In this document: positions 1 through 64,000 of the stretch, piece after piece | How the letters are laid out: each line of letters begins with the position of its first letter | How positions within the stretch are numbered: the stretch's first letter is position 1 | Source of the DNA: a virus | Taxonomy: Duplodnaviria > Caudoviricetes | Length of the DNA: 64,000 bases | IMG/VR virus record: IMGVR_UViG_3300028833_000053 | Strand: one strand, 5' to 3' | Notes under the pieces: model-generated | What the model was told of the DNA's origin: nothing | Database searches by the model: none | What the model saw: the letters and a program-made list of their open reading frames with translations, nothing else | Program-made: the position numbers and the translations under genes

Positions 1-2
1 TC

Positions 3-395
3 TCTAATGAATGGCGTTGCCGTGCCACAGGAAATCTGGTTGTATATGGTTGGTTGGACTCGACATCTTCGTTGAACAATAAGGCGTTGCAATCATCATT
101 CTGCGTTCTTGAAGCGAATATCAACGGCTCGGGTGAAAACCGCAACTGGGAGATAATCGGAGTGCAAACGGTAATCCCGGCAAAGAACTTGACATACGTT
201 GGGTTCAACGTTCCAGTGAAGAAGGGCTTGATTGTGAGAGTGAGAACTGGATTCACCGTTGGGGCGAAGTCCAGCCAATGGGCAAATGAAAACGACGGTT
301 ATGACACGTTGTCCAACAACACCGCGAATGGCTTCAAGTGCATGATTTATTCCAACACACTATACAATGACGCAGACACAAGTAGAGTAGAATAA
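3..395 (+). CDS. Hypothetical protein, 5'-truncated by the window edge
   Basis: Frame is open from base 3 to TAA, which overlaps the next ATG (TAATG). Confidence 0.6.
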   Translation, partial: SNEWRCRATGNLVVYGWLDSTSSLNNKALQSSFCVLEANINGSGENRNWEIIGVQTVIPAKNLTYVGFNVPVKKGLIVRVRTGFTVGAKSSQWANENDGYDTLSNNTANGFKCMIYSNTLYNDADTSRVE

Positions 396-808
396 TGACA
401 ATACTAGATAAAGTAAACGGCGCTCAGCCAAAGAACAAACCCGAACGCAAAAAAGCAATTGAGCAAAAACCCGAAACCAACAACGAATCGTCGGATTCGC
501 AAATGCTCACTGCGGTGGAAACCCAGTTCAAGAACATGATGTCTGAGTTCCAGGCAAACGCCGGGTTCAGCGTGAACACTGGCGAACAACCAGTGGACAC
601 CATGATTGAAGTTCTTTCTGGAAAGGACGTTGTGGTTTCAATCGCCGTTCTGCTTTCCTACATCCGCTATTGCGTCAACCACGGGATAAAGAAGGACATC
701 ACCCTGAAGATTGGCTACAACAAACCACCATCCGTGCCAATGAACTTCGCCATAAACGAGGAGCTTCTAGGCGAAATCTATCCCGGCGACGTTGTTGAAA
801 TAAATTAA
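395..808 (+). CDS. Hypothetical protein (137 aa)
   Basis: ATG coupled to upstream stop; ends in TAA convergent with next gene. Confidence 0.7.
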   Translation: MTILDKVNGAQPKNKPERKKAIEQKPETNNESSDSQMLTAVETQFKNMMSEFQANAGFSVNTGEQPVDTMIEVLSGKDVVVSIAVLLSYIRYCVNHGIKKDITLKIGYNKPPSVPMNFAINEELLGEIYPGDVVEIN

Positions 809-3800
809 TCCATCACCTTGGCGTTGGCTGTATCGTCTTTCGTCTTTATCTCCTTCAGGGCATATTCCTTCATTTCGTTCATTGCGTCTATCACCATGCT
901 TTCCTTGACCGTGGAAACGTAATTCACGAAACTGCCAAGCAAGTCCTTCAACGTGGCATCATCGTCACCCGAAAGCTTCAACGTGATTATCTCGTCCTTA
1001 AGTTGCTTGATTGTAGTTATGTTTCCATACCCATCAACCGTGATTGGAGATTCAACGTCCTGATTCACCCTTTCATAAGCGGCCTTTGTAAGTTCAACCT
1101 CGCTTCCCCACACACGGGCAACCACGTCCTGCCTTACTTCCCTCTATTCTTCCGCCTTTGCCTCGTATTCACGCTCAAGAATGAGCTTCTTGTCGGTGGT
1201 ATCTGAATCAGAGGAATCCCCATTGCCGGTTCCATCGTCCTTTATGAATTTCAAGCTCATCTGGTTTTGGAACATGTCATAGAGTGAATTTCCTGAGAGC
1301 ATACCATCTATCTTCGTGAAGTCCTTCATGTCATCGTCCGACAGATAGAACAGGTTTGTCCTGTTGATGTCAAACGCATCTTTTGACCTCACGCAATCAA
1401 CGTCAAGCTGGAGCATACGCAACTTGCGCACGATTCTGTAAACGGTGTCGAAGTCGTTGTAGGAGCAGTTCTTGAACCAATAAATCAGACGCTGCATCTC
1501 ATTCAAGATATAGTCAAGCACCGTGACGCGGAAAAACCAATCTTTGTGGTTCAATATGCCATACTGGTCGTATTTCTCCAATTCACGTATCTTCTCCTGG
1601 AAATAACGTGTCTTTTCCGCGGAAGTGAGATATTGGAGCTTGTCCTTCTCATAGGTGTTCATTATCTTCTCATTCCACACCTGTTTGAACATCCTCGGAG
1701 TTATTTGAGTCTTCTTCACGGACACGGCTTTGTCATGTTCATCAAATGCAATTTGAAGAAGGTCAACGTCAGTCCTTATCATTGCATCAGCCAACGCATC
1801 CCGCTTTGTCTTCAATGCGTTTATGTCACGCACAACGGAAACGCGCTCAATCAACAAGGGGTCGCGTTCACTTAATTCCAACTTCACTGAAAGTTCACGC
1901 TGAATCTTGTCCAACTGGGCTTCACGCAACCTCATTTCGGAATCCACTTTGCGCACTTCCTTCAACTTCTCCCTATATTGCTTCCTCAATACTTGGCGAT
2001 AGTCTGGTTTAATCGTGGTGTATATTTCATCCTAATCGTTTTCCTTGTACCAAAGATTCGTGCTGTTGGCATTGTAGAGCTTTGAAAGGAACTCGTTGGA
2101 TTCGCGTATGACCCTTTGAGCTGCCTTTATCGTAACCACGGCGCTGTCCGTGGTTATGGTTTGATCGCCCATTGAGGTCTTTATGCGCTCCAACTTCTTG
2201 TTGTAGGTGGATTCGTCAAACTTCTCTATTGATTCAACCAAGTCCACCGCGGCATTGGAGAACTCATCTTCTAGCGGTCTTGCCGATATTGCCCTTGTTG
2301 TCTTGCCCCCCTCCCCAGGTGTTGCACCGGGGGCACCGCCACCTGAATCACCTTCACCTCCAGACGCTTCCGGCTCTGTGTATTCTGGTCCCGTTATAAT
2401 GTCCTTAAGACCATCCTCCAACTAATCATACACACTGTCGTTGTTCTCCTGGCCGCCATGTGGCGCACCCGTGTAGTTGTCATAGCCCGTCATCTTGACG
2501 TAGTATTGGAACACGGCGGTGTTCATGTTGTTTGCAAGGCAGCTTTGGAACTTTATCGTCAGCTTGTAGGCATCAGGAACAACCTCTACTTCATCTATAT
2601 GTCCCTTTTCCGTTGGATTCTCTATTATGGCTGTTCTACCATCTGATGAGCCTATTTGGAAGTTCGCGCCCGTCACTTCACCCTTGAAGAACCCAGTAGG
2701 AACTTTTCTGTTCAAGCCAAGAGGAAACAACTGGAAATCACCGGTGCACATCAAATGACGCTGACCCGTTGGCAACCAAACCTCGTACAACGCGCCAGGA
2801 AATGCAAGGATTGCCTTTTGTATGGAACGGTTGTTGTGTATGATGGTATTCACGCACATGTAGTTGTTCCTGGCTTTAACTATGTTGTCGTTTATGAGGA
2901 TAAGGTCAAACTCAAATGAAACCTTGTCCGTGTTGTTGTTCTCCCAAGAAGGTGCCGGGAAGATGTTCGCGGCCTGTGCCTGTGAACCCATCATCATTGA
3001 CGCGACGCCGCCCGCAAAGCTGGCTATCTTCTGAATCATGTCCTTTATGAAGTTGCCGCCGCCGCCATTCCATTCACAATCGTTGCTTGCCTTGTTTATG
3101 ACTGTGGAGTTTGAGGCAATATATGGAAATATGTAGGTGTTTCCATACATTTTCTTCCTGAGACCGCAATAAAGAATATAAGGAAGGTCTATCGCAGCCT
3201 GCTTCAACGTTATGTTGTGGAACTTCTCCTTTATCTTGTCAAGAAGCTTGTTTCCCGTGCCTTTGCTGTCGTCAGAACCTTGGGAAGATGCCTCGTCGGA
3301 GTTGTCACCAGGCTTGTCCTCGTCGGGGTTTGGCGACCCCTCTTTCATTTCATCAACCATGCCCATTATCTTCTTCACGAAGTTCATCATGGAGCTGGCC
3401 GTGTTCTTGAAGAAGTATTCCTTCACCACAACATAGGGAATGTTGTTCAACATCATGTCCATGGACTCTATGGCTTCATAGGACGCTGGAGTTATGGCGA
3501 TTTGCGGATATGGTTCATCGTCGGTGTCAAGTGTGTCACACGGTCTGAATGAATACATTGTCCATGCGGAGTTCGTGCGTCCGTAGGGATTCAGCAACTA
3601 TTGGTCGCCGTCATGCATCATTCCAACAATCCCCTGGGGAATCTCGGGTTCAAAACTCTTCCATCCAATCTTCCTGTACCTGTCCGGTTTCGTTTGAAGT
3701 CCACGGTCGGTGGGTGAACCATCCGAACCCATTGGCGTTGTTGTTGAACTATCGTCAGATGGGTCTGGCTCGTCACCCCAATCGTCATTCCAGTCGGGGC

Positions 3801-5478
3801 TGTCATCCTCGTCACCATCGTCGTCGTCATCGTCTGGGTAGTCGTCATCGTCGTCGGGATAATCGTCGTCATCTTCGGGATCATCGTCCCAATCCTCATC
3901 GTCCCAATCATCCTCCATATCGTCAACGGCGTCGTCGATGTCATCGTAATCGTCTTCCAAATCGTCAATGAGATCGTCAAGATCGTCCATTGCATCGTCA
4001 AAATCGTCATCGGCCTCGTCGGCAGCCGAATCCAAGGCATCGTCTGCCATGTCCTCGGCGTCATCCGCTATATCGTCCGACAAATCATCCATGGCGTCTT
4101 CCAAATCATCGCCCAAATTGTCGTTGTCCTCGCCCTTTGGCACACCCAACTTGTCCTTGATGAAGTTCTTTATGCCATTAATCAACCCACCCGATTCGGA
4201 AGCAGGAGTTGCCGCATTTGTGGCTTTCTGCGCCGCTTCTTTTACCTTGTCCCAAATCTTGCTTCCGGTCTCCTTTGCCTTGTCCGTCAAGGACTTGGCA
4301 TAGTCCTTCATCTTGTCAAGAAAACCCTTACTCTCGCCACTTGCCGAATCGGAGGTCTTTCCAAGCACGTTGTTCACAATGTTCTTTCCTGCGTTTGCAA
4401 GTTTCTTGGCAACGTTTGCCGCGCCGCTCACAAGATTGGAGGCGGCGTTTGAAATCTTGTTGGAAACGCTGCTCGCCAAGTTCTTCGCAGAATCAGCCGC
4501 GCTGCTCACCTTGTTCTTCACTGACTCATACGCGCTCTTGAAAAAGCCACCGATACCCCTTCTGACCGGTGGAAACTCATAGTCGCCCAAGCCAAATTCA
4601 ATCAAGACGCTCTTTGCCATCATGTCCCCATCTTCCGCACCCATCAATTCCCGTGCTATGGAAACAACTTCGTTTACCATGGACTGATTCCGCGCACGGG
4701 CCTCGGCCAAAACACCTTCCTTCTCGGTTTTTGCAGATGCCAACAACTCCCTAGCCTTTTCCTGAGCATGTTCAACAATGACCTTGGCATCATCCGCTGT
4801 TGAAGAGGAAAACGTGGACACTGGTTCAAGAACCTCGCGTATTGCGCGCTTGGCTTCGTTCTTGTCATATGCGTAAATTGAATTGAATGTAGTGCTTGCC
4901 CTGTCCGTCAACTTGCTTGTGAGATTGGCCGTCTGGGTTATCATGGTATTCGCCACGTTCCTCGCTGACCTGACGTTCCTGACTGCAGCCTTGTTCGCAA
5001 CATCCTCTATGTTCTGGGCAGTGTGGTTTGCCGCATCGTTGGTTGCTTGGCACACCGCGGCGGCGGTCCTCAATATGTTTTCGACTATTGGACGGGCAGC
5101 CTCCAATATCTTTTCAGGATTCTTGCTTTCATCGTCATCCGCCTTTGTGTCATAGGACTTTGCATCGGCGTTGAATCTGCGCATCAACTATCCCAGTTTC
5201 TTGGGGTTGCCACTTTTTCTCTTTTCATTTCTTGTGGTGGCTTCAAGTTCACGTCCAAGTTTGCGCATATGATCGGCTGCCAAAGTTGCAGTTTGCACCA
5301 AGTTGTCCGCCCTTGTCTATATGCCGTCAAGAACGTCAACAACCTTGCCAAAGGTTTTGTTGGAATCATATAGGTCGGTCATACTGGCGGAACCCTCCAC
5401 CAGACTTTTCCTAACCTCGTCCAATTGCGCAATACGCTCTTGCGCCTCGGTCACTCTGTCATATGCGCTCTTTTTCAT
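805..5478 (-). CDS. ~1557-aa baseplate/tail-associated protein: amphipathic helical repeats, D/E tract, possible gp48-like domain, coiled C-terminus
   Basis: Five track ORFs share one frame and are separated only by TAG (5317, 5188, 3598, 2422, 2032, 1144); true stop TAA at 805; directly downstream of gp25. gp48 similarity is tentative. Confidence 0.7.
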
Positions 5479-5487
5479 GTTCAATCA

Positions 5488-5934
5488 TCACTTTCCTAAA
5501 ATCGTTGTCTCTTCCACGAATTCCGCATCTTCCGTCTTGTCACCCACAACTGTATAGGCAACTTTTATCTTCAAGGCGTTGTTCTCCATATCCTCTTCCC
5601 TTGTGGCGTTTACCACCCTGACGTTCGCCCTTGGCTCGTTTTCCTCAATGGCGCGTTTCACCTCTTCGCAAACCTTGTCCTGGTTGAACTTGTTCAACTG
5701 TCCATACATGGATTGATGAAGGTTATGCCCGAACTCGGGACGCAGAACACTCTCTCCAACGCGCCACATAAGAATGTTGCGGATGGACATCTTCACGGCT
5801 TCCACGTCATACGCAACTGGAACGTCCATCTGATTCGGGTTCCTGAACGTCAGCATGTCAATGTCGGAATAATGATGCCTGTTGTCAAGCTTCTTCACCG
5901 TCTTGTTGTCAAGTTTTACCACCAAACTTCCCAT
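5488..5934 (-). CDS. Baseplate wedge subunit, gp25/GPW family
   Basis: AVKMSIRNIL..VGE..LRPEFG and AIEENEPR motifs. Confidence 0.9.
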   Translation of the reverse strand: MGSLVVKLDNKTVKKLDNRHHYSDIDMLTFRNPNQMDVPVAYDVEAVKMSIRNILMWRVGESVLRPEFGHNLHQSMYGQLNKFNQDKVCEEVKRAIEENEPRANVRVVNATREEDMENNALKIKVAYTVVGDKTEDAEFVEETTILGK

Positions 5935-5950
5935 GTCAATTGCCTCCTAA

Positions 5951-8455
5951 TCATGCGTCCGTTGAGGACTTCGCGCTCTTCTTCGTCACCATCGTGACAT
6001 AGTTCTCGATTGGCGTTGGCTTGTTTCCATTGCTTGTGACAATCCTGCTTACAATCTAGCCAAACCTTCCAATCACCCCGGAACCCGTGATTGCCTTGCC
6101 GGCCTTCAACACCGTTTGGCAGAACTCACCGATGAACTCCATATTGTCGCAAATTTCATTTGAAGCCGTTGTCAACGCCTTTGACATTCTTCCAACCTGC
6201 TTCACAAGGTTGCCGGACGTCACAGCTTCCCTCATCGCGCCCTCTATGTCAACTTTCCTTGTTTCGCCGGTCAATGACATCCTGTTCATTGAATCGCCCA
6301 TCACGTTTCCGGCCTGTCCTATCCTCTATCCAACGGAAGCAAAGGAAGTCGAAAGGCTTTGACTTATGACACCACCAACAAGAGTTGTCATGTCGGAAGC
6401 ATCCTATGACGTTTCATTAAGCAAATTGGAAGTTCCCTTCTCGGCCTGCAATGCCCCCGTGGAAGGTGCATTGTAGACAACTCCAAACGCAGTCAAGTTC
6501 ATGTTCTATGCACCCTTCAACGCCTTGCCAAGCGCATTGAACGTTCCCGTCTTGTTGTACTGCACTTCCGTGTTTGAATTGAATATGGCATCAACCATCT
6601 GCTTCACGTCACCACCGCCGACGGCACCGGAAGAACCCAGGCTGTGGGCTTTCCCGTCAATGCCCACCGAATGACCCTTGATGTCGTAAATTTCGTTCAA
6701 CACCGTAGCCAAGAGTTCGGACGCGGGTCCGCCAGTAACATGCTTCACAGATGCCACTATCTGCAATTCCCCCGTCTTGGATGGTTCCGTTTCCTTGCTT
6801 GGATATTGAATTTCGGCACCAACGCCAACGGCGGCCCCGGCAAGGCTTGGATTCAACCCCATTCCAACGTTCGTTCCATCCGCCATCCATCCCATGTTGT
6901 CAGATGATTCAGTGGCAACGTCATTTCCAACGTCCATCATATCGGACAGAACTTCATCAAAGAAAGCACTTTCGCGCTCGTCTCTGTTCACGTCCGTTCT
7001 CTTTGCCGGCCCCAATACGCCCCTTGACCTGAATCCCCAAGGCAAATTGTCCTCCTTGTGGGAATTGTCGGATGAATAGCCGCTCAAATCACCATTTGGA
7101 TCGTCAGCGTCCGAATCATCGTCCGAAGTGTCCTGGTCAGAATCTGAATAGTCATCCATGTCCTCGTCATGTGAATCTTCGCCATCGTCCTTGTTGCTGT
7201 CGCCGCTGCTGAACAGAGACTTCACCCAATCCTTTATCTTGTCCAACAAACTTTTGGGTTCTTCTTCCTCTTCATCCTCTGGGTCTTCTTCATCCTCGTC
7301 CATGTCATACTCGTCGTCATCCATCTCCTCATCGCCATAGTCGTCCATGTACTCGTCCGGGTCATAGTCCTCATCGTCCTCGTCCATCCACTCCTCTTCA
7401 TCCTCACCAGGCATATCACCTTCATCTTCCTGGTCAATGTCATCATCGTTGTCGTCGATGTCGTCATTCACGTCGTCAAGTTCATCCTCGTAATCGTCAA
7501 GTTCATCCTCCATATCGTCAACGTCATCTGGATCTTCCTCATCTTCCTCCTCCGGTGAACTTGTGGGGGAATCGGAAAATATGAATTTTGTTCTGTTTCC
7601 AAGGTTGGTGGAACTTGAAGAAGAACCCGCCACGTCCCCGGTCAAGTCAACCAAGCACATATCCGCAACCAAGGTCAATTGGCGCAGAAGGTTGCTTCGA
7701 CCTGCAGAATTCACTTCAAACGCAGCGTAGCTTGTGGGCTTCACGCCAATGAACTTGTAGGCGTAGTATGTATAGTCGGAATCATTCCTTGAATCTTGCG
7801 CCTTGGCGTTTTCCCTATAACGCATCCTCGGACGCTGAACTTCCAACGTAGCCATTGGATATGGCGTTGCCCATTCGTCATACACCATCTCCGGCCTGTA
7901 CCACCAAGGGGAGTTTATGTCCTTCATCCAAGGATAGAACAAGGCATCCAAAATGCAGTACTCCGTATCAATCATCTGAAGGGTTATGCTCTTGGAACCG
8001 TCTGAAGCATAGGGGGAGAAAGCACCAGCCTAAGTCTCGCCAAACAAGGTTTGGATTTTCTCTGCGTTTGCTGGCGCGATTTCAGGCAAGCTGGCTTCCC
8101 TCACAAACGGGGTCAAGTCCACGCACTTGTCGGGCAAGTCCAAGTTGTACGTTCCACTCTATATGCCAGGTTGATTGTAAAGGGAACTGTTCACCGTCTT
8201 GAAGTTCACGGAAGACTTGTCAAGACGGGGCGTATAGCGCAACCAGTCGGTGTAGGGGCAATATATCAAGTTTCCAATGGAATTGTGAAACCAAAGGAAA
8301 ACGTAATACTCAGGGTCCGTGATTATGGTATGGGTAGGTACAGTAGGCTGGTGGAACTTGTCAAGGAAACGCTCCAACCCCTAATGGGCATCATTTCCCA
8401 TCGGGTCCTGAAACCCGTTGTCAGTCATGCTCTTGTTTAGAAATGCCTTTTCCAT
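5951..8455 (-). CDS. ~834-aa tail-tube-fold (gp54/gp19-like) protein with long acidic tract
   Basis: Single frame through TAG at 8381, 8159, 8030, 6506, 6404, 6326, 6056 to TGA 5951; FYPWMKDI and YKFIGVKPTSY resemble tube-fold motifs; GTAAATA upstream; start could be 8428. Confidence 0.6.
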
Positions 8456-8512
8456 CTTTATGCCTTGAAATTTTACTATGGTTATTTACCATTTTTCCGA
8501 GGCATTTGACTG

Positions 8513-9010
8513 TCAAAGTGACTTGGATTCCACAACAACGTATTTGGCATTGTATGTCTTGAGCAAGTCTCGGATGCGCCTTGACTCGTCCTGTGTCTTG
8601 GAGTAGATGTGGAACTGGCTGGAGTCGGAGTTGGAAATTGGAATTTCGGTGTATTGGATTTTCCACGGGTCAAGGTAGGATTTCGCCGCGTAGATTTGAG
8701 GACCCGTGAGAACAACGTCCACCATCCAGAGCCTGTCCCGGCGCACTTTCAATTCAATGTACTTGACAAAATAGGTTCCGACGAAATTGGCAACGGCGGT
8801 CACAGTGGCTTTCATCCACATTGGCAATGGGCATACGGTTATCACTATGATATAGACATAGAAACCAAATGCCACCGCGGACACCAGCGAAGACCAGAAC
8901 AACCCACCCTTCACCGTTACTATAACCCTCGCCGTCTGGAGGATGACGTTCACCACGGTCAACCCCACAAACATCGCCAACAATCCTATGTCAAGATTTG
9001 CCATATCCAT
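8513..9010 (-). CDS. Membrane protein, DUF2179/DUF5698-like
   Basis: Three hydrophobic segments, TARVIVTVKG motif, small soluble C-domain; own TTTACA..TATACT promoter. Confidence 0.6.
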   Translation of the reverse strand: MDMANLDIGLLAMFVGLTVVNVILQTARVIVTVKGGLFWSSLVSAVAFGFYVYIIVITVCPLPMWMKATVTAVANFVGTYFVKYIELKVRRDRLWMVDVVLTGPQIYAAKSYLDPWKIQYTEIPISNSDSSQFHIYSKTQDESRRIRDLLKTYNAKYVVVESKSL

Positions 9011-9049
9011 ACAATATAGTATACGGGAAACAGGGAAAAATGTAAAGCA

Positions 9050-9078
9050 AATGACCGCCCATCACTGGACGGCCATCT
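9050..9078 (-). terminator. Probable intrinsic terminator
   Basis: Imperfect hairpin atgaccgccca/tggacggccat just after the 9103 stop. Confidence 0.5.
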
Positions 9079-9102
9079 GTTCCTGGTTTCTGGATTCAGA
9101 AA

Positions 9103-12100
9103 TCAATCTTCTGAATCGTCACCCTTGCGCTTGATTTCAAGGTTCTGGCTCCAAGCCTCGCCATCCAATCCAAGCATGTCAAGTATTGACGGGAAGTCAA
9201 ATGCGAACGCATCGTTGATTCTCGTGAGGTTGTGGATTTCCATGTCCTCCAGACACTGCATCAGCAATTCCTCGTCAACCAGTTCAGATTCAAGAAGATC
9301 GCGGAGATTCTCCTTGCCCTGTCCCCACAGTATCTCGGACAGCTTCCATGGATCGTCTATTTCCTGCTCAATCGTCATTTCGCAGACGGGCTTCTTTTCC
9401 TCACCCGCAACCAGAGTCTTGGTGTCGCCACCCTGCGTCACTTGCTTCTCGCCATCCTTGACATCACCTGCCTTGACTTCATCGTTGTTCTCTGAAACCT
9501 CTTCGTACTTTGGCTCCAGAATCAACTCGGTGTAGAACTGACCATTCTCGTCCTCCCTTGGCTCGGACGCATCGGCAACCTTCCAGTTCTCCACATTTCC
9601 AAGCAGATAGTCGTTTGCCATCTTCATGACTTCATCGCGCTTGTCGGTGACGGTAAGAACGTCAACGTTCACAATGTCACTGCCTGACGCATAGGCATCG
9701 CACACAACCAGCTTCTTGGAACGGTCTTCCCATCCCTCTATGCTGTCAACCAACTCGTTCGCGTCAAGTTTCTCAGTCAAGTCCTTCCAGTCGGTTCCCT
9801 CGGCGGCCATGGCTTCCTCGTCCTCTCCCCCAACTTCCTCTGCCTCCTCTTCGGCCTCTTCCTTTGCAGCGGCCTGGAACGCCTTTTCGTCATACCCCGC
9901 CTTGTCAAGGATTTCCTGTCCCTCTTCGCTGAGGGTGATGTTGTCCCCAATCAAATGCACGTCTATTGCGTCGATTCGGATGAGTTCTTGCACGTCCTCT
10001 TCCTTGATCTTGCCACCGGAAGTCTGGATGAAGTTCTTCATTGAAGCACCATTCTTTCCAAGGGCTTTCAAGGAGGCGAGAACGAACAACTGTTGGTCGG
10101 TGATGTTCTTAAGGGCCCGGCGCTTGTGGAAGAACTCTTGAACGCCATGCCCAGACCATGCTCCAAAGAGAATTCCAAGCGGACCAAACGAAAGTCCACC
10201 CATCACGGCGCCGGCTGCAAGTCCAAGAACGTCTTTCCAAGCCTCTTCAACAAGCTGCTTGTCGTCGGTTCCCTCCAGTTCCACGGACGTTGGCTTGTCT
10301 GAATCCACGAACTCTCCCGTGTCCTCATACCTTTCAACGTCAAGTCCAAGCATATCCACCAAAGTTGCCATCTGACCTGAAAGCAGCGTGTTCAACTGCT
10401 GTTTTGAAATCATGTCACCCGACAATTCGTCGATTGCATCCATGATTTCCTCTTCGGTGCGCACATGGGAGTTGATGAGACTTGTAAGTTCCTTGTTTGC
10501 AATATCGTTGTCAAGAAGTTCAAGCACGTCCCAAACGTCATTTACGTCAACAGTCACCTTGGCTTCACCAACGGGTTGTCCAATGTCTTTCCAACCATCG
10601 TCGCCTTTCTTCAATTCGTTTTTCATTTTTGCATTTTCCTCGTTCAATTGATTCGTCGCAGGGGAGAACTTCACGTTGATTGCGCACATATCATCGTTGC
10701 CGGCAACCACGGTGTCATCCTTGTCCGCATATGAGAAACCGACAAACTTCCAACCTGCATTCTTCGCTATTGGAGCATATCTCTGTTCAACCTCGGCATA
10801 GGAAACCCTTGGCTTGTTCACGAGCACGTTCAATTCAACCGCCCTGCCATCGTCAATGTTGTATACGTCATAGTTCTCGAAGATGTCCCCTTTCAATGGC
10901 TTCATGGACATCAAATAATCATGAAATTGATTGTCATCAAGTGCGCCCCCATCCTCGTCAAACTGCTCTTCGTCGTCCTCGATTGGGTCTGAATCCCTGG
11001 GGCGTATTTCATGTCCGTACACCTCTACCTCCGAACCGTCCTTCTGTCCCAAGGTATACACGGCATCAAAGTCATTGGGATCTTCTGGCATTTCAAGAAT
11101 CTTCCAGACGCTCTCTTCGCCGCCATCGGGATCTGTCCAAATCACCCACATACCCTTCTCGAAGCCACCATCGTTATAGGAATTCTCGTCATCCCAATTG
11201 ATGCTCCCGTTGTCATCGTCGGATTCCCCAATGCGCATCCCCACGATGTCGTCCATGGAAACCCACTCTGAATCATCGCCCATATTTTTCTTTTCGTTTG
11301 TCATTTTAGAATTGTCCTCTTCTGTAAATTCAAATTCTCCTTGTTCGGTTTTCCACTTACCGGACTTGAAAAGTCTCTTCAACTTTGCAATGACCTCGCG
11401 TTGCTTGATTCCCCTTGAACCCAACATGCCAAACTTCTTGAGGAACTGCAGCACCTTGTCTGAATTATAATAGACCGCGCCCCAACCCGCGTTGTAGTCG
11501 GTGTTCTTTCCAGTCAAGGCATCCACAAGCTGCGTCTCGTAGTCGTTTCCATCCGGGTCGGGCCTGAATCCCATTGCCTTGACAAATTCCCTCACTTCGT
11601 TCTCGTCCATAGTTGATTCATTTACCTCCGCACCACAGTAGGGATTGACGAAATTTATCAGGTCTTGCACCTTGTTGGCAATCTCCCCAATCTTCCCAAT
11701 AGCGAACTTCATGTCGGCAAGCATCGCATCCTCATCGTCCTTCGTAGCCTGCTCATATTCCTCCGCCACAAGTTCCTCGTCAGTGGCAGCACCATCGCCG
11801 GCTTTCATGATTTCGGCCATCAGGTCATCCATCTTTTCGTTGAACTCGTCCATACGTTCCTGGGGAATCTTGCACTTGGACAATATCTCAAACACGGAAC
11901 GCCACCAATTGTACAACTTCTTCTTGACTTCCTCATCTTCATCGGACTTGCAAAGAACCTTGTTAAAGGTCTCCGTGGCGGGGACACCCATAGTCTGGGC
12001 AAGCGAGTTCAGAGACTCAACAAGTTTTGCCTAAAACTCTGGGGGACAATCCTCCAAGGCGTCGAACATCTGGGAGAACTCCAAGGAACTGTCCAATGTC

Positions 12101-12159
12101 TTGAGCTGGATTATGTTCTTGATTGAACCATCTATGGTTTCGGATACGATTTTCTTCAT
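9103..12159 (-). CDS. ~1018-aa acidic protein, probable virion internal protein
   Basis: ATG 12159, one TAG at 12031; GTAAATA at 12168-12174; multiple (L/V)NE sites; one Gly-rich hydrophobic segment. Confidence 0.6.
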
Positions 12160-12170
12160 GGTATCTCTAT

Positions 12171-12596
12171 TTACAATAAAACTTCCTAAACGCTCATCAT
12201 GGACGTGACGTATTCAATGAAATCGGGTCCCACGTTGCTGACCCTGCCGGGTTCAATGTCCTTGAACTTAAGCCATAGATTGAAATGCCCTGCCCAATAC
12301 CTTTCAATGCCGACCTTCGTGACGTATTTGGACAGACTGCAGTCAAACAGGGAAGCAATGACTTCACTTGACCTGTAGTGGCGGTGAGCGTCATCCCAAT
12401 CCTCGCCGGTTTTCACAATAACGGCATGACAAGGTTCCGGACGCAAGAGCAAGTTCCAAGTGTCCTTTATGCTCTCAATCGTTTGCTGCTCGGATTGATA
12501 TTCCAAGAAATAAAGGGAGGTTATGTTACCATTGGCTTCCGACACCCTACGGATTCCTGGGAACTTTGAAATGAATTCATTTTGCGCCATGGGCAT
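12171..12596 (-). CDS. Hypothetical protein, divergent member of tandem paralog array
   Basis: C-terminal SNVGPDF resembles TNITP motif; TAG at 12186 then TAA at 12171. Confidence 0.6.
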
Positions 12597-12600
12597 TCCC

Positions 12601-13098
12601 TCAACTGTTCAAGTATTTCTCAAACTCAATCCAAGGGTCGTCTGGAACAGTAAAGATTGGAACGCCCCAGTGGTTACGGTTTGCCACAATGTTAGCGTCA
12701 AGAGTCCTTTGCCCATCGGGATATGCAAGTTTGGAAAGTCCGCTCCTTGTCAAAACCACTTCAAGGAACTTCATCAACCTCGGAGTTATGTTGGTTTGAT
12801 GGTTGGGGGATTCCTCTATGACAAAGGTGTAGCCTATGATGGGACAGGGACTACCATTGAACGCCCTTATGTTGTCAATGGTGAAGTTATCATAACCTCC
12901 TACATAATGGCGGATATCCACAATGTTCTTCGTCATTGACCACTTGAACAAAGCCTCCATCATTTCGTCAAAACAACACTCTGAAAAACAATAACGCTCT
13001 TTTGTGTCGGATTCCACAACGGTAAGGATGAGGGAATCAGAGGTGTCGCCCAGGATGATGTCGCGCTTAATCCTGTCTATGATGTCCTGGTCAATCAT
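12601..13098 (-). CDS. Hypothetical protein, TNITP paralog
   Basis: ESPNHQTNITPR; ATGA coupling. Confidence 0.7.
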   Translation of the reverse strand: MIDQDIIDRIKRDIILGDTSDSLILTVVESDTKERYCFSECCFDEMMEALFKWSMTKNIVDIRHYVGGYDNFTIDNIRAFNGSPCPIIGYTFVIEESPNHQTNITPRLMKFLEVVLTRSGLSKLAYPDGQRTLDANIVANRNHWGVPIFTVPDDPWIEFEKYLNS

Positions 13099-13568
13099 GG
13101 CACGTCTCCATCTGCTTCAAAGTAGTCCCAAGGGTTCGTTTCCACAATTGGGGCAATTATGAATCTGCCATTCCAATTCAAGTAGTCCTCCATTTTCTGG
13201 GGCTTTGGTTTCAACGCCTCCACCAAAGTGTCCCTGGAGAAAGGGTCCGCAATTAGCCTGAAGAAGTCAATTATCCGAGGCGTGATGTTCGTCTGATGGT
13301 CTGACGATTCTAAAAGGGAAATCTCAAACGCACTCAAATAACCACACTTGCTCCCATAAGCGAGAATCTCCGAAACCCGCTTGGACATACTGAAATCAAA
13401 CATCTTCCCCACAAGTTCATCAATGTTGCTTATGTTGAACCTGTGCATGTCAGCGATTCCATTCTTCGTTAGGCATGTTAGGTATATGTCAAAGGTGTTC
13501 TCAAATTGGTAAACGCGCATTATGTCCTTAAAATACCCAACAATGTCCTTGTCCGTTTCAACATTCAT
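13095..13568 (-). CDS. Hypothetical protein, TNITP paralog
   Basis: ESSDHQTNITPR; ATGA coupling. Confidence 0.7.
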   Translation of the reverse strand: MNVETDKDIVGYFKDIMRVYQFENTFDIYLTCLTKNGIADMHRFNISNIDELVGKMFDFSMSKRVSEILAYGSKCGYLSAFEISLLESSDHQTNITPRIIDFFRLIADPFSRDTLVEALKPKPQKMEDYLNWNGRFIIAPIVETNPWDYFEADGDVP

Positions 13569-13909
13569 GACAGAACCTCCTTCCACCTGGATATTGCAGA
13601 CACGAATTCCGGAGTTATGTTCGTATGACCATCATTGGAATCCACAAGGTTGAACGAATAGGCGGACAGATAATTGCATCCTTTACCCCTCTGCATATGT
13701 CTGAGCGCATAGATGATGGTTTTTGTACGGGAAATGTCGAACAGAAATGGAATAAGCTCGTCATAGTGGTTGGGCAAAATAAATCCATGAGATGCCACGG
13801 TCGGTTCATGGCACTTGAACTCAAAGCACACAAGTGAACCATGCATCATGTGAAAAATGTCGTGGTTCATCTCCTCTGCGCCATGTTCCATGTCAAATGT
13901 GTATATCAT
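13565..13909 (-). CDS. Hypothetical protein, TNITP paralog
   Basis: DSNDGHTNITPE; ATGA coupling. Confidence 0.7.
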   Translation of the reverse strand: MIYTFDMEHGAEEMNHDIFHMMHGSLVCFEFKCHEPTVASHGFILPNHYDELIPFLFDISRTKTIIYALRHMQRGKGCNYLSAYSFNLVDSNDGHTNITPEFVSAISRWKEVLS

Positions 13910-14316
13910 TCGCTACATACCTTTTTGGAAAAACGTTCAACCATGTCGGCGTCAATGTTGCGCTCCTGACCATCTTCAAGCCTGTGAAGCCACACTGTGT
14001 ACTCTATGAAGTCGAAGCTCCTTGTTATGAAGACCCGGTAGAGGTTGAACTGAACCGACAAGTCCATCAACTCACCCATCAATCCGCCAACACCATCAAG
14101 AATGGCGTATCTTCCGGGAGCAACGTCCATATAGCAGTCAAAATTCATGGGTGGACGCTTCCCAACGGAAACATATTTATGTATCCCTGTCTCCCCCACC
14201 ACTCTGAACATCACGCATAAGGTGGAGGCAAGGTTGTCAGCCCACCAGGGTTTCTCGTTTTCGAGGAAATCCCAGATGGACATCGTTTCGGATTGATATT
14301 GGGAAATGTCAGTCAT
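13906..14316 (-). CDS. Hypothetical protein, probable divergent paralog
   Basis: LMGELMDLS and ERNIDAD align loosely with neighbours; ATGA coupling. Confidence 0.65.
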   Translation of the reverse strand: MTDISQYQSETMSIWDFLENEKPWWADNLASTLCVMFRVVGETGIHKYVSVGKRPPMNFDCYMDVAPGRYAILDGVGGLMGELMDLSVQFNLYRVFITRSFDFIEYTVWLHRLEDGQERNIDADMVERFSKKVCSE

Positions 14317-14957
14317 GGCGCGTAGAGAACCGTGGGGTTGTCCTTGAGCACCGCAATCTCGGACTCAACCGTAATCTCAGCCTTCTTCAATTCGTTGAAC
14401 TTCTGAAGATTGAATGGCTTGGTTATGAGGTGAGTGCCGGAGCGGGTTGGAATCGTGGCAATGACCTTGCGAAGTCCACCCGTGGTGTCAACGGGCTCGC
14501 AACGCGCTATGATGTCCTTGACATGCCCAACCAGGAAAGAATCGGGTCCAACACCGTCAATGTCCACAAGCCAGGTCTTGTCCTCCTTGTGTCCCTCCGG
14601 ATAACGCCCAATCACGGAATTGATTTCGTTGTAGGTGTTCCCAAATTCCTCGTTCTTGCGGGCCTTCTCAAGGGTCTCTTGCGCATACGCCATCGCAATG
14701 GTCTTGTAGTTGCGCTTGTTGAGGCGAATGTACGCACGGGCGCCGGTCTCATCGCAAATGCGGATGATTTCGTCCCTCAACTCCGCAAGTTGGCTTTCGC
14801 TGGTGATGTGGAAGTCCTTGACCAGACGGCGCTGGTTGTCGGAGCCGTTTGGCACGTCAAGTCCATCCTTCTTGCGTTGGAGCAATTGTAGGAAATAGAA
14901 GTCACCATGCTTACCGAAGTGAAGCAGGGGCTTTATCAGTTCAAAATTGTCTACCAT
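14313..14957 (-). CDS. AEP (primase-polymerase) superfamily-like phage protein
   Basis: WLVDID (DxD) and PTRSGTH motifs. Confidence 0.5.
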   Translation of the reverse strand: MVDNFELIKPLLHFGKHGDFYFLQLLQRKKDGLDVPNGSDNQRRLVKDFHITSESQLAELRDEIIRICDETGARAYIRLNKRNYKTIAMAYAQETLEKARKNEEFGNTYNEINSVIGRYPEGHKEDKTWLVDIDGVGPDSFLVGHVKDIIARCEPVDTTGGLRKVIATIPTRSGTHLITKPFNLQKFNELKKAEITVESEIAVLKDNPTVLYAP

Positions 14958-14970
14958 TGGTTTTCTCCTT

Positions 14971-15219
14971 TTACTTGATTACTGCGCAGCACATGCGGTC
15001 AACAGAAACCTTCTTGGGGTTCTTCGCCATTTCTACCGCCACATCCACTGGCTTGTTGTAGTTGTCCAGTGTCTTGAGGTAGGACTCCACAAGGACAAGC
15101 CCGCTCTTGCCGAAACCATATACACGCCCCTTTGCGATTTCAAGGGCGGTGCATTTGCTCTTGGATGCGTAGTACACCCAATCGCCAACATGGATTTCGT
15201 TTCCAAACTTGTCAACCAT
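14971..15219 (-). CDS. Small hypothetical protein
   Basis: DKFGNEIHVGDWV N-terminus; AGGAGA RBS; TTGACA..TATACT promoter upstream. Confidence 0.7.
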   Translation of the reverse strand: MVDKFGNEIHVGDWVYYASKSKCTALEIAKGRVYGFGKSGLVLVESYLKTLDNYNKPVDVAVEMAKNPKKVSVDRMCCAVIK

Positions 15220-15268
15220 TTCTTGTTTCTCCTTACGCCATACAGTATATCACATTTCCGATTGAATG

Positions 15269-15523
15269 TCAATACGCATCAGCATCAATCTCGCACTTGT
15301 TGGTGAAGTCCCATCTTCCAACCTTGATGAAATTGGGTTCGTTGAATATGACGCATCTTCCCCATTCAAGAAGTTCATATCCGTCTGGATGATATTTGTT
15401 TGGTTCTTGAACCTTGTCAATGCACGGCGTGCCGTCCCAAGTAAAGGCAGTGACAACCCACTTGCCGAGTTTTCCAATCTCAACAAGCACGTCACCATAT
15501 TGGAATTTTTCATTCGTTTCCAT
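15269..15523 (-). CDS. Small hypothetical protein
   Basis: KFQYGDVL start; within packed operon. Confidence 0.6.
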   Translation of the reverse strand: METNEKFQYGDVLVEIGKLGKWVVTAFTWDGTPCIDKVQEPNKYHPDGYELLEWGRCVIFNEPNFIKVGRWDFTNKCEIDADAY

Positions 15524-15830
15524 ACTTTTCAAATGCCTTTGCTATGCGGATGAGTTTGGCATAAACCTGTTTATCGTCAAATGGGTTCTTGCAGAAATCC
15601 ACCTTCACATAATCGGAATCCAAGTCGAATTTGGATTTGTCAGCATGGTAAACCTTGTTAGACCACAGATACTGGACGCTGTACCACATGGTAGTCTCAT
15701 ACGCACCGTCAATCACAAATGCGTTGCTTCCTCCAATCTGGAGAACAACATCGCCCTTCTTGAACTCACCAATCATCTTGAACTCACCATTAATCTTGAA
15801 CTCGCCATTCATCGTGAACTCTACAATCAT
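15510..15830 (-). CDS. Small hypothetical protein
   Basis: GEFK repeats then FKKGDVV; ATGA coupling. Confidence 0.6.
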   Translation of the reverse strand: MIVEFTMNGEFKINGEFKMIGEFKKGDVVLQIGGSNAFVIDGAYETTMWYSVQYLWSNKVYHADKSKFDLDSDYVKVDFCKNPFDDKQVYAKLIRIAKAFEKYGNE

Positions 15831-16048
15831 ACCATCATCCTCAAACGTTCCTCGGTGAGCCAATACGCCACAACATAGCCGGAATCCTTGACCTTCACCT
15901 TGTAGGCCGTCTTGTTGGAATGTATGGGAAACTGGCTCCCATACATCATGTTCATGGAATCCTCCACAACGCCACGCAGCCTGTGATCTTTGCTGCAGAT
16001 GACATCATCCACGATTTCAACCCGATCGCCTTTCTTGAACTTGTCCAT
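15827..16048 (-). CDS. Small SH3/KOW-like hypothetical protein
   Basis: MDKFKKGDRVEIV..GVV..YKVKV; AGGAGA RBS. Confidence 0.65.
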   Translation of the reverse strand: MDKFKKGDRVEIVDDVICSKDHRLRGVVEDSMNMMYGSQFPIHSNKTAYKVKVKDSGYVVAYWLTEERLRMMV

Positions 16049-16060
16049 TTTCTTTCTCCT

Positions 16061-16282
16061 TCAATCCTTGAACGGAACATGCCCGTGGAAAAGCAGTTCG
16101 TCTGCGCTTCCCGGAACAATCTTGCCAACTTTGTGGAACAGCAAATCAACGCTACGTATGCCCAACATGGAATCCCCGGAATTCATCCAACGCACATAGT
16201 AGTGCTGTGCGTCATATCCAACCACCTCGGCTATGAGGTCTGACCTCTCCGCTTGGATTATGTCGTAGATGTTGAACTTCAT
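16061..16282 (-). CDS. Small hypothetical protein
   Basis: MKFNIYDII..YYVRW; ATGA coupling. Confidence 0.6.
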   Translation of the reverse strand: MKFNIYDIIQAERSDLIAEVVGYDAQHYYVRWMNSGDSMLGIRSVDLLFHKVGKIVPGSADELLFHGHVPFKD

Positions 16283-16950
16283 AGCAGGTTCAACTCCCTC
16301 ATTCCACGGAGATACTTCTTCTCCGATTCCAATATCTCCTTCAACCCCTCTTCAAGAAGTTGCTTGCAGAGAAGGGCGTTTTCATAATCGTCGTCCACCT
16401 TCTCCTTGAGCTTCATGTAGTCTTGAAGAAAAATTGGCTGTTCCTTGGGGAAGTAGTTCTCCATCGTTGGTGTCACGGAGAACCGCTCATATCCATTGGA
16501 AGGATAGCCGCCATTAACCCATTCGTCAAAGAAATGGAATCCGTGGTAGGTGTTGTATGTGTGGTAGTCTGTGGTTCCTCCCTTGTTATGCGATATGAAC
16601 ACAGCGCGCTTCGTTTTTTCGTTCCATATAAAAAGGATTCCCTTGTCAAGCCACACATAGAGAATGCCATCGCCTTGCACATAAAAGTGAACCGGATTTT
16701 GCCCAGTCTCCTTTCCAAAACTCTTGTTTGAGAATCTATCGCGCCACCGTATGTTTGGACAGAAGAAGATGTCAATGTTCTTCTCAATAATTTCCCCAAG
16801 TTCAAGGAACAGCATAATTGTCTTGTCGCGCTTTCCAATCAAGTACCGCTCAATTCCCTGAAAGTCGCAAGATGAAAGACGCTTCCTTGTTTCCCTTATG
16901 GATTCAAGGCAGGTCTCAGCGTCAAACTGCTTCTCATTGTTTCTGCACAT
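16279..16950 (-). CDS. Hypothetical protein
   Basis: ATG at 16950 overlaps upstream TGA. Confidence 0.6.
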   Translation of the reverse strand: MCRNNEKQFDAETCLESIRETRKRLSSCDFQGIERYLIGKRDKTIMLFLELGEIIEKNIDIFFCPNIRWRDRFSNKSFGKETGQNPVHFYVQGDGILYVWLDKGILFIWNEKTKRAVFISHNKGGTTDYHTYNTYHGFHFFDEWVNGGYPSNGYERFSVTPTMENYFPKEQPIFLQDYMKLKEKVDDDYENALLCKQLLEEGLKEILESEKKYLRGMRELNLL

Positions 16951-17219
16951 CAACGGTCTCCCTAAACCAGTTCTTTCTGATTTATGCCCAACCAACCACA
17001 ATACTCGTCAAAGTCAGCCAATTCCGTACGTGCGCAAAACTCGATGAAGTCCCGGGTTGCTGTCGTAAAGAGGAACCTGTACGCATCGTCAAGGTATTCA
17101 CTTTCATCAACACGGCCATAAGGGTAGGCATTCTGGCCGCGGTCCTTCCAGTACTTGCGCCAATACTTGAACGCGCACACGCGCTGGCGCACCTCAACGA
17201 AGATGTCTCCGTACTGCAT
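16950..17219 (-). CDS. Hypothetical protein
   Basis: GGAGG RBS; reading through TAG at 16962 ends at a TGA overlapping the next ATG. Confidence 0.6.
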
Positions 17220-17230
17220 GACACCTCCCA

Positions 17231-17623
17231 TCAATTGAAGAACCACATGCGGACTTCGCGCCAAGTGCCACGCACAATCGGCTTCTCAAAGTCGTTCTCG
17301 TCACCCCAAATGTCGGCCTTGCCATTGGCGTTGGAAGGGGAAACGCAGTAAATCACGTCACCCGTCTCCATGTCGCAAATGCGGAAGTCATCGTACAACT
17401 TGCCGCAGCAAGGGCAGTTGTTCTTGAAGAACACGTAAGTCTTCGTGGGGTCGAACTTGCCCGAACGCGCAAGGCTCTTGAGTTTTGCAAACAAAACCTT
17501 TGCCTTGTTCTTCAGGGAAGAATCCTTGCAGAACCAGTCAAAGAACCCATAGCAGTTCTTCTCATTGAAAGCCTCGTCAAAATCCATCTTGACGAGTTCG
17601 GCAATCGTAATTTCCTTTTCCAT
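17231..17623 (-). CDS. Conserved-looking phage hypothetical protein
   Basis: GFFDWFCKD, YVFFKNNCP, LYDDFRICD motifs; first gene after strong promoter. Confidence 0.75.
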   Translation of the reverse strand: MEKEITIAELVKMDFDEAFNEKNCYGFFDWFCKDSSLKNKAKVLFAKLKSLARSGKFDPTKTYVFFKNNCPCCGKLYDDFRICDMETGDVIYCVSPSNANGKADIWGDENDFEKPIVRGTWREVRMWFFN

Positions 17624-17643
17624 TGTTATCTTCTCCTTGTTTT

Positions 17644-17711
17644 CCTCAGAACACCTACAGTATAGCATATCCCCTTCCCAAAGTCAATGGGGATATGGAA
17701 AATAAATTAAA
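17644..17711 (-). promoter_or_regulatory. Strong early sigma70-type promoter, repeat copy 1
   Basis: TTGACT-17-TATACT with TG extension and AT-rich UP element; near-identical to 51054-51120. Confidence 0.8.
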
Positions 17712-17717
17712 AGAAAA

Positions 17718-17747
17718 TGTCAGCCATCCCCTGATAAATGGCTGACA
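17718..17747 (-). terminator. Intrinsic terminator
   Basis: tgtcagccat/atggctgaca stem followed by U-run on minus strand. Confidence 0.75.
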
Positions 17748-17771
17748 CTAGATTATATGCAAAACTTCAAT

Positions 17772-18428
17772 TTAGTGTGCTTCTGACCACGAAATAGTGA
17801 AGTTATACTCAATCGTCCCAACGTCCTTGCCATAGGCTGCGGAACTTGACTCGAACTTGGGGATTGTGAACCCACGGGACTTGTACCAATCCGTGATATG
17901 GGAGATGTTCACCCAATCCTGGGGCGAAACGCGGAACTGAACATTCGTGGAATATCCACCCCGCTGAGTTTCATCATAGATCTTCTTGTTGATTGCCCTG
18001 ATGTAATTCACAATGGACTTGTCCTCGTTCTTTGAAGACTGGTAGAAACACTTTCTTGCGTCAATGTTCAAGTTGTAGCAAGCCTCAACAAACTTCTGTT
18101 GGTTCATTGCAATTGAGCAGGAATCGTTGATTCCCGTTTCCTGTGGATCATAATCATCCGCCTTGCAGCACTCGTCGGGCGTCTCACCATCCAACTCATC
18201 TGCCTTGCAATCACCCTCTGCGTCTTCCTTGACAAGAGCTTTCTCCAAGTTCTCCTTGCCATACCAAGGTTTGCCATCATCGCGCTGTTCCGGTGGCGGA
18301 GGTGGTGGCATTGGAGGCTTTGCCCCATTCGCCATTGTCACGGCACCCGCAAGAGCCGCATCAATCTTGTCCTGGTCAAGTTCCACGGCCTTGCCGTCCT
18401 TGTCCTACACTATTCTTCTTTTAGCCAT
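17772..18428 (-). CDS. Hypothetical protein with poly-Pro linker
   Basis: ATG 18428 with AAGGA RBS; TAG at codon 8 (18405). Confidence 0.7.
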
Positions 18429-18714
18429 TTTTGGTTTCCTTTTCCTTTATCAAATCCACGTCATATGTAAAATCCTCTTCCATAGGATCGTCATCGTGCG
18501 CCGGCTTCCGATACATGGTATTCCAAGATTCAATGGCGAACCTTGGCTCGTATTCCGTCGGGCCCATCGCACCGCAACAACCACATTCCATCTGCCAGAT
18601 GTCGCGCACCTCGGTCTCGCCATCTTCGTACCGTATTTTCACTGTATGATATTTCAGCTTGTGGCCGTGGTGGCCGCAGAAGGGACATATCTTGACTTTA
18701 GATTCTGTTTTCAT
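18421..18714 (-). CDS. Lar-like (restriction alleviation) zinc-ribbon protein
   Basis: CPFCG..CGCCGAMGP..AIESWN. Confidence 0.7.
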   Translation of the reverse strand: MKTESKVKICPFCGHHGHKLKYHTVKIRYEDGETEVRDIWQMECGCCGAMGPTEYEPRFAIESWNTMYRKPAHDDDPMEEDFTYDVDLIKEKETKNG

Positions 18715-18722
18715 ACATAGAA

Positions 18723-20198
18723 TTATACTTGAATGATGTCAGTGTTCTTAATCCCCCAAGGATAGCCAGACATTCCCTGTACGGCTTCACTGGTCTTTCC
18801 GCTGAACACAACACTATTCAATTCACCACACCCCGCAAATGCGTTTTCCCCAATAGTTGCAACACTGGATGGAATAACCAACGTTGTAAGTCCCGTACAA
18901 CCATAGAACGCCCTGTACCCAATGTTCGTCACGCTGGGTGGTATCGTTATGCTTGTAAGGGAACTGCAATTTTGGAACATCTGCGGACCAATTCCGGTAA
19001 CGGTGTCTCCAAGCACAATGTCAATTGCCCTCAATATGTTTGGAATGGACGTATGCGTAAGTTCACCGGAAATGTCCCCCGTCCAATCGGGCAGTTTTGT
19101 TTGAAGAACATATTGGACAACGGTTGTTGCACTGGTAATTTCGGGCGTTGGATCATCACCACCACCTTCCTCGCCACCATCGTCATTGCCGTCTTCCGCC
19201 ACCCATCTGTCATCCGGCTTCCACCACAACATTGAATTACCGTCGTTGAATGGAATCGTCAGCTTGAAATCGTATCTTTCATTTCCGGTGTTCAACGCCC
19301 TCAAATACTCTTTCGTTCCATATTCCCACAAAATATGTTCGCAATCGGACAATGAAACCACGCCTGTTATGTCAAGTTCCCCATTCGTGTAGAGCTTCAC
19401 CTTTATGTACTTCTCGGATGAACCGCCAATTGGCTTGAACAACTCGTAGAACACGTAATCCAAACGCCCAAAGGAATGCAGTTTGTTCATGGCATCTATG
19501 TAGCGGTCATTCTTTCCAGAGTCCATGTAGTCGTCTGAATCAAACTCGTCAAGGTTCTTGTGAAAGTCAAGTTCGTGGTCTTTCACCATTCCCTGCAACA
19601 TGTTTGCCAAATACTTTATGCGGGAATCTGCCAATGGGTTGTCTTGGTAATCGTCATCCCATTCATCAACTGATGCCATTCCAAGGTTGTCGGTCCAAGT
19701 CTTCGTCAAAATGTAGTCAACCCAATCCTAATCTGAATCCAAACTGCCAACGTTGTTGTCATGCTTCGAGATATACATCTGCATATTGTAGGATTCCTCG
19801 CCAACATCGTATTTTCCATCCAACCTTGCAATGTATTCCGTCATCCTTCCAAAATCACGGCGTCCCTCCCATATTTCATCGGCGGTAACTCCCAGGGCGT
19901 CCGCAACACGGTTTCTGTTGTCAAGAAGAAACTGCAACTTGTCTATGTTGTTCTTGAACATGACTTGTCCCTTGTCATATTCCCTGTACAATCCCCCACG
20001 ATATTGTATCTGGCGTATTTGCTCGTTTCCAAGAATCTCACCACCCGTTATCTTGTTCAATGCCGTGGAGTATCTTTGGAACAAACGGGAAAGGACGTAG
20101 TTGATTGACCGCATGTTCATGGACAACCCCGTAAGGGATTTGTTGAATTCCTCACGCGACTCTTCCTTCTTTTGCAATTCCTTTTCGCTCAGTGCCAT
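18723..20198 (-). CDS. ~491-aa protein with C-terminal BspA-type leucine-rich repeats
   Basis: Two track ORFs joined at TAG 19728; LTSITIPPSVTNIGYRAFYGC repeats; GTAAATA at 20223-20229. Confidence 0.8.
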
Positions 20199-20310
20199 AG
20201 TCTATATCCAATTTACATTTGGTATTTACCATTCTTCGTTTCCAATATAAAGCAAAGATGCGTGGAGTTGAATCCACGCATCTTCTGTTTCATTGCTGTG
20301 TTCCAATTTG

Positions 20311-20841
20311 TTATGGGGTTGCAATGAACTTGCCGCCACGGCACTTCACGTTGCGCGTTGCGTATACAGCCTTTGCCCTCTGGCACTCTGGGCAGTCCTC
20401 TGGGAGGTTGAGCACCGACTGGCATCCCTTGCCAAACGCAGCCACAACCTTGCTGACCAGCTCGGCGTTTGCCTTGACCTTCTCGTTCGTTGCAAGGTAG
20501 GTGTCAATTCCATTGAGAATGACAACGGAACCCGCGTTGATGAGCGTCTTCTGGTAGTCGTTCAGCTTATCCTGCTTGAGGATGATTTCCTGAACGGCGG
20601 GAAGAACGCTGTCAAGATAGGTCTTGCCCTCGCCAACCGCAACGGTCGCGGTTGTGACGTAGCCAACCACGTCCTTCAGCACGGCCTTCACCTGAGGATC
20701 TGGATTGTCGATGCTGAACCAAGTCAGCATGGCAATGGAACCCGCGGTGTTGGCTGCGCCAACCAGTGTGCTTTCAGAAGGGTCGCATCCCGTAAACAAC
20801 ATGGAAAGGGCTGCGACCATGGTGATAATCATTTTCTTCAT
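20311..20841 (-). CDS. Predicted lipoprotein
   Basis: MKKMIITMVAALSMLFTG-C signal peptide with lipobox. Confidence 0.75.
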   Translation of the reverse strand: MKKMIITMVAALSMLFTGCDPSESTLVGAANTAGSIAMLTWFSIDNPDPQVKAVLKDVVGYVTTATVAVGEGKTYLDSVLPAVQEIILKQDKLNDYQKTLINAGSVVILNGIDTYLATNEKVKANAELVSKVVAAFGKGCQSVLNLPEDCPECQRAKAVYATRNVKCRGGKFIATP

Positions 20842-20880
20842 AGTTAGTTTTCCTTCTTTCCTTTGATAGTTCAATTATAC

Positions 20881-20908
20881 AAAAAAGCCAGACCCCTTGG
20901 GTCTGGCT
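20881..20908 (-). terminator. Intrinsic terminator
   Basis: agccagacc/ggtctggct stem plus U-run. Confidence 0.8.
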
Positions 20909-20931
20909 GGTGTGATATGTGGCGCAATCAA

Positions 20932-21453
20932 TTACTCGTCGTCCTCATCTTCGTCATGGTCTTCGCCACACGAAAAATCATCGTCATCTTCCCTCTTGAA
21001 ACCCTCGCGCTCTTCAAGGATGAACTCAAGCCCAATGTAGGGGTCGGGATCAGCAGCCCCCTCGGACTCATACACGGCGCGGAATCCACCAGTGGAGCAT
21101 GTGGTTTCCTCCTGTACCGCGTCAATGAGCAGACGTTCCGCCTCGCGCTTCATTTCCTCAACGGTCGGAACCCCGAACTTCGTTCCAGCCCATTTCCAGT
21201 CCAAGTCCTCCATCACAGACTGAACCTTCTCGAAGTCGAACTGATCCATAATACTCTCGACCTTCTCGCGTTCAACCCTTGAAAGGGCATCGAGTCTGGA
21301 ATATGGGGGAATGACCTGGACGGTCTCCCGCTTCCTTTGCTGCACAAGCGCGTTCTTGATTTCAAGCAGAGTGGATTCAAATGAATTCATCTTGTTCTCA
21401 AGCTCTTCAATCCTCTTTGAATTGTCTATCATGGTGGTTATCCTTTGTTCCAT
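20932..21453 (-). CDS. Hypothetical protein
   Basis: Coiled N-terminus, FDFEKVQSVM..LDWKW..STGGF; promoter upstream. Confidence 0.75.
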   Translation of the reverse strand: MEQRITTMIDNSKRIEELENKMNSFESTLLEIKNALVQQRKRETVQVIPPYSRLDALSRVEREKVESIMDQFDFEKVQSVMEDLDWKWAGTKFGVPTVEEMKREAERLLIDAVQEETTCSTGGFRAVYESEGAADPDPYIGLEFILEEREGFKREDDDDFSCGEDHDEDEDDE

Positions 21454-21473
21454 TTGTTTAGTTTACCTACTTC

Positions 21474-21504
21474 ATTATACAACAATTCACTGAAATAGTA
21501 AATA
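21474..21504. promoter_or_regulatory. Overlapping divergent promoters (leftward sigma70-type, rightward GTAAATA)
   Basis: Minus: TTTACT-17-TATAAT; plus: GTAAATA 21498-21504. Confidence 0.6.
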
Positions 21505-21539
21505 GGTAAAAGAGAATTTTCTGAAACTTTGACACGACC

Positions 21540-22829
21540 ATGAATATTATGTTAAACGAAAAAGACGAAATGTCTGCAAGGGATGGAGGCACTTCCATAT
21601 CCGACTGGGATTGGCAAGACGATTATGCTTTCCACAGGCATTGTCAAAAGACTGTATGTTCTGCAATTGGATATAGTGGAAACGGAAGAACGTGGAGCGT
21701 AATCTATCCAGGTACGGGCCCTTTGCCAAACTTGCAACGTTGCGTCAACGGCACAACCAGCCCAGAAACTTGGCAAAAATATTTCAATGTAAACGTGGAG
21801 AAGTCTGGCAAGAACAACATAACCTATGACTTGAGAGCCATTTTGGAATTGATAAACATGGTTGCGGGGAAATTGTTTGCCAGTCTCGGTCCATTCACGT
21901 TGACGTTCAAGGACGCCGAAGGAAACACCATCGCCTCCAAAGACCTGGACTTGATTAATGATCCATCCAGAGACTATGAATTTGGAGGGTTTGGGCGAAA
22001 CGTCAAACTTAAAGTTGGTGGTGCGCTTGCCGCGTCATTCAACACAATGAAACCGGGGACGCTAATAGATGGACTTCCAGAGCAACTTGACTTGCCATTG
22101 CAGCCACTATCCATATCATTAGGTGAAATGTCGCCTTTTAACATAGTAAAAGTGGTAATGGAAAGCGGTGTTGCGGTTAAAATACCATACAATACATTGA
22201 GCTTTTCATTTGGGAACGCGGCGGCGTTCGCGTCAACAAACGTTGCGATGGCGGCGCCCGTGAAGTTACAAGTACCCTACAACAACGTGAATTTCCAGAT
22301 GCTTGGTAAAACTTTCAATACCATAAAAGCGGCTACCGGACAAAATTGGAATATTACAGTTCCAAAAGATTACAACAGAATTACAACTTCCTATGGTACA
22401 TCAGATCCTCAAGGTGGTGCTGGAACTATTACCCAATCTGGTGCAACATATATAGTCAGACCCCATGCCGGCGTTCATATATACAGAATATCGGCATCCT
22501 CCAATTTCAATCTCAAGTTCAATCTAGCCAATTATCAATCCCGTTGGGATGTGTTTGGCCGAGATTTTGGTCAGCAAATTCTTGAATTTGAAGTGCATAT
22601 ACGCAATGCTTCTGCAAGTGTAATAACATTCGCAAACATTCATGGAACAACGCTTGCCAATTGGTTTACCAGATGGATAGATGCATCTGCTGCGGCAACA
22701 AACTTCACGTATTTGAACGATAAAGACACAATAGAAGCATATAACACTGCGGCCTATGTGTTTAGGATTGACACCTACCAAAGAAGCATGACATGGAGTT
22801 TGGCATATATTTGTCCTACATCAGGCTAA
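21540..22829 (+). CDS. Probable tail fibre/adhesin component
   Basis: Beta-rich 429-aa ORF after GTAAATA; AT-richer 3' half; start may be 21570. Confidence 0.55.
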   Translation: MNIMLNEKDEMSARDGGTSISDWDWQDDYAFHRHCQKTVCSAIGYSGNGRTWSVIYPGTGPLPNLQRCVNGTTSPETWQKYFNVNVEKSGKNNITYDLRAILELINMVAGKLFASLGPFTLTFKDAEGNTIASKDLDLINDPSRDYEFGGFGRNVKLKVGGALAASFNTMKPGTLIDGLPEQLDLPLQPLSISLGEMSPFNIVKVVMESGVAVKIPYNTLSFSFGNAAAFASTNVAMAAPVKLQVPYNNVNFQMLGKTFNTIKAATGQNWNITVPKDYNRITTSYGTSDPQGGAGTITQSGATYIVRPHAGVHIYRISASSNFNLKFNLANYQSRWDVFGRDFGQQILEFEVHIRNASASVITFANIHGTTLANWFTRWIDASAAATNFTYLNDKDTIEAYNTAAYVFRIDTYQRSMTWSLAYICPTSG

Positions 22830-22841
22830 TGGAGATTCACA

Positions 22842-24824
22842 ATGATACCATACGGATAGAACCCACACGGACTTGAAGACAGGTTGTTGAGCTTTCATGT
22901 GTATACAGTTGAAAACGGCGTAGCAACTGAAGTGGCATCGGCATAGACCAAAAACCGCCTATATTGCCACGCGGTGTTTCCCGCTGAAATGCTGGCATAT
23001 GGACCCGAATGGGCAATAGCGTATGCACCAACGGCAGAATCATACAACGTCCTTCAAAAATACGTGACAAGGGATGAAGAGTGGCGTGACAACCCCCAAC
23101 AATATATGGTAATGGGAAACCAAGATTTTTACCTTGAAATGTTCTATAACTACGCCTATCCAGAATATGCCACTGTTGTCATATTGGACACGTCAGGAAG
23201 TATGAACAATCCCAGTTAGTATACATTCACCAGTCCAAACGTCAAAATTAAATTTGACTATGAACATGCAAAGAACATTGTGTCTGCTGCAATAAGTGAA
23301 TATGCTTGCTTCAAAGTAGACTCCATAGACTCCAAAATAATGATTTATTCAGGAACGTACATATCAAACTTGACATCCAATCTTATCGGTTCTTTGGACT
23401 TGAATTCAGCAAATTGGGCAGATATAATGGGGAAAGTAAGTCCACTTATAAACAGTGTCCCCAAAATAGGGGGTACGGAATCCATGGTCACCTGTTTCTA
23501 CCGGGCATTAATTGAACTACAGAATAGATGGCTTAAAGATTTGGAAATTGGTTCTGATGATCAAAAACTCAAAGGAATTACATTCATTGTCTTTTCGGAT
23601 GAATCGTTGTTCGGAGACAGTGTTGTTAATAACTATTCCGATTTGGTTCATAAAGAATCTGGAAAAGACCCAACATTTCCATGGTTTTATGATTGGCAAA
23701 AAAGAGAGGGAGGCACAAACAATAGATTTCCACATAGTAATTACGACAGCAGAGAAGGAAAAAAAGATTTCATTAATGGCATAACAAATGCCTTAAAGCA
23801 AATGTCATATTACTATGGCGTAAACATCAACTGGGCGTTGGTTCGTGGACCGACAGTGTATACATATAGACATAAGGCAACAGGTATATACCCAGACGGA
23901 TATGATACGGACACATCAAATACTCTTGGGAATTTTGATCAAACCGATTGGACTATGTTTGGAAACAATGGCATTGGTGGGGCGCGACCAACTTTTAACT
24001 GTCTACCATTTATTCATGTAAATTCAAATTACGTTCCTGCGGGTGCCCCAGTGTCATATTAGTGGATTATGCCTGGGTCATATCATGTAAATTCGCTTTA
24101 TATACCAATGTACAGAGTCATCGTTCAAACCCCAATTGGAGCAACAACGTCAATGAGCGTAATGACCTATGATGACCAATTTACCTCATATGCTACAATG
24201 AAATCCAAATGGCATGCAATAAATCAAATTTCCGCGTCGGGAAGTTTTCCAGGATTTTCCCAATATTGTGCATTTAGATTTATGGACACCGTTTATTCTG
24301 GAAACTACAACTTGAACACTGAAACCATTACACTTCCAACTGTCACCGGGGACGCTGGAGCAGTTTGGAAAATAATGTCCAGAACATCACCAAGGGCACT
24401 GGCACAGGGAACTACATATTAGTTGAATGTAAACGACACCGTTGACGGTGATACTTTCTGTTATAGATTCAGGTTGGCATATAAAATAAAACTTCACTTG
24501 AACCGTGCAAATACGGTATGGACATCAGAGGTTGGAACACTTGATTGGGAAAATAACAGAACGGTGCTTGCAGAATGGGGTCAACCATTCCCGACAATCC
24601 CGGGTGTAGCAGCATCGGATGGTGCAACCTTCAAAAACTGGATGATTTCGGGACTAGCACCATCCACAACTGAGGCCGGTTATACAAGTGACGCTTCGGG
24701 ATACTGTCATTTGGCAGATGGAAAAGCCCAACTCACTACATATTGGTACAATATGCGCAGAAACATTGACCTATGGGCGCAATGGATTGAGCCTGCGCCA
24801 CCACCTCCGCCACCTGCGGCTTAA
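22842..24824 (+). CDS. ~660-aa vWA-domain protein with C-terminal InlB-B-like repeat and poly-Pro tail
   Basis: GGAG RBS; frame runs through TAG at 22857, 22944, 23217, 24060, 24420 to TAA; ILDTSGSM, GGTE, IVFSDE; TFKNW..IDLWAQW. Confidence 0.8.
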
Positions 24825-24837
24825 TAACATAAATAAA

Positions 24838-24866
24838 CAAAACGGGTTGATTGAATCAACCCGTTA
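24838..24866. terminator. Terminator between convergent genes
   Basis: aacgggttgatt/aatcaacccgtt perfect inverted repeat. Confidence 0.8.
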
Positions 24867-24894
24867 ATGTTTTTGAAAGCAATTTCCAATTTAC

Positions 24895-25512
24895 TTACTT
24901 CTTTGCAGAAGTTTTCTTCTTGCCCTTGTAAACCTTCTCAACGGCTTCCTTCGCGGCCTTCTCTCCGGCCTCGTCAGCTTCCTTTGCCTTGGCAGCAGCG
25001 GCTTCCTTCTTCGCCTTTCTCTCGGCGCGGCGCTTGCGCTCCTGCTCCTTCTGGTCAAGCGAACCCGCAATGAGCTTGTTGATTTTCTCACCAAGACCCT
25101 TGGACTTCAAGTAGCCGTTGTCGTCGATGTCATTCGCGTAAAGCCGCTTGACGATGGCGTAGATGAGTCCAGTTTCCTTGTTGAACGGGTCCTTCTCGCA
25201 AGCCTTGACGCAAACCTTGCTTCCATCCTTGAACGTGACAATCGTTGCAGGATCGTTGAAGATAATCTGATCGATGTCGTCAAGGATGTTGAGACGTCCG
25301 ATTCTGTCGGACTTGCACCCACTTCCGCCGCAAGTGCAGGTATTTACCGGCTTCACTGTTGAAATTGAGCAACGTCCACTTGCGGGGCTTCTGCTGACCG
25401 CCACACCGTTGCCATTCCTGGAAGCATGAATGAGATCGTCGAGCACTGCGTCAAATACGCCTAATGCCGCCAAAAATTCCGGGCTTCCACATTCGTTGTT
25501 ATTGTATATCAT
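24895..25512 (-). CDS. Phage hypothetical protein
   Basis: IFNDPATIV..DGSK..D.F.KETGL.YAI.K motif; Lys/Ala-rich tail. Confidence 0.75.
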   Translation of the reverse strand: MIYNNNECGSPEFLAALGVFDAVLDDLIHASRNGNGVAVSRSPASGRCSISTVKPVNTCTCGGSGCKSDRIGRLNILDDIDQIIFNDPATIVTFKDGSKVCVKACEKDPFNKETGLIYAIVKRLYANDIDDNGYLKSKGLGEKINKLIAGSLDQKEQERKRRAERKAKKEAAAAKAKEADEAGEKAAKEAVEKVYKGKKKTSAKK

Positions 25513-25613
25513 GGTTATGTTTCCTTTTCTCTGTTAATTATATGGATGTCTACGCGCAATCCACAAACTGTCTTTGCTTTATTATACCACCATAGAGAAT
25601 TTTGGTAAAGTCT

Positions 25614-26336
25614 TTAACCGTTTTCAGTGTCCTCTATGATTTCCTCGTCCTCTTCGTCAATTTCCTGCATCAGTTTCAGCATGTCTATTGCACCGCTTTC
25701 CACCATACCGGGCGGCACGTCCTTTGCGTTCGTGACATCCTCGGCTTCCGCGGGGGTTGAATGCTGGCTGTTCCACTTCTCCATGTCAAGTTGGTATTTC
25801 CTCTCAAGGACTTCAAGCCTATGCTCTTGCTTCAACTGCTCCATCTTCACGTTGTCGAAGAACTTTATCCTTTGCTTGTAGAGCGAGGTGTATTCCGAAA
25901 TCAACTGACGAGTCTCGCCAATCAAGGAAGCTGCGGCCGCAACGGTCTCCGCATCCAAGACATCGCAACTTGAAATGATGCCATAGACGTTCGCTATCAT
26001 CTGCTTCGTGGTGTCCACCAAGTCCTCTATGGACTTGAAAGCGTTTTCCACGTTTACAAGATTGTCTATGCGGACGCTGGCGGACCCGTTTCCATCTTGG
26101 GAGTTCTGCTGGAGTTGGGTCTTGGCGTTGTCAATGACCTGGATGTTCTGTTGGAACTTCTCGTCGATTTCGTCAACCTTCGCCTTTGTCTCCTCAATGA
26201 GTTGCGTGGTCTGGTCAATGACGGACTGTGCGTCATCCACTGGGGAAGTCACTTCGTTCATGTAGTCGTCGAAGGACTGTCCTTCCTGGATTCCGAGAAG
26301 TTCGTTCAACCGGTCTTTGTTGATTTGCTCGGCCAT
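25614..26336 (-). CDS. Coiled-coil protein, possibly gp16-like small terminase
   Basis: Helical; DAETVAAAASLI loosely recalls the gp16 helix pair; coupled to gp55. Function is weak inference. Confidence 0.4.
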   Translation of the reverse strand: MAEQINKDRLNELLGIQEGQSFDDYMNEVTSPVDDAQSVIDQTTQLIEETKAKVDEIDEKFQQNIQVIDNAKTQLQQNSQDGNGSASVRIDNLVNVENAFKSIEDLVDTTKQMIANVYGIISSCDVLDAETVAAAASLIGETRQLISEYTSLYKQRIKFFDNVKMEQLKQEHRLEVLERKYQLDMEKWNSQHSTPAEAEDVTNAKDVPPGMVESGAIDMLKLMQEIDEEDEEIIEDTENG

Positions 26337-26980
26337 CAGTCCTCGTCGTAGTTGTCTTTCTTTCCGCTGTTGATTTCGGCGATGATGGAGTCCTTTTGCC
26401 TGCGCAGGAACTTCGCATCCTGCTCCGTAATCTGCTCGGAGCCAATCATCGTCTTGAGGAAGTTCATATATGATTTGTCAATGTTTATTGAGGGCATTTC
26501 CTCAACTGCGCGTTCAAGGTTTTCCTTCACCAGCTATCGCTTGAAGTTCAAGTCATTGTAGTAGTCCTTAAGATATGTCATTGCACATGACCAGCAAATC
26601 TATGTGAAGTACGCAAAGGGATTCGTGAACGCAAAGTTGTATTTTGGAAGCGCGTTTATGCATCGTATGCAGGATTGCCCTATGATGTCCTCTTTGATTT
26701 CCTTTGAATATCTAACGTAGTCTGGATGTCCCATGTAGTGAGTTGCAATGTCCAGAATCATCTTCCCAAGATATTCGGAGGGTTGGCGTTTGCTTTCGTC
26801 AGGATCGGAATCCCGCCACTTCTTCAGTTCTTCAAGCAAGTCCTTGTTGCTCACAAACGGCTTGCGTTTGGGGCGTGGATTCAATTTCTCCTGCTCCGCC
26901 CTCTGTTTCTATCGCAAAAGAGATTTTGCTAGGTTCTTTTTCTGGAATTCCTCCAGTGATTCGCTTTTCCTTCTTGGCAT
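26336..26980 (-). CDS. Late-transcription sigma factor, T4 gp55-like (214 aa)
   Basis: FVSNKDLLEEL, SEYLGKMILDIA, NPFAYFT[TAG]I; TAG at 26909, 26600, 26534; TGA at 26336. Confidence 0.9.
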
Positions 26981-27090
26981 TGTTTATGTTTCCTGTATTA
27001 TGTGGGACATTGACATTATTTGAATGGTCAAATATTGTAAATAATTCCCTTAATACGCGCTTCTTGCTGACAATTATACAGGAAATTGAA

Positions 27091-27501
27091 TTAGAAAATG
27101 CTGCGCACCTTGTGCTGGGGCTTGGATTCGATGTACGTTTCGTCAATGGTTTGGGTTTGGTTCTTCGGCTCGTCTATGTTGTAGTCCGTCCTGTGCTTGA
27201 CTTTCTTCGTCTGGGTCTTCACAACATTGAACCTTCTTGGCAACGTCAGCTTTGACAAATCGTGCTTCACACGGTATCTTGCAAGTTCATGTGCAGGGTT
27301 CACCTCCACTTTGCATACGCGCCTTTTTATCCTGTGGTTGAAGCGAATGGCGTTTACCAAGGTTTCCATGTTGGGAATGTCAACAGGCGTGTCGCCCTCG
27401 TTTTGCACAAGGCCGCCTTTATCGCCGCAAATGATTATGGTGACTCTATCAGAACTTGTTCTCGAAGTCTTGTTTCGCTTCTGCTTTCGCCTTTGCTTCA
27501 T
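27091..27501 (-). CDS. Basic hypothetical protein
   Basis: Arg/Lys-rich ORF ending in TAA; start uncertain, overlaps upstream gene end. Confidence 0.5.
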   Translation of the reverse strand: MKQRRKQKRNKTSRTSSDRVTIIICGDKGGLVQNEGDTPVDIPNMETLVNAIRFNHRIKRRVCKVEVNPAHELARYRVKHDLSKLTLPRRFNVVKTQTKKVKHRTDYNIDEPKNQTQTIDETYIESKPQHKVRSIF

Positions 27502-28669
27502 TGTATTTCTTTCCCTCTTGAATTGCAAATTCCGCCCTTGTTTCCAAAAGTTCGGGATCCTCATCTGGATATTTCTACTTTAATGCCACTTCAAGTCTTT
27601 TCTACGCCAATTTGTCGTTTTTCCCCCACAAAGGACTGTTCAAGATTTCCGCTGCCATTTTGTCGTCATCGTCATAGTCGTTTTCGTCAAATTCCTCGTC
27701 CTCATCTTCTTCCTCATCGTCCTCGTCCTCTTCATCCTCATCTTCTTCGTCATAGTCCTCGTCATCGTAGTCATCATACCAATCATCATCCTCGTCCCAC
27801 GGATATTCCTCATCCTCGTCATACTCATCATCTTCATCCCACGGATATTCATCATCGTCATACTCGTCATACTCATCGTCATAGTCATCATCATAGGGAT
27901 CGTCGTAATCTTCTTCGTCCTCATCATCTTCGTAATCGTCATCTTCCCAATCATCTGGATCATACGGCTCTTCATCTTCCGTTGGCTGCTTTGCGCCCTC
28001 TTCCTTTGCAAAGTCCTGTGCAGCCTGGTCATCCGCCTTGCCGCAGTCATATGAGATATGCGTAAACGAACCCGTCAAGTCGAATTCCACGAAACCCGTT
28101 CCGTCTTGAGTCAATTCAACGTCGCCAATTGAAGTTGGATGAAAGTTGTGTATTATCCAATGGTGATGCGTTGCGTCATCCGGTTTGTTCCTCAACCTTA
28201 TTTCCAAAATGTCCTCGTCAGGACTCAAGTTGTATTGGTTGCCGATTGTAGCCCTGGGGTCGCCGGCGACCAATGGATGACCCGTCTGCAAAACCATGTT
28301 GCGCAAGTCGTAGTAGTGGAAACCCTCTTTGTCCGCAATGATGGTCATGGTAATATCCGTGTTCTCATACATAATGTGCGTGGGAATGGATATTGTGAAC
28401 CCGGCATGTGAGAGTTCAAGGGTGTTTACTGAAACCCCGGGAATGGTCACGTTCTTGGCGAAGAATATGGTTCTCGGCCAACGGCTCCAAACAAGTTCGT
28501 ACTTGCACTGGACTATGGGTTGGGACAAGTTGAAAGCGTCAAGGTACGTCTGGAGGTTGGGCTTTCCATCCTACCATCCAGGATATTTGGACTCCGACCC
28601 GCGTTCAACTTCGTTGTACTCAAGGTAGTCCTTTCTGCTGTATCCTTCGTCGTTTTCCTCTATTGCCAT
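27449..28669 (-). CDS. Tail-tube-fold (gp19 paralog) protein with acidic tract (~406 aa)
   Basis: NVTIPG, FHPTSIGDVEL, VEFDLT tube motifs; TAG at 28571, 27602, 27575; TGA 27449. Confidence 0.75.
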
Positions 28670-28696
28670 GGTTTTCAACTCCCTTGTTTAATCGCA

Positions 28697-28726
28697 AAGG
28701 GATGGAGATTTTCTTCTCCATCCCTT
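28697..28726 (-). terminator. Hairpin after tail tube gene (terminator or attenuator)
   Basis: aagggatggaga/tctccatccctt perfect stem. Confidence 0.7.
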
Positions 28727-28770
28727 CACCATTGCAAACCAAAAGAATGGCTATCTCAATGAACGCCAGA

Positions 28771-29514
28771 TTAGTAGTTTGCAGCAACACCACCGCCGGC
28801 GCCAAACTGTGACGCGAACGCGGTAGTGCCTCTATTGCCCTGTCCAGGAGACATTGGGTCTTCGGTTGCGATGTCCATTTCGCCATCGCCATTCGCCTTT
28901 CCGAGCTTGTTGTTTCTGCTCGTGTCGTCGTTCTTCTGGCCGATAGGCGTACCGGCGGACTGCTCCCAATAGACGGACTTGAAGTCAACGGAGAAGGTGG
29001 AAATACCACCAGCGGTGTTGGAAAGTTCAAGACCACCAACCTTGGTCACTCTCGTGCCGTGGATTAGCGTGGATTCAACAACGTCTTGGTAGTTTGGAGC
29101 AAGCAAGTCAACCTGAATCCAAGGCTCGTTGTCTCCGCCGGAGCCAAGCCTTGTAGGACGCCTGTTCGCCTCAAAGTAAGAACCATCCGTGATGTCGGGG
29201 TTGATGCAAGCAGCCTGCCAGTCAAGCATTGCGCGGCGAAGGTCGCCACGGACGTCTGCATACACCGTGATGGAATGATCCTGTCCCATGTCAATCGTCG
29301 TTGGAACCGGAATCTTGTAGGCGCGATACTGCAAGTCCTCGAAGTTCACGGTTCTGTCGGGAAGCGTGAAAGCGTTTCCATAAACCTGCATTCTCTCCAG
29401 AGTCGTGTCAATCACAGCAAAGCCGCTGTGGAACTTGATTTCGTACATTGTCTATGTACGGACTTGGTCTTCGTTGAACAGCGTTATCGCTTGTGTCAGA
29501 TTGTAATTTGCCAT
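28771..29514 (-). CDS. Tail tube protein, gp19-like (247 aa)
   Basis: FTLPDR, HSITVYAD, DWQ, VGGLELS, TFSVDF..YWE; GAGG RBS; TAG at codon 21; two GTAAATA upstream. Confidence 0.85.
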
Positions 29515-29664
29515 GTTTCTGTTACCTCAAATAAAACTGTAGTTTGTTCGTTTGGTATTATTTACAATTTTCCGTTTGGTTTTCGTGGATCGGACATTTC
29601 CTATCCCATCACAGTTTTTATTTACAAACATTTGACGAAAATTGAAGGATTGGTAAATACCAGT

Positions 29665-30522
29665 ATGGCAACATCAGACGACACAGATTCTGGGCTTACA
29701 ACAAAGTTGGATGGAAAATACCTCTTGGTGTCCGATTCAAACGAAATCGGAAACCAATATGACTCCAAAAAACTGTCCAAAGCGGATTTGGTTAACATTG
29801 CGGAAGACAACTTGTTCAAGAGACATCTTGACATAATGTCGCAATACCTGACCAAAACCCAATACCAGACATACAAGGGAATCATAGACGAAAAGCTGCA
29901 ATTGCAACTGGACTTGTGGGACGCTCTCAAAGCCCAAGAGTGGAGTGGAAAGTTCACGGCGGTTGACGGTCAGATTATATTGATTAACGTTGATGAATTC
30001 AACAAACTGAACAAAGCGCGTATGGAATCAGATCCACCCAAAACGGCCTTCACGCCAATGCAATACATCAGAGAATGTTGGCACATAACTTCGGAATACA
30101 GCATAACCCAGTTGAAGGATTGCATGTTGAGGGGAATAACGCAAGTTGACTCACAGACAAAAGAACAAGTCATAAAGACGGGAAACGACAAGATTGGTCT
30201 TAAGGAAGTCAACATACCTCCACACATGCACCATAGCAGCATAACCACAAACGCAAACATCAGAAGCATGGAAGGAAGTGAAGAGCCAACCGACAAGACA
30301 AGGTTGGTGAACGAGGCGTTCGCCTATGACTTGTTCTACAACGATTCATTCGCAACGGGAGTTGACTTCAATGAATTGAATGGTGAGATTGACACGTTCA
30401 ACGTAAAGAACACTGGAATAACGTCAGGTGGACAAGACGAAACACCAAGACTTGACCACAACAACTTGCCAAGGTACACCAAATACTACGCCTTTGTCAT
30501 TCACAAAGGCTCTAATACTTGA
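29665..30522 (+). CDS. Baseplate/short-fibre protein with collar-like C-terminus
   Basis: LKEVNIPPHMH and HNNLPRY motifs; GTAAATA 29653-29659. Confidence 0.7.
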   Translation: MATSDDTDSGLTTKLDGKYLLVSDSNEIGNQYDSKKLSKADLVNIAEDNLFKRHLDIMSQYLTKTQYQTYKGIIDEKLQLQLDLWDALKAQEWSGKFTAVDGQIILINVDEFNKLNKARMESDPPKTAFTPMQYIRECWHITSEYSITQLKDCMLRGITQVDSQTKEQVIKTGNDKIGLKEVNIPPHMHHSSITTNANIRSMEGSEEPTDKTRLVNEAFAYDLFYNDSFATGVDFNELNGEIDTFNVKNTGITSGGQDETPRLDHNNLPRYTKYYAFVIHKGSNT

Positions 30523-30523
30523 T

Positions 30524-31453
30524 TCATTCCCAGGTGCGCAACTTGTAGAACTCGTCAACAACCGCTTGGCTCAATTCAACAGGAATGTTCTTGAAGTCAA
30601 TCAACTTTGAATTCAACAAGAACCTTTGTGCCACCTCTGGCTCTTCGTGAAGCATCTTCTTGAACTCGTCTGTTTTCTCCGTAATGTACTTCAACGCCCG
30701 AATCTCACCAATCTTCGGCTTGATGGGCTTGATGTTGTCCGAGTTGTCCCCGGAGATTATCTTCACCATCAACGCCTGTTGCGGCGTGATGCTTATGACT
30801 TCATTTCCTTTTTTGATTTTGGGAACAACCATTTCCCCATGCGCCCCATACTGGGTAACCGGGCGGTCAATCTGGAGTTGGATGAAGTCGCGGTCGGATG
30901 AAATGAGGATGATTCTCTCGTATTCCTCTCCGATTCTCTCGCTCCTTGCAATTGACGCAATAACGTCGTCGCCTTCCGCACCGATTACTGCAAGTTGCAT
31001 CGTATGTTCGCCAAAGATGGAAGGGAACACGTTGGCGTAGAGTTCATCAAACACGGGACCAATCTTGTACTGGCTTCTCTTGGCACGTTGGATTTTCCTT
31101 GCCAACTTGTACTCTGGATAAAGCCCATATCTGAACGATTTTGTCAGCCTTGAATCCTTTGCTATGATGGTGTCAACGAGAAAGCTGTTGGGATATAGAA
31201 GTCCCGTGTTGTTCTCTATGATGTTGGCTATGCCATTCAACTTGTCAACCGCCGCGTTGTACAAGCACTTCTTGAACCATTGGCTTTCGTTCACGATGTC
31301 CGGGAGATTGTCCTGGTCCGTCTCGTCCGGTGGACGTATGATGCATGTGTCAAGACTTTGGTACTGTTCGCTCCAAGTCTTGAACGCCCTGTAGTTCACG
31401 ACAAACGACAGAAAACTGCCGTCTATCAACAATAAAACCTTTTTCACTGTCAT
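30524..31453 (-). CDS. rnh: 5'-3' exonuclease, T4 RNase H-like
   Basis: LLIDG, YPEYK..R, EGDDVIA, ISSDRDFIQL, GDNSDNI. Confidence 0.92.
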   Translation of the reverse strand: MTVKKVLLLIDGSFLSFVVNYRAFKTWSEQYQSLDTCIIRPPDETDQDNLPDIVNESQWFKKCLYNAAVDKLNGIANIIENNTGLLYPNSFLVDTIIAKDSRLTKSFRYGLYPEYKLARKIQRAKRSQYKIGPVFDELYANVFPSIFGEHTMQLAVIGAEGDDVIASIARSERIGEEYERIILISSDRDFIQLQIDRPVTQYGAHGEMVVPKIKKGNEVISITPQQALMVKIISGDNSDNIKPIKPKIGEIRALKYITEKTDEFKKMLHEEPEVAQRFLLNSKLIDFKNIPVELSQAVVDEFYKLRTWE

Positions 31454-31568
31454 TGGTAGTAAAACCTCATATAATCTTTACATAAATTATACCACATTCT
31501 AGGGCATTTGTACATCTTTGGGGATTTTGGTAAATAAACTGTGAAAACTCAACAGAGGGAAACAAAAC

Positions 31569-32420
31569 ATGAAACTGATAAATGCCATAATAGGGTTCTT
31601 CAAGGGTTTGTTCGGAAAGAAAACTGACGAAAACGATGGGGAATGCCTGAATTGCGAGGAAAAAGACGTGTGCCAGACAACAGATAAAAGCAAGAAATAT
31701 GCCTTGATTGTTGGAATGGAAACATCCAAATGGGGTGCTTGCCCGGGTTCCGACAAGGACTCCAGCGTTATGTACGGACTGGTTTCACAGTACGTCAACA
31801 ACGACCACATAATCAAAATCAACAACAAGTTGGCAACAACCGAGAACGTCAGGCAGTCATTGGAGGATCAAATAGCCAAGGTTCCGGAAGATGGTTTGTT
31901 CATCTTCACGTATTCGGGACACGGTGGACAGTACAACCAGTCAAACGATGCCAAGAACGAAACCGATGGACGTGACGAGTTCCTTTGTCTCTACGATGGT
32001 GCGCTGATTGACAACGACCTTTGGGACATCTTCAACAAGTGCAAGGGACGCATTTTCGTGGTGTTTGACTGCTGCCATTCCGGCACGATGTACAGACTTC
32101 CATCCGAAAACGGGGCAACCGGCGACGAGGCGGAAGACCGCATTCCTCTTGAAAAGCCATTCTTCTCAAAGTACGAAAACGTCCGCGCCGGAATCAAGAT
32201 GCTTGTGGTTTCCGGATGCGGAGAGGAAACGGTCTCTTGGGGAGATTCAGTGAACGGCGGCGTCTTGACGGCTGCCATGAAGAAGAACTTCAACAAGTGC
32301 CTGACCTACCGCGAGTGGTGGAACAAGTTCAAGAAGGAAAGCACCTTCAAGAAGGTGAAGCAGGTTCCAATCTGCACGAACGTTGGCGGATTCGACTTGA
32401 ACGCCAGGATATTCAACTGA
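31569..32420 (+). CDS. Metacaspase, peptidase C14
   Basis: KYALIVG, YSGHGGQ, ETDGRDE, FDCCHSG (His-Cys dyad), GGVLT. Confidence 0.9.
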   Translation: MKLINAIIGFFKGLFGKKTDENDGECLNCEEKDVCQTTDKSKKYALIVGMETSKWGACPGSDKDSSVMYGLVSQYVNNDHIIKINNKLATTENVRQSLEDQIAKVPEDGLFIFTYSGHGGQYNQSNDAKNETDGRDEFLCLYDGALIDNDLWDIFNKCKGRIFVVFDCCHSGTMYRLPSENGATGDEAEDRIPLEKPFFSKYENVRAGIKMLVVSGCGEETVSWGDSVNGGVLTAAMKKNFNKCLTYREWWNKFKKESTFKKVKQVPICTNVGGFDLNARIFN

Positions 32421-32436
32421 GAAAGGTGGTAGTCAA

Positions 32437-33984
32437 GTGGCAGAGACGGTCATATAGTCAACAAGGGATCAATACGATGAAGAAGACGAAGTTGTGCCAG
32501 AGAAAGTCAAATGGCGCGACTACAAGGAGTATGAAAAGGAGCGTTTTCTTCGTTGGTTTGGAACCGATTACGTCCCTGCCCTTGACTTGGACAACATAAC
32601 AAAAAAGACGTTATGCTCCATTCCCAAGATGTCCAACGACATCCAAAGCGACACGTTCAGCGAAGATGCAAGGAACTTGATAAGTGAAACTTCGGACCTC
32701 ACCCGGGCGAACATAGACAACTCAACTTCACAGTCACTGCTTTCCCTTGCCACAAAGTCAACTCTCAACGTCATAAACAAGGACGATGGGCAATACCTGA
32801 GAATGGTGGTGAGCGGTCACCAACAAACCGCCGGCGTTGCATTTCACCTTACGGGCAAAATGCAAAATGTCATCCAGGACATGAACCACTACGCAAACAC
32901 ATGGATGTTGATTCAAAAAGCCTATCAGTGCATCTGCCTTGAAATGCTTTTCTTGAACGTCACAACCACGTTGGCGCCGAACGTAGTTCAAATATGGGAC
33001 AAAATTGGACAATACATGGGGGATGACGATGACTACATTCCGAAGGATTGGTATACAATCAAATCATATTTGGAACCGCTTCAAACCCCAACGTTCCTGG
33101 ACTTGTTGAGATTCAGGCAGCTTGACATTGAAACCATCATTGAGAAGGTCAACTACCAGATGCTGAAGAGAAGGGCGTTCCTTCTTGGCATATCGGATAA
33201 ACGTAACAGGTTGGAGGAAGATTCAGATGGTGAATGGACGGAAATAGAAGATAGTTATTATTCCAGAGAAGAATTCCTCAGATTGTTCATCAACGATGAG
33301 GACTTGATAACGCAATTGAAGAATATGTTGGGAGACATAATCTACTACAACACCTACCTTGACCACTACATATACAAGTACATGGAGGACGACAACCAGG
33401 ACAAGCCAATGTGGTATGCCAACATTCCCTTGGCGGAAGAGCAGATAAAGGTGTTGATTATAGAGCCGTTGGACAGAATATATGGAAGAAGCTACACGGC
33501 GGACGAGATTGAAGAACGTAAGAAATACAACGTGTCGTTTGATGATGTCACTGTGGATGAATTGAGAACCACCATCATGACGTTGAACACCTTGATTGTC
33601 AGACTTCCAACGGACACCTACCAAAACAAGATCGCCAGCCGCCACATATTCCAAGACTGGAAAAAGTTTGTCGATGGGAGCGTCAAGAAGATGGTGGCGA
33701 ACGGAGAAAAATACCTCAATCCCGAAACAACCCCCGAAGAAAAAGAAGAACTTGAACCAAAGTGCCTTTTTGTGGAATGGGAAACAAAAGACGGTAAACG
33801 TGTATGGAAAACAGAAACTGGAAATGGAACAGATGGACTGCCTCACCCATACACTGAACTATATGTTGATTCGTTAAAAACCGAAAAACTCATCGACTAT
33901 TCATATTGCATCGAGGAAGGAAAAGTAGTCCACGATAGATGGGACTATTGGGAGGCGAACAAGGACTTCAAACGTCCAGAATGA
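32437..33984 (+). CDS. Hypothetical protein (~515 aa)
   Basis: GTG 32437 after AAAGGTGG; TAG at codon 7. Confidence 0.7.
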
Positions 33985-33989
33985 TGCAA

Positions 33990-34676
33990 TCAAAGCATCT
34001 GGCAAATGTCTTCCAACAGTCCAGTCTTGCACTTTTCCACATAATCCAAAATGGCTGAATCAACCGGTTTTCCCTTCATAATCTTGTCGGAAAGAATGGA
34101 GAGAACTTCATTTGATGAACGAACCTTTATGTGGTTGCCCTCAAGAATCGCTTGTATTTTCAATTGGTTTTTGGGGAAGAAACCCTGAGCCACTTCAACG
34201 AAATCCAAAATCCCCAAGGATTGAATGGAATAGAACTTCGTCCGCATCAGGGGGTTCTTTGCAAGGTCAAAAAATATGGTGTGCAAGAACTCGTCCATTT
34301 CCTTGTTCTGCGAAACGAACACCGTGTCGGATTCCAGCACATACCTTCTGTTCGCAAGGTGAAGGATGCGGTCGCGGTTCGCCTCCCCAATGCTTTCAAT
34401 GGATTCAACCAACTTCAACGCAGGACGCAAGCGAATGTTGTTCACCGGCTTCGGCTCTTGAACGAATATGTGGGTTGAAGCGTCAAGGGCAAGCATCTCG
34501 GAAATCTTCCCCTTCATGAACTTCAACGTCTTTTTCCTCGTTGATTCAAGGTTGACGTTGTTGATGTAGATGATTCCCGCGCTCTCAACGAAAGCGGCCT
34601 TGTTCTCCATCTGGGGAAGGAACTCGTTGAACCACAGGGTTGCCAAGTCCCTGAAATCTACAACCCTGTAGTTCAT
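33990..34676 (-). CDS. Hypothetical protein
   Basis: 228-aa ORF coupled to upstream stop. Confidence 0.7.
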   Translation of the reverse strand: MNYRVVDFRDLATLWFNEFLPQMENKAAFVESAGIIYINNVNLESTRKKTLKFMKGKISEMLALDASTHIFVQEPKPVNNIRLRPALKLVESIESIGEANRDRILHLANRRYVLESDTVFVSQNKEMDEFLHTIFFDLAKNPLMRTKFYSIQSLGILDFVEVAQGFFPKNQLKIQAILEGNHIKVRSSNEVLSILSDKIMKGKPVDSAILDYVEKCKTGLLEDICQML

Positions 34677-35215
34677 CAGTAATACTCGACGCGGCCTTCA
34701 AGAACCTCAAGAATGTCGCTTCGACTTTTTGGAGTGCCATAGTCCTGGGAGAATCCAAACGCCCTGAGCCCGGTCAAGTCAACACCATCGGACTTGAGGT
34801 GTTTCTTCAAGTCCTCGTTCATTTCGTCCTCGTCGGCAAACTCCCAATTACCATCATCGCGTCTGTAGCTGGAGGCGTTGTACATATAGCCACCCTCGGA
34901 CATGTAGTATTTCGCCTTCACAACGATGAACTTGTCAAGGTCAATCTGGTGCATGTCGCAGTCCATGAGCAGTTCGGGAGTCAACTTGAAGATGTAGTCT
35001 CCCTCAGAACCGGCGTTCTTCAAGACAAGGAAAAACGCCTCGTCCTTCTCCAGATTGGCAAAATCCTCAATGGTGAGGAGCGGAGCAATCTTGTTCTTGA
35101 AACTCTCCACGGAGGAATCATCGTCAATGGAAACTGGCGGACGCCTCTTCCTCTCGCCAAACATGACGAAAGAGGAAGAGCTGGAATTGCTGACATAATC
35201 AACTCTGATTTTCAT
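34676..35215 (-). CDS. Hypothetical protein of the MKIRxDxVSNSSSSSF family
   Basis: Characteristic N-terminus; promoter TTTACA..TATACT upstream. Confidence 0.75.
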   Translation of the reverse strand: MKIRVDYVSNSSSSSFVMFGERKRRPPVSIDDDSSVESFKNKIAPLLTIEDFANLEKDEAFFLVLKNAGSEGDYIFKLTPELLMDCDMHQIDLDKFIVVKAKYYMSEGGYMYNASSYRRDDGNWEFADEDEMNEDLKKHLKSDGVDLTGLRAFGFSQDYGTPKSRSDILEVLEGRVEYY

Positions 35216-35283
35216 GGCGCGTATGTTCCTTTATGGTTTATCCATATTAAGTATACCCCAAAAAGGAATTTCTGTAAAGTGCC

Positions 35284-36549
35284 TTACGCCACTATCAAAA
35301 GCCTGTTGTTTGAGCGCGTGACCGCCGTGTAAAGCCATTTCCTGCGGTAGTCCTCGTCCCAATATCCGCTTGTTTCCTCAAAGAGCATCACGTTCCCCCA
35401 TTCGGAACCCTGTGCCTTGTGGACTGTGAGACAGTACCCAAAGTCAAATGCGTCAAAGTAGAGTTTCTTGCTCCCCAACTTGCCGCGCATCATCTTCTTC
35501 TCCTTTATGGTAAGGCTTGACTTCATCTGCATGAGTTCCCTAACGGTTATGAACTCCTTGCCATCGTCGGAGTATTTCATTTCGCCAAAATGATCCTTGC
35601 ACACAAGCCCCTTGTAGCGGAACCCATCATCGGTGTCAACCGTCATGTTGTAGACGCCGTTCACTTCCTTTGTCACAATGTCCTCGGCGGTTTCAAGCCC
35701 AGCTATCCTCCCCAACATGCCATTATAGATGGGGTCAACATAGGCGCGGTTGTTGCGCAAGCACACAACGCGGTCACCAACCCTGGGAATCTTGTCGTTT
35801 ATGTCGGCGATGATTCCCTGGTCTAGCCGAATCAACTGGTTGACGTCCGCCCTTGTGTTGTTGGTGCCGCAAAGACACACCCCATTGGAGAAGTCCCCAA
35901 GATGTTTCTGGACAAAATAGTTCACAAGTGCATCCGTCTCATTGACCTTCGCCACCTTGTCGTCAAACGTCTTGAAGGGGATTCTGTCTCCGTTCCTTGC
36001 CATGATGGATAAATCCAGCAAAGCGGAATCCGCACCAAACCTGTGAACCTGTTCCAGCTTTATCACGGGGTCTGTCATCAAGTTGAAATCGTCGGATGAA
36101 ATCGGAGGAAGCTGCCCATGGTCTCCAACAAACAATATGGGTATGCCATACATACGCAAGTCATGGAAAAGATCCTCGTTCACCATGCTTGCCTCGTCAA
36201 CTATGATGAGGTTGAAGTCAATCCAGGTTTTGCGCTCAAATACCTTGAGGTTTGTCTCGGGATCAACACGCACATGATAGCAAAGCCCATGGATTGTACC
36301 AACATAGTCAAGTGAAGTTATGGCACCCGCTGCAATCAACTTGTCCTTCATCACACCGGCTGCCTTTCCGGTGTAGGCGCAAAACGCAACCTTCCAGTTA
36401 TTGGGAAGGGACTTCCTCACTGCGGAAATCAAGGATGTCTTTCCCGTTCCCGCATATCCCCCAAGGGTCAGATAAGACGAACGCCTGGTTGAATTAATCC
36501 AATCAAGTATCGTCTGCTTCGCTTTCAACTGGTCTGGACTCAAGTTCAT
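35284..36549 (-). CDS. SF1B helicase, Dda/RecD-like
   Basis: GYAGTGKT, VDEASM, GDHGQLPP, YCLTVHKAQGSEW, LYTAVTR. Confidence 0.93.
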   Translation of the reverse strand: MNLSPDQLKAKQTILDWINSTRRSSYLTLGGYAGTGKTSLISAVRKSLPNNWKVAFCAYTGKAAGVMKDKLIAAGAITSLDYVGTIHGLCYHVRVDPETNLKVFERKTWIDFNLIIVDEASMVNEDLFHDLRMYGIPILFVGDHGQLPPISSDDFNLMTDPVIKLEQVHRFGADSALLDLSIMARNGDRIPFKTFDDKVAKVNETDALVNYFVQKHLGDFSNGVCLCGTNNTRADVNQLIRLDQGIIADINDKIPRVGDRVVCLRNNRAYVDPIYNGMLGRIAGLETAEDIVTKEVNGVYNMTVDTDDGFRYKGLVCKDHFGEMKYSDDGKEFITVRELMQMKSSLTIKEKKMMRGKLGSKKLYFDAFDFGYCLTVHKAQGSEWGNVMLFEETSGYWDEDYRRKWLYTAVTRSNNRLLIVA

Positions 36550-37583
36550 TGTGGTTTCCTGAACACGTAAATGTTTTCATCGCCATTGTGCTGGTGGTTT
36601 GTGCCGTCGCCGTTGATTGTGCCAAAACTCCTGTTGTGAACGTCCATAACGTCCATTCCAACCTGCTCCAACCCAACGCGCCTTGCAATTTCGCACCAAT
36701 TCTCTGCCATCTTGTACTTTGGAGTGTCCTTGATGTTCACAAGGAAATATCCACCTGGAACAAGGTACTTCGAGATATTGAGGATTGTCGGAACAACATA
36801 GTTCCTAATCCAATCAACATAAAGCATTCCCTCCTTGTAGGACTGTCCCTCCCCAATCTTATAGTCCTCTATGTCAAAATAGGGTGGGGAGCTGAAACAC
36901 AATCCCATTTGCCCTTCCCATTCAGGATGGAAAACCTCCGAACCCCCACACACAATGGTGGCCGTGGACTTGGGCGTTGCAACCTTGCAATAGTCGTTTT
37001 TCAATTCATTTAACTTGACGCAGAGTTCCGTGTTTGGGTCGGTCCCAAAATAGTTCACGCCATTGCGCAACGCACCAAGCAACCTCACGCCCCAACCACA
37101 GGAATAGTCATACCAATTTTCATTCACGTTGTACTTTGACAATACTTCATCAACCGTTTTCAAGGAGAACTGCGTTGGAGGGGAAGCCACGCCCTTTCCA
37201 GCAAGCCCGAACATCTTGTACATCTTCTTTGACAACGGCCACTCTGGGGGATATACCTTGGCGTTCTGCCTCGCCTTTGCAGACATATACTCCACCAACT
37301 CCTTGCAATTGAATACGTCCTCAATCGTCCACTTGTTGTAGTGCAGCTTCACCTTGGACATAAGTTCACGGAAATACCTGTGGGTGATAACGTCAATCTT
37401 CGTGCCTCCGTCATTGGCAACCTTCTCCAATTGGGAAAGAACCTTGTCCATAGGCGGCAAGTCATAATAGTCGCTTTTAGCCTTGAGGAACTCTTCGTCC
37501 GACAGGCTTTCCCAATACAAGGTGTCAAAGGACTGACCACCATATTCTATTCTGTACTTTCCATTGTTCAATTGTGTTGCCAT
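36546..37583 (-). CDS. DNA amino-methyltransferase (N4-C or N6-A)
   Basis: YDYSCGWG (motif I) then FSSPPYF (motif IV). Confidence 0.88.
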   Translation of the reverse strand: MATQLNNGKYRIEYGGQSFDTLYWESLSDEEFLKAKSDYYDLPPMDKVLSQLEKVANDGGTKIDVITHRYFRELMSKVKLHYNKWTIEDVFNCKELVEYMSAKARQNAKVYPPEWPLSKKMYKMFGLAGKGVASPPTQFSLKTVDEVLSKYNVNENWYDYSCGWGVRLLGALRNGVNYFGTDPNTELCVKLNELKNDYCKVATPKSTATIVCGGSEVFHPEWEGQMGLCFSSPPYFDIEDYKIGEGQSYKEGMLYVDWIRNYVVPTILNISKYLVPGGYFLVNIKDTPKYKMAENWCEIARRVGLEQVGMDVMDVHNRSFGTINGDGTNHQHNGDENIYVFRKPQ

Positions 37584-37592
37584 AGCAAATAC

Positions 37593-37623
37593 AGTATACC
37601 ATTTTTGGTGAAAATAGTAAATA
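37593..37623. promoter_or_regulatory. Overlapping divergent promoters
   Basis: Minus: TTTACT-17-TATACT; plus: GTAAATA 37617-37623, second copy 37681-37687. Confidence 0.6.
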
Positions 37624-37726
37624 ACAAATAACCACAACCCCGCTATACGGTGTGGCATACCTAATTTCAATTGAAATTATGTAAATATATTTAGCAAACA
37701 AAAATCCATTTAGACAAAGAAGGTTT

Positions 37727-39703
37727 ATGAAACTGGAAGAACTATACGCCAAGTACGACGAAATCGTTGGAATGGGGGGAATGAAGGTCTCGCCTACCGA
37801 CCATTTCGTTTTTGACTTGTCAGACGAGAATTCCCAGAAATCCCTGAAGATGGCGTTTCCGGGAATCGAGTCCATGCTCATGCCTGAATGTGGAAAGTAT
37901 CTTGTTGCCGCCCCAATCGTGGAGAACACGGACATTCTTGTTTTGATGTTCCCCCAACAGACGGATGGAAGTTTGGGGCTTTGGGCGTTCAACACGAAAA
38001 CCCAGAAGAGCTGCGACTTGACGCATTCCGCCGAAGATGACGAAGAGCAGAAGACCACGCTAGAGAATTTCAAGGACTTCGCAAACATGGAGGAAATTAC
38101 CAAACGGTTCAATGAATTCGCTTTCATGCCCAATGGTGAGGACTCTACCACTGAAGTCAAAGACATTGGTTCATTTGACGTTTCAAACGATGAACCTGTG
38201 GAAATACCAAACAATACAGATAACGAGGAAACTAAAATGACATTCAAGCCAATCCAAGAAGAGAGCCTTGACAGTGAACTCAAGGACACAAAGTGGGTTG
38301 AGATTCCAAACACCACGGCTCACGGTGTCACCGTGACTGAAGACGATACCGCTGGCGGAGACGATCCTTTCGCCGATGGTTCACTTGACGCAAACGCCCC
38401 AGCACCTGAGGGTGACGCTGCTGCTCCCGCCGAAGGAGATGCCGCCGCCGCTGATGGTGGAGAGGCCGCCCCTTCTGAAGGTGACGCAGCTGCGGGTGGT
38501 GAAGCCGCTCCAGCTGAAGGTGACGGCACAGTTGCTCCTGCAGAAGGTGGTGACACAGCAACGATTGACGATCCAAAGGCAAAGATGCGCGAACTTCTCG
38601 CCTACTACACCAACTACATGAACGAGTTGGTTCAGGACCCGAACACCTCCACGGACCTAATTTCCGCAACACAGGAAATGATTGACTCTCTCATCAAGAA
38701 CATGGAGAGCGCGGATGGAATCGAGGAAGTGAAGGCCGATGCAGAAGAGGCCGCAAAGGAAGAAGTCACCGCTGAAGAGGCTCCTGCTGAGGAAGCCCCT
38801 GCGGAGGGTGATGCTGCCGCAGCCCCTGCGGAAGGTGACGCAGCTGCTCCCGCTGAAGGTGGTGATGCCACTGCCGCTGAAGAGCCAGTTGCTGAAGGAA
38901 CCGAAGAGACCAACGATGAACAGAAGGAACTTGACGCGCAGATTGACGCAGAAGTTGATGACCTTCACAAGGACGACCTTGAGAACATCGAGCCAGCAAC
39001 TTCCGATGACATTCTCACCCCTGGTGACATCCGCAACTCCGCGGTGAATGACGTTGGACTTGAGGACGTTCCACCAACACCAGACGAGGAATTGGCTGGA
39101 ACCGCTCCCGACTTGGCCGCTCCTGCTCCAACAAGCGACGTTCTTGACGACACCGAGCTTCCTTCCCCAGACGAGGAAGTGGACTTGCTCGGACCAACTG
39201 ATGATTTCGACCTTGGAGCCGATGGACTTCCCGTTGACGCATACACTGGCGACCTTGACGCATTGACAACATCCCCTGTTGCAAAGAAGATTAACTGGTC
39301 TACCGACTATGCAACGAATGGTATGGCAACTTCCGACGACAACAACGTTGTGGTTCCTGAAGTTCTCAATGAACTCTCAGACTACTACAAGAAGGTTGCT
39401 GACGAAGTGAGCAAGGTTCCCGGCAAGGAGGACGTTGCGATGAAGCTGCAGAAGATTCAGATTCTCTCTCAGACAATCGCAAACGAGTGGAACGGCATTG
39501 TTTCCCAGATTGGTGACAACGTTGCAAGTTCCTACGACCTCAGCAATATGGGCGACCTTGAGAAGGACGAACTTTCTTCCGTTGACGCAATGAACCAGGT
39601 TGGCGCGGACGTCATGGCTGACGATGAGCAGGAAGAAGAGGACGACCTCAAGATCAACAACGACATTGCCGCGTTTGTTGAATCCTTCAAGCACCTCTAT
39701 TGA
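37727..39703 (+). CDS. Highly acidic 658-aa late protein with PAEGDAAA repeats (scaffold/internal protein candidate)
   Basis: Late motif upstream, terminator downstream, low-complexity composition. Confidence 0.7.
   Translation: MKLEELYAKYDEIVGMGGMKVSPTDHFVFDLSDENSQKSLKMAFPGIESMLMPECGKYLVAAPIVENTDILVLMFPQQTDGSLGLWAFNTKTQKSCDLTHSAEDDEEQKTTLENFKDFANMEEITKRFNEFAFMPNGEDSTTEVKDIGSFDVSNDEPVEIPNNTDNEETKMTFKPIQEESLDSELKDTKWVEIPNTTAHGVTVTEDDTAGGDDPFADGSLDANAPAPEGDAAAPAEGDAAAADGGEAAPSEGDAAAGGEAAPAEGDGTVAPAEGGDTATIDDPKAKMRELLAYYTNYMNELVQDPNTSTDLISATQEMIDSLIKNMESADGIEEVKADAEEAAKEEVTAEEAPAEEAPAEGDAAAAPAEGDAAAPAEGGDATAAEEPVAEGTEETNDEQKELDAQIDAEVDDLHKDDLENIEPATSDDILTPGDIRNSAVNDVGLEDVPPTPDEELAGTAPDLAAPAPTSDVLDDTELPSPDEEVDLLGPTDDFDLGADGLPVDAYTGDLDALTTSPVAKKINWSTDYATNGMATSDDNNVVVPEVLNELSDYYKKVADEVSKVPGKEDVAMKLQKIQILSQTIANEWNGIVSQIGDNVASSYDLSNMGDLEKDELSSVDAMNQVGADVMADDEQEEEDDLKINNDIAAFVESFKHLY
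38395..38900 (+). repeat. Two clusters of in-frame A-P-A-E-G-(D/G) repeats
   Basis: Recurrent (c)ctgaaggtgacgc-type units at ~38395-38560 and ~38770-38900. Confidence 0.8.
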
Positions 39704-39729
39704 TATTGAGGACTGCTTGATAAAGCACG

Positions 39730-39758
39730 AAAGGTTCGGACAAACGTCCGAACCTTTT
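39730..39758. terminator. Bidirectional intrinsic terminator
   Basis: aaaggttcggac/gtccgaaccttt between convergent genes. Confidence 0.85.
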
Positions 39759-39782
39759 GGTTTAATGTGAAACCGTGTTGTT

Positions 39783-40013
39783 TTACAGTGGCTTCACAAC
39801 TTTCCACACCCCAAACACGTTGTTGGTCTTTGTCGGGAACTCCACCCCAACCTTCTGCGCCACTTCCGACAGCTTGTTCGTGGTCTTTGTAGTAGTAATG
39901 AGGTCTTTGATGCCAATTGCGGCGATAAGAGCAAGCGCAACAAGCAGGATGAGATTGGTTTTCACCAAACGCTTTGCAATGCGCTTGAACGTGGTATCTG
40001 TTTCATTGTCCAT
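39783..40013 (-). CDS. Small single-pass membrane protein
   Basis: LILLVALALIAAIGI segment. Confidence 0.6.
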   Translation of the reverse strand: MDNETDTTFKRIAKRLVKTNLILLVALALIAAIGIKDLITTTKTTNKLSEVAQKVGVEFPTKTNNVFGVWKVVKPL

Positions 40014-40033
40014 TTTCTTTTGTCCTTTCTTTC

Positions 40034-41929
40034 TCACTATCTCATAATATGAGAAATGTTGTTTTGTTTCTGGATGACCAACGTCTGAGTGTCGGCCATC
40101 GTGTTGAACATCTGCTCAACTTCTCCACGGTGGGAAATGATGTAGATGTTCGTGTTCTCCTTCTGCGAAAGTTGGAGAAGCAGTCCAAGAAGTTTCTGAA
40201 TTGACACCGAATCCAACGCCCGGTCCACAACCTCGTCAATAATCATCACGTTCATGCAGACGTTGAACCTGGTCATAAGGAACTTTCGGAACGCCAATTG
40301 GCTTGAAATCAACAGCTTCATGCGCTCGCCTGCGGAACGCAAGTCAAGGTCAACCTCGTTGTCCCCTGCAAGAATGGCATAGTCGTTCATGTCGGATGAA
40401 AGGGAGCATGTGAAGTTCACGCAAAGTTCGGAGAGGTTGGAGTTTATCATGGAGTTGATAGATGCCACCACCTTTGAAATGATGTTCCTGCGTATGGAAT
40501 CGGGTGAAACAATGTCGGAGCCAACCTTCAACAGGCAAAGACGCATAGCCTCTTCCTTCAACTCGCGTTCCACGTCACTGATGTCCGACAAGGTTTGCTG
40601 ATAGACGGACCACGATGGAATTTTCTTCTCGTTCTCGATGGACTCCACCAAATCTGCTATCTTGCGCTCCAAGTCCTGTATGGACTTCACCAACTGAGCC
40701 TTTTGGAACTGAAGGTTGCGTTCCTGAACCTGCATGTCGCTCAACTCGCCCATTTTCGCCAGCTCGTCCGACTTCATCTTGTCGTCATAGGACTTCACCT
40801 TCTCTATCTGCTTTGTGCTGTTCCCAATCTTGACGTTCTCTTCCTCAATCTTCTTCTGCAAATTCTCTATCTCCTCGCGGTACACGTCAAGGGAATAGAA
40901 CTTGTTTACGGTTTTCTTGCAATCTTCGCAAATCATGCTCAGCACTTCCTTGTGCTTGTTCAATTCCCTCTGGTGATGCGAGATTGTGGTGTTGTGGTTG
41001 TTTATCTCAATACGTGAATTGGTTATGGTATCGTTGCAGGTGGATATGATTCCGTCCAACTTCTCCTTGTTTTCGCGTATCTTCTTCAATGTTTCCTCGA
41101 TGACCTTCTTCTGTTCCTCTATCTCGACGAACTTGGGATCAAACTCATGCACCCTCTCTGCAAGTCCGTCCTTCTCCTTTTTGGTTTCATCTATCTGGTC
41201 GTTCACGCTTGCCTTGTACTTCGCTATCTCGTCCTCGCAGAGTTCCTTGTTCTTCGCTAACTTCACCTGATTCACCTTGAGGTTCTGCAGGACGATGTTC
41301 CTTGCCTTTATGTCATCGCCCATCATCTTGTACATCTTGGAATAGATGGAAGTGTCAAACAGGGTTTCCACGAACTCCCGCTTCTGGGAGGCGTTTAATT
41401 TGAAAAAATTATATTTGTCCTCAACGGAAAGCATCACAAGCCTTTGGTACATCTCGAAGTTCATGAACAGAACGTTGTCCTCCATGAACTTCTGGGTGTT
41501 GGCGGTTGAGGACTTTGATATGTCCTTCCACTCGCCATCTTCAAGCACGAACAACTGAAGGACAACGGAAGCCTTGCTCTTCTGCAAGCCACGGACAATC
41601 TTCCAATGTCGGACGTTGTTCTTTGAGAGAATGACATCCACTTCAACGGTGACGGACATCTTGAATCCGTCAAGCACCGTGTCGGTGTAATCGTTCTTTA
41701 TGTTCTCGTTGTGGAACTTGCCGTTCAACTGCCCAAAGAGAGCGTACATCAAGGCGTGTGACCAGGCGGACTTGCCAGAACCATTTGAGGTGTTTCCCAA
41801 AGGGGATTCCGTGTCCTTGTTCTCGCCCTTTATGAGAACCAAGGGGGAGGTGTTTTCAAAATCCCATTCCTCGTCCTGAAACGAAAGGAAGTTGTGTATG
41901 ATTATGTTCTTAATCTTTACTCGTGTCAT
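40034..41929 (-). CDS. Recombination endonuclease ATPase subunit, gp46/SbcC
   Basis: NFLSF, NGSGKS, CEDC zinc hook, SAGE signature, IIDEV; ends TAG-TGA. Confidence 0.93.
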
Positions 41930-42182
41930 TTAGCACCGCGTCAATCTTGTCTTCGTCAAATTCAATGTCATCCTCATCGTCATCATCGCAAATGTGCATG
42001 AAACTGATGAAACACTGAACCGTGATTATGTACAGCGTCAAAATGGCATAGCCAAAGAAAACGAAAAGAAGGGGCAATAACGCCAAGAACAATGGTATTA
42101 TCCCCATGAACGCCAACACGAACAACCCAAGTTGTCCAACAATCCCTATGCACTTCAATATCGTTTTCATTTTATGCGCCAT
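41910..42182 (-). CDS. Small membrane protein with acidic tail
   Basis: Long hydrophobic stretch followed by DDDDED. Confidence 0.65.
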   Translation of the reverse strand: MAHKMKTILKCIGIVGQLGLFVLAFMGIIPLFLALLPLLFVFFGYAILTLYIITVQCFISFMHICDDDDEDDIEFDEDKIDAVLNDTSKD

Positions 42183-42206
42183 TTATCTGTATGTGAACTA
42201 CGCTTA

Positions 42207-42238
42207 ATTATACCACAACAAACCACCAGTTGTAAATA
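42207..42238. promoter_or_regulatory. Overlapping divergent promoters
   Basis: Minus: TTTACA-18-TATAAT; plus: GTAAATA 42232-42238. Confidence 0.55.
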
Positions 42239-42247
42239 CGTATAATT

Positions 42248-42474
42248 GAAACAGATTTGTGGGAACTCGGAACCTCTTTCGGAGTGGCTCATCCCTGTTC
42301 TCCAAATTCGGGATCACGCCCCGAAGGTCGCATTAATCGGACGTGGCAAGGTAGGAAACACGCCCGTTAGGTACAGGCATATATGTCCGGTATCTACTTT
42401 CTCCAGGCGGCTCGAAGATTCGCTCCGTGGGGTCGTACCCCTGGGATGGGAACGATAATGCCCATCCATTTTTT
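42248..42474 (+). ncRNA. Candidate structured non-coding RNA, family not recognised
   Basis: Between a GTAAATA motif and a terminator; run of GC-rich hairpins; no credible ORF. Confidence 0.6.
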
Positions 42475-42502
42475 ATGCTTCCATTTGGTAAATACCTATG
42501 CA

Positions 42503-43045
42503 ATGAAGTGGCTGAAACTACATAACGAAGCAACGGACCAAGAGGGCGGAGAAAGCAAGTCAATCCCGGTGGAAGTTTCCACAAGGGAGATAAAGCTCAT
42601 CCAGAACTACTTGAACAAGGGAAAGCCCTTGAACGATCCCTCAAACAAGGACGCTCTTGAAACGGTCATCCGGATATTGAACGACATCGTGAACAACTCC
42701 GACATCGAGAACCTTGAAACCTACGTCTCAAACTTCTTCTTCGACAACCTTGGAATAGAGGTGGAACTTGACCCCTATGGCGAAAACTCTGCAATTGAAC
42801 TTTCGGAGAATGGCATGATTCACCTGAGCCACTGCGAATGGGTGGACTTGTGCGATGAAGGAAAGTATGCGGACTTGGTTCAAGGCGGATTCTGGGATGA
42901 CTTCTCGGGAGAGCTTGAAGAGGGTTTCATTTCCGTTGAGGACTTGAACAAGGTTCTTTCCGGAATGAAAGTTGGAAATGGAGTGAAATCCATCCAACTG
43001 AAGGAAGAGGGCGACGTTGCGAAGCTGCTGTTGAATTTTAACTAA
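42503..43045 (+). CDS. Acidic protein with MKWLKLHNE leader (internal head protein candidate)
   Basis: GTAAATA 42488-42494; shared N-terminal motif. Confidence 0.7.
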   Translation: MKWLKLHNEATDQEGGESKSIPVEVSTREIKLIQNYLNKGKPLNDPSNKDALETVIRILNDIVNNSDIENLETYVSNFFFDNLGIEVELDPYGENSAIELSENGMIHLSHCEWVDLCDEGKYADLVQGGFWDDFSGELEEGFISVEDLNKVLSGMKVGNGVKSIQLKEEGDVAKLLLNFN

Positions 43046-43059
43046 CGAGGAAACTTGAA

Positions 43060-43521
43060 ATGAAATGGAAGAAACTGAACGAAAGCGTGAATGACGCTGC
43101 GGAGGAACTGGCGGAAGTTGAAGAGCCCGTCAAGATAAAGGACGTGGATGAAATCGCTCCCGAAGAGGATGGCTTTGGCAACTACGCATCGGACGTAAGG
43201 CATCTCATCGACGAATACATCGGAGACCAGGCAAGGAAATACTACACCAACCGCCGCATCCCTGAAGATGAGGAAGAGGAAATGCGCGAGAACCTTGTCG
43301 GTGTGTACGTCAAGTTCGAGTATTGGGCTCCGGAAGACGAGGATTATGAAGCGGGTTATGACGATGGTGAGGTGCTGTTCATCATTGACAAGACCGACGG
43401 TAGCCTCTGCAACGTGGACTGGTTCGAGTGCAACTATCCAGACAACGTTTACGATGAGGTGGAAGACGCGGCGTACAAGTATCTCGGAGTGAAGAAGGGC
43501 ATTAATTGCTGCCCGGACTAA
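43060..43521 (+). CDS. Acidic protein with MKWKKLNE leader
   Basis: GAGG RBS; shared motif. Confidence 0.75.
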   Translation: MKWKKLNESVNDAAEELAEVEEPVKIKDVDEIAPEEDGFGNYASDVRHLIDEYIGDQARKYYTNRRIPEDEEEEMRENLVGVYVKFEYWAPEDEDYEAGYDDGEVLFIIDKTDGSLCNVDWFECNYPDNVYDEVEDAAYKYLGVKKGINCCPD

Positions 43522-43553
43522 TCAATTTGACAAACAAGAAGGTGAAACAAACA

Positions 43554-43934
43554 ATGACAACAGAACTATATGCAAATTTCGTTGACAATGGACAGGAGAA
43601 AGCCACCAAGTTCCTCATTTCAGATGAATGGGCGAGCGTTGAGGAAATCCTGAAGAAGGACGCGGTTTTCTCCAATCCAAAGTACATCAAGATTGAGGAC
43701 GTGCCAAAAGATCTTCCCAACCTCACAAGGTTCCTGCGCGACAGGAGCTGTCTTACGGTGCGCGTGTTCGACTATGACAAGGCTACCAAGACCACGGGCA
43801 ATGGACTTGCCTCCATGGTCATCCTGATTCAGGGAACTTCCAACCAGATAATCACCATGAAGAAGCTCTCCGGTGGCTACAAGGACGAGGACTTCATGAC
43901 GCAGCTCAATCCAGTGTTGGCAAAGGTCAGCTGA
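43554..43934 (+). CDS. Hypothetical protein
   Basis: AAGGTG RBS, ATG 43554. Confidence 0.7.
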   Translation: MTTELYANFVDNGQEKATKFLISDEWASVEEILKKDAVFSNPKYIKIEDVPKDLPNLTRFLRDRSCLTVRVFDYDKATKTTGNGLASMVILIQGTSNQIITMKKLSGGYKDEDFMTQLNPVLAKVS

Positions 43935-43948
43935 TGGAGGGCAATCCC

Positions 43949-44140
43949 ATGTGGAAGAAATTGAATGAAAGCGGTGGTGAAGCCACGGAAGAGGAAATCA
44001 ACAAGGACATTGAAAACGTATATTTCCAACTTGAAGCCATCAGGCAGAAACTTTTTCGCAGCATGGACGTTAAACTCAGAACGAAGTTCATGAAGCCAAT
44101 TTGCAATTTGATGAGCATTTTAGACTACGAATTTGACTAA
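43949..44140 (+). CDS. Small protein with MWKKLNE leader
   Basis: GGAGG RBS; shared motif. Confidence 0.7.
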   Translation: MWKKLNESGGEATEEEINKDIENVYFQLEAIRQKLFRSMDVKLRTKFMKPICNLMSILDYEFD

Positions 44141-44143
44141 AAG

Positions 44144-44824
44144 TCAAGTCAATATGGATTCGATGGGAGAATAACCATGATTGAATATAAATTCATGACT
44201 GGCATTCTCCCTTCCTGTTTCAGTGGGGATATGCCAAATATACCCTTTTGCATATGAGTGTATTCCTGAAATAGGAGTATACTGAATGAAAATATTTTTA
44301 CTTGAAGCGAAAATCAAATCACTGTGAAAGACCTTGTTTCTCCTGACCCTATAACAATCAGCCGTACCCACATTGTCCAGGTATGCTATAAAAGCGTCAT
44401 ACATATCTTTGAATACCATATAGGCATGTGAACCATAGCAATTTGCGTTAGACAAAAGGTTATCATCAAATGGCTTGCCACACTTCAAAAATGAATATCC
44501 GAAAATCAACAGCTTGCATCTATCGGGCATGGAGTTAAGACATTTCTCTAATTCTTGACATATGCCATTGCAAGGATAGGCATCATCTTCAAATATGCAA
44601 ACAAAAGGCAAATCCAATTGTTTGGCTCTCAAAACCAATTCCTTATGAGATGCTAAACAATTTTGGGGGCCCGTATTTTCCTACTTGCAAATTCCCTGAA
44701 ACTTCTATGGAATTGGGAGTAACCTGTGCGCCTAAAACAATTTATTAAACCTGGCAAGCCTTACGTCGTCTATAGAAATTACAAATGAATTAGCCAAAAG
44801 CTGCTCAACAGTTATTTTATTCAT
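44144..44824 (-). CDS. Glycosyltransferase family 25-like
   Basis: With TAG readthrough (44732, 44705, 44681): FVISI..R, CLASH, IFEDDA, GSHAY. Confidence 0.8.
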
Positions 44825-44855
44825 CAATATGCCTTTCAAATCAATTATACTTTCT

Positions 44856-45887
44856 TTATAACGATTGCATATTTCTCAATGCCTCGTCAATATCAATATC
44901 ACTGGATTCAACCAACTTATACAGTTGAGATATATACCAGCAACTGTCAATGACATCAAGACGCTGAAGGAACTTGAAAGTGGAGTTTGCAGTGAGCCAT
45001 TCCCTGTTCGTGCGCATTTCCTCGGCTTCCTTTTCGTTTGACGGATTGATTCCAGACCTTCTGCGCACCTATACCATTTCATCCTTCAACTCCGCCACCA
45101 CGCGCATATTCTCTTGTATCTCGTCCTTGATCTCTTCCAATCTTCTTTGAACCAAAGACATCATCTACTCGTTTGAATACACGTCCTTGTTCGAGGACTG
45201 CTCCAGAATGGCATTGTATTTATAGAGGTTTTTGTGCAATTCAAACAAGGCGGTTTGGACCCGCAAACCAAACTCAAACGCCTCGTTCCATGACTGCTCA
45301 TATTCGGAATATGGATCAAACTCCATATCAACCAACATCGGACCTGAAAGCCACTTGTCGTTCATCAAGTCATAGCAGCCGCAAGAACCCATGTCCGCGT
45401 AGATGTTTGGCTGGAAGTAGAACTCAAGCGGATGGGCGCCGCCAACAAGCAAATCCTCCCCTGCCAATATCTTGTCCTGTTCCAACTTGCGAAGGTTGTT
45501 CAATTTCTCAGCAGTTTCTGGTGGCAATTCAACTTGAATGTGAATGTCAACATCGGCATCATCGGTATATTGGTTTGAGCAAATTGAACCGACAACGTTT
45601 ACGCCAGTTGCCTCCACCTTGTACCTGGCAAGGAACTTGTCAACCAATTCAAGGGCTTTCTGCTTTATATCCTCCTTGATGACATAGCCCGATTCAGTCT
45701 TGTCCCAAACTTCGGAGCAAAGGGTCTCTGAAACTGGATAGTCTATGGTAGATTCCTTTTTGATGGATTCTGCAGCAACCCCAACAACACCAGAACCATG
45801 TACTGCTTCAAGCCCACAGGACGTTCCACCGGACATCCCAATGGGGTTGGGGCAGACCAACAATCCAGATTTCTTCTTTTCCGCCAT
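44856..45887 (-). CDS. Pol-beta superfamily nucleotidyltransferase
   Basis: VVGSICSNQYTDDADVDIHI (GS..DxD); TAG at 45165 and 45069. Confidence 0.8.
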
Positions 45888-45889
45888 TG

Positions 45890-47470
45890 TTAAAACTCCA
45901 TCCTTGTAATGCAATTCACGAAATCGCCAAACGCCTCGGAATCCTCCAAAGCGACTGCAATGGGCTTCTTGAAAAAGTCATACCACTTCTTCGCCCTTGC
46001 ATATCCAGGATATGTTGAAGATGCCACAAGCCTGTCAAACTTCTTCACCTTGCCAACTATCTTCACTGGCACGGTTCCCGTCAATGCAATTCCAACCATA
46101 ATCTTGTCAGGTTGGTTCTCACCATTAAGGACAAGTCCTGGTTTTGACGTGACAATGGCATTGCACACGCCCTTTCTTGACAAAGTTATCTCCTTCTCAC
46201 CACCGAACATCACCAACGTCCCAGGTTCATAATCTTTGTCAGACTCCTTGAACTCGGCAAGGTCTGCCCAACGTGAACGCATGGCAGTACCGTTGATTTC
46301 CTTGTCAAACGTGGTTTGCCCCAAGAACCTGGCATTGTGGAAGAAACGGCATTCGCCAATGAAGGAGTTATGGGTGTAGAAATCCGCACGTTCGCCATAG
46401 TGGTATTCGTTTCCGCGGACCTTCAACACGCCATTTACATCTGGATGCTTTGCACGTACCTTCTCCTGCAATCCGCATCTTCCATCGCTCTAATCAAGGT
46501 CTTTCCAATCCTCATATGTAACGTCTTGCGTGGATTTCGTAACTTCACCGCCCAAAAACCCTTCGTGAATCAAATGACCAAATTCGTTTCTTTCATCCGC
46601 GGTATGCAAGGTAAGAGGCTTGATGTCAACCTCTGCCCATTTGTCCTGGTTTGCAAGTTTCCAGTTTATCAGGGCGCGGATGGCATTGAACAACCAAGTC
46701 ATGCTCATCTTCCTCGAAACATATCCATTGTGAGAACCATACTTCGTCGCACCATCGCCCAACCATTCGGAAACCTCTATGTAGGAACGCATGATGTTGT
46801 GTCTCAAGGTATCCCTGTCCAAAGTTGTTATTGAACCTTCTGTTGAATCATCCCCACGTTTGGCATGAACATCATCCTCGGCATTATATGGATCGACCAT
46901 TTCATCAAGTTTTCTGGGAAGAAGCTTGTTCGTATATCCACTGAATTTCCTGTAGTCGAAAACACGGTCAATGTCACGCAAGAGATTGTATGGATGCTCG
47001 TTCCATTCCACTATTTGCCATTTTGGGTCTGACGTGTCTGTTCCAGTACCAACGGGACACCAATCCCAGTAGAAATAGGCATCGTCAACATGCTGTCCAT
47101 AAGACCATATCAATTGCTTCTGAAAAATGTCGTCGATGTTCTCAATACGTGCCTATGTCACGGTAAGTTGATATGGAAAATACCTCCCCAGCTCGTTCTT
47201 GAAATACTCTTCCTTCTGGACGGCGCTATAAGCTGTTGGAGCCTTTCTCTTGATGAGGTCTTCTATTTTAGCCCTTTTCCATGCGTCTGTTTGTCCATCG
47301 TACCCGGATGAACCCGTTTTTGGATATTCCAATTTATCCAACGTGGCATCCAACTAGGCCGTTGTGGCGGAATCAAATACCTAATAGGCATTTACGTCAT
47401 GCTGGTTTATGAACCTGCGTATCTATTCTTCCGGTCCCCAAAATGGTACTTCTGAAACTCGTTTAATCAT
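45890..47470 (-). CDS. Tail fibre/spike with C-terminal intramolecular chaperone (peptidase G2-like), ~526 aa
   Basis: WADLAE..YEPGTLV.FGG.KEIT, IALTGTVPVK; TAG at 47423, 47381, 47354, 47153, 46490; GTAAATA 47503-47509. Confidence 0.8.
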
Positions 47471-47593
47471 GGCTGATTGTTCTCATTATGCTTTGTCCAT
47501 TGTATTTACCATTATCGGGGAATATGACATTCCCTGCTGATACTGATAGACACATTCGGAACAAGAGCCGAACAACCCTAAAATGAATTGATT

Positions 47594-47713
47594 TTACCTT
47601 GCCGCTTCAAACGTGAGCATGGAAAGACCCGCAAGATATACGGCTTCCATCCCAGAGCAAAGGCATGACCACACCGCAAATCCAATCGCGGCAAATGGCA
47701 TCCACTTCTTCAT
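47594..47713 (-). CDS. Small hydrophobic peptide (39 aa), absent from track
   Basis: MKKWMPFAAIGFAVWSCLC..; TGGTATAAT upstream. Confidence 0.4.
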   Translation of the reverse strand: MKKWMPFAAIGFAVWSCLCSGMEAVYLAGLSMLTFEAAR

Positions 47714-47750
47714 TTTCCAAACAAAGTTCATACTTCAATTATACCAAAAA

Positions 47751-49742
47751 TCAGAATTCCGTCAACACGTCATATTCCTCTTCACCATCATCCCAATCCG
47801 TGCCATTCATGAAGTCAAAGGTCTCGTTCACGGAGAAAAACTCCCGCTTCATGCCATGCCCCCACTGGCGGTTTCCATAGAACAACTCGTCCTGGGGAAT
47901 GTCCCTTTCCGAACCATCCAATTTGATTATCCTATGCTCTTCAAGATTGCCCAGCTGGGAAATGATGCTCTTGTTTGCCGGTAGGTTCAAAGTCTCTTCA
48001 ATGAGGCTCTTGTCAAATGGACTTGTGTATGCTACGGATTCTGGTAGAATCCGATCCATTTTCGTCTTGAAAGCCTTTGTCACAGCATAGTGTTGCTGTA
48101 TGGTGTCGGCGAAAAGCAAGTACATTCCCCACACCCACGTCAGCATATAGTCGTCATGGCACTTGTCCTTTGCGGAGAACGTTATGGAATTGCTTGTGTT
48201 CTTGCGGACAAACGTTCCCATTTCATTCACCAACAACTCGTCTGGAATCGCAATGTCAATTTCCTCGGTTGTTATAAGCTCGTTCAAGAACATGCAGGCT
48301 TCAAGTTTCGTCTTGTTCTTTGACTTCACGCCATATGTTATCTCCCCATATTTTCCCGTTGGGGAAATAGCCTGCTCATAGAACATTCTGTCCCTTGGGT
48401 ACATGTAGGTGTCCATCATAATGTCCACGAAGCCTGCACCAACGCCATTGTTCTCAAATATCAAAGGCGGGAATCCATACAGTTTCAAGAACTCATATGT
48501 GGCATAGCCAAAATCCACGAGGGTCGCCTTGGAACACGACATACGAGCGCAAAGGGATATGTGGCGGACGTCCGTAACGTCCCACACGTTCATCACGGAA
48601 GAGTCGTTTCCAGTTCCCTCCGAAATATCCCCAGAAGCAGCATACGTCCTTGATGGATCAAATGGTTTCCAGAAATACGCCGTTATTTCCTTGTCGGGGT
48701 TCTTGGACAGATTCAACTGCGCGGGTTCTGGGAAGTTCTTTAGATTCATTCTGAAATGCTCTATGGAATCGGACGGCACAAGGGAGGCATCACCACTTGA
48801 CTTGAACTCGCACTCGAATTCCTGCATCCAACGGTTTATGCCAATCGTTGCAATTTGCTGGCGTTTCCATTCCTCGTCACGTCCAGGCACATCATACCAC
48901 AAGAAGCGGAACGGACGCCAGTTCTCCTCAGATTCCACGTTGGGGTCGGTAGCCTGCTGCCATGTGTCATAGAACAGATTGTTGGCGGTTCCATTTGGAG
49001 TTGAAACCATGATTGCCTTTGAATCCTTGGAAGATGAAAGCACAGGGAACACGGACGCCATAAACTCGTCGGCGATTCCCTTTGGCAAGAATGCAGCCTC
49101 GTCCATCACAAGAACGTTTGCGGAGAAACCACGGCAACCTGATGAACCCGTGGCGAAGCAACGAATGATGGAGTTGTTCTCAAACTCAATGCACTTCTTG
49201 TTGTACGTTGTCACGCCAATTTTTATGGAAGAAGGACAGTACTCATAGGCAAGGCGGATACGATCCATGATTTCAATGGCAATATCCAACTTGTTTCCGC
49301 ACACCATGATTCTCTTGTCTGGATGATACATCGCATACCACAAGAGGAACACGGTGTAGATTGTGGTTTTTCCCACCTGACGCGAAGCCGTAACTATGAC
49401 ACGGTTGTTGTCCTAAATGAACTTGAGCAGTTCCTGCTGTTTTGGATATGGGTTCAGCGTGACAAGACCATCGCGCAGTGAAACTATCTTGAAGTATTTT
49501 TTGCAGAAGTAAAGTATGTCCTTCTTGCAACGTTTCAATTCCTTTGCAGTTGCCTTGAACTGCTCAGGGGTCATTATCTCCTTCTCGCCAGCCTTCTTGA
49601 TTGAAGCCAGCTCCTTGTCACCGTTCTTCTTGTTTGGAAGCAAAGCCGCGGAAGCCAACTATGGCTAATTGCTTTTTGGCTTGTTCCCCAAATCAAGATC
49701 GGCGAACTTGTCTATTTCAGTTTTTCCTATTTCCTTTGGCAT
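47751..49742 (-). CDS. terL: Terminase large subunit, T4 gp17-like (663 aa)
   Basis: YFCKKY, PYPKQ, SRQVGKTT, VMDEAAF, VSTPNG, QEFEC, HDDY; TAG at 49665, 49659, 49413; GAGG RBS; GTAAATA 49787-49793. Confidence 0.95.
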
Positions 49743-49828
49743 ATAATACCTCGTTCAATTATACTTTATCTAAAACCAAATTAAGTTATTTACAAAGTTA
49801 TGAACAAAATATCAACAGGCTGGGTAAA

Positions 49829-49861
49829 CAAAATTGCGCCTGGACTTTCGCCCAGACGCAA
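49829..49861 (-). terminator. Intrinsic terminator
   Basis: ttgcgcctgg/ccagacgcaa stem with U-run. Confidence 0.7.
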
Positions 49862-49883
49862 CCCCTTGTTCTGAGGGCGAGGA

Positions 49884-51008
49884 TTAGACCTCGTGGGATT
49901 CGTTGAGGTTCTTGCCGAACTTCTCACGCCACTCCTTGTAGAGCGGATGGCGCATGAGGTTCATCACGGCCACGGAGGGCTTGATGCGCTCGGTGCCAAC
50001 TCGGGCGGCGGTCATAGCCATCGTTGCGAACGCCGGGGGCAGACCCATCGAGATGCGGAGGAAGCCATTGACTCGGTTCGCGGTGTCCTTGTCGTCCGTA
50101 CCACGCCAGAGGTGGTACACCATCGCGGAGGTGAGCGCGTACTTGAGGTCGTCGCGGGTCGGGATGACAACCTTCTTCTTGGGATCGGTCATCATGTCAA
50201 GCACGTTGTCCATCTGAGCGGACAGCTTGTAGAACTCCATGAACTGCTGCCCAGCGGGGACACCAACCAGACCATACACGGCCTTGCGGAGCAGGGTCTC
50301 GTTCTTGAGAATCTTGCACATTTCGGAAACGCGCTCCCAAGAACGGGGGGTCGGGAAGCCACGCTCAAGGTTCTGGTCATCCACGGAGAGCAGAAGCTGC
50401 GGCTTGAAGTTGATGAAGCCAACCACGGTCGGGTGGATGTCATGCGAAACGGCCCACGTCACCCAGTCCTCGGCATTCGCCTCAATCTCAAGGTGCATCA
50501 TGCGGTTCGCAAGAGCGGAGGACATCGTGGTGGAAACTGCGCGGTCGCAAGAGCGGTTGCCAGCGGCCACAATGAACCACTTGGACGGAACCTTATAGAC
50601 GCTGCCACCACCAAGCTGGCGGTCAAGGATAAGCTCGTAGGAGGCAACCTGCACGTCCTTGGGCGCGGCGCTCAGCTCGTCAAGGAAGATGATGCCACCC
50701 TTCTCGTTGTCGATGGGGAAGATGTCAGAGGGAAGCCACTGAACGTTGTGCTTCTCGGTATTGGGAACAGGGAGACCACGGATGTCAATGGACTCCATCT
50801 GGGCGAGGCGGACGTCCACGAAGCCAACGCCCATCTCCTTTGCCAGAGACTTGACGATGGTGGACTTGCCAACGCCAGGTGCGCCCCACACCATGACGGG
50901 CGGAAGTTTGGAAGAGGTATTCTCGTCAGCGAGAATAGTCTCGATTGAGGAACGCAGGATGTCCTGCAGTTCGCTTGCGTGTACCACGTTGTGCGTGTCG
51001 ATTGCCAT
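49884..51008 (-). CDS. MoxR-like AAA+ ATPase
   Basis: WGAPGVGKS, DIRGLP, IFLDE, AAGNR, ALANR, PTPRSW; AGGAG RBS. Confidence 0.9.
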   Translation of the reverse strand: MAIDTHNVVHASELQDILRSSIETILADENTSSKLPPVMVWGAPGVGKSTIVKSLAKEMGVGFVDVRLAQMESIDIRGLPVPNTEKHNVQWLPSDIFPIDNEKGGIIFLDELSAAPKDVQVASYELILDRQLGGGSVYKVPSKWFIVAAGNRSCDRAVSTTMSSALANRMMHLEIEANAEDWVTWAVSHDIHPTVVGFINFKPQLLLSVDDQNLERGFPTPRSWERVSEMCKILKNETLLRKAVYGLVGVPAGQQFMEFYKLSAQMDNVLDMMTDPKKKVVIPTRDDLKYALTSAMVYHLWRGTDDKDTANRVNGFLRISMGLPPAFATMAMTAARVGTERIKPSVAVMNLMRHPLYKEWREKFGKNLNESHEV

Positions 51009-51053
51009 AACTAACTTACTCCTTTAGGGAATCTCGTGGGCGTTCCCTTTTGC

Positions 51054-51120
51054 CCTCAGAACACTTACAGTATAACATATCCCCATCGGAAAAGCAATAG
51101 GGTTCTGAAAAATAATTAAA
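51054..51120 (-). promoter_or_regulatory. Strong early sigma70-type promoter, repeat copy 2
   Basis: TTGCTT-17-TATACT, TG extension, UP element; matches 17644-17711. Confidence 0.8.
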
Positions 51121-51177
51121 TATTTTTATTGAATAGTTTTGGCTATAAAATACGCAAAAATGGCAATTATGCAAAGA

Positions 51178-51240
51178 AGCCGCACACCCGATTCCCTTGC
51201 TTTTGGTAGATAGAAGGAAAGAACCCTCGGATGTGCGGCT
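51178..51240 (-). terminator. Long hairpin after giant ORF
   Basis: agccgcacacccga/tcggatgtgcggct arms. Confidence 0.6.
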
Positions 51241-51250
51241 ATTGAATCAA

Positions 51251-54200
51251 TCAATATGTGGTTTCATACACGTTGTTTATCTGTTCCTTGTCCTTGGAAA
51301 TGCCAAAAAGCATCTTTGATATTCTCCATGCGCAGAACCTCTCGGGCTCGGGCAAAGAACCAATCACCTTGTACTTGTACCAAGCAATCAAATCAAGGTT
51401 GTCGTCACGTTCCTCGAAATTCTCAGCCAGATTATACCACGGGGGAATTGCATAAGCCGAACCAACACGGCAACAATATTCCCACTGAGCTTCTGTCGGC
51501 AAGTCAAAGTTTATTCCGCCAGTCACGCCAGAGCTCCACCTCTTTTTCCTCCATGTGGTTTTTGTCAATCCTTGCTTATTGTCCCTTGCATCCATCAAGT
51601 ACTGCATCAACGGACTGCCACCATACTTATCGTACTTTCCATTTGCAAATCCATTCGCCTTTGCTTCATATCCAGAAACGGAGAGTCCATCACCCAATTT
51701 ATTTTCCCACCAAAGTGTATTGTAGTAATTTCCCTTTGCCCAGGTTTGATCACTCCTGTCGGGACCGCCACGACCATCACCTTCATAACCCGTGTTCACC
51801 CCGTATATTCGTGTCTGAGTTTGGACAACTACCTTGGAATTCAATATGTCCATAAAGGACATTGGCGTTGAAGGATGTTCAATCAACTGGAATTCATCTC
51901 CATTGGCTGACATAATATAGCCCTTTGTAGTAGCCTCTGCGGGCGGTGAGGAATAAAGATCCCGGGCCGAACGCACTGCGTTATAGCTCGCATAGTAAAA
52001 CGGACGTGTGTCCTCCAATGGGTTGTATATTCCCCAGTTGACCAATTTTGTTACGCGCTTTTCCTCCACTTCTGTCAATGGAACCGACCTGTATCCATTT
52101 GCGGGTGAAGAACCACCGGACGATGAATAGCCACCCTCTGAACCGGTGTCTCTCGGTGAAAGAGCAGCCAAGTCGCTGATTTGATCCTATGTCAAAATCA
52201 CCTTGCCGTTCTTGTCCTTTCCAGTCTCAAGAAGGTATTTCCATTCTTCATTCTCCCACACGCAAACATACTTCCAATAGGATTTTTCCATCTTCTTGAA
52301 ATTGGTGTCACCGATTGAACCCGGATTGCCTACTGCTTTCGCCAGATTCGCGCGGGCGTAACCCTTCATTAATGCCATGTCAGGAACCATGTTATATGTT
52401 GGGGTGTAGCCAGATTCTCCTGGCCGCTTTCCTGTTGCATCAACAATCAACTGATACGTTGTCACATAGCCAGCCTCGCCGGGCACTTTTCCATTTACAT
52501 CCTCTATGAGTTCTTTAGTCATCGGAACGGCACCACCAGAATTTTTGTGGAAACCATACACGTAGCACCATTGGGCAATCGTCAGTTCAAACGGGTCAAT
52601 GAAGAAGTGCTTGTTTCGGAAATACTTTGCGCGTTTCTTGTATGTGGTGACATATCCGGCGGCACCGGGTGACCTGCCACTGCTGTCTTTTCCCTTGGCA
52701 AGATCTCCAAACTTGTTTCTCTCGTATACCCAAGGTTGAGCAGCATCAGAAACATCTGGATTGTAGAAATCCTTCGCCCTTTCAATTGATGTGTACCAAG
52801 ACGGCCATTCCTTTTTGTTCACTGGAATGTTTGGATAGTTCCTTTGATATGAACCGCCGTTTCCAAGGGTGACATACTTGTAGTCGTCCCTTGCACTGTC
52901 AACTATGGATTCAGCGTCCCTATACTTTCTCTTGTTCGGGTCGGTTATCAAGTCATAGTCGCTTGCGTGGCTTCCCATCACGAAGTTGTCGTACATTTCA
53001 CCTGAAATTTCCTCTATGCGTGAAAGGATTATCTTGGAGGTCTTGAATTCGTCATCCGTGTTGATCCTTGCGCTGTCCTTGAATTTCATCGGAAACTTTC
53101 CAGGCTGCAACGTCAAGAGCGCCGCCGCGTCATCACTCAATCTACTGTCAATTCTCTTGTTGTATTCAGTCAAGTCAGGAAGAAGGTCTATGACGGCGTA
53201 CTTGTATGAGAATTTCTTTCCGTCGGACAAATTTCCAACACCTGAACCCGACATAAAGGATTCATAGAACACCTCCTTCAATCCAGTCACGTCCATCACG
53301 GGGATTGACTTGACAATCACGGTGTTTTCCTCGTCCTCGTAATCGGTGAGGGAACGTCCAGAAGAATTGGTCATTTCGTCAAAGACCTGATGTTGCCAAC
53401 GGTATCCCATCAATATCGGCAAGGCTTTCTTGAAGTCGGTGTAGAACGTTTTCACGAAATTGACCAACTTCGTGTGCGACCATATGTCCTTCGCCTCACT
53501 GTACGTTCCAACGTTTTTATCGGATTTCGTGGAATTCGCAATGGCGATTTTCGTCAAAGCGAATTTCCAATACGGTGGATAGGCGGGGCCGGCCCATGCG
53601 TCCGTTATTGTGGCATATGCCCCAACGTCGCCGTACCTGGTCTTGAATTCCGATGCAGGTGCGGGATTGCAAGTCAACACCTTGTTCTTCGTGGCGCAAA
53701 CAGCGGCACTGGTTATCAAGCCAGAAGAGGTCTTGGCAATGTTTTCCTGATGGACTATTATCTTCATATGTCCTGTGACAACTTCCCTTTGATCCTCACC
53801 TTCTCCCTCCATATGTCTGTATGTAATGGTAATATAGTCCAACGGTTCCTTTGTCCAGGCGTATTTGCAATCTATCTCGGTTGGCGGGGAATAATCCCTA
53901 ACCTTAAGCGACCGAATCCAACTTGTGCCAGAAGTTGAGGTCGCTCCAGAACCATACACCGAAGGACTCAACGCGGAACACATCTTATTGATGAACATTG
54001 GATAGCAAGTTCCTGCAAAATTGGATCCCGCAAGAGTCCAATCTTCGGGCCACTCGCCAGTTTCTTCGTTCTTTTTCTTCTTGTACACCACGCACAGGCA
54101 AACGGCCATAAGCTCTATGGATTCCTCCGTCAACGTGTACTTGCCCATGCGCCTAAACGGATAATCTTCAGTTTTCTTCCTTCTGTTTTTGTCGTCCCAC

Positions 54201-57200
54201 ACGGTCAATGGACACAGATGCTTGTCTATGAATTCACGAGCCTTTGCCGAAAGAATGTATTTCGGTTTTTCGTTTGTGTGATCTCCTCTTCTGTTTGCCA
54301 CGCCATCCTTTCCTTCAGGCAAGGTGCCGGATTTTGCATAGTCATATATGATTTTAGCCCAAGTATTCGGTATGTTGTAACTGGCGGCTGCTCGGGTCAA
54401 ATCAGATTCACCACCGCTCGTCACCCAACCTTCTTCGTCAGCCTCGCCATGAGGAAACACGCTTTGCACTATGTAGTCCCCCATAAAGCCGGCGAACTCG
54501 CCATCGTGGGCATGGTATTTCTAACGCCAACTGCCCTCGGCAAACGTCTCGTCTCCTTTCTTTAGCGTGCGGCAAGCGGGAAGACCCATAATGAAGAAAT
54601 ACTTGTCATAATAAGCAATCTACGTGTCGTCTTTTCCGGGGGTTGGACGGTCCTCCGCCCTTGGAATAATGACATCCTTGCTCATTGTTACTCCATTCCA
54701 AGTACCGTCTTTTTTTCCAACAAACGATTTCCATCCGTGGCGTGTGGCAAACACCATGTTGGTGCTGGTATATGGGTTTTCAAGTCCGAATATCGTTTCG
54801 AGAATACTTGCGTCTTCTTCATTGCATACGACATTCTCTATTGCGCGGGCGTCGTCCATCTGAAGGGCGTTGTTGGACATCCTCAAGATTTTCCATGTCA
54901 AAGGTTCACCGTCCTTGAGGTATTTGGAGAACCATCCCCTCATTTCAGAATCGTCGATTACAACCTAATCCATATCCTTGAACAAACGTGGTTCGTTGTT
55001 CATGTAGAAGGACTTGGCAACTTCAAGGGCGTTTGCCGCAGTAACTTCTCCCGTATCATACAACGGCGTTGGCGCGTTTGCATCGCTTACGAACATGTAT
55101 GAATTCACGGGTTGATCTGTCAACGCCATCGTGTTGCGCAATTGGAAATATCCAATCGTCTTCAACCAATCATAACTGACATAGTGCTTCTTGTCGATGC
55201 TGGAGTTTCCTGGCATCTGTCCACTTTCATACAAAGTTGACTTTTGTGTTTCCGTGAGAAGTTTCGTAGATTCCATTCCGTCAAACGGATATGTTTCCTT
55301 TTGCATATCGGCGGAAGACAAGGATCCAGAAACCTTCAAGTCATCCGTGACAACACTTCCTGCGCTCCATTTGACCGTTACGGACAGCTTATGTATTTCC
55401 TTCTCTATTTCATTGAACTTTCCAGTATTTCCATCAAGCAAGGACGACACGGCGGTCATGGCATTATACTCTTCAGACCCAGAATCCCTCGGGTTCAATC
55501 CAACATTATAGCAATAAGTCTCAAAGGTGTCCTTCAATGATGCGGCATTTCCACGCATCATTTGCAGGCAATACGGGTCTGGCGGAACCAAATCTCCCCC
55601 GAAAACGGACGTGCCACCATAGAATTGAAGCGAGGTCTTACCCGGTATTCCAGGACTGACAAGAATTTCCTTTGACTGCACACCGCCAGCTTCAGAATAG
55701 GTGGTGTCCATTTCATTGTCATATTCATTTGCAAACACGAACACCAACCTCGGAACTTTCTTTCTGAAAAGATAGCCCAATCCCCGGTGGTTTGGATGTC
55801 CATAGAAATATCCCTTTCTTATCAACTTGGACATCATGCGGCAAGTAGGTTCGCAACCGGCCCACCAGTTAGAGAGAACACCCTTGTCACTGACGATAAA
55901 CGGAAATTCAAAGTTTTCTACACCTTCATCCGTTGGGTCATAGGTGAAGAACGGAACTTCCTTGCTGAACGCCTCTTGGCCGTCTTGCGCTTCCACTGTC
56001 CACTTGTCCGTCGTTCCATTCCACGTCATCCCCTGATAGCTGGCGAAGTATCTCTGCCAATCTCCAAATTCGCCAGTTCCCTGCTTGCCCTCCAATTCAT
56101 CCTGCAATGGAACGTCTGACTCTCCGTCAACATGTACACCAGCCATTTGCTTGGTTATTCCGCCAAAAGTCAACGGCATCGGGCGAAGTTCACTGTCAAC
56201 TTCAGTACCGCCCTTAATCCAAGCTGGAACACCACAGAACAAGTTGAACTTCTTTGACAAGGTATAGTAGTAAACCGTAACGTCCGCGTCCTATGGATAT
56301 TCAGGTGGCGGGTCTTTCTTGTTGTGAACCAAAATACCTTGCTCTCCAACATAATATGTATGGGTTCCTGAAACCTCAAGGTTGTACACATATCCCAATC
56401 TCAACCCAACATCAATGCTGTCTATGGTATGCCAAGTGCCATCAGGACGCAACAACTTATCTGAAACCTTCAAATCCTGGGCCGTAACCCAATCTGTTTT
56501 TTCATCCCTGTTGACGTAGAACGGATGAACTCCGGTTGCCTCGATAGTTTCTTCTCCGACTTTTATGGTGAAAATCTCCCTGACAAGCAAGTGACGCATT
56601 GTCTTCACCACCTTGCAGTATTGATTTTTGCCGGAAACTTCATCATAGGAAAGAACCGTGTCACCCTCTTCAACCTTGTCAATGTCCTTCCGTCCATCAA
56701 GCATTATGACCTTCGTTCCAGCAACAAAACAGTCGCCGCCTTTGTTGTGAACCAACGCGCCACGTTCACCGACATAGTACGTATGCGTCCCTGAAACTTC
56801 AAGGTTGTACACATATCCCAACTTCAACGCAATGTCAATGTTGTCTATGGTGTCCCATGTCCCATTGGGGCGCAGCAGCATATCTGAAACCAACAAATCC
56901 TGTGCTTTTACCCATGACACTTCCCCACCCCTATTGACATAAAATGGATGTACTCCCGTTGCCTCAATTGCCTCATCGCCGATTCTTATGGTGAAAATCT
57001 CCCTGACAAGCAAATGCCTCAACGTTTTCACCACCCGACAGTATTCGTTTTTACCCGTGGTTTCATTATAGGAAAGAACAAGTTCACCTTCCTCAATCTT
57101 GTCAATGTCCTTTTCCGTGCCATCCGCCATAAGAACTTTCGTGCCCGCGACAAAACAATCCGTCGAGCCCTTATTGTGTGCAAGAATATGTTTTCTTCCG

Positions 57201-60200
57201 ACATAATAGTTGTGGTTCTTCGTGACTTCAATGTTGAACACGCCGGTTGACAACTTCTGCGATGCAATCTTGGAAATGCGGTGCAAACTTCTGTCATGGA
57301 ACATCACAAGGTCTCCGACAACAATCTCGTCCGCCCTAATCCAGGATTTCTTGTCCTTGCGCATGATGTAGAACCTGTGGTTTCCAGTGACATCCAATTC
57401 GTCGCCCTCGATGGTGAATGTATAGATGTCCTCGTCAACATCGTGCGTCATCGTCTGGGCAACTTCGCTTATTTCATTCTTTTCCTCTTCTTCGTTATAC
57501 GAAACAACTTGGTCTCCGACGGAAACATCCTCTATGTTCTTCAAGGAACCGTCGGACATCTCCACCTTTGTTCCGGCAACGAAACACGAATAACCGCCTG
57601 AACCACCCGTGTCGCTTCCTCTTGATTTCAGGGGTTCCTGACTCTGAATCTCCCCATCGAACCCAAAATCTCCTTCATCGCCATATTCAACCTGTATGTC
57701 ATCTTCCTTGTATTCACCAGACCACTTGTCAAGTACGTTGGACTTGTAAGACCACTCGGATTCAAGGTTCTCAACCAAGCTCCCGTCTATGGACTTGGCT
57801 GAAGAACCACCTCCCTCGCTGCCCATCATCCAGCAATTTTCATAGTAGTTCTGGAAGAACGTCTCAAACCCACTTGGCTTTCCATCCGCCCCCGTGCCCG
57901 AACCGAATGCCCCGGTTGTCCAATGCTTTTTCGATTCCGCACAACCCCATCCGTAAGGTCGGCCTTCACCATTACCTCCTCCCCAGTTTGTATATGGCGC
58001 ATTATCAGCGCCAGAAAGGTAATAGTGGTACGTTGTGCTGCCATATCCCCTTTTCCAGTTGTAGTAGCTGGGCATTCCATCGTAACTGCCATACTTTATC
58101 TGCGTATATTCAGCACACTTATGTGCGCACATGAACCTGAGCGTCGGACCAAGGAACAACGCAGAACCAACATGGCAAATGTCATATGTTCCCGTTTCAC
58201 TATATCCCGCAAACATGCGCACTATGTCGGTTGCGGATTCAATCATCCTTGTTATCTGGTTGTTCTGTGAAGCGGAAGCGTCAAAGAGGAAGAACAAGTC
58301 AACTGGACTTGTGTGGAACTCAAACGACGAACCCTCGTTTTCCGCACTGAATATCATGGAAGGTCTGAAACCAACGTTCGCCTGCGTTGCATATTTGGAC
58401 TTGAACCTGTCAGGAGCAAGTTCCTCACGGGAACTGCATATCACCTTTCTGCAAAGTTGATCGAACGCTCCACCCTTGATTACCTTCTTCGTATGCTCAC
58501 CGACAGTGACAATCGGGTTGACTTCTGGATTACCCTCTGTGCTGCCCGGACCACTTTCCTTCTTGATGGTGGCGTTCCAATCGTCCCTCACCCATTCCCA
58601 AACGTTTCCAAGCATGTCGTACATCACCAATTTGGTTGACGGGGACAACAACTTCCCTACACGGTGGATGAAAAGCTCGTTGTAAGACCATTCGTATCTC
58701 CAATAGAACTGGGGAACAACTTGGAACGTTATGGACTTCATGTCCTTCACGGTAAGGTCGTGATGGGACTTGTTCATACCTTCCATTGAAGTATAGACTG
58801 GGAACAATTGCTTGTTCAACACGGTCTTGCTGATTTTGCGAATCCACTTTTGCCTGCTGTCGTTCAAGTAGTATTCAGACTCGGGAAACTCCTAATCCAA
58901 ATCCAATGTCTTGGGGAATTGAACTGTGGTGTCGGACAACAATTGCTGATAAACAAGACTGTCTCCAATTATGTAGTTGGCGGGAACATCCTCAAACTTG
59001 AATCCCTGGTATATCCTTGCTCCCTCTGGAACAATGTCGTCCTCTTCATCTTCTATGTACGCCTTGTAGCCCTGATCATAGGGGTCGCCCAGCGGAACCT
59101 TCAACTCTCTCGGCCTCATACCATCGTGGTCGTCGTCAACGCCATCCAGGGTAGTGACTCTGAAATTGTCGTGGCTGTTCAATATCCTCTCATACGTCAA
59201 ACTGGCCCGCGCCATTTCATAGTCGATGGCATGCCATTTCACATGAGCCAAATCTTCGTCAAATTCCTCCTTCGGCCTCATCTTCCATGCGGTATACTTG
59301 GCTATAAGCTCGACCCTTCTTGCCTCTATCTCCTCGTCAGTTGGCTGAGGTATGTTTCCTGTGAACATGACGAAAGAAGCCTCGTGTTCCCTTGCGTTGC
59401 GTTCAAGGACGTGGGAAATCTCAATGAAGGAGTTCGTCCAGTGGACGTAGCAAGGCGTTCCATAATTCGTGGAAGAGCCATCAACGTCGCCAAACGTGTT
59501 CCTTCCATTTGCCATTATGTTGCCTTTCCACTTGTTCTGCTTGAACGTCCTGTATATGCTTCGGACAATCTTCTTGGTGTACTTCTCCAAGGCTTGCCAC
59601 GCTGCAAGATCGCTTCCCAACTCGCGGCGCTTGTTCTTGAAATACTTTATGTAGGTATAATGGCGTACCACGTTCCACAAGTTCCAGGTCATCGGCCTTT
59701 CATGTATGGAATCAAGAACGTCCGTGTTCATGTTCTCTGGAATCTGTTTTTTCCTGAAGTCACCGTCTCCGTGGCATTGCTCACCAAAATAGTATTTGTC
59801 CGCCGTTGGGTCTTCGTGTTGTGGCGTACCAAAGGCGTTGCTCATGTGGTGTATCTTCCACTTCTCGTTCGTGCCGGCGCAATTGGGGTCAAACACGCCC
59901 TTGTAGCAGTTTCCAGAATTGTCGGTTGTCAACACCGTGCCGCCATAGTCGCGTTTTGCAAAGTCGGTGCCAATGGTGTGCTGCACGGCGTGCCACTTGT
60001 GCTCCGACAGGAACGTAGGTGTCCTTCTTTCCTCCTTCGTGTCGGAATCAACCTCAACATACTCGTCTTGTTTTTCGTGCGCGTTGGAATAGCAATAGCC
60101 ACCCTCTTCATAGTTGAGCTTCGCACTGCTGATTCTTCCATAGCAGTCAACTGTCGGTCCGTTGTTCTAGTCGCCTCTGTTCTCCCACCAAAACACGTAG

Positions 60201-63200
60201 GGCATAATGTCCTCAAGTTCAACCACCTGGTTCAAGTCCTCCAACGGAGAAACCATCGTAATGTAGAACCACACGGAATCTTCGTCGAAATCGTCTATTG
60301 CGTGGGCTTGACTGAGGTTGTACTTGTACTTCAACCTGTCGGGACTTGCCTTTCGTGCTTCGTCATATACGTACTTGTTCACGGTCAAGTCAACGAATGA
60401 ACCGCCCTTGTCGTAATCGTCAACCCAATCCTGGTATGGGAACCTGAATTCACCAGAACCACCACTTCCAAAATCGTATTGAGTGCCATACATTCCATTG
60501 AACTCACCGTCCTTGACCGTAAGTTGCTTCAACGTCTGATATGGAATGAGCTTGGTGAACCTCTCGGCCAGCGTCTTGAGGTTGTTCTCGTTGTGGTGTC
60601 TCTTCGCCAAGAACTCGCAAGCGCGAACAATGTCGCCGAACGCAGGATCTTCCGTGCGTCCCTCATTTGACTGCTCGAATATGATTCCATTTATGTGATC
60701 GGAACTCTTCGGCACCTTGTCCGTCTGATAGGTGTCAAGCATGAAGCTGTACAACTCGCTGTTCTGCTTTATGTTGAAGAACGGAATCAAGAAGTACGTC
60801 CAATCCCTTTGGTTGTAGAGATAGTACCAAGTGCTTTTTATGTTGTCAACCAAAAAGCCGCTCTTGTCATCCTCGTCCTCGGGATTCAACTTCACCCATT
60901 TCTCGTAAACGCTTCTCTATGTATCGTCAAACACGTCAAGATGGAAGTCGCGGTCCATCTAAAGGAAGTTGTAGCCGCCAATTCTGTTGTACTTGTCATA
61001 GGACGACGGAACTATTATGGAGTCCTCGTTGTACTCCATGTTCACCATCGTCTTGGAAGGAATGGTACACCATCCAAAGACGCCATATCGGTTTTCAACG
61101 TCCGCCTGATACTTCGTGTCAGCCGCCATGTCGCAATCGTTGAATATGTCCCTTACCTTCGGCATTATGATTGGACGGTACTTCTTCACAATGGAAGTGA
61201 ATGTCTGCAACTAATCCTGACCCCTGACTATCTCGTTGTAGGTTCCGTCGTTCTTGTGTCCCAACCTATGACGCAGGAAATCGTTTGCGTCAACCGGGGA
61301 CTGGATGGTGGAGTTTTCGTAGAGACAAAGCGGACGTATGTCATAGTAGTTCTGCTGATCGTCCAAAGTCGGCGTCACGTTCGTGGAAATGTTGTCGTCT
61401 ATGGTCTTGTTCCTGTCGGTTGTGTCGTTCTTCCTCTTCTGGACGCTTTGAAGGGTTTTCCTGTAGTCATAGTAGTAGTAAAGATCGTTATAGTGTACTG
61501 CGTTCGTGTTGTATTCACCAATCAACTCGCGGTTCACTGGAGTTATTCTCCAATTCAACGCCCGTGTCTTGTCTATCCTGCAAACAAGCCTGCCATCTTC
61601 CACTTGGTTTGCCGTGTGGAAGTTGGAGAACTTGAATTCAATTGCGGGTTCAAAGGAAATCCACTTCACGTCCCCATTGAAGCACACCACCTGGTAATTT
61701 GAAGGGGTTCCGCACACAACATCGCCTGAATTAGTGCAGATTATTTCATCCAACGCCTCGTCGGCCTCACCCAATATCTCTCCATACCACCAATCTGACT
61801 TCTCGGGCACGTCTATCTTGAGGAAATACTCCTTGTGCGCTATGTCTATGTTTATCTTGAACAACGCCTTGAGCAAGTTGACAACATCAACTATTTCAAG
61901 CATCGTCAAGGGCATGAAGTCGTTTGCACTTGACTTCAATCTGTTCAACAAGCTGAGGAACGGACAAGCGGAGAATTCATCAAATCGGGATTCATCATAC
62001 TCCCTGGGATTCAACCCAATCAACGTGCAATAGCACTTACCCTCTGAATTCACCTTGTCTATGTCTGGATGACCAGACCAATACTGGCAAGTTCCCAATG
62101 TATGATCTGGTTCATCTTGAACACGGGGGTCAACCAAGTACGAACTAACGCCATCCAATTTGTCCTGTTCGTCACCATTCAAAGGAACAACAACCTTGTC
62201 GTATACTGCAACCAAAACGGATTCCGAAAGTATGGTCATGGAGGACGTTATGTTTCCACTTACCAAACTCCAATACCTGAACACATACTGGGTGCAAGAA
62301 TCATCGCCATCCTTTACATTCGTTTCCAAATGCAGGTGGAATGAAGGTATGTGCTGATTCTAAACAACATCCTGCCACTTCTCGGCCTCGTGTCCATCCT
62401 AATCTATGTACTTGAACGTCACGCGGAAGGCAGTTTCGCCACCTGCATGAATCTTCGCGGTGATATACCTTTGATATTGCTCAGCGTCGGACTTTCCATC
62501 GCAGATGATGTACTTGCTCAAGTTCTTACCTTCGTCAAAACCTTGGTTGTCACCTTCCGCAGACACGCCGGTGTTCGCCAATGGCTCGGTTCTGTCATCG
62601 CAAATTATGGCACCGCCACGTCCCTCGATGCCCGGAAGCACATCACCTTCCAAACTGCTCCAACCAAGAAACTTGAGGTTTGGATTAGAAAGTTTGGGGT
62701 TAAACGGAGGATATACCACCGTGTTCACTTCCTTGTCAATCAAGACATCGCAATAAGGCTCGTCACCAACCTTGAACGTCAATATGTCATAACCCAACGT
62801 CCAATTAGCCTCCAACACCACAATAGGCGCAGAATCCACCCATTGCTGTTGAATTCCAAACTGATACTCGTCATAGCATATGCCATAGGAACCGCCAATT
62901 GAATATTGCCAATTGGCGAACTTGTGCGTCTGCCAACGTTCACCCGTGGCGTTCAACCCAGTTGGAGAATCCAAAGGATAGTCGAATTCCCAGAATCCAG
63001 TTGGGGAATCATGGTATTCAAAGCGAAGTTTGTCCCCAGATGGTCCCGTGAAAGTGCATTTTGGCAAATTCACAAGTTCGTTGGCGCGGACCGTAATCGG
63101 CCTCATTTCGCCCGAACCACCATCGCCGGGTCTGAACTTCACGATATATTGCGTGTTCCAAACTGCATAAAGGCTCAATGTGTCGGAATCATGGAAGTTC

Positions 63201-64000
63201 CACTTCGTCAACACGTCATCCAAGTCAATGGACGGCACCTGGGCAAACCTGTCCGTGGAAAAACCAAGCAGTTCATATTGCACCGTCAATCTTGAAGATG
63301 CGTCCAAAGTCTCGTCCGTGTCCGTAAACGTTGGCTTGTTGACCAACTTCACCTCGGAAAGATCCAATTGGAAATCATCACGTTCCGCTTCAAAATGAAT
63401 TGACTGTGGTCTGTTCAACAAGTCGCGCTTGAATGAAGATCCAACCGGCACCTCGACAACCCCACCAGTCCATTGCATGTAGCTGTTCAAGTTGAAGTTG
63501 ATGTATATGTCACGGTGACGGTATCCAACATCCGCCGCGGCACGGCTATTCAACATTCCCTTTACGGGAACCGGTTCGCTTTCTTCAAAGGAAGGTGCTT
63601 CTTCAACCACAATCTCCTTGGGTGCGGAATCGCTCTCCCGGCACAATGGGCAAAGATCCCAATTCTTCAACAACCAACCCTGTCCCGTTTTCGCCAAGAT
63701 TTGAAGAAATTGCTCCAATATCTTGCGTTCATCCGTGTCTAGTCCAGAAGTGCCAGGATTCCTCCAATATTGCTCCACTTTCGCCAAATACCTCAGGTAA
63801 CCATTTGGATCATCCATATCGTTTTCGTCATAGTACACAAAGGCATTGGGGTTTTGGGAATGCTTCAAGGTGTCGGTTGTAAGGTACTTGTAGCCACTGT
63901 CGATGTTGATATGGCGTTGAAACACCTCTCCGGTTGTTGACTTGAACTGCAAATACTTGTAGAGACGCGAAAACACTCGCTCAATCACGATTGCACATTG
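51251..64000 (-). CDS. Giant multidomain protein (at least 4249 aa, 5' end outside window): InlB-B-like repeats, FGE-sulfatase halves, vWA, three Hint domains
   Basis: Ten track ORFs in one frame; each gap read by hand contains only TAG (62399, 62360, 61211, 60959, 60917, 60167, 58892, 56291, 54965, 54620, 54521, 52187); first TGA at 51251. Confidence 0.85.
56321..57586 (-). repeat. Three tandem Hint (bacterial intein-like) domains
   Basis: CFVAGTKV..TGxHxF..VxNxEV..HxYYVG..HN at 57173-57586, 56744-57157, 56321-56731. Confidence 0.93.

Follow-up and report, generated by a model that had tools for sequence, protein, structure and literature searches.

The window analyzed in this study is a stretch of 64,000 nucleotides that corresponds to positions 137268–201267 on the minus strand of a 433,895-bp IMG/VR phage record (G000), which carries direct terminal repeats. 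A 320-nt gap between the divergent genes P0001 and P0003 of the window houses an RNA unit, whose position is ~159 kb into the 434-kb genome and far from the genome ends. The phage clade with this RNA is one of rumen megaphages whose genomes are ~415–435 kb, TAG-recoded and so far known from metagenomes only, and no relative was found in the GenBank phage collection, whether by DNA or by the P0003 protein. P0001 (41910–42182, minus strand) encodes an accessory two-helix membrane protein of 90 aa with an acidic tail; it is divergent from the RNA unit and lies outside it. Beyond P0001, P0002 encodes an SbcC/gp46-type ATPase (phrog_77, E 3e-60). The gene downstream of the RNA, P0003 (42503–43045, plus strand), encodes an acidic protein of 180 aa without a Pfam or PHROG match. 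The homologs of P0003 started at a conserved MKW and formed at least 70 clusters in public data (ENA and Logan assemblies). Its predicted model (pLDDT 81) contained three helices and a beta sheet, of which residues 1–17, including MKW, were disordered. Because this model had no match in PDB at E ≤ 0.001, the fold of P0003 offers no clue to the RNA.

The RNA predicted in the gap is ~222 nt long (about 220–225 nt; 42253–42474, plus strand), is bounded by a promoter and a terminator and contains no conserved reading frame. Its relatives were collected from IMG/VR and metagenome contigs by scans seeded with the P0002 and P0003 proteins. RNA homologs were found at the same site in five other distinct contigs, L026, L021, L028, L003 (=L025) and L024, and in all six cases the site lay between an SbcC/gp46-like gene and the P0003 gene. 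The homologs were of three sizes. The long form of ~225 nt was found in the window, L026 (80% identity) and L021 (76%), the intermediate form of ~215 nt in L028 and the short form of ~135 nt in L003 and L024, which were 92% alike. No RNA was found in L002 (=L022), L004, L023 and L027, where the flanking genes were just 50–80 nt apart. In L004, L023 and L027, the early-type box and the late-type box were fused as GATATAATTGGTAAATAC. The position of the RNA is thus precisely at the junction of an early-type -10 box and a late-type box. The late-box direct repeats that flank the insert on either side may provide a simple route for loss of the RNA.

A covariance model of the RNA core (CM R1), which comprised 170 positions and 37 pairs and whose seed excluded the short forms, scored the core in the window at 180 bits and recovered the unseeded short forms at 50–51 bits (E about 2e-11). 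CM R1 found a single copy in the genome of the phage and another in the L003 contig, but the complete genomes of the relatives G001 (418 kb) and G004 (414 kb) contained no copy. Given its absence from two complete relatives, the RNA is accessory. One weak hit in G001 (L032, E about 0.1–0.3) was inside a 252-aa ORF and was rejected as a chance match. The two deep branches of the P0003 family (~60% and ~72% protein identity to the window) both contained the RNA, which suggests that it is an old element that was lost several times. When IMG/VR and 185,579 prokaryotic genomes were scanned by patterns, a DNA pattern of the helices P2 and P3 described below matched the L003 contig only. A pattern of the 3' end matched 6 new viral and 75 prokaryotic loci, among which CM R1 identified no real homolog; the seven of these loci that were inspected contained unrelated sequence without a promoter-to-terminator unit. 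Further protein-seeded scans of IMG/VR yielded no additional relatives. Comparison of the window (41930–42502) with L002, L004, L023 and L027 also showed that the gap between the gp46 and P0003 genes is hyperplastic. It contained nothing, the RNA alone, the RNA with a small membrane protein (the window and L021) or the RNA with a 191-aa ORF (L003), of which L024 retained a decayed 3' remnant.

A -10-type promoter, GTATAATTG (42240–42248, plus strand; TATAAT at 42241–42246), precedes the RNA and was found in the same place in all six homologs, from which a transcription start near 42253 is predicted. A -35 box was not recognizable for this promoter. The sequence TATAATTGA occurs 24 times in the genome, where composition predicts ~5 copies, and often directly after a terminator. 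Immediately upstream of the promoter is a copy of the late-promoter box, TTGTAAATAC (42230–42239, plus strand), whose reverse complement provides the -35 box TTTACA of a divergent, minus-strand promoter of sigma70 type (TTTACA-18-TATAAT, 42236 to 42207, with 11 of 12 matches). The back-to-back promoters share bases within 42206–42248, where the plus strand reads TTGTAAATAC followed by GTATAATTG. The minus-strand promoter would drive P0001 in the window and the gp46/SbcC gene in the relatives.

The first-pass annotation considered the RNA a late transcript. GTAAATA occurs 128 times in the genome, and a G precedes 72% of all TAAATA. For 66% of the GTAAATA copies, an ORF of 80 aa or more starts with ATG within the next 40 nt, as compared with 9–31% for control heptamers. 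This genome-wide placement fits a late promoter of the gp55 type. Ahead of the RNA, however, GTAAATA was intact in the window only and was degenerate or absent in the homologs (degenerate in L026, L021 and L028), whereas the box conserved in six of six is the host-type GTATAATTG. As the conserved promoter is TATAAT and not GTAAATA, the designation as late is unsupported, and the RNA appears to be transcribed from the host-type promoter instead of the late box.

At the other end, the RNA unit is closed by an intrinsic terminator (42444–42474, plus strand), in which GGAUGGG and CCCAUCC (42444–42450/42461–42467) enclose a 10-nt loop and are followed by A and U6. The stem and the U-run were found in six of six homologs, and the stem never varied. 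A consensus terminator scan overlooked this terminator, because its loop of 10 nt exceeded the limit of 3–8 nt of the scan. Within the loop (42451–42460), the motif WACGA(U)AA was conserved in all six, which is unusual for a terminator. The first-pass annotation had given the RNA its own promoter and terminator, and every homolog indeed had a TATAAT box ahead and a terminator behind.

Downstream of the terminator, the segment 42487–42505 (plus strand) contains the late-type promoter box GGTAAATAC, a spacer of 8 nt and the ATG of P0003 (42503). The P0003 box, GTAAATAC, its spacing and the ATG were the same in every relative, irrespective of whether the RNA was present or absent, which bears out the earlier proposal that the RNA is a unit separate from the next gene. 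The order in the homologs was a GAUGGG...CCCAU hairpin with a U-run, then TTGGTAAATAC, 8 nt and the P0003 ATG. With GTAAATAC only 8 nt ahead of the ATG and no Shine-Dalgarno sequence in any of the relatives, the arrangement implies that the late mRNA of P0003 would be leaderless or nearly so. Of the 128 copies of GTAAATA in the genome, 25 are within 12 nt of the ATG of a long ORF.

Given that P0001 is small, hydrophobic, predicted to have two helices and divergent from the RNA, and that a like protein is found in L021, the RNA might be the antitoxin of a type I toxin-antitoxin pair with P0001 as the toxin. L021 was the only relative with a P0001-like protein, however, and none was found in L026, L024 and L028 despite the RNA there; together with L003, four of the six homologs carry the RNA without the membrane ORF. 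Moreover, the predicted transcripts are back to back, with starts ~50 nt apart and no overlap. The homologs without the ORF largely refute the toxin-antitoxin reading, which we regard as highly implausible. The P0001 and L021 proteins are both small two-helix membrane proteins with a run of Asp and Glu at the C-terminal end (DDDDEDD and DDDEDDEDE, respectively), and tblastn does not link the two, which are too diverged.

No reading frame was conserved among the homologs in six-frame translations, including those with TAG read as Gln. The homologs had stops at differing places and indels that were not multiples of three. Together with the covarying helices described below, these results agree with the first-pass view of a structured non-coding unit. 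It had also been noted that the RNA is not a tRNA, and ARAGORN found neither a tRNA nor a tmRNA gene in the window. Although the P2 hairpin combines a stem of 5 bp with a loop of 7 nt whose second position is U, a D arm, a T arm and an acceptor stem are absent.

The six stems listed in the first-pass annotation were all present. What it had overlooked is a long-range helix, P3, formed by GGUCGC and GCGGCU (42326–42331 with 42407–42412), which encloses two of the listed hairpins, P3a and P3b, and as a seventh helix ties the six stems into one fold. P3 was GGCUGC/GCAGCU, GGUUGC/GCAACC and GGCUGU/ACAGCC in homologs; it was 94% paired, with compensatory changes in three of its six pairs, and was predicted by RNAalifold. 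Ahead of P3, the P2 hairpin UCGGG/CCCGA (42308–42324; 42308–42312/42320–42324) has the 7-nt loop AUCACGC, with the consensus RUCAYVM. P2 was 100% paired across the six sequences, with compensatory changes in three of five pairs, and was also predicted independently by RNAalifold. The 5' domain (42255–42307) is found in the long forms only and consists of a stem of AUUUG/CAAAU and GGGAAC/GUUCUC (42255–42266/42297–42307) around a variable hairpin. In the MAFFT alignment A6, this stem of 10 pairs was 90% paired, and 2 pairs were changed on both sides. In L021, the same closing stem carries another inner hairpin. The UUCG of the hairpin reported earlier is indeed at 42278–42281, but the C:G closing pair is missing.

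Inside P3, the P3a hairpin CGG-A-CGUG/CACG-C-CCG (42338–42366; 42338–42345/42359–42366) has a loop at 42346–42358 and one A.C mismatch. It was 88% paired, with 3 pairs changed on both sides. P3b (AGGUAC..GG/CC..GUAUCU, 42369–42395; 42369–42374/42390–42395) was about 90% paired, with 2 compensatory pairs. Its loop contains a perfect 8-nt palindrome, CAUAUAUG (42378–42385), which is identical in L026, corresponds to CAUAUACG in L021 and to an AUAU core in L028, and has no counterpart in the short forms, from which P3a and P3b are absent. The palindromic loop is a possible site of loop-loop self-association. Downstream of P3, the linker CGAAGAUUCGCUCCGU (42413–42428) contains GAU and YCCGUG blocks that were found in all forms in the alignments. 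It is followed by P5, a small GGGG/CCCC hairpin (42429–42441; 42429–42432/42438–42441) that was 87.5% paired with one compensatory pair and is the weakest helix of the fold.

A pseudoknot between 42348–42355 and 42393–42400 had also been proposed. In this register, 1–2 pairs are lost in L026 and L021 without compensation, but a shifted register, in which GG(U)AGGAA of the P3a loop pairs with UUUCUCC (42350–42357 with 42398–42404), is kept. The shifted pairing was 93% paired. All seven pairs were retained in the three long forms, one through a change of G:U to A:U, and the bulged base varied. RNAalifold selected the same pairing. As none of the seven pairs shows a double compensatory change between long forms, the shifted pseudoknot stays a candidate. 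A pseudoknot of the P2 loop with CCGUG, which was 58% paired on A6 with L028 in the wrong register, is a weak lead. Finally, a short stem that would close P2 and P3 (AAUY/GAUU) was rejected, given that it has only 3–4 A:U pairs and clashes with P2 and the 5' domain.

The MFE of the single plus-strand sequence was -69.7 kcal/mol, as compared with -71.2 ± 4.7 kcal/mol for shuffles (z = +0.32). As the lone sequence folds no better than its shuffles, the structural support is wholly comparative. With four full-length sequences, RNAalifold found P2, P3 and P3b unaided, and 14 of 45 pairs were changed on both sides. When the full structure proposed here was placed on A6, the MAFFT alignment of four sequences, 90% of cells were paired, as compared with 38–52% in slid controls, in which the 3' partners were displaced by 1–3 columns so that relatedness was kept. 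In A6, 15 pairs were changed on both sides, a number that was reached by none of 500 shuffles. In the six-sequence CM alignment (A10), 94% of pair cells were standard, as compared with 34–50% in slid controls, and 12 of 37 pairs showed compensatory changes; A10 was fitted to the model and thus favors the structure, which A6 was not. The covariation check on homologs that the first-pass annotation had called for was therefore positive, with 90–94% of cells paired against 34–52% when slid and with compensatory pairs, on a base of six sequences from three lineages and with pair counts that are inflated both by derivation of the structure from the same sequences and by the fitting of A10 to it. 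G:U cells numbered 15 and A.C cells 3, an excess indicating that the plus strand is the RNA. The fold supported by covariation, when completed, was within 3.5 kcal/mol of the MFE. From these comparisons, the unit is very probably a real conserved structured RNA.

The same observations bear on whether the unit is non-functional and consists of the decayed remains of an accessory gene and a terminator, with covariation that arises from relatedness and structure fitting. The hyperplasticity of the locus, including the decayed remnant in L024 of the 191-aa ORF of L003, is in keeping with such decay, as are the folding z-score of +0.32 and the total of six sequences. The slid controls, however, retain relatedness and still reached only 34–52% against 90–94% paired. 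Moreover, P2 and P3 survive in all three forms despite the large insertions and deletions that distinguish these, the promoter and terminator are kept in six of six, and the homologs share no common frame. Non-functional remains are thus an improbable explanation.

The RNA had been described as unrecognized, and a search of Rfam had been recommended. No family of Rfam 15 matched at gathering thresholds in the whole window. With E up to 10, the RNA region gave four chance hits of 10.6–18.1 bits, as compared with thresholds of 37.8–45 bits, and the L028 and L003 homologs gave no match. Thus, none of the three forms matched a known family. In addition, no description of this RNA was found in the literature. 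The first-pass annotation suggested that the RNA could be a ribozyme, and a compact multi-helix core, a variable periphery and a candidate pseudoknot would suit a new class of RNA that cleaves itself, catalyzes another reaction or binds a ligand. Yet no ribozyme or riboswitch model of Rfam 15 matched any of the three forms with E up to 10, inspection revealed no junction sequences of hammerhead or HDV type, and the conserved unpaired blocks are few, with no pointer to a cleavage site. A ribozyme or similar RNA is therefore quite improbable, slightly more so than non-functional remains.

The position of the RNA raises a different possibility. P0003 always follows the RNA directly and on the same strand, as a gene behind a cis-acting leader would, and the RNA could be a leader, attenuator or insulator of the P0003 operon. 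An early-type promoter would once have driven P0003, and the RNA and its terminator would now stop or conditionally release early transcription, either as a riboswitch-like aptamer with a terminator platform or as a simple insulator, so that P0003 would be expressed solely from its late promoter. The exact position of the RNA between TATAATTG and GTAAATAC, which are fused as GATATAATTGGTAAATAC in the RNA-less L004, L023 and L027, is consistent with such a history, and the multi-helix, possibly pseudoknotted fold is of aptamer-like complexity. Similar to riboswitch and attenuator leaders, the RNA has a multi-helix domain, possibly with a pseudoknot, that is followed by an intrinsic terminator and a gene on the same strand. 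Different from these leaders, however, inspection of the six-sequence alignments revealed no conserved segment that competes with the terminator and could serve as antiterminator; a CAUCCC complement was found in the 5' domain of the window only. No riboswitch of Rfam matched, and the terminators are strong and canonical in six of six. Furthermore, the terminator is followed by a promoter box of P0003 itself, which is 8 nt from an ATG that has no Shine-Dalgarno sequence. A read-through transcript would thus offer an internal, unaided start codon to P0003, which does not fit a gene that depends on read-through. A plain insulator, in turn, would not need ~170 nt of covarying structure. Given these results, a cis-acting role is unlikely, although it keeps some plausibility.

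With its conserved promoter, a strong terminator in all forms and a next gene that has its own promoter, the RNA unit looks autonomous. We consider it probable, from features of the sequence from which the expression, ends and timing of the RNA were all deduced, that the RNA is a stand-alone, trans-acting structured RNA that is made early. A host-type (sigma70) polymerase would transcribe it early in infection, and the RNA would be released at its own terminator and then act in trans. What is conserved across the size forms are helices and short loop and junction motifs, and the peripheral domains are optional, which points to action by shape. Thus, the RNA would work via its fold and most likely serve as a decoy or modulator that binds a protein of the host or the phage, and such binding, not a long antisense seed, would serve host take-over or counter-defense. 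As aligned here, the conserved core is P2 with its RUCAY loop, P3, the GAU and YCCGUG blocks and the terminator with its WACGAAA loop.

Prophage sRNAs, such as DicF and IpeX, are stand-alone units that start at a promoter of their own and stop at a Rho-independent terminator; they act through a conserved single-stranded seed and, the terminator apart, are little structured. Similar to them, the RNA in this study is a short non-coding unit with a host-type promoter and a terminator with a U-tail, and it is accessory and in a variable region. The combination of an own promoter with a U-tailed terminator, by which sRNAs of the Hfq type are recognized, was found in six of six homologs. Different from DicF and IpeX, this RNA conserves ~37–56 base pairs in 7–9 helices and has no conspicuous seed; the blocks shared by all forms (the RUCAY loop, GAU and YCCGUG) are 6 nt or shorter. 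No sequence or model match was found between this RNA and sRNAs of the DicF/IpeX type.

rnaC and rnaD of T4 (species 1 and 2) are structured, stable non-tRNA RNAs that are dispensable, are encoded near genes of the internal-protein type and are cut out of the transcript of a tRNA cluster. By description, the RNA in this study is similar to rnaC and rnaD, as it is a structured non-tRNA RNA of a phage with T4-type late transcription and is near genes of the internal-protein type, but a promoter and a terminator of its own delimit it, and the window contains no tRNA. Similar to the pRNA of phi29, it is phage-encoded, structured, about 170–220 nt long and has its own promoter. Unlike that pRNA, which is essential and found in every relative, it is missing from G001 and G004 and is far from the genome ends. 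Palindromic hairpin loops are used for loop-loop self-association, and the phage-borne, structured GOLLD, ROOL and manA motif RNAs of Rfam, which are large, ornate RNAs of phages and bacteria capable of self-assembly, resemble the long forms with their palindromic loop CAUAUAUG. However, the RNA in this study is far smaller, and its short forms lack the palindromic loop.

Rather doubtfully, though less so than a ribozyme as such, the core might represent a new class of functional RNA beyond sequence binding, for which three options could be considered. By analogy, P2 resembles an anticodon arm: its stem has 5 bp, and in its 7-nt loop, position 2 is always U and positions 3–5 are CAC or CAU. 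P2 could act as a decoy that draws off a host defense nuclease directed at tRNAs. Alternatively, the RNA could self-associate via the palindromic P3b loop, or the core could be a new ribozyme or ligand sensor.

The RNA, a promoter-to-terminator unit with a covarying multi-helix fold, joins the few known structured RNAs of phages as a new family. Its three size forms survive, and it was lost from some complete relatives. Its modular build, a ~130–135-nt version with an optional 5' domain and two optional inner hairpins, marks the likely functional core. Should it turn out to modulate a host function or act as its decoy, it would parallel, at the RNA level, the accessory proteins with which such variable regions are filled.

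Annotation of phage genomes of at least 400 kb is almost solely of proteins, and in public protein sets the RNA is masked by over-extended P0003 calls of 196–220 aa, the first residues of which are the translated terminator. P0005 (220 aa) and P0018 (196 aa) are such calls and start within the RNA or its terminator. A like over-extension was read from the back-translation of P0006, P0014, P0016, P0022, P0046 and P0049. When TAG is read as Gln, the P0003 frame of the window, and of the window only, extends upstream through the whole RNA without a stop (42257–43045, plus strand; 262 aa). The N-terminal over-extensions of several P0003 homologs read like further variants of the terminator, and the back-translated P0006 and P0046 (YEN and YEK, respectively) suggest that in distant relatives the loop motif is perhaps kept over a different stem.

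Follow-up and report, generated by a model that had tools for sequence, protein, structure and literature searches.

The window (the whole 64,000 nt stretch of DNA analysed) is part of the 434-kb genome of an uncultured phage, and the region from nt 51251-64000 is taken up by a giant gene on the minus strand. The gene ends in a TGA stop codon (nt 51251-51253) and has 12 in-frame TAG codons within the window. Its start codon lies 1,731 nt past the window end, at G000:C1:135537, and the full product is 4,826 aa when TAG is read as Gln. The giant gene adjoins the terminase gene. Directly downstream, also on the minus strand, is a gene for a MoxR-type AAA+ ATPase (nt 49884-51008; AAA_5 and AAA_3; phrog_1297, E 2e-89), and this gene is syntenic in the related loci L004, L005, L008, L009/L012 and L013, with 77-86% identity. 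Apart from the domains described below, searches of the remaining parts of the 4,826-aa protein against PHROGs and Pfam returned no match.

Two pieces of the giant protein correspond to the FGE/C-type-lectin fold, and they occur in the reverse of the usual order. The C-terminal half of the fold (C-half) comes first, at aa 2343-2460 (nt 58352-58705, minus strand), and contains the GNVWEW hairpin and the final GFR strand. The N-terminal half (N-half) comes last, at aa 4211-4788 (nt 51368-53101, minus strand), and is expanded by three large variable inserts. It is followed by a conserved C-terminal tail of 38 aa (aa 4789-4826; nt 51254-51367, minus strand) and then by the TGA codon. All of the motifs cited in the original prediction are present on the minus strand where they were said to be. 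It had also been predicted that the FGE-sulfatase family would give two partial matches in swapped order, and this is what was found with the Pfam model PF03781. Profile positions 176-252 matched aa 2368-2456 (37-49 bits, cut-off 23.3), and profile positions 110-138 matched aa 4730-4770 at 20-21 bits, a score that by itself is under the cut-off of 23.3. These two are the only PF03781 matches in the 434-kb genome.

The pieces were aligned to our own canonical FGE profile, which has 228 positions. Middle pieces cover positions 121/128-225 of this profile, while terminal pieces end at 115-129, mostly at 129, and so abut the middle pieces; the terminal piece spans 2-129, apart from its three large inserts. 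By hhalign, the C-half matched the canonical profile with Prob 99 (E 8e-18) and the N-half with Prob 98.7 (E 3e-16), the terminal region giving four colinear matches in the normal order (canonical positions 2-24, 42-63, 68-82 and 92-128). With the same method, no C-half was found in the terminal region (E 0.09), and no N-half was found in the 240 aa preceding the C-half (Prob 0.2) or in aa 1-2355 and 2464-4204. No further FGE piece was found in the whole gene or the 434-kb genome; a separate N-half upstream, which had been named beforehand as the refutation of the original prediction, is absent from both. A greedy alignment (hhalign, mact 0.1) reached 90 aa upstream of the C-half, but a hidden adjoining N-half was rejected because the upstream part alone scores only Prob 0.2 (E 0.28). 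Greedy alignment also placed the conserved tail, weakly, on canonical positions 136-160, the next FGE element, which would suit an incomplete second copy better than a clean permutation. The likeness of the tail to the PorK segment normally preceding the LPTEAEWEY motif amounts to only 3-4 bits. The analysis supports the original proposal that the middle and terminal FGE pieces complement each other within one permuted fold: the pieces abut at the same profile position, and their order is kept in relatives.

The C-half-first order is repeated in dozens of fragments and in four full-length homologues from separate assemblies, and is therefore not due to chance. Full-length homologues of 4,060, 3,797 and 3,888 aa have the same swapped order, as do four proteins of 1,827-2,000 aa that contain both halves. 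The middle piece is matched by more than 50 clusters at E <1e-34 (related TAG-recoded huge phages), and the terminal piece by 62 representatives at E <1e-30. Of the 24 family members that extend to the C-terminal tail, 23 terminate no more than 15 aa beyond it and the other one after 39 aa. Conservation peaks in both halves, at 0.56 in the C-half and 0.56-0.88 in the terminal blocks, compared to a protein mean of 0.34, and the tail, with a value of 0.78, falls within the 60-aa window that ranks second for conservation. The 85-aa stretch directly before the C-half is conserved as well (0.55). Among the distant matches, FGE domains often occur as tandem arrays.

Under the standard code, the region is split into five separate ORFs, and this would be consistent with the swapped order being an artefact, in which separate genes have been joined through misassembly or through misreading of TAG. 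Such an origin is extremely improbable. The in-frame stops are TAG throughout, both inside the FGE-to-FGE region (5 of 5) and in the part of the gene that lies in the window (12 of 12), which makes this a single reading frame only under a code where TAG is sense. The use of such a code is indicated by a tRNA with the anticodon CUA encoded in the phage genome, and by the residues found opposite TAG in homologues, the commonest of which is Gln (28 of 155 non-gap positions). Homologues have TAG codons at other positions, yet the sequences are still continuous and alignable across them, and the order of the halves is repeated in independent assemblies from IMG/VR, ENA and Logan.

Between the two halves is a vWA-like domain that is itself interrupted. 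Its first part (aa 2476-2535; nt 58127-58306, minus strand) comprises strand 1 with the DxSxS motif, helix 1 and strand 2, and is followed by a variable, Gly-rich insert (aa 2536-2715; nt 57587-58126, minus strand) with a conservation of 0.18 against the mean of 0.34. The second part (aa 3160-3390; nt 55562-56254, minus strand) includes the counterpart of the TDG strand at aa 3328-3336. The insert in this domain is longer than 150 aa across the family and is about 790 aa in this phage. All aligned members keep D2484 and S2486 of the DxSxS metal site that follows strand 1, and have Ser or Thr at its fifth position. Pfam VWA models did not match the protein (Integrin_beta was the only hit, E 0.14), and a profile search with the vWA region returned family members only. 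An AF2 model of residues 508-900 of an orthologue had a mean pLDDT of 53.8 and a pTM of 0.52. When this model was compared with the PDB using Foldseek, the best match had E 0.02 over ~60 columns, with none at E 0.001 or better, and VIA-align gave Z values of 5.0-5.9 (below 8) and rmsd values of 3.2-4.1 for 110-123 aligned residues. The structural alignments span model residues 6-280 and include both sides of the insert. An unbiased screen against 48,161 representative PDB chains gave 50 top-ranking matches that were all vWA-type by their PDB titles, with Z up to 5.8, and the language-model look-alikes of the region were all VWA (0.83-0.85). The split vWA proposed to lie between the FGE halves is thus retained as a vWA-like domain recognised at fold level only, by its conserved DxSxS motif and predicted fold, while a match to the Pfam VWA family is lacking.

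Three tandem Hint domains directly follow the Gly-rich insert (aa 2716-3137; nt 56321-57586, minus strand; PT-HINT PF07591, 157 bits in 3 stretches). Hint 1 spans aa 2716-2853 (nt 57173-57586), Hint 2 spans aa 2859-2996 (nt 56744-57157) and Hint 3 spans aa 3001-3137 (nt 56321-56731), all on the minus strand. Every copy carries Cys1, a TxxH block and a terminal HN, features shared with the bacterial intein-like/pretoxin Hint domains of PF07591, to which the match is strong. Those domains sit before a toxin module, whereas the phage Hints form a tandem triplet inside a domain insert. The residue after the terminal Asn is Lys in all three, and not the Cys, Ser or Thr that is canonical for inteins. 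The original prediction described an architecture built around the Hint triplet, but this does not extend to the family: the full-length homologues P0003-P0005 (n=3) have a Gly-rich linker at the Hint place and no Hint, and other members have one. As judged from these sequences, the triplet is a later, lineage-specific insertion in the Gly-rich linker and is outside the conserved design.

In the PDB, the terminal half is best matched by PorK/GldK proteins of type IX secretion (e.g., PDB 9mzu), which belong to the same fold family, and chains of formylglycine-generating enzymes also match it. The middle piece aligns to such enzymes (PDB 5nxl, 6s07 and 1y1e), covering the GNVWEW hairpin and final strand (217-294 in 5nxl), but in the phage protein the N-half is found elsewhere in the chain. 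TvpA-type variable proteins of diversity-generating retroelements are non-enzymatic, FGE-type C-type-lectin-like domains. Both PorK/GldK and TvpA-type domains are contiguous and run from N to C, whereas the phage halves are swapped and 900-1,750 aa apart. A literature search found no circular permutation of FGE-sulfatase, and co-mentions of formylglycine-generating enzyme with 'circularly permuted' concerned different proteins.

Two specific functions could be ruled out. In this phage's copy, two Cys residues align with the copper-binding catalytic pair of the enzymes; among the three full-length homologues, two have neither Cys and one has the first Cys alone. Replacement of the pair in homologues excludes a catalytic formylglycine-generating enzyme. 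The pair is likewise not conserved in PorK/GldK- and TvpA-type domains, and its lack of conservation in the phage family leads us to expect a binding or structural role. The target of a diversity-generating retroelement was excluded in turn, since there is no reverse transcriptase (no RVT_1 match across the phage genome) and no second copy of the C-half DNA that could represent a template repeat.

The two halves were predicted as a complex using the orthologue P0038 (terminal 405 aa and middle 191 aa, with a ~30-row alignment for each), which is about 55% and 44% identical to the window protein in the two pieces. The ipSAE values were 0.89, 0.92 and 0.90, compared to 0.00 for the best of three controls, which is in line with the original prediction. 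In a benchmark, 58 of 80 solved complexes and 2 of 110 mismatched pairs scored at this level; the counts are approximate here because our own alignments were used. The runs share at least 81% of contacts. Model confidence of the middle partner was far higher in the complex (pLDDT 68-70) than beside an unrelated chain (32), and that of the terminal piece was 79-83 in the complex versus 51-60. An AF2 model of the middle piece alone, with a pLDDT of 31.7, drew on a 3-sequence alignment that is too shallow to judge whether the piece can fold by itself. In the P0038 model, the core FGE sheet is rebuilt, with the last (GFR) strand of the middle piece paired with the two terminal-piece strands that bear the canonical N-half motifs. 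The C-terminal tail is outside the confident interface, to which the 80 residues upstream of the C-half do not contribute either. The prediction shows fold compatibility of the modelled halves, not binding, and the high ipSAE values may reflect memory of the fold, since intact FGE domains have already been solved.

The reading that we prefer, and to which we give about an even chance, is that the halves assemble within one polypeptide as a single non-catalytic, discontinuous and permuted FGE-type lectin-like domain that closes a large loop. The C-half (aa 2343-2460) would be made first, and the chain would exit where the fold natively has its C-terminus. It would then pass through ~1,750 residues, comprising the vWA-like domain, its Gly-rich insert (with the three Hints in this phage) and ~850 further residues, before returning as the N-half (aa 4211-4788), which begins with the fold's native N-terminus. 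The protein would end at the point where a C-half normally starts. Closure within the chain would need no special geometry, because the fold has its native N- and C-termini side by side. The complementarity of the halves is seen in the profiles and in the orthologue model, and we infer that assembly takes place in the cell and within one chain. The composite lectin-type domain may bind a ligand; in some relatives, a loop of the C-half bears a carbohydrate-binding module. The FGE and vWA domains both span the cut site, so the two fragments would probably remain associated after Hint cleavage, should it occur.

The distance between the pieces (~1,750 aa in this phage and >900 aa in the shortest relative) would also suit two independent relics of former flanking FGE domains, which never meet and are stabilised by neighbouring sequence. 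The conserved stretch directly before the C-half, the weak resemblance of the tail to the next FGE element, and the frequency of tandem FGE arrays among distant matches all point the same way. We consider this possible but rather unlikely, as it leaves half of a C-type-lectin fold without its partner strands. It also sits poorly with both halves being conservation peaks, with piece boundaries that abut at the same profile position, and with profile comparisons that detect no replacement half beside either piece. In the models, confidence in each piece rises only beside the other, and the residues preceding the C-half are outside the interface.

Complementarity and the complex model fit equally well if the halves meet between protein copies, the terminal N-half of one subunit capping the C-half of the next to form dimers, rings or head-to-tail fibres. 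The very large size of the protein and the position of its gene beside the terminase gene are in keeping with this, and the highly conserved, free C-terminal tail could be a docking element. Nothing in the data demands an oligomer, however, and the adjacent native termini of the C-type-lectin fold mean that closure within a chain is entropically favoured, making pairing between copies improbable. Quite improbable too is an assembly clasp, in which the terminal half would capture the middle half of another subunit, or its own only after MoxR has remodelled the vWA part, to give a closed loop, ring or fibre in the phage particle, with Hint cleavage producing two chains held solely by two interlocked split domains.

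A pair of MoxR and vWA proteins is reported in group 2.2 jumbo phages, and in Acidianus two-tailed virus the system is needed for tail assembly (PMC7824862). As in these MoxR AAA+/vWA chaperone-cochaperone pairs, a MoxR gene lies beside a vWA-like protein with DxSxS at every related locus. In the phage, unlike the known pairs, the vWA-like domain is deep inside a 4,826-aa protein, interrupted by an insert and nested in a permuted lectin fold. By analogy, the MoxR ATPase would help to mature the vWA part.

Domain databases and annotation pipelines presume that domains are contiguous and have a fixed order. In this giant phage protein a common binding fold escapes recognition as a unit: its two halves are in swapped order, separated by up to 1,750 residues and masked by recoded stops. 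For now, the weight of the finding is architectural. If the halves do assemble, they would form a natural discontinuous and permuted domain that closes a very large loop, carries a second, itself interrupted domain and tolerates the insertion of putative self-cleaving Hints. The natural split-domain pair would be a candidate protein clasp. Such an arrangement would be relevant to the folding and maturation of giant phage proteins, and would suggest a testable role for the conserved MoxR neighbour.

On the minus strand, the standard genetic code splits 51251-58700 into five ORFs, all in one frame, and every stop that separates them is a TAG codon. Translating TAG as Gln leaves no stop in this frame between the edge of the window and a TGA at 51251-53. 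The virus record containing the window is a single one of 433,895 bp with direct terminal repeats, and in it the giant gene starts at G000:C1:135537 and specifies a product of 4,826 aa (P0002; residue i corresponds to window bases 65732-3i to 65734-3i). The recoded TAG codons are probably read by a tRNA with a CUA anticodon (labelled Pyl by ARAGORN), one of 36 phage tRNAs, encoded outside the window at G000:C1:410487-410576. Use of TAG as a sense codon is backed by this tRNA, by the homologues' residues aligned with TAG codons, among which Gln is the most frequent (28 of 155 positions without a gap), and by the homologues having TAG at other positions, with continuous, alignable sequence across them. 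In a related contig (ENA k141_510252), the orthologous gene is cut into two ORFs, of at least 1,348 aa and of 1,827 aa, by an insertion of some 110 nt that contains TGA/TAA stops (L013:4047-4156) and lies in a highly conserved block, at a place corresponding to about aa 1855 of P0002 (window ~60170). The gene may be naturally split in this phage, or the insertion may be a short intervening sequence or come from faulty assembly.

The Pfam FGE-sulfatase profile matches P0002 at two places: profile positions 176-252 align with aa 2368-2456 (37-49 bits; cut-off 23.3) and positions 110-138 with aa 4730-4770 (20-21 bits; below that cut-off), with three PT-HINT domains between them. The original prediction had described FGE halves in reversed order, and this observation is confirmed. 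The motifs it quoted were all found where it had placed them, the C-terminal part of the profile precedes the N-terminal part along the protein, and a six-frame search of the whole genome found no third FGE-sulfatase place. Profile comparison also found no further FGE half in aa 1-2355 or aa 2464-4204. In the C-half (the middle piece, aa 2343-2460), two Cys at aa ~2425-2434 (window 58430-58460, minus strand) are aligned with the two cysteines that bind copper in true formylglycine-generating enzymes. The pair is not kept in the homologues, which argues for a binding or structural domain.

That the two pieces are complementary was seen with a canonical FGE profile of 228 positions, built from tandem-FGE proteins among the distant matches. 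Middle pieces of the family cover positions 121/128-225 of this profile, and terminal pieces (aa 4211-4788 in P0002) end at 115-129, mostly at 129. With deeper family alignments, hhalign placed the middle piece at canonical positions 136-225 (Prob 99, E 8e-18), and the terminal region gave four local matches in the correct order, at positions 2-24 (E 1e-3), 42-63 (E 0.05-0.09), 68-82 (E 3e-3 to 7e-3) and 92-128 (E 3e-16), parted by three large variable inserts. A greedy alignment seemed to reach upstream of the middle piece, but the upstream part does not stand by itself: hhalign found no N-half in the 240 aa preceding the middle piece (Prob 0.2, E 0.28). Likewise, it found no C-half in the terminal region (E 0.09). 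Misassembly as a source of the swapped order is excluded, since the same order recurs in independent assemblies. Homologues of 4,060, 3,797 and 3,888 aa (about 45% identity), from related TAG-recoded phage contigs of 414-418 kb, together with fragments, share a common order of C-half, vWA-type metal-site motif, long stretch, N-half and end. Both halves, C-half first, are also present in four database proteins of 1,827-2,000 aa.

The middle-piece profile retrieved about 50 clusters at E < 1e-34, with ordinary FGE proteins appearing only above 1e-7, and 62 representatives matched the terminal piece at E < 1e-30 in an exhaustive HMMER search. The tail is reached by 24 family members, and the protein stops no more than 15 aa later in 23 of them and 39 aa later in one. 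Conservation, scored as the share of homologues with the same residue as P0002, is 0.56 for the C-half and 0.56-0.88 for the terminal blocks, against 0.34 for the whole protein and 0.02 for the Hints. The last 38 aa (window 51254-51367, minus strand) fall in the second most conserved 60-aa window (0.78 versus the mean of 0.34); they gave no clear match beyond faint similarities to two different FGE elements, which contradict each other, and lie outside the modelled interface of the FGE halves.

Complex prediction used pieces of an orthologue, P0038, instead of the window's own sequence. An orthologous gene, likewise next to a MoxR gene, has P0038 as its downstream ORF; the terminal 405 aa and the middle 191 aa of P0038 each went in with about 30 aligned family rows. 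In this joint prediction, a check proposed in the original prediction, the halves scored ipSAE 0.89, 0.92 and 0.90 versus 0.00 for the best of three controls; at least 81% of contacts agreed between runs, and partner pLDDT was no lower than 67. Of 80 solved complexes, 58 reach that ipSAE mark, as do 2 of 110 mismatched pairs; these counts are only rough, own alignments being used. The middle piece had a pLDDT of 68-70 with its cognate piece versus 32 beside an unrelated chain, and the terminal piece 79-83 in the complex versus 51-60. On the side of the middle piece, the interface is confined to residues 81-191, i.e., the C-half without the preceding 80 residues. The final strand of this piece is predicted to pair with two terminal-piece strands bearing canonical N-half motifs, and all conserved N-half blocks join the modelled interface. 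Intact FGE domains are among solved structures, so the pass may reflect the predictor's memory of the fold. The model shows the P0038 pieces to be mutually compatible halves of an FGE fold, which is compatibility and not binding, and would fit pairing within one chain and between chains alike. Taken with the profiles and conservation, it supports reading the two pieces as a permuted fold.

The split vWA domain of the original prediction is probable. The DxSxS motif is conserved in the family, but Pfam VWA models do not match the protein, and a profile search with the vWA-like region returned family members only. An AF2 model of the region from a Hint-free orthologue (31 rows; mean pLDDT 53.8, pTM 0.52) has a disordered Gly-rich stretch, flanked on either side by strands and helices modelled with confidence. 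Its Foldseek rows were all vWA or integrin I domains, at weak scores (best E 0.02, ~60 columns). VIA-align against vWA domains aligned 110-123 residues spanning model residues 6-280, on both sides of the insert (Z 5.0-5.9, rmsd 3.2-4.1). When the model was compared without bias to 48,161 representative chains, the 50 best rows had PDB titles of vWA-type domains. The model makes a vWA fold probable and not settled, because Z stays below 8. Strand 2 is separated from the later strands by the insert, whose length is about 790 aa in P0002 and no less than 150 aa in the shortest relatives.

Each of the three Hint copies carries Cys1, a TxxH block and a terminal His-Asn followed by Lys, and all are located in the Gly-rich stretch of this insert. 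An architecture built around the Hint triplet does not hold: Hint is absent from that place in three full-length homologues, and other family members have one in the same insert (that of P0023 in the Gly-rich stretch itself). The Hints are thus secondary insertions into a tolerant linker, and the conserved design does not include them. Their cleavage, should it occur, would cut the chain within the vWA-like domain and at the same time within the loop that the lectin fold closes, and for this reason the two fragments would be expected to stay together.

Directly after the giant gene, every related locus carries a MoxR-type AAA+ ATPase (77-86% identical), followed by the large terminase. MoxR-vWA pairs are chaperone and cochaperone, and have been proposed to act in virion assembly in jumbo phages and Acidianus two-tailed virus (PMC7824862). 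The ATPase gene (window 49884-51008, minus strand) is without TAG codons, and it and the terminase are 77-86% identical between phages, versus about 45% for the adjoining giant protein (51251-64000, minus strand). The terminase is continuous in the window and in two related loci (L004 and L008); in two others it is in two pieces (L005:17368-19812 and L009:13518-17183), with gaps of ~470 nt and ~1.6 kb that may represent an intron, intein or mobile insert. The remaining ~3,000 residues of the giant protein have no match in Pfam or PHROGs. A retroelement target was ruled out, there being no reverse transcriptase and no template repeat. In some relatives (family fragments P0031, P0033 and P0034), a CBM_5_12 carbohydrate-binding module is inserted into the C-half loop that links the GNVWEW hairpin to the strand after it, suggesting an exposed surface that faces glycans.

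The fold, the Hints and the MoxR-vWA pairing are of already known kinds, and no paper describing a permuted FGE domain was found. What is new is the conserved permuted and discontinuous encoding of a lectin fold, the probable vWA-like domain nested in its junction, and the restriction of the family to giant proteins of TAG-recoded huge phages.

Follow-up and report, generated by a model that had tools for sequence, protein, structure and literature searches.

The DNA analysed here (the window, 64,000 nucleotides) is part of the 433,895-bp genome of a gut-type, stop-codon-recoded megaphage. Its minus strand carries part of a giant gene coding for a protein of about 4,826 amino acids (aa; P0002), in which three Hint domains follow each other head to tail (Table 1). 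The giant gene is flanked on one side by genes for ArdA, NrdD and a glycosyltransferase, and on the other by those for a MoxR-type ATPase and the large terminase. MoxR-type AAA+ ATPases are the customary partners of vWA proteins. The virion role that the earlier note ascribed to the giant protein is conjectural.

An uninterrupted open reading frame (ORF) requires TAG as a sense codon. Minus-strand translation with TAG read as Gln revealed 12 in-frame TAGs, none of them within the Hints, and homologues have Gln opposite the TAGs at 8/8 and 10/10 conserved columns. The megaphage genome encodes a candidate suppressor tRNA with the anticodon CUA, and in-frame TAGs also occur in its TerL and tape measure genes. 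Judging from these sequence features, the phage is recoded from TAG to Gln (genetic code 15), in keeping with the giant recoded protein proposed in an earlier note on this DNA.

Table 1. Features of the giant gene and its surroundings, listed from 5' to 3' on the minus strand
Feature	Window position	Strand	Remarks
Giant recoded gene, part within the window	51251..64000	-	Full ORF at genome 135537-150017; exceeds the window
FGE-sulfatase-like C-terminal half	58361..58627	-	YDMLGNVWEW...
vWA-like N-half	57824..58342	-	beta1 with DxSxS in DLFFLFDASAS, alpha1, beta2 CHVGSALF
Gly/Ser-rich tether 5' of the cassette	57587..57823	-	Predicted disordered (pLDDT <50); site with 0, 1 or 3 Hints across orthologues
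Hint 1, 138 aa	57586-57173	-	P0002 residues 2135-2272; Cys1, TGNH, terminal HN; translation, PT-HINT match
Linker KGSTD	57158..57172	-	From the Lys at +1 of Hint 1 to the Asp at -1 of Hint 2
Hint 2, 138 aa	57157-56744	-	P0002 residues 2278-2415; Cys1, TGVH, terminal HN; translation, PT-HINT match
Linker KGGD	56732..56743	-	Between Hint 2 and Hint 3
Hint 3, 137 aa	56731-56321	-	P0002 residues 2420-2556; Cys1, TGVH, terminal HN; translation, PT-HINT match
Lys codon after Hint 3	56318..56320	-	Opens KKDPPPEYP
vWA-like C-half	55709..56290	-	Hairpin with GVPAW, strand LVFVFANEYDN
Truncated FGE-sulfatase-like N-half	51254..51541	-	NFDLPTEAQWEY...; extreme C-terminus; conserved across orthologues
MoxR-type AAA+ ATPase gene (AAA_5/AAA_3)	49884..51008	-	Directly downstream of the giant gene; synteny in L009 and L012

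The Hint domains and their family

The cassette (window 57586-56321) consists of domains of 138, 138 and 137 aa, all of which open with CFVAGTKV and close with HN. C1, T67/H70 and H137/N138 are invariant among them, and the +1 residue after each is Lys (3/3). These features, described in the earlier note together with the TxxH block and the short linkers, were all confirmed by translation, as was the lack of a homing endonuclease, which would not fit into domains of this size; antisense ORFs across the cassette matched no Pfam family. Hints 2 and 3 were correctly described as close copies (76% identity in protein and in DNA) and Hint 1 as divergent (40% aa and 55-57% nt identity to either). 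A genome-wide scan found no further Hint domains in the rest of the genome.

Since the genome derives from a metagenome assembly, repeat mis-assembly was considered as a source of the tandem copies. This is hardly credible: nucleotide identity is only 76% between copies 2 and 3 and about 55% between copy 1 and either of them, with no long exact repeat, the reading frame is unbroken throughout, and the independent ENA assembly L009 has all three units in identical order, with 96-98% nt identity.

In the translation with genetic code 15, the Pfam profile PT-HINT (PF07591) matched three stretches (E=1e-49, 168.8 bits, cut-off 27.7), the individual copies scoring 39.6-78.8 bits in the genome scan. 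A profile built from the three copies matched the Clostridium thermocellum BIL domain 2LWY with E=1.5e-18. An AF2 model of the precursor showed each of the three units as a complete Hint fold (pLDDT about 87-97), for which Foldseek gave 2LWY as the best structural match (E=4.5e-11, TM 0.92, rmsd 1.8 A, 36% identity), followed by the BIL2 domain of Tetrahymena BUBL (26% sequence identity). By sequence and model, the three Hints are of the A-type BIL/PT-HINT class and, having neither an endonuclease nor a +1 Cys, Ser or Thr, are not canonical inteins, in line with the Hint/BIL reading of the earlier note. Like A-type BILs such as 2LWY, they have the same fold with Cys1, TxxH and His-Asn in about 138 aa, lack an endonuclease and a +1 nucleophile, and lie in a large protein that is non-essential, in one of its variable regions. 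Unlike these, the cassette comprises three units head to tail with spacers of 4-5 residues and a conserved +1 Lys, is hosted by a phage protein and is predicted to interrupt a folded vWA-like domain.

Three other assignments were rejected. Class 1 mini-inteins share the Hint fold, Cys1, TxxH, HN, sporadic presence at one exact site and purifying selection on self-removal, but a canonical class 1 intein is not compatible with +1 Lys in all three units and no endonuclease, nor do such inteins come as multiple adjacent copies. They occupy conserved active-site motifs of their hosts, whereas the site here is a poorly conserved, low-complexity Gly/Ser-rich loop (pLDDT <50) whose length varies across orthologues. 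Polymorphic toxins contain Hints of the same Pfam family, for which autoproteolytic release of a downstream module has been proposed (Zhang et al. 2012, PMC3482391); in contrast, the giant protein has no C-terminal toxin domain or polymorphic tail, the 1,690 aa downstream of the cassette contain no toxin family and are 92-100% conserved between strains, and the next gene codes for the MoxR-type ATPase. Finally, BUBL (BIL2, PDB 6Y75/6TMM) likewise repeats BIL-type Hints within one polyprotein, and its reaction ends at the amine of a lysine, according to PMC8616854 (citing Dassa et al. 2004; Chiarini et al. 2021). The BUBL Hints alternate with ubiquitin-like cargo, whereas the Hints of the cassette adjoin each other, their 4-5 residue spacers leaving no place for ubiquitin-like domains.

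The vWA-like domain predicted around the cassette

The location of the cassette within a vWA-like domain goes beyond the earlier note. VIA-align placed vWA/integrin I domains over model residues 164-640, on both sides of the insertion site, with 105-124 residues aligned (best rmsd 3.5 A over 121) and Z scores of 5.5-6.8, which are below 8 and thus under the level of safe fold identity. The top Foldseek matches were nearly all vWA/integrin I domains, with weak E-values of about 0.1, HMM matches to integrin I domains were also weak (E 0.35-1.7), and Pfam VWA gave no match in the giant protein. A vWA MIDAS has DxSxS past beta1 and an Asp past beta4. D-A-S-A-S in DLFFLFDASAS agrees with this and is invariant across 16 homologues; N-E-x-D-N past the strand LVFVF is invariant too. 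The neighbouring MoxR-type gene is also in keeping with a vWA-like domain. With the alphaL I domain, the VIA alignments stop at residue 240/241, adjoining Asp239, which we take to be the MIDAS Asp of that domain.

When the N-terminal (A3) and C-terminal (A4) flanks were predicted as a complex, the ipSAE was 0.77, against 0.00 for the best of three controls. The mark applied is passed by 58/80 solved complexes and 2/110 mismatched pairs, and is approximate here because our own alignments were used. At least 67% of the contacts agreed between runs, with a partner pLDDT of at least 52. Resemblance to solved structures may have contributed to this pass, the halves belonging to one chain and vWA being a much-solved fold. 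The contacts with the lowest error join DLFFLF to LVFVF and CHVG to GVPAW. The two halves are therefore predicted to share one beta-sheet and to re-associate. Together, the models suggest that a vWA-like domain carries the cassette in one long flexible loop, an assignment made on middling scores, and the vWA-like and FGE/C-type-lectin-like flanks suggest domains of adhesive or ligand-binding types.

Variation among orthologues and selection

Following a proposal of the earlier note, Hint copy number was compared among homologous phage proteins. Orthologous megaphage proteins contain 0, 1 or 3 Hints, always at the same Gly-rich site, through which the Hint-less orthologues (P0009, P0010, P0014, P0015, P0016, P0018 and P0031) run uninterrupted. 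Single Hints are found in P0004 (L010), P0005, P0006, P0055, P0056 and P0062, the last having Ser at +1, so that its Hint could splice canonically. L010 is 92-100% identical to the megaphage protein over 4,567 aa, the cassette excepted, where identity drops sharply and its single Hint is only about 55% identical. In the protein tree the Hint-less P0009 and P0010 fall inside a clade of Hint carriers (support 90/89). In a tree of the Hints themselves, copy 1 forms a group with those of L010 and P0005, and copies 2 and 3 form a pair; by sequence, copy 1 thus belongs to the resident Hint lineage, common to the single Hints of orthologues. Because orthologues carry 0, 1 or 3 Hints, and a near-identical strain one diverged Hint, the sequences indicate that the cassette is a dispensable, recombining and hypervariable insert, possibly a selfish one.

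The ratio dN/dS was 0.12 between copies 2 and 3 (dS 1.28) and 0.04-0.22 between orthologous Hint copies of the window and L009. These values point to purifying selection on all three copies, and the catalytic residues kept in every copy, which the earlier note had read as a sign of selection, are likewise intact in the 97% relative. Purifying selection is also expected of a self-removing insert inside a fold and is therefore no proof of a host function. A dispensable cassette might consist of inactive relics, kept as spacers or beads when the protein matures. This is highly improbable in view of the low dN/dS, of the intact catalytic positions and of the conservation of Cys1 and HN among related Hints described below.

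Tandem Hint arrays in other proteins

Arrays of 2-7 Hints with HN/K-Gly(n)/C junctions (slashes mark the domain boundaries) are found in many unrelated giant proteins, a wide spread that the earlier note had not anticipated. Among 235 related Hints, Cys1 and HN are present in about 100%, and the +1 residue is Lys in 160 (68%) and Cys, Ser or Thr in 6%; the junctions between Hints are typically K-Gly(1-4). The arrays include tape-measure-like phage proteins of 3,000-3,950 aa (P0051, P0057, P0060, P0118, P0127 and P0136), with 1-3 Hints in poly-Gly linkers and junctions of the form GGGGGG/CF.AGT...AHN/KG(n). Outside the orthologues, copy 1 has its nearest relatives among these Hints; the host protein is a different one, with PhageMin_Tail. 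We found no published description of such Hint strings, those of the tape-measure-like proteins included, although the domain type itself is known. New here are the optional hypervariable cassette, the interrupted vWA-like domain and the widespread Hint arrays.

Proposed processing of the giant protein

We lean towards the interpretation that the cassette is a dispensable insert of three active A-type BIL domains, which would mostly cleave themselves out, the result being free Hints and a protein nicked into two chains. From what is known of the family, Cys1 would undergo an N-S acyl shift, converting the preceding peptide bond into a thioester, and the terminal Asn would cyclise, breaking the bond after each Hint. 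With Lys instead of Cys, Ser or Thr at +1, transesterification would not occur and the thioester would therefore mostly be hydrolysed. BIL domains, which lack a +1 nucleophile, yield predominantly cleaved products (PMC7664689; PMC7765530). Three units would offer six scissile bonds, a single cut at any of which would sever the chain. The N-terminal product would measure about 2,720 aa and have ...GGYS at its end, the C-terminal one about 1,690 aa with Lys as its first residue; short peptides and as many as three Hints of 15 kDa would be set free. Since a common beta-sheet is predicted for the vWA-like halves, the cut protein would remain together as a nicked complex of two chains, functionally equal to the uninterrupted Hint-less orthologues. 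A second lineage would have joined the resident Hint (copy 1) and later been duplicated to give copies 2 and 3, and Hint activity would be retained because an unprocessed insert in the fold would be harmful. The earlier note had inferred a programmed multi-step cleavage or ligation; cleavage or non-canonical ligation remains the chemistry expected from the sequence, whereas "programmed" does not agree with orthologues having 0, 1 or 3 Hints.

The continuous chain of the Hint-less orthologues fits an insert that restores continuity by splicing equally well. Each Hint would then excise itself and rejoin its flanks without a +1 Cys, Ser or Thr, the attacking amine being either the alpha-amine freed by Asn cyclisation or the epsilon-amine of the +1 Lys (giving an isopeptide link), and three rounds would result in a single continuous chain. 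Dassa et al. (2004) reportedly put forward the alpha-amine route for A-type BILs. The +1 Lys of all three copies and of 160/235 related Hints, followed by typical K-Gly(1-4) junctions, hints at a role of the lysine amine in ligation, because a residue so often conserved is not needed for plain hydrolysis. The second-best structural match, BUBL BIL2, is a lysine-ligating domain, which according to PMC8616854 (sect. 2.4) forms an isopeptide bond between the C-terminus of the N-extein and a lysine epsilon-amine. The position within a fold that is continuous in orthologues, and the patchy, intein-like distribution that suits a harmless self-removing element, point in the same direction. We nevertheless consider splicing somewhat unlikely, as BIL domains mostly cleave (PMC7664689), a Lys amine in position for attack is conjectural, and ligation is unnecessary if the split halves associate non-covalently as predicted. 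Inefficiency would also multiply over three successive ligations: with a per-unit efficiency e, the intact chain amounts to e cubed, and arrays would therefore strongly favour a chain break.

A distinctly improbable alternative is conjugation in trans on the model of BUBL BIL2 or Hedgehog, in which the thioester at the end of the N-terminal fragment would react with a lysine or another nucleophile on a second molecule, be it a small molecule, a host protein or a protein of the phage particle, and anchor the 2,700-aa fragment covalently. PMC8616854 provides a precedent, a BIL domain that joins its N-extein to lysines of other proteins, and both the flexible tether of about 80 residues ahead of the cassette and the adhesive or ligand-binding types of flanking domain are consistent with this function. 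The acceptor molecule, however, is purely hypothetical, conjugation would be impossible for the Hint-less orthologues, which retain the rest of the protein, and three thioester units would be superfluous, the large fragment being carried by the thioester of the first unit only.

Implications of the conserved lysine

While we prefer self-cleavage for the cassette, it is conceivable, if quite unlikely, that the HN/Lys-Gly(n)/Cys tandem arrays represent a distinct, hitherto undescribed functional class of Hints with the near-invariant +1 Lys as nucleophile, or a cross-linker. In the first case, the epsilon-amine of the +1 Lys would resolve the upstream thioester, as is reported for BUBL BIL2; each unit would excise itself, and the host chain left behind would be isopeptide-linked and hence branched. 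In the second, the array would be a multi-shot, ATP-independent cross-linker by which the giant protein would be stapled, either to itself or to a partner, in megaphage assembly or infection.

Three consecutive Hint domains in a giant protein

Translation of the minus strand with TAG read as sense reproduced exactly the coordinates and description of three Hint domains put forward in an earlier note. Each copy starts with CFVAGTKV, contains Thr-x-x-His and ends with His-Asn. Hints 1 and 2 are joined by KGSTD and Hints 2 and 3 by KGGD, and KKDPPPEYP follows Hint 3, the whole forming a cassette in the middle of a host protein of approximately 4,826 amino acids. The profile search proposed in that note gave PT-HINT (PF07591) as the top Pfam family, with three stretches (E=1e-49) ranking before Intein_splicing and Hint. 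A scan of the 433,895-bp genome revealed only these three Hints. The first match to a three-copy profile was 2LWY, the bacterial intein-like (BIL) domain of C. thermocellum (E=1.5e-18). The AF2 model of the precursor segment comprised three complete Hint folds (pLDDT ~87-97), for which Foldseek also ranked 2LWY best (TM 0.92, rmsd 1.8 Å, 36% identity), followed by BIL2 of the Tetrahymena BUBL locus and then by mini-inteins and Hedgehog.

Canonical inteins are followed by Cys, Ser or Thr at +1, the residue directly after the terminal Asn, whereas the window Hints are not. Because of this and of the absence of an endonuclease, the three domains are A-type BIL domains, with the defining features of that class and without those of canonical inteins. 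The strand opposite the cassette gave no Pfam match, and a hidden endonuclease there was rejected. A polymorphic-toxin context was likewise absent, since no toxin family was detected in the 1,690 residues downstream of the Hints, which are 92-100% conserved between strains. The A-type BIL/PT-HINT domain itself is known; the tandem array inside a probable vWA-like phage domain, with strain-level variation in copy number, is new.

Coordinates of the features discussed in the text
Feature	Position	Strand	Length	Remark
Hint 1	window 57586-57173	minus	138 aa	
Hint 2	window 57157-56744	minus	138 aa	
Hint 3	window 56731-56321	minus	137 aa	
Giant gene, part in window	window 51251-64000	minus		single open frame with TAG as sense
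MoxR-family AAA+ ATPase	window 49884-51008	minus		AAA_5/AAA_3; phrog_1297; directly downstream of giant gene
FGE-sulfatase-like N-half	window 51254-51541	minus		end of giant protein
FGE-like C-half	window 58361-58627	minus		2,300 residues earlier
BspA-type leucine-rich repeat protein	window 18723-20198	minus	491 aa	LRR_5, E=1e-20
tRNA(CUA)	G000:C1:410487-410576		90 nt	outside window; long variable arm, U1-A72 pair
HNH/NUMOD3, ArdA and NrdD genes	L011:7388-8188, 9060-11405, 11717-14167			source genome 125387-132166, upstream of giant gene
One-Hint allele	L010:598-14299			related phage

The recoded gene and its genome

The giant open reading frame contains 12 in-frame TAGs and extends beyond the window to an ATG at genome position 135537. 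The source megaphage genome (terminal redundancy 127 bp, 46.6% GC) carries 36 tRNA genes, only one of them with anticodon CUA. Genes for a tape-measure protein, the large terminase and an SbcC-like nuclease are also present in the window, with several TAGs in the first two. At both conserved TAG columns the aligned homologues have Gln (8/8 and 10/10), which supports the reading of TAG as Gln in this megaphage. A long variable arm denotes the type II shape found in Ser, Leu and bacterial Tyr tRNAs. Given this arm and the U1-A72 pair, the charging identity is not evident from tRNA(CUA) alone; ARAGORN found neither a tRNA-Tyr nor a tRNA-Gly in the genome. As the three Hints contain no TAG, their detection is unaffected by its identity.

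The region upstream of the giant gene encodes an HNH/NUMOD3 homing endonuclease (4 in-frame TAGs), a 781-aa protein with a duplicated ArdA anti-restriction domain at its end, and the anaerobic ribonucleotide reductase NrdD, whose presence suggests an anaerobic, gut-type host. The window also encodes a protein with a BspA-type leucine-rich repeat region, a repeat type typical of gut anaerobes.

Authenticity and selection of the copies

The earlier note had kept open an assembly artefact. This is contradicted by the DNA identities (76% between copies 2 and 3, ~55% between copy 1 and either), by the absence of long exact repeats across the cassette, and by an independent ENA assembly (L009) in which all three units recur in unchanged order. 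Copies 2 and 3 differ with a dS of 1.28, so their duplication is old; together with the absent repeats, this excludes that the tandem arose recently by duplication or by unequal crossing-over between identical repeats. The selection proposed for the copies was borne out by dN/dS values of 0.12 between copies 2 and 3 and of 0.04-0.22 for each copy between the window and L009.

The host domain split by the cassette

PHROGs and Pfam searches left most of the giant protein without a match, FGE-like pieces excepted. The flank preceding the cassette contains an invariant D-x-S-x-S motif behind a hydrophobic strand (DLFFLFDASAS) and a second strand, CHVGSALF; the flank following it contains GVPAW and LVFVFANEYDN. 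When the two flanks were predicted as a complex, the ipSAE was 0.77 versus 0.00 for the best of three controls, with a contact agreement between runs of at least 67% and a partner pLDDT of at least 52. The ipSAE mark is attained by 58 of 80 solved complexes and 2 of 110 mismatched pairs, counts that apply only roughly here, as the flank complex was run with custom alignments. The score may also partly reflect likeness to solved structures, since the partners are two halves of a single chain and many structures of the vWA fold have been solved. Contacts with the lowest error join DLFFLF to LVFVF and CHVG to GVPAW, and in the model this corresponds to the beta4-beta1-beta2-beta3 order of a vWA/Rossmann-like sheet.

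In the AF2 model of the naturally Hint-less orthologue P0009, the insertion site is a low-confidence stretch flanked by two better-defined blocks. The Foldseek matches listed were almost all vWA/integrin I domains, at E-values of only ~0.1, and VIA-align gave Z 5.5-6.8 over model residues 164-640, on both sides of the site. Sub-threshold profile matches were to integrin I domains at their MIDAS strand; the C-flank profile matched none of the solved structures. vWA proteins are usually partnered by MoxR-family AAA+ ATPases, and the neighbouring gene encodes one. This MoxR-type gene lies upstream of the large terminase, an order kept in related contigs of 320-430 kb. Together, the flank complex, Foldseek, VIA-align, profiles and the MoxR neighbour lend moderate support to a vWA-like identity of the host domain, inside which the cassette probably sits. 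A flexible tether of ~80 residues precedes the cassette, and the next host strand is predicted only ~10-20 residues after it.

The protein ends with the FGE-sulfatase-like N-half (NFDLPTEAQWEY...), with no C-half behind it, while the C-half (YDMLGNVWEW...) abuts the N-half of the vWA-like domain. This split arrangement is kept in L009 and in the related-phage loci L010, L012 and L013. Within the folded protein, the N- and C-halves might complete one another and clamp its C-terminal 1,690 amino acids at both ends.

Variation of the cassette among orthologues

Exact-word locus searches of IMG/VR with either flank recovered no relatives; protein searches recovered flank orthologues from other large phage contigs. 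Two long contigs, of 320 and 430 kb, were examined. In both, the giant gene is followed by the MoxR-type AAA+ gene and then by TerL, and the giant frames contain 7-12 TAGs; ArdA and NrdD lie upstream in one of the two. The comparison of homologues called for earlier showed that the Hint number differs (0, 1 or 3) at the same Gly-rich site. One Hint is present in L010/P0004, P0005, P0006, P0055, P0056 and P0062, and none in P0009, P0010, P0014, P0015, P0016, P0018 and P0031, which continue directly into the conserved GVP(A/T)W segment.

Outside the cassette, L010 and the window protein share 92-100% identity over 4,567 aa; in place of the triplet, L010 has a single Hint of about 55% identity. 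Plain loss of two units was rejected as its origin, because the L010 Hint is only ~65% identical in DNA to copy 1 within near-identical flanks. Both cassette edges are remodelled in this allele, and a poly-Ser insertion (PSSSSSSTSSGDP) lies in the tether directly before the Hint. The tree of the conserved N-flank places the Hint-less P0009 and P0010 within a Hint-bearing clade (support 90/89). Among 241 Hints placed in a second tree, copy 1 falls together with those of L010 and P0005, which identifies a resident lineage, and copies 2 and 3 are sisters whose nearest outside relative is the Hint of P0056. These groupings indicate that a second lineage joined the resident Hint and then duplicated, giving the triplet. 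Alleles unlike in cassette content circulate among near-identical phages and, judged from these comparisons, the cassette is optional, hypervariable and dispensable.

Hint arrays in other proteins

An exhaustive search gave 23,063 matches, the best 150 of which were inspected; as the ranking favours multi-copy proteins, the census documents the existence of arrays, not their frequency. Near-full Hints numbered 1 in 55 proteins, 2 in 37, 3 in 27, 4 in 9, 5 in 3 and 7 in 1. Arrays in which 2-7 units directly follow one another through a stereotyped Lys-Gly junction occur in giant phage, archaeal and bacterial proteins, with spacers mostly of 1-6 residues, typically KG, KGG or KGGG. All 235 complete units have Cys1 and the terminal Asn; the penultimate His is present in 233, and the block-B Thr and His in 93% and 96%, respectively. 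At +1, 68% of the units have Lys and 6% have Cys, Ser or Thr.

Six phage proteins of 3,000-3,950 aa (P0051, P0057, P0060, P0118, P0127 and P0136) are tape-measure-like (PhageMin_Tail) and carry 1-3 PT-HINT domains in poly-Gly linkers, with junctions of the form GGGGGG/CF.AGT ... AHN/KG(n). Outside the orthologues, copy 1 has its closest relatives among these Hints. Other hosts include a subtilase-PKD protein, laminin-G proteins and Tim44-like proteins. Tblastn against GenBank phages yielded only distant single Hints and ordinary inteins; a Ruminococcus phage lead was dropped, with merely one Hint in a 564-aa hypothetical protein. Our literature search, which provides weak evidence as the primary BIL papers lay outside it, returned no description of tandem Hint/BIL arrays or of Hints in tape-measure proteins. 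The nearest described relative is the BUBL polyprotein, in which BIL domains alternate with ubiquitin-like domains (PMC8616854), whereas the Hints of the window follow each other back to back.

Possible processing of the host protein

It is established that three intact BIL-type Hints, maintained by selection, yet dispensable, lie within a probable vWA-like fold. The earlier interpretation is supported in part, namely for the intact and selected domains.

BIL domains are reported to yield predominantly cleaved products, for want of a +1 nucleophile (PMC7664689, PMC7765530). By analogy with the family, an N-S acyl shift would occur at each Cys1 and Asn cyclisation at each Hint C-terminus, giving six scissile bonds in series. 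A single cut anywhere would suffice for a break, while keeping the chain whole would take three successful ligations, so that arrays would be biased towards chain break. Since both parts of the interrupted domain are predicted to contribute to a single sheet, they would stay together after a cut. We therefore lean slightly towards an end state in which a nicked two-chain protein and free Hints are produced, functionally like the Hint-less orthologues, so that the insert would be tolerated and activity kept.

Plain hydrolysis offers no explanation for the conservation of the +1 Lys, and one BIL domain is on record as ligating onto a lysine epsilon-amine (PMC8616854). On these grounds two other outcomes remain candidates. 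Lys-directed re-ligation of the host chain is rather unlikely in view of the mostly cleaving BIL domains reported, and trans-conjugation of the N fragment, to which the same conservation and precedent apply, is improbable. In the orthologue fragment P0062, Ser replaces Lys after the single Hint (LVHN/SKDN), which could allow canonical splicing and makes it a useful natural comparison.

Significance

Compared with inteins, BIL-type Hints have received much less attention, and debate continues about their natural role. The locus is a clean natural experiment, with near-identical strains bearing one or three units and related phages bearing none, so that effects of copy number are directly comparable at the same site. 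If the conserved lysine takes part, the reaction would represent a new ATP-free isopeptide route and a compact protein-engineering tool; Lys-directed re-ligation, if true, would be a notable new chemistry for this subfamily. Our observations suggest that some giant proteins of megaphages, and giant tape-measure-like proteins, may be matured by built-in self-cutters instead of a prohead protease.
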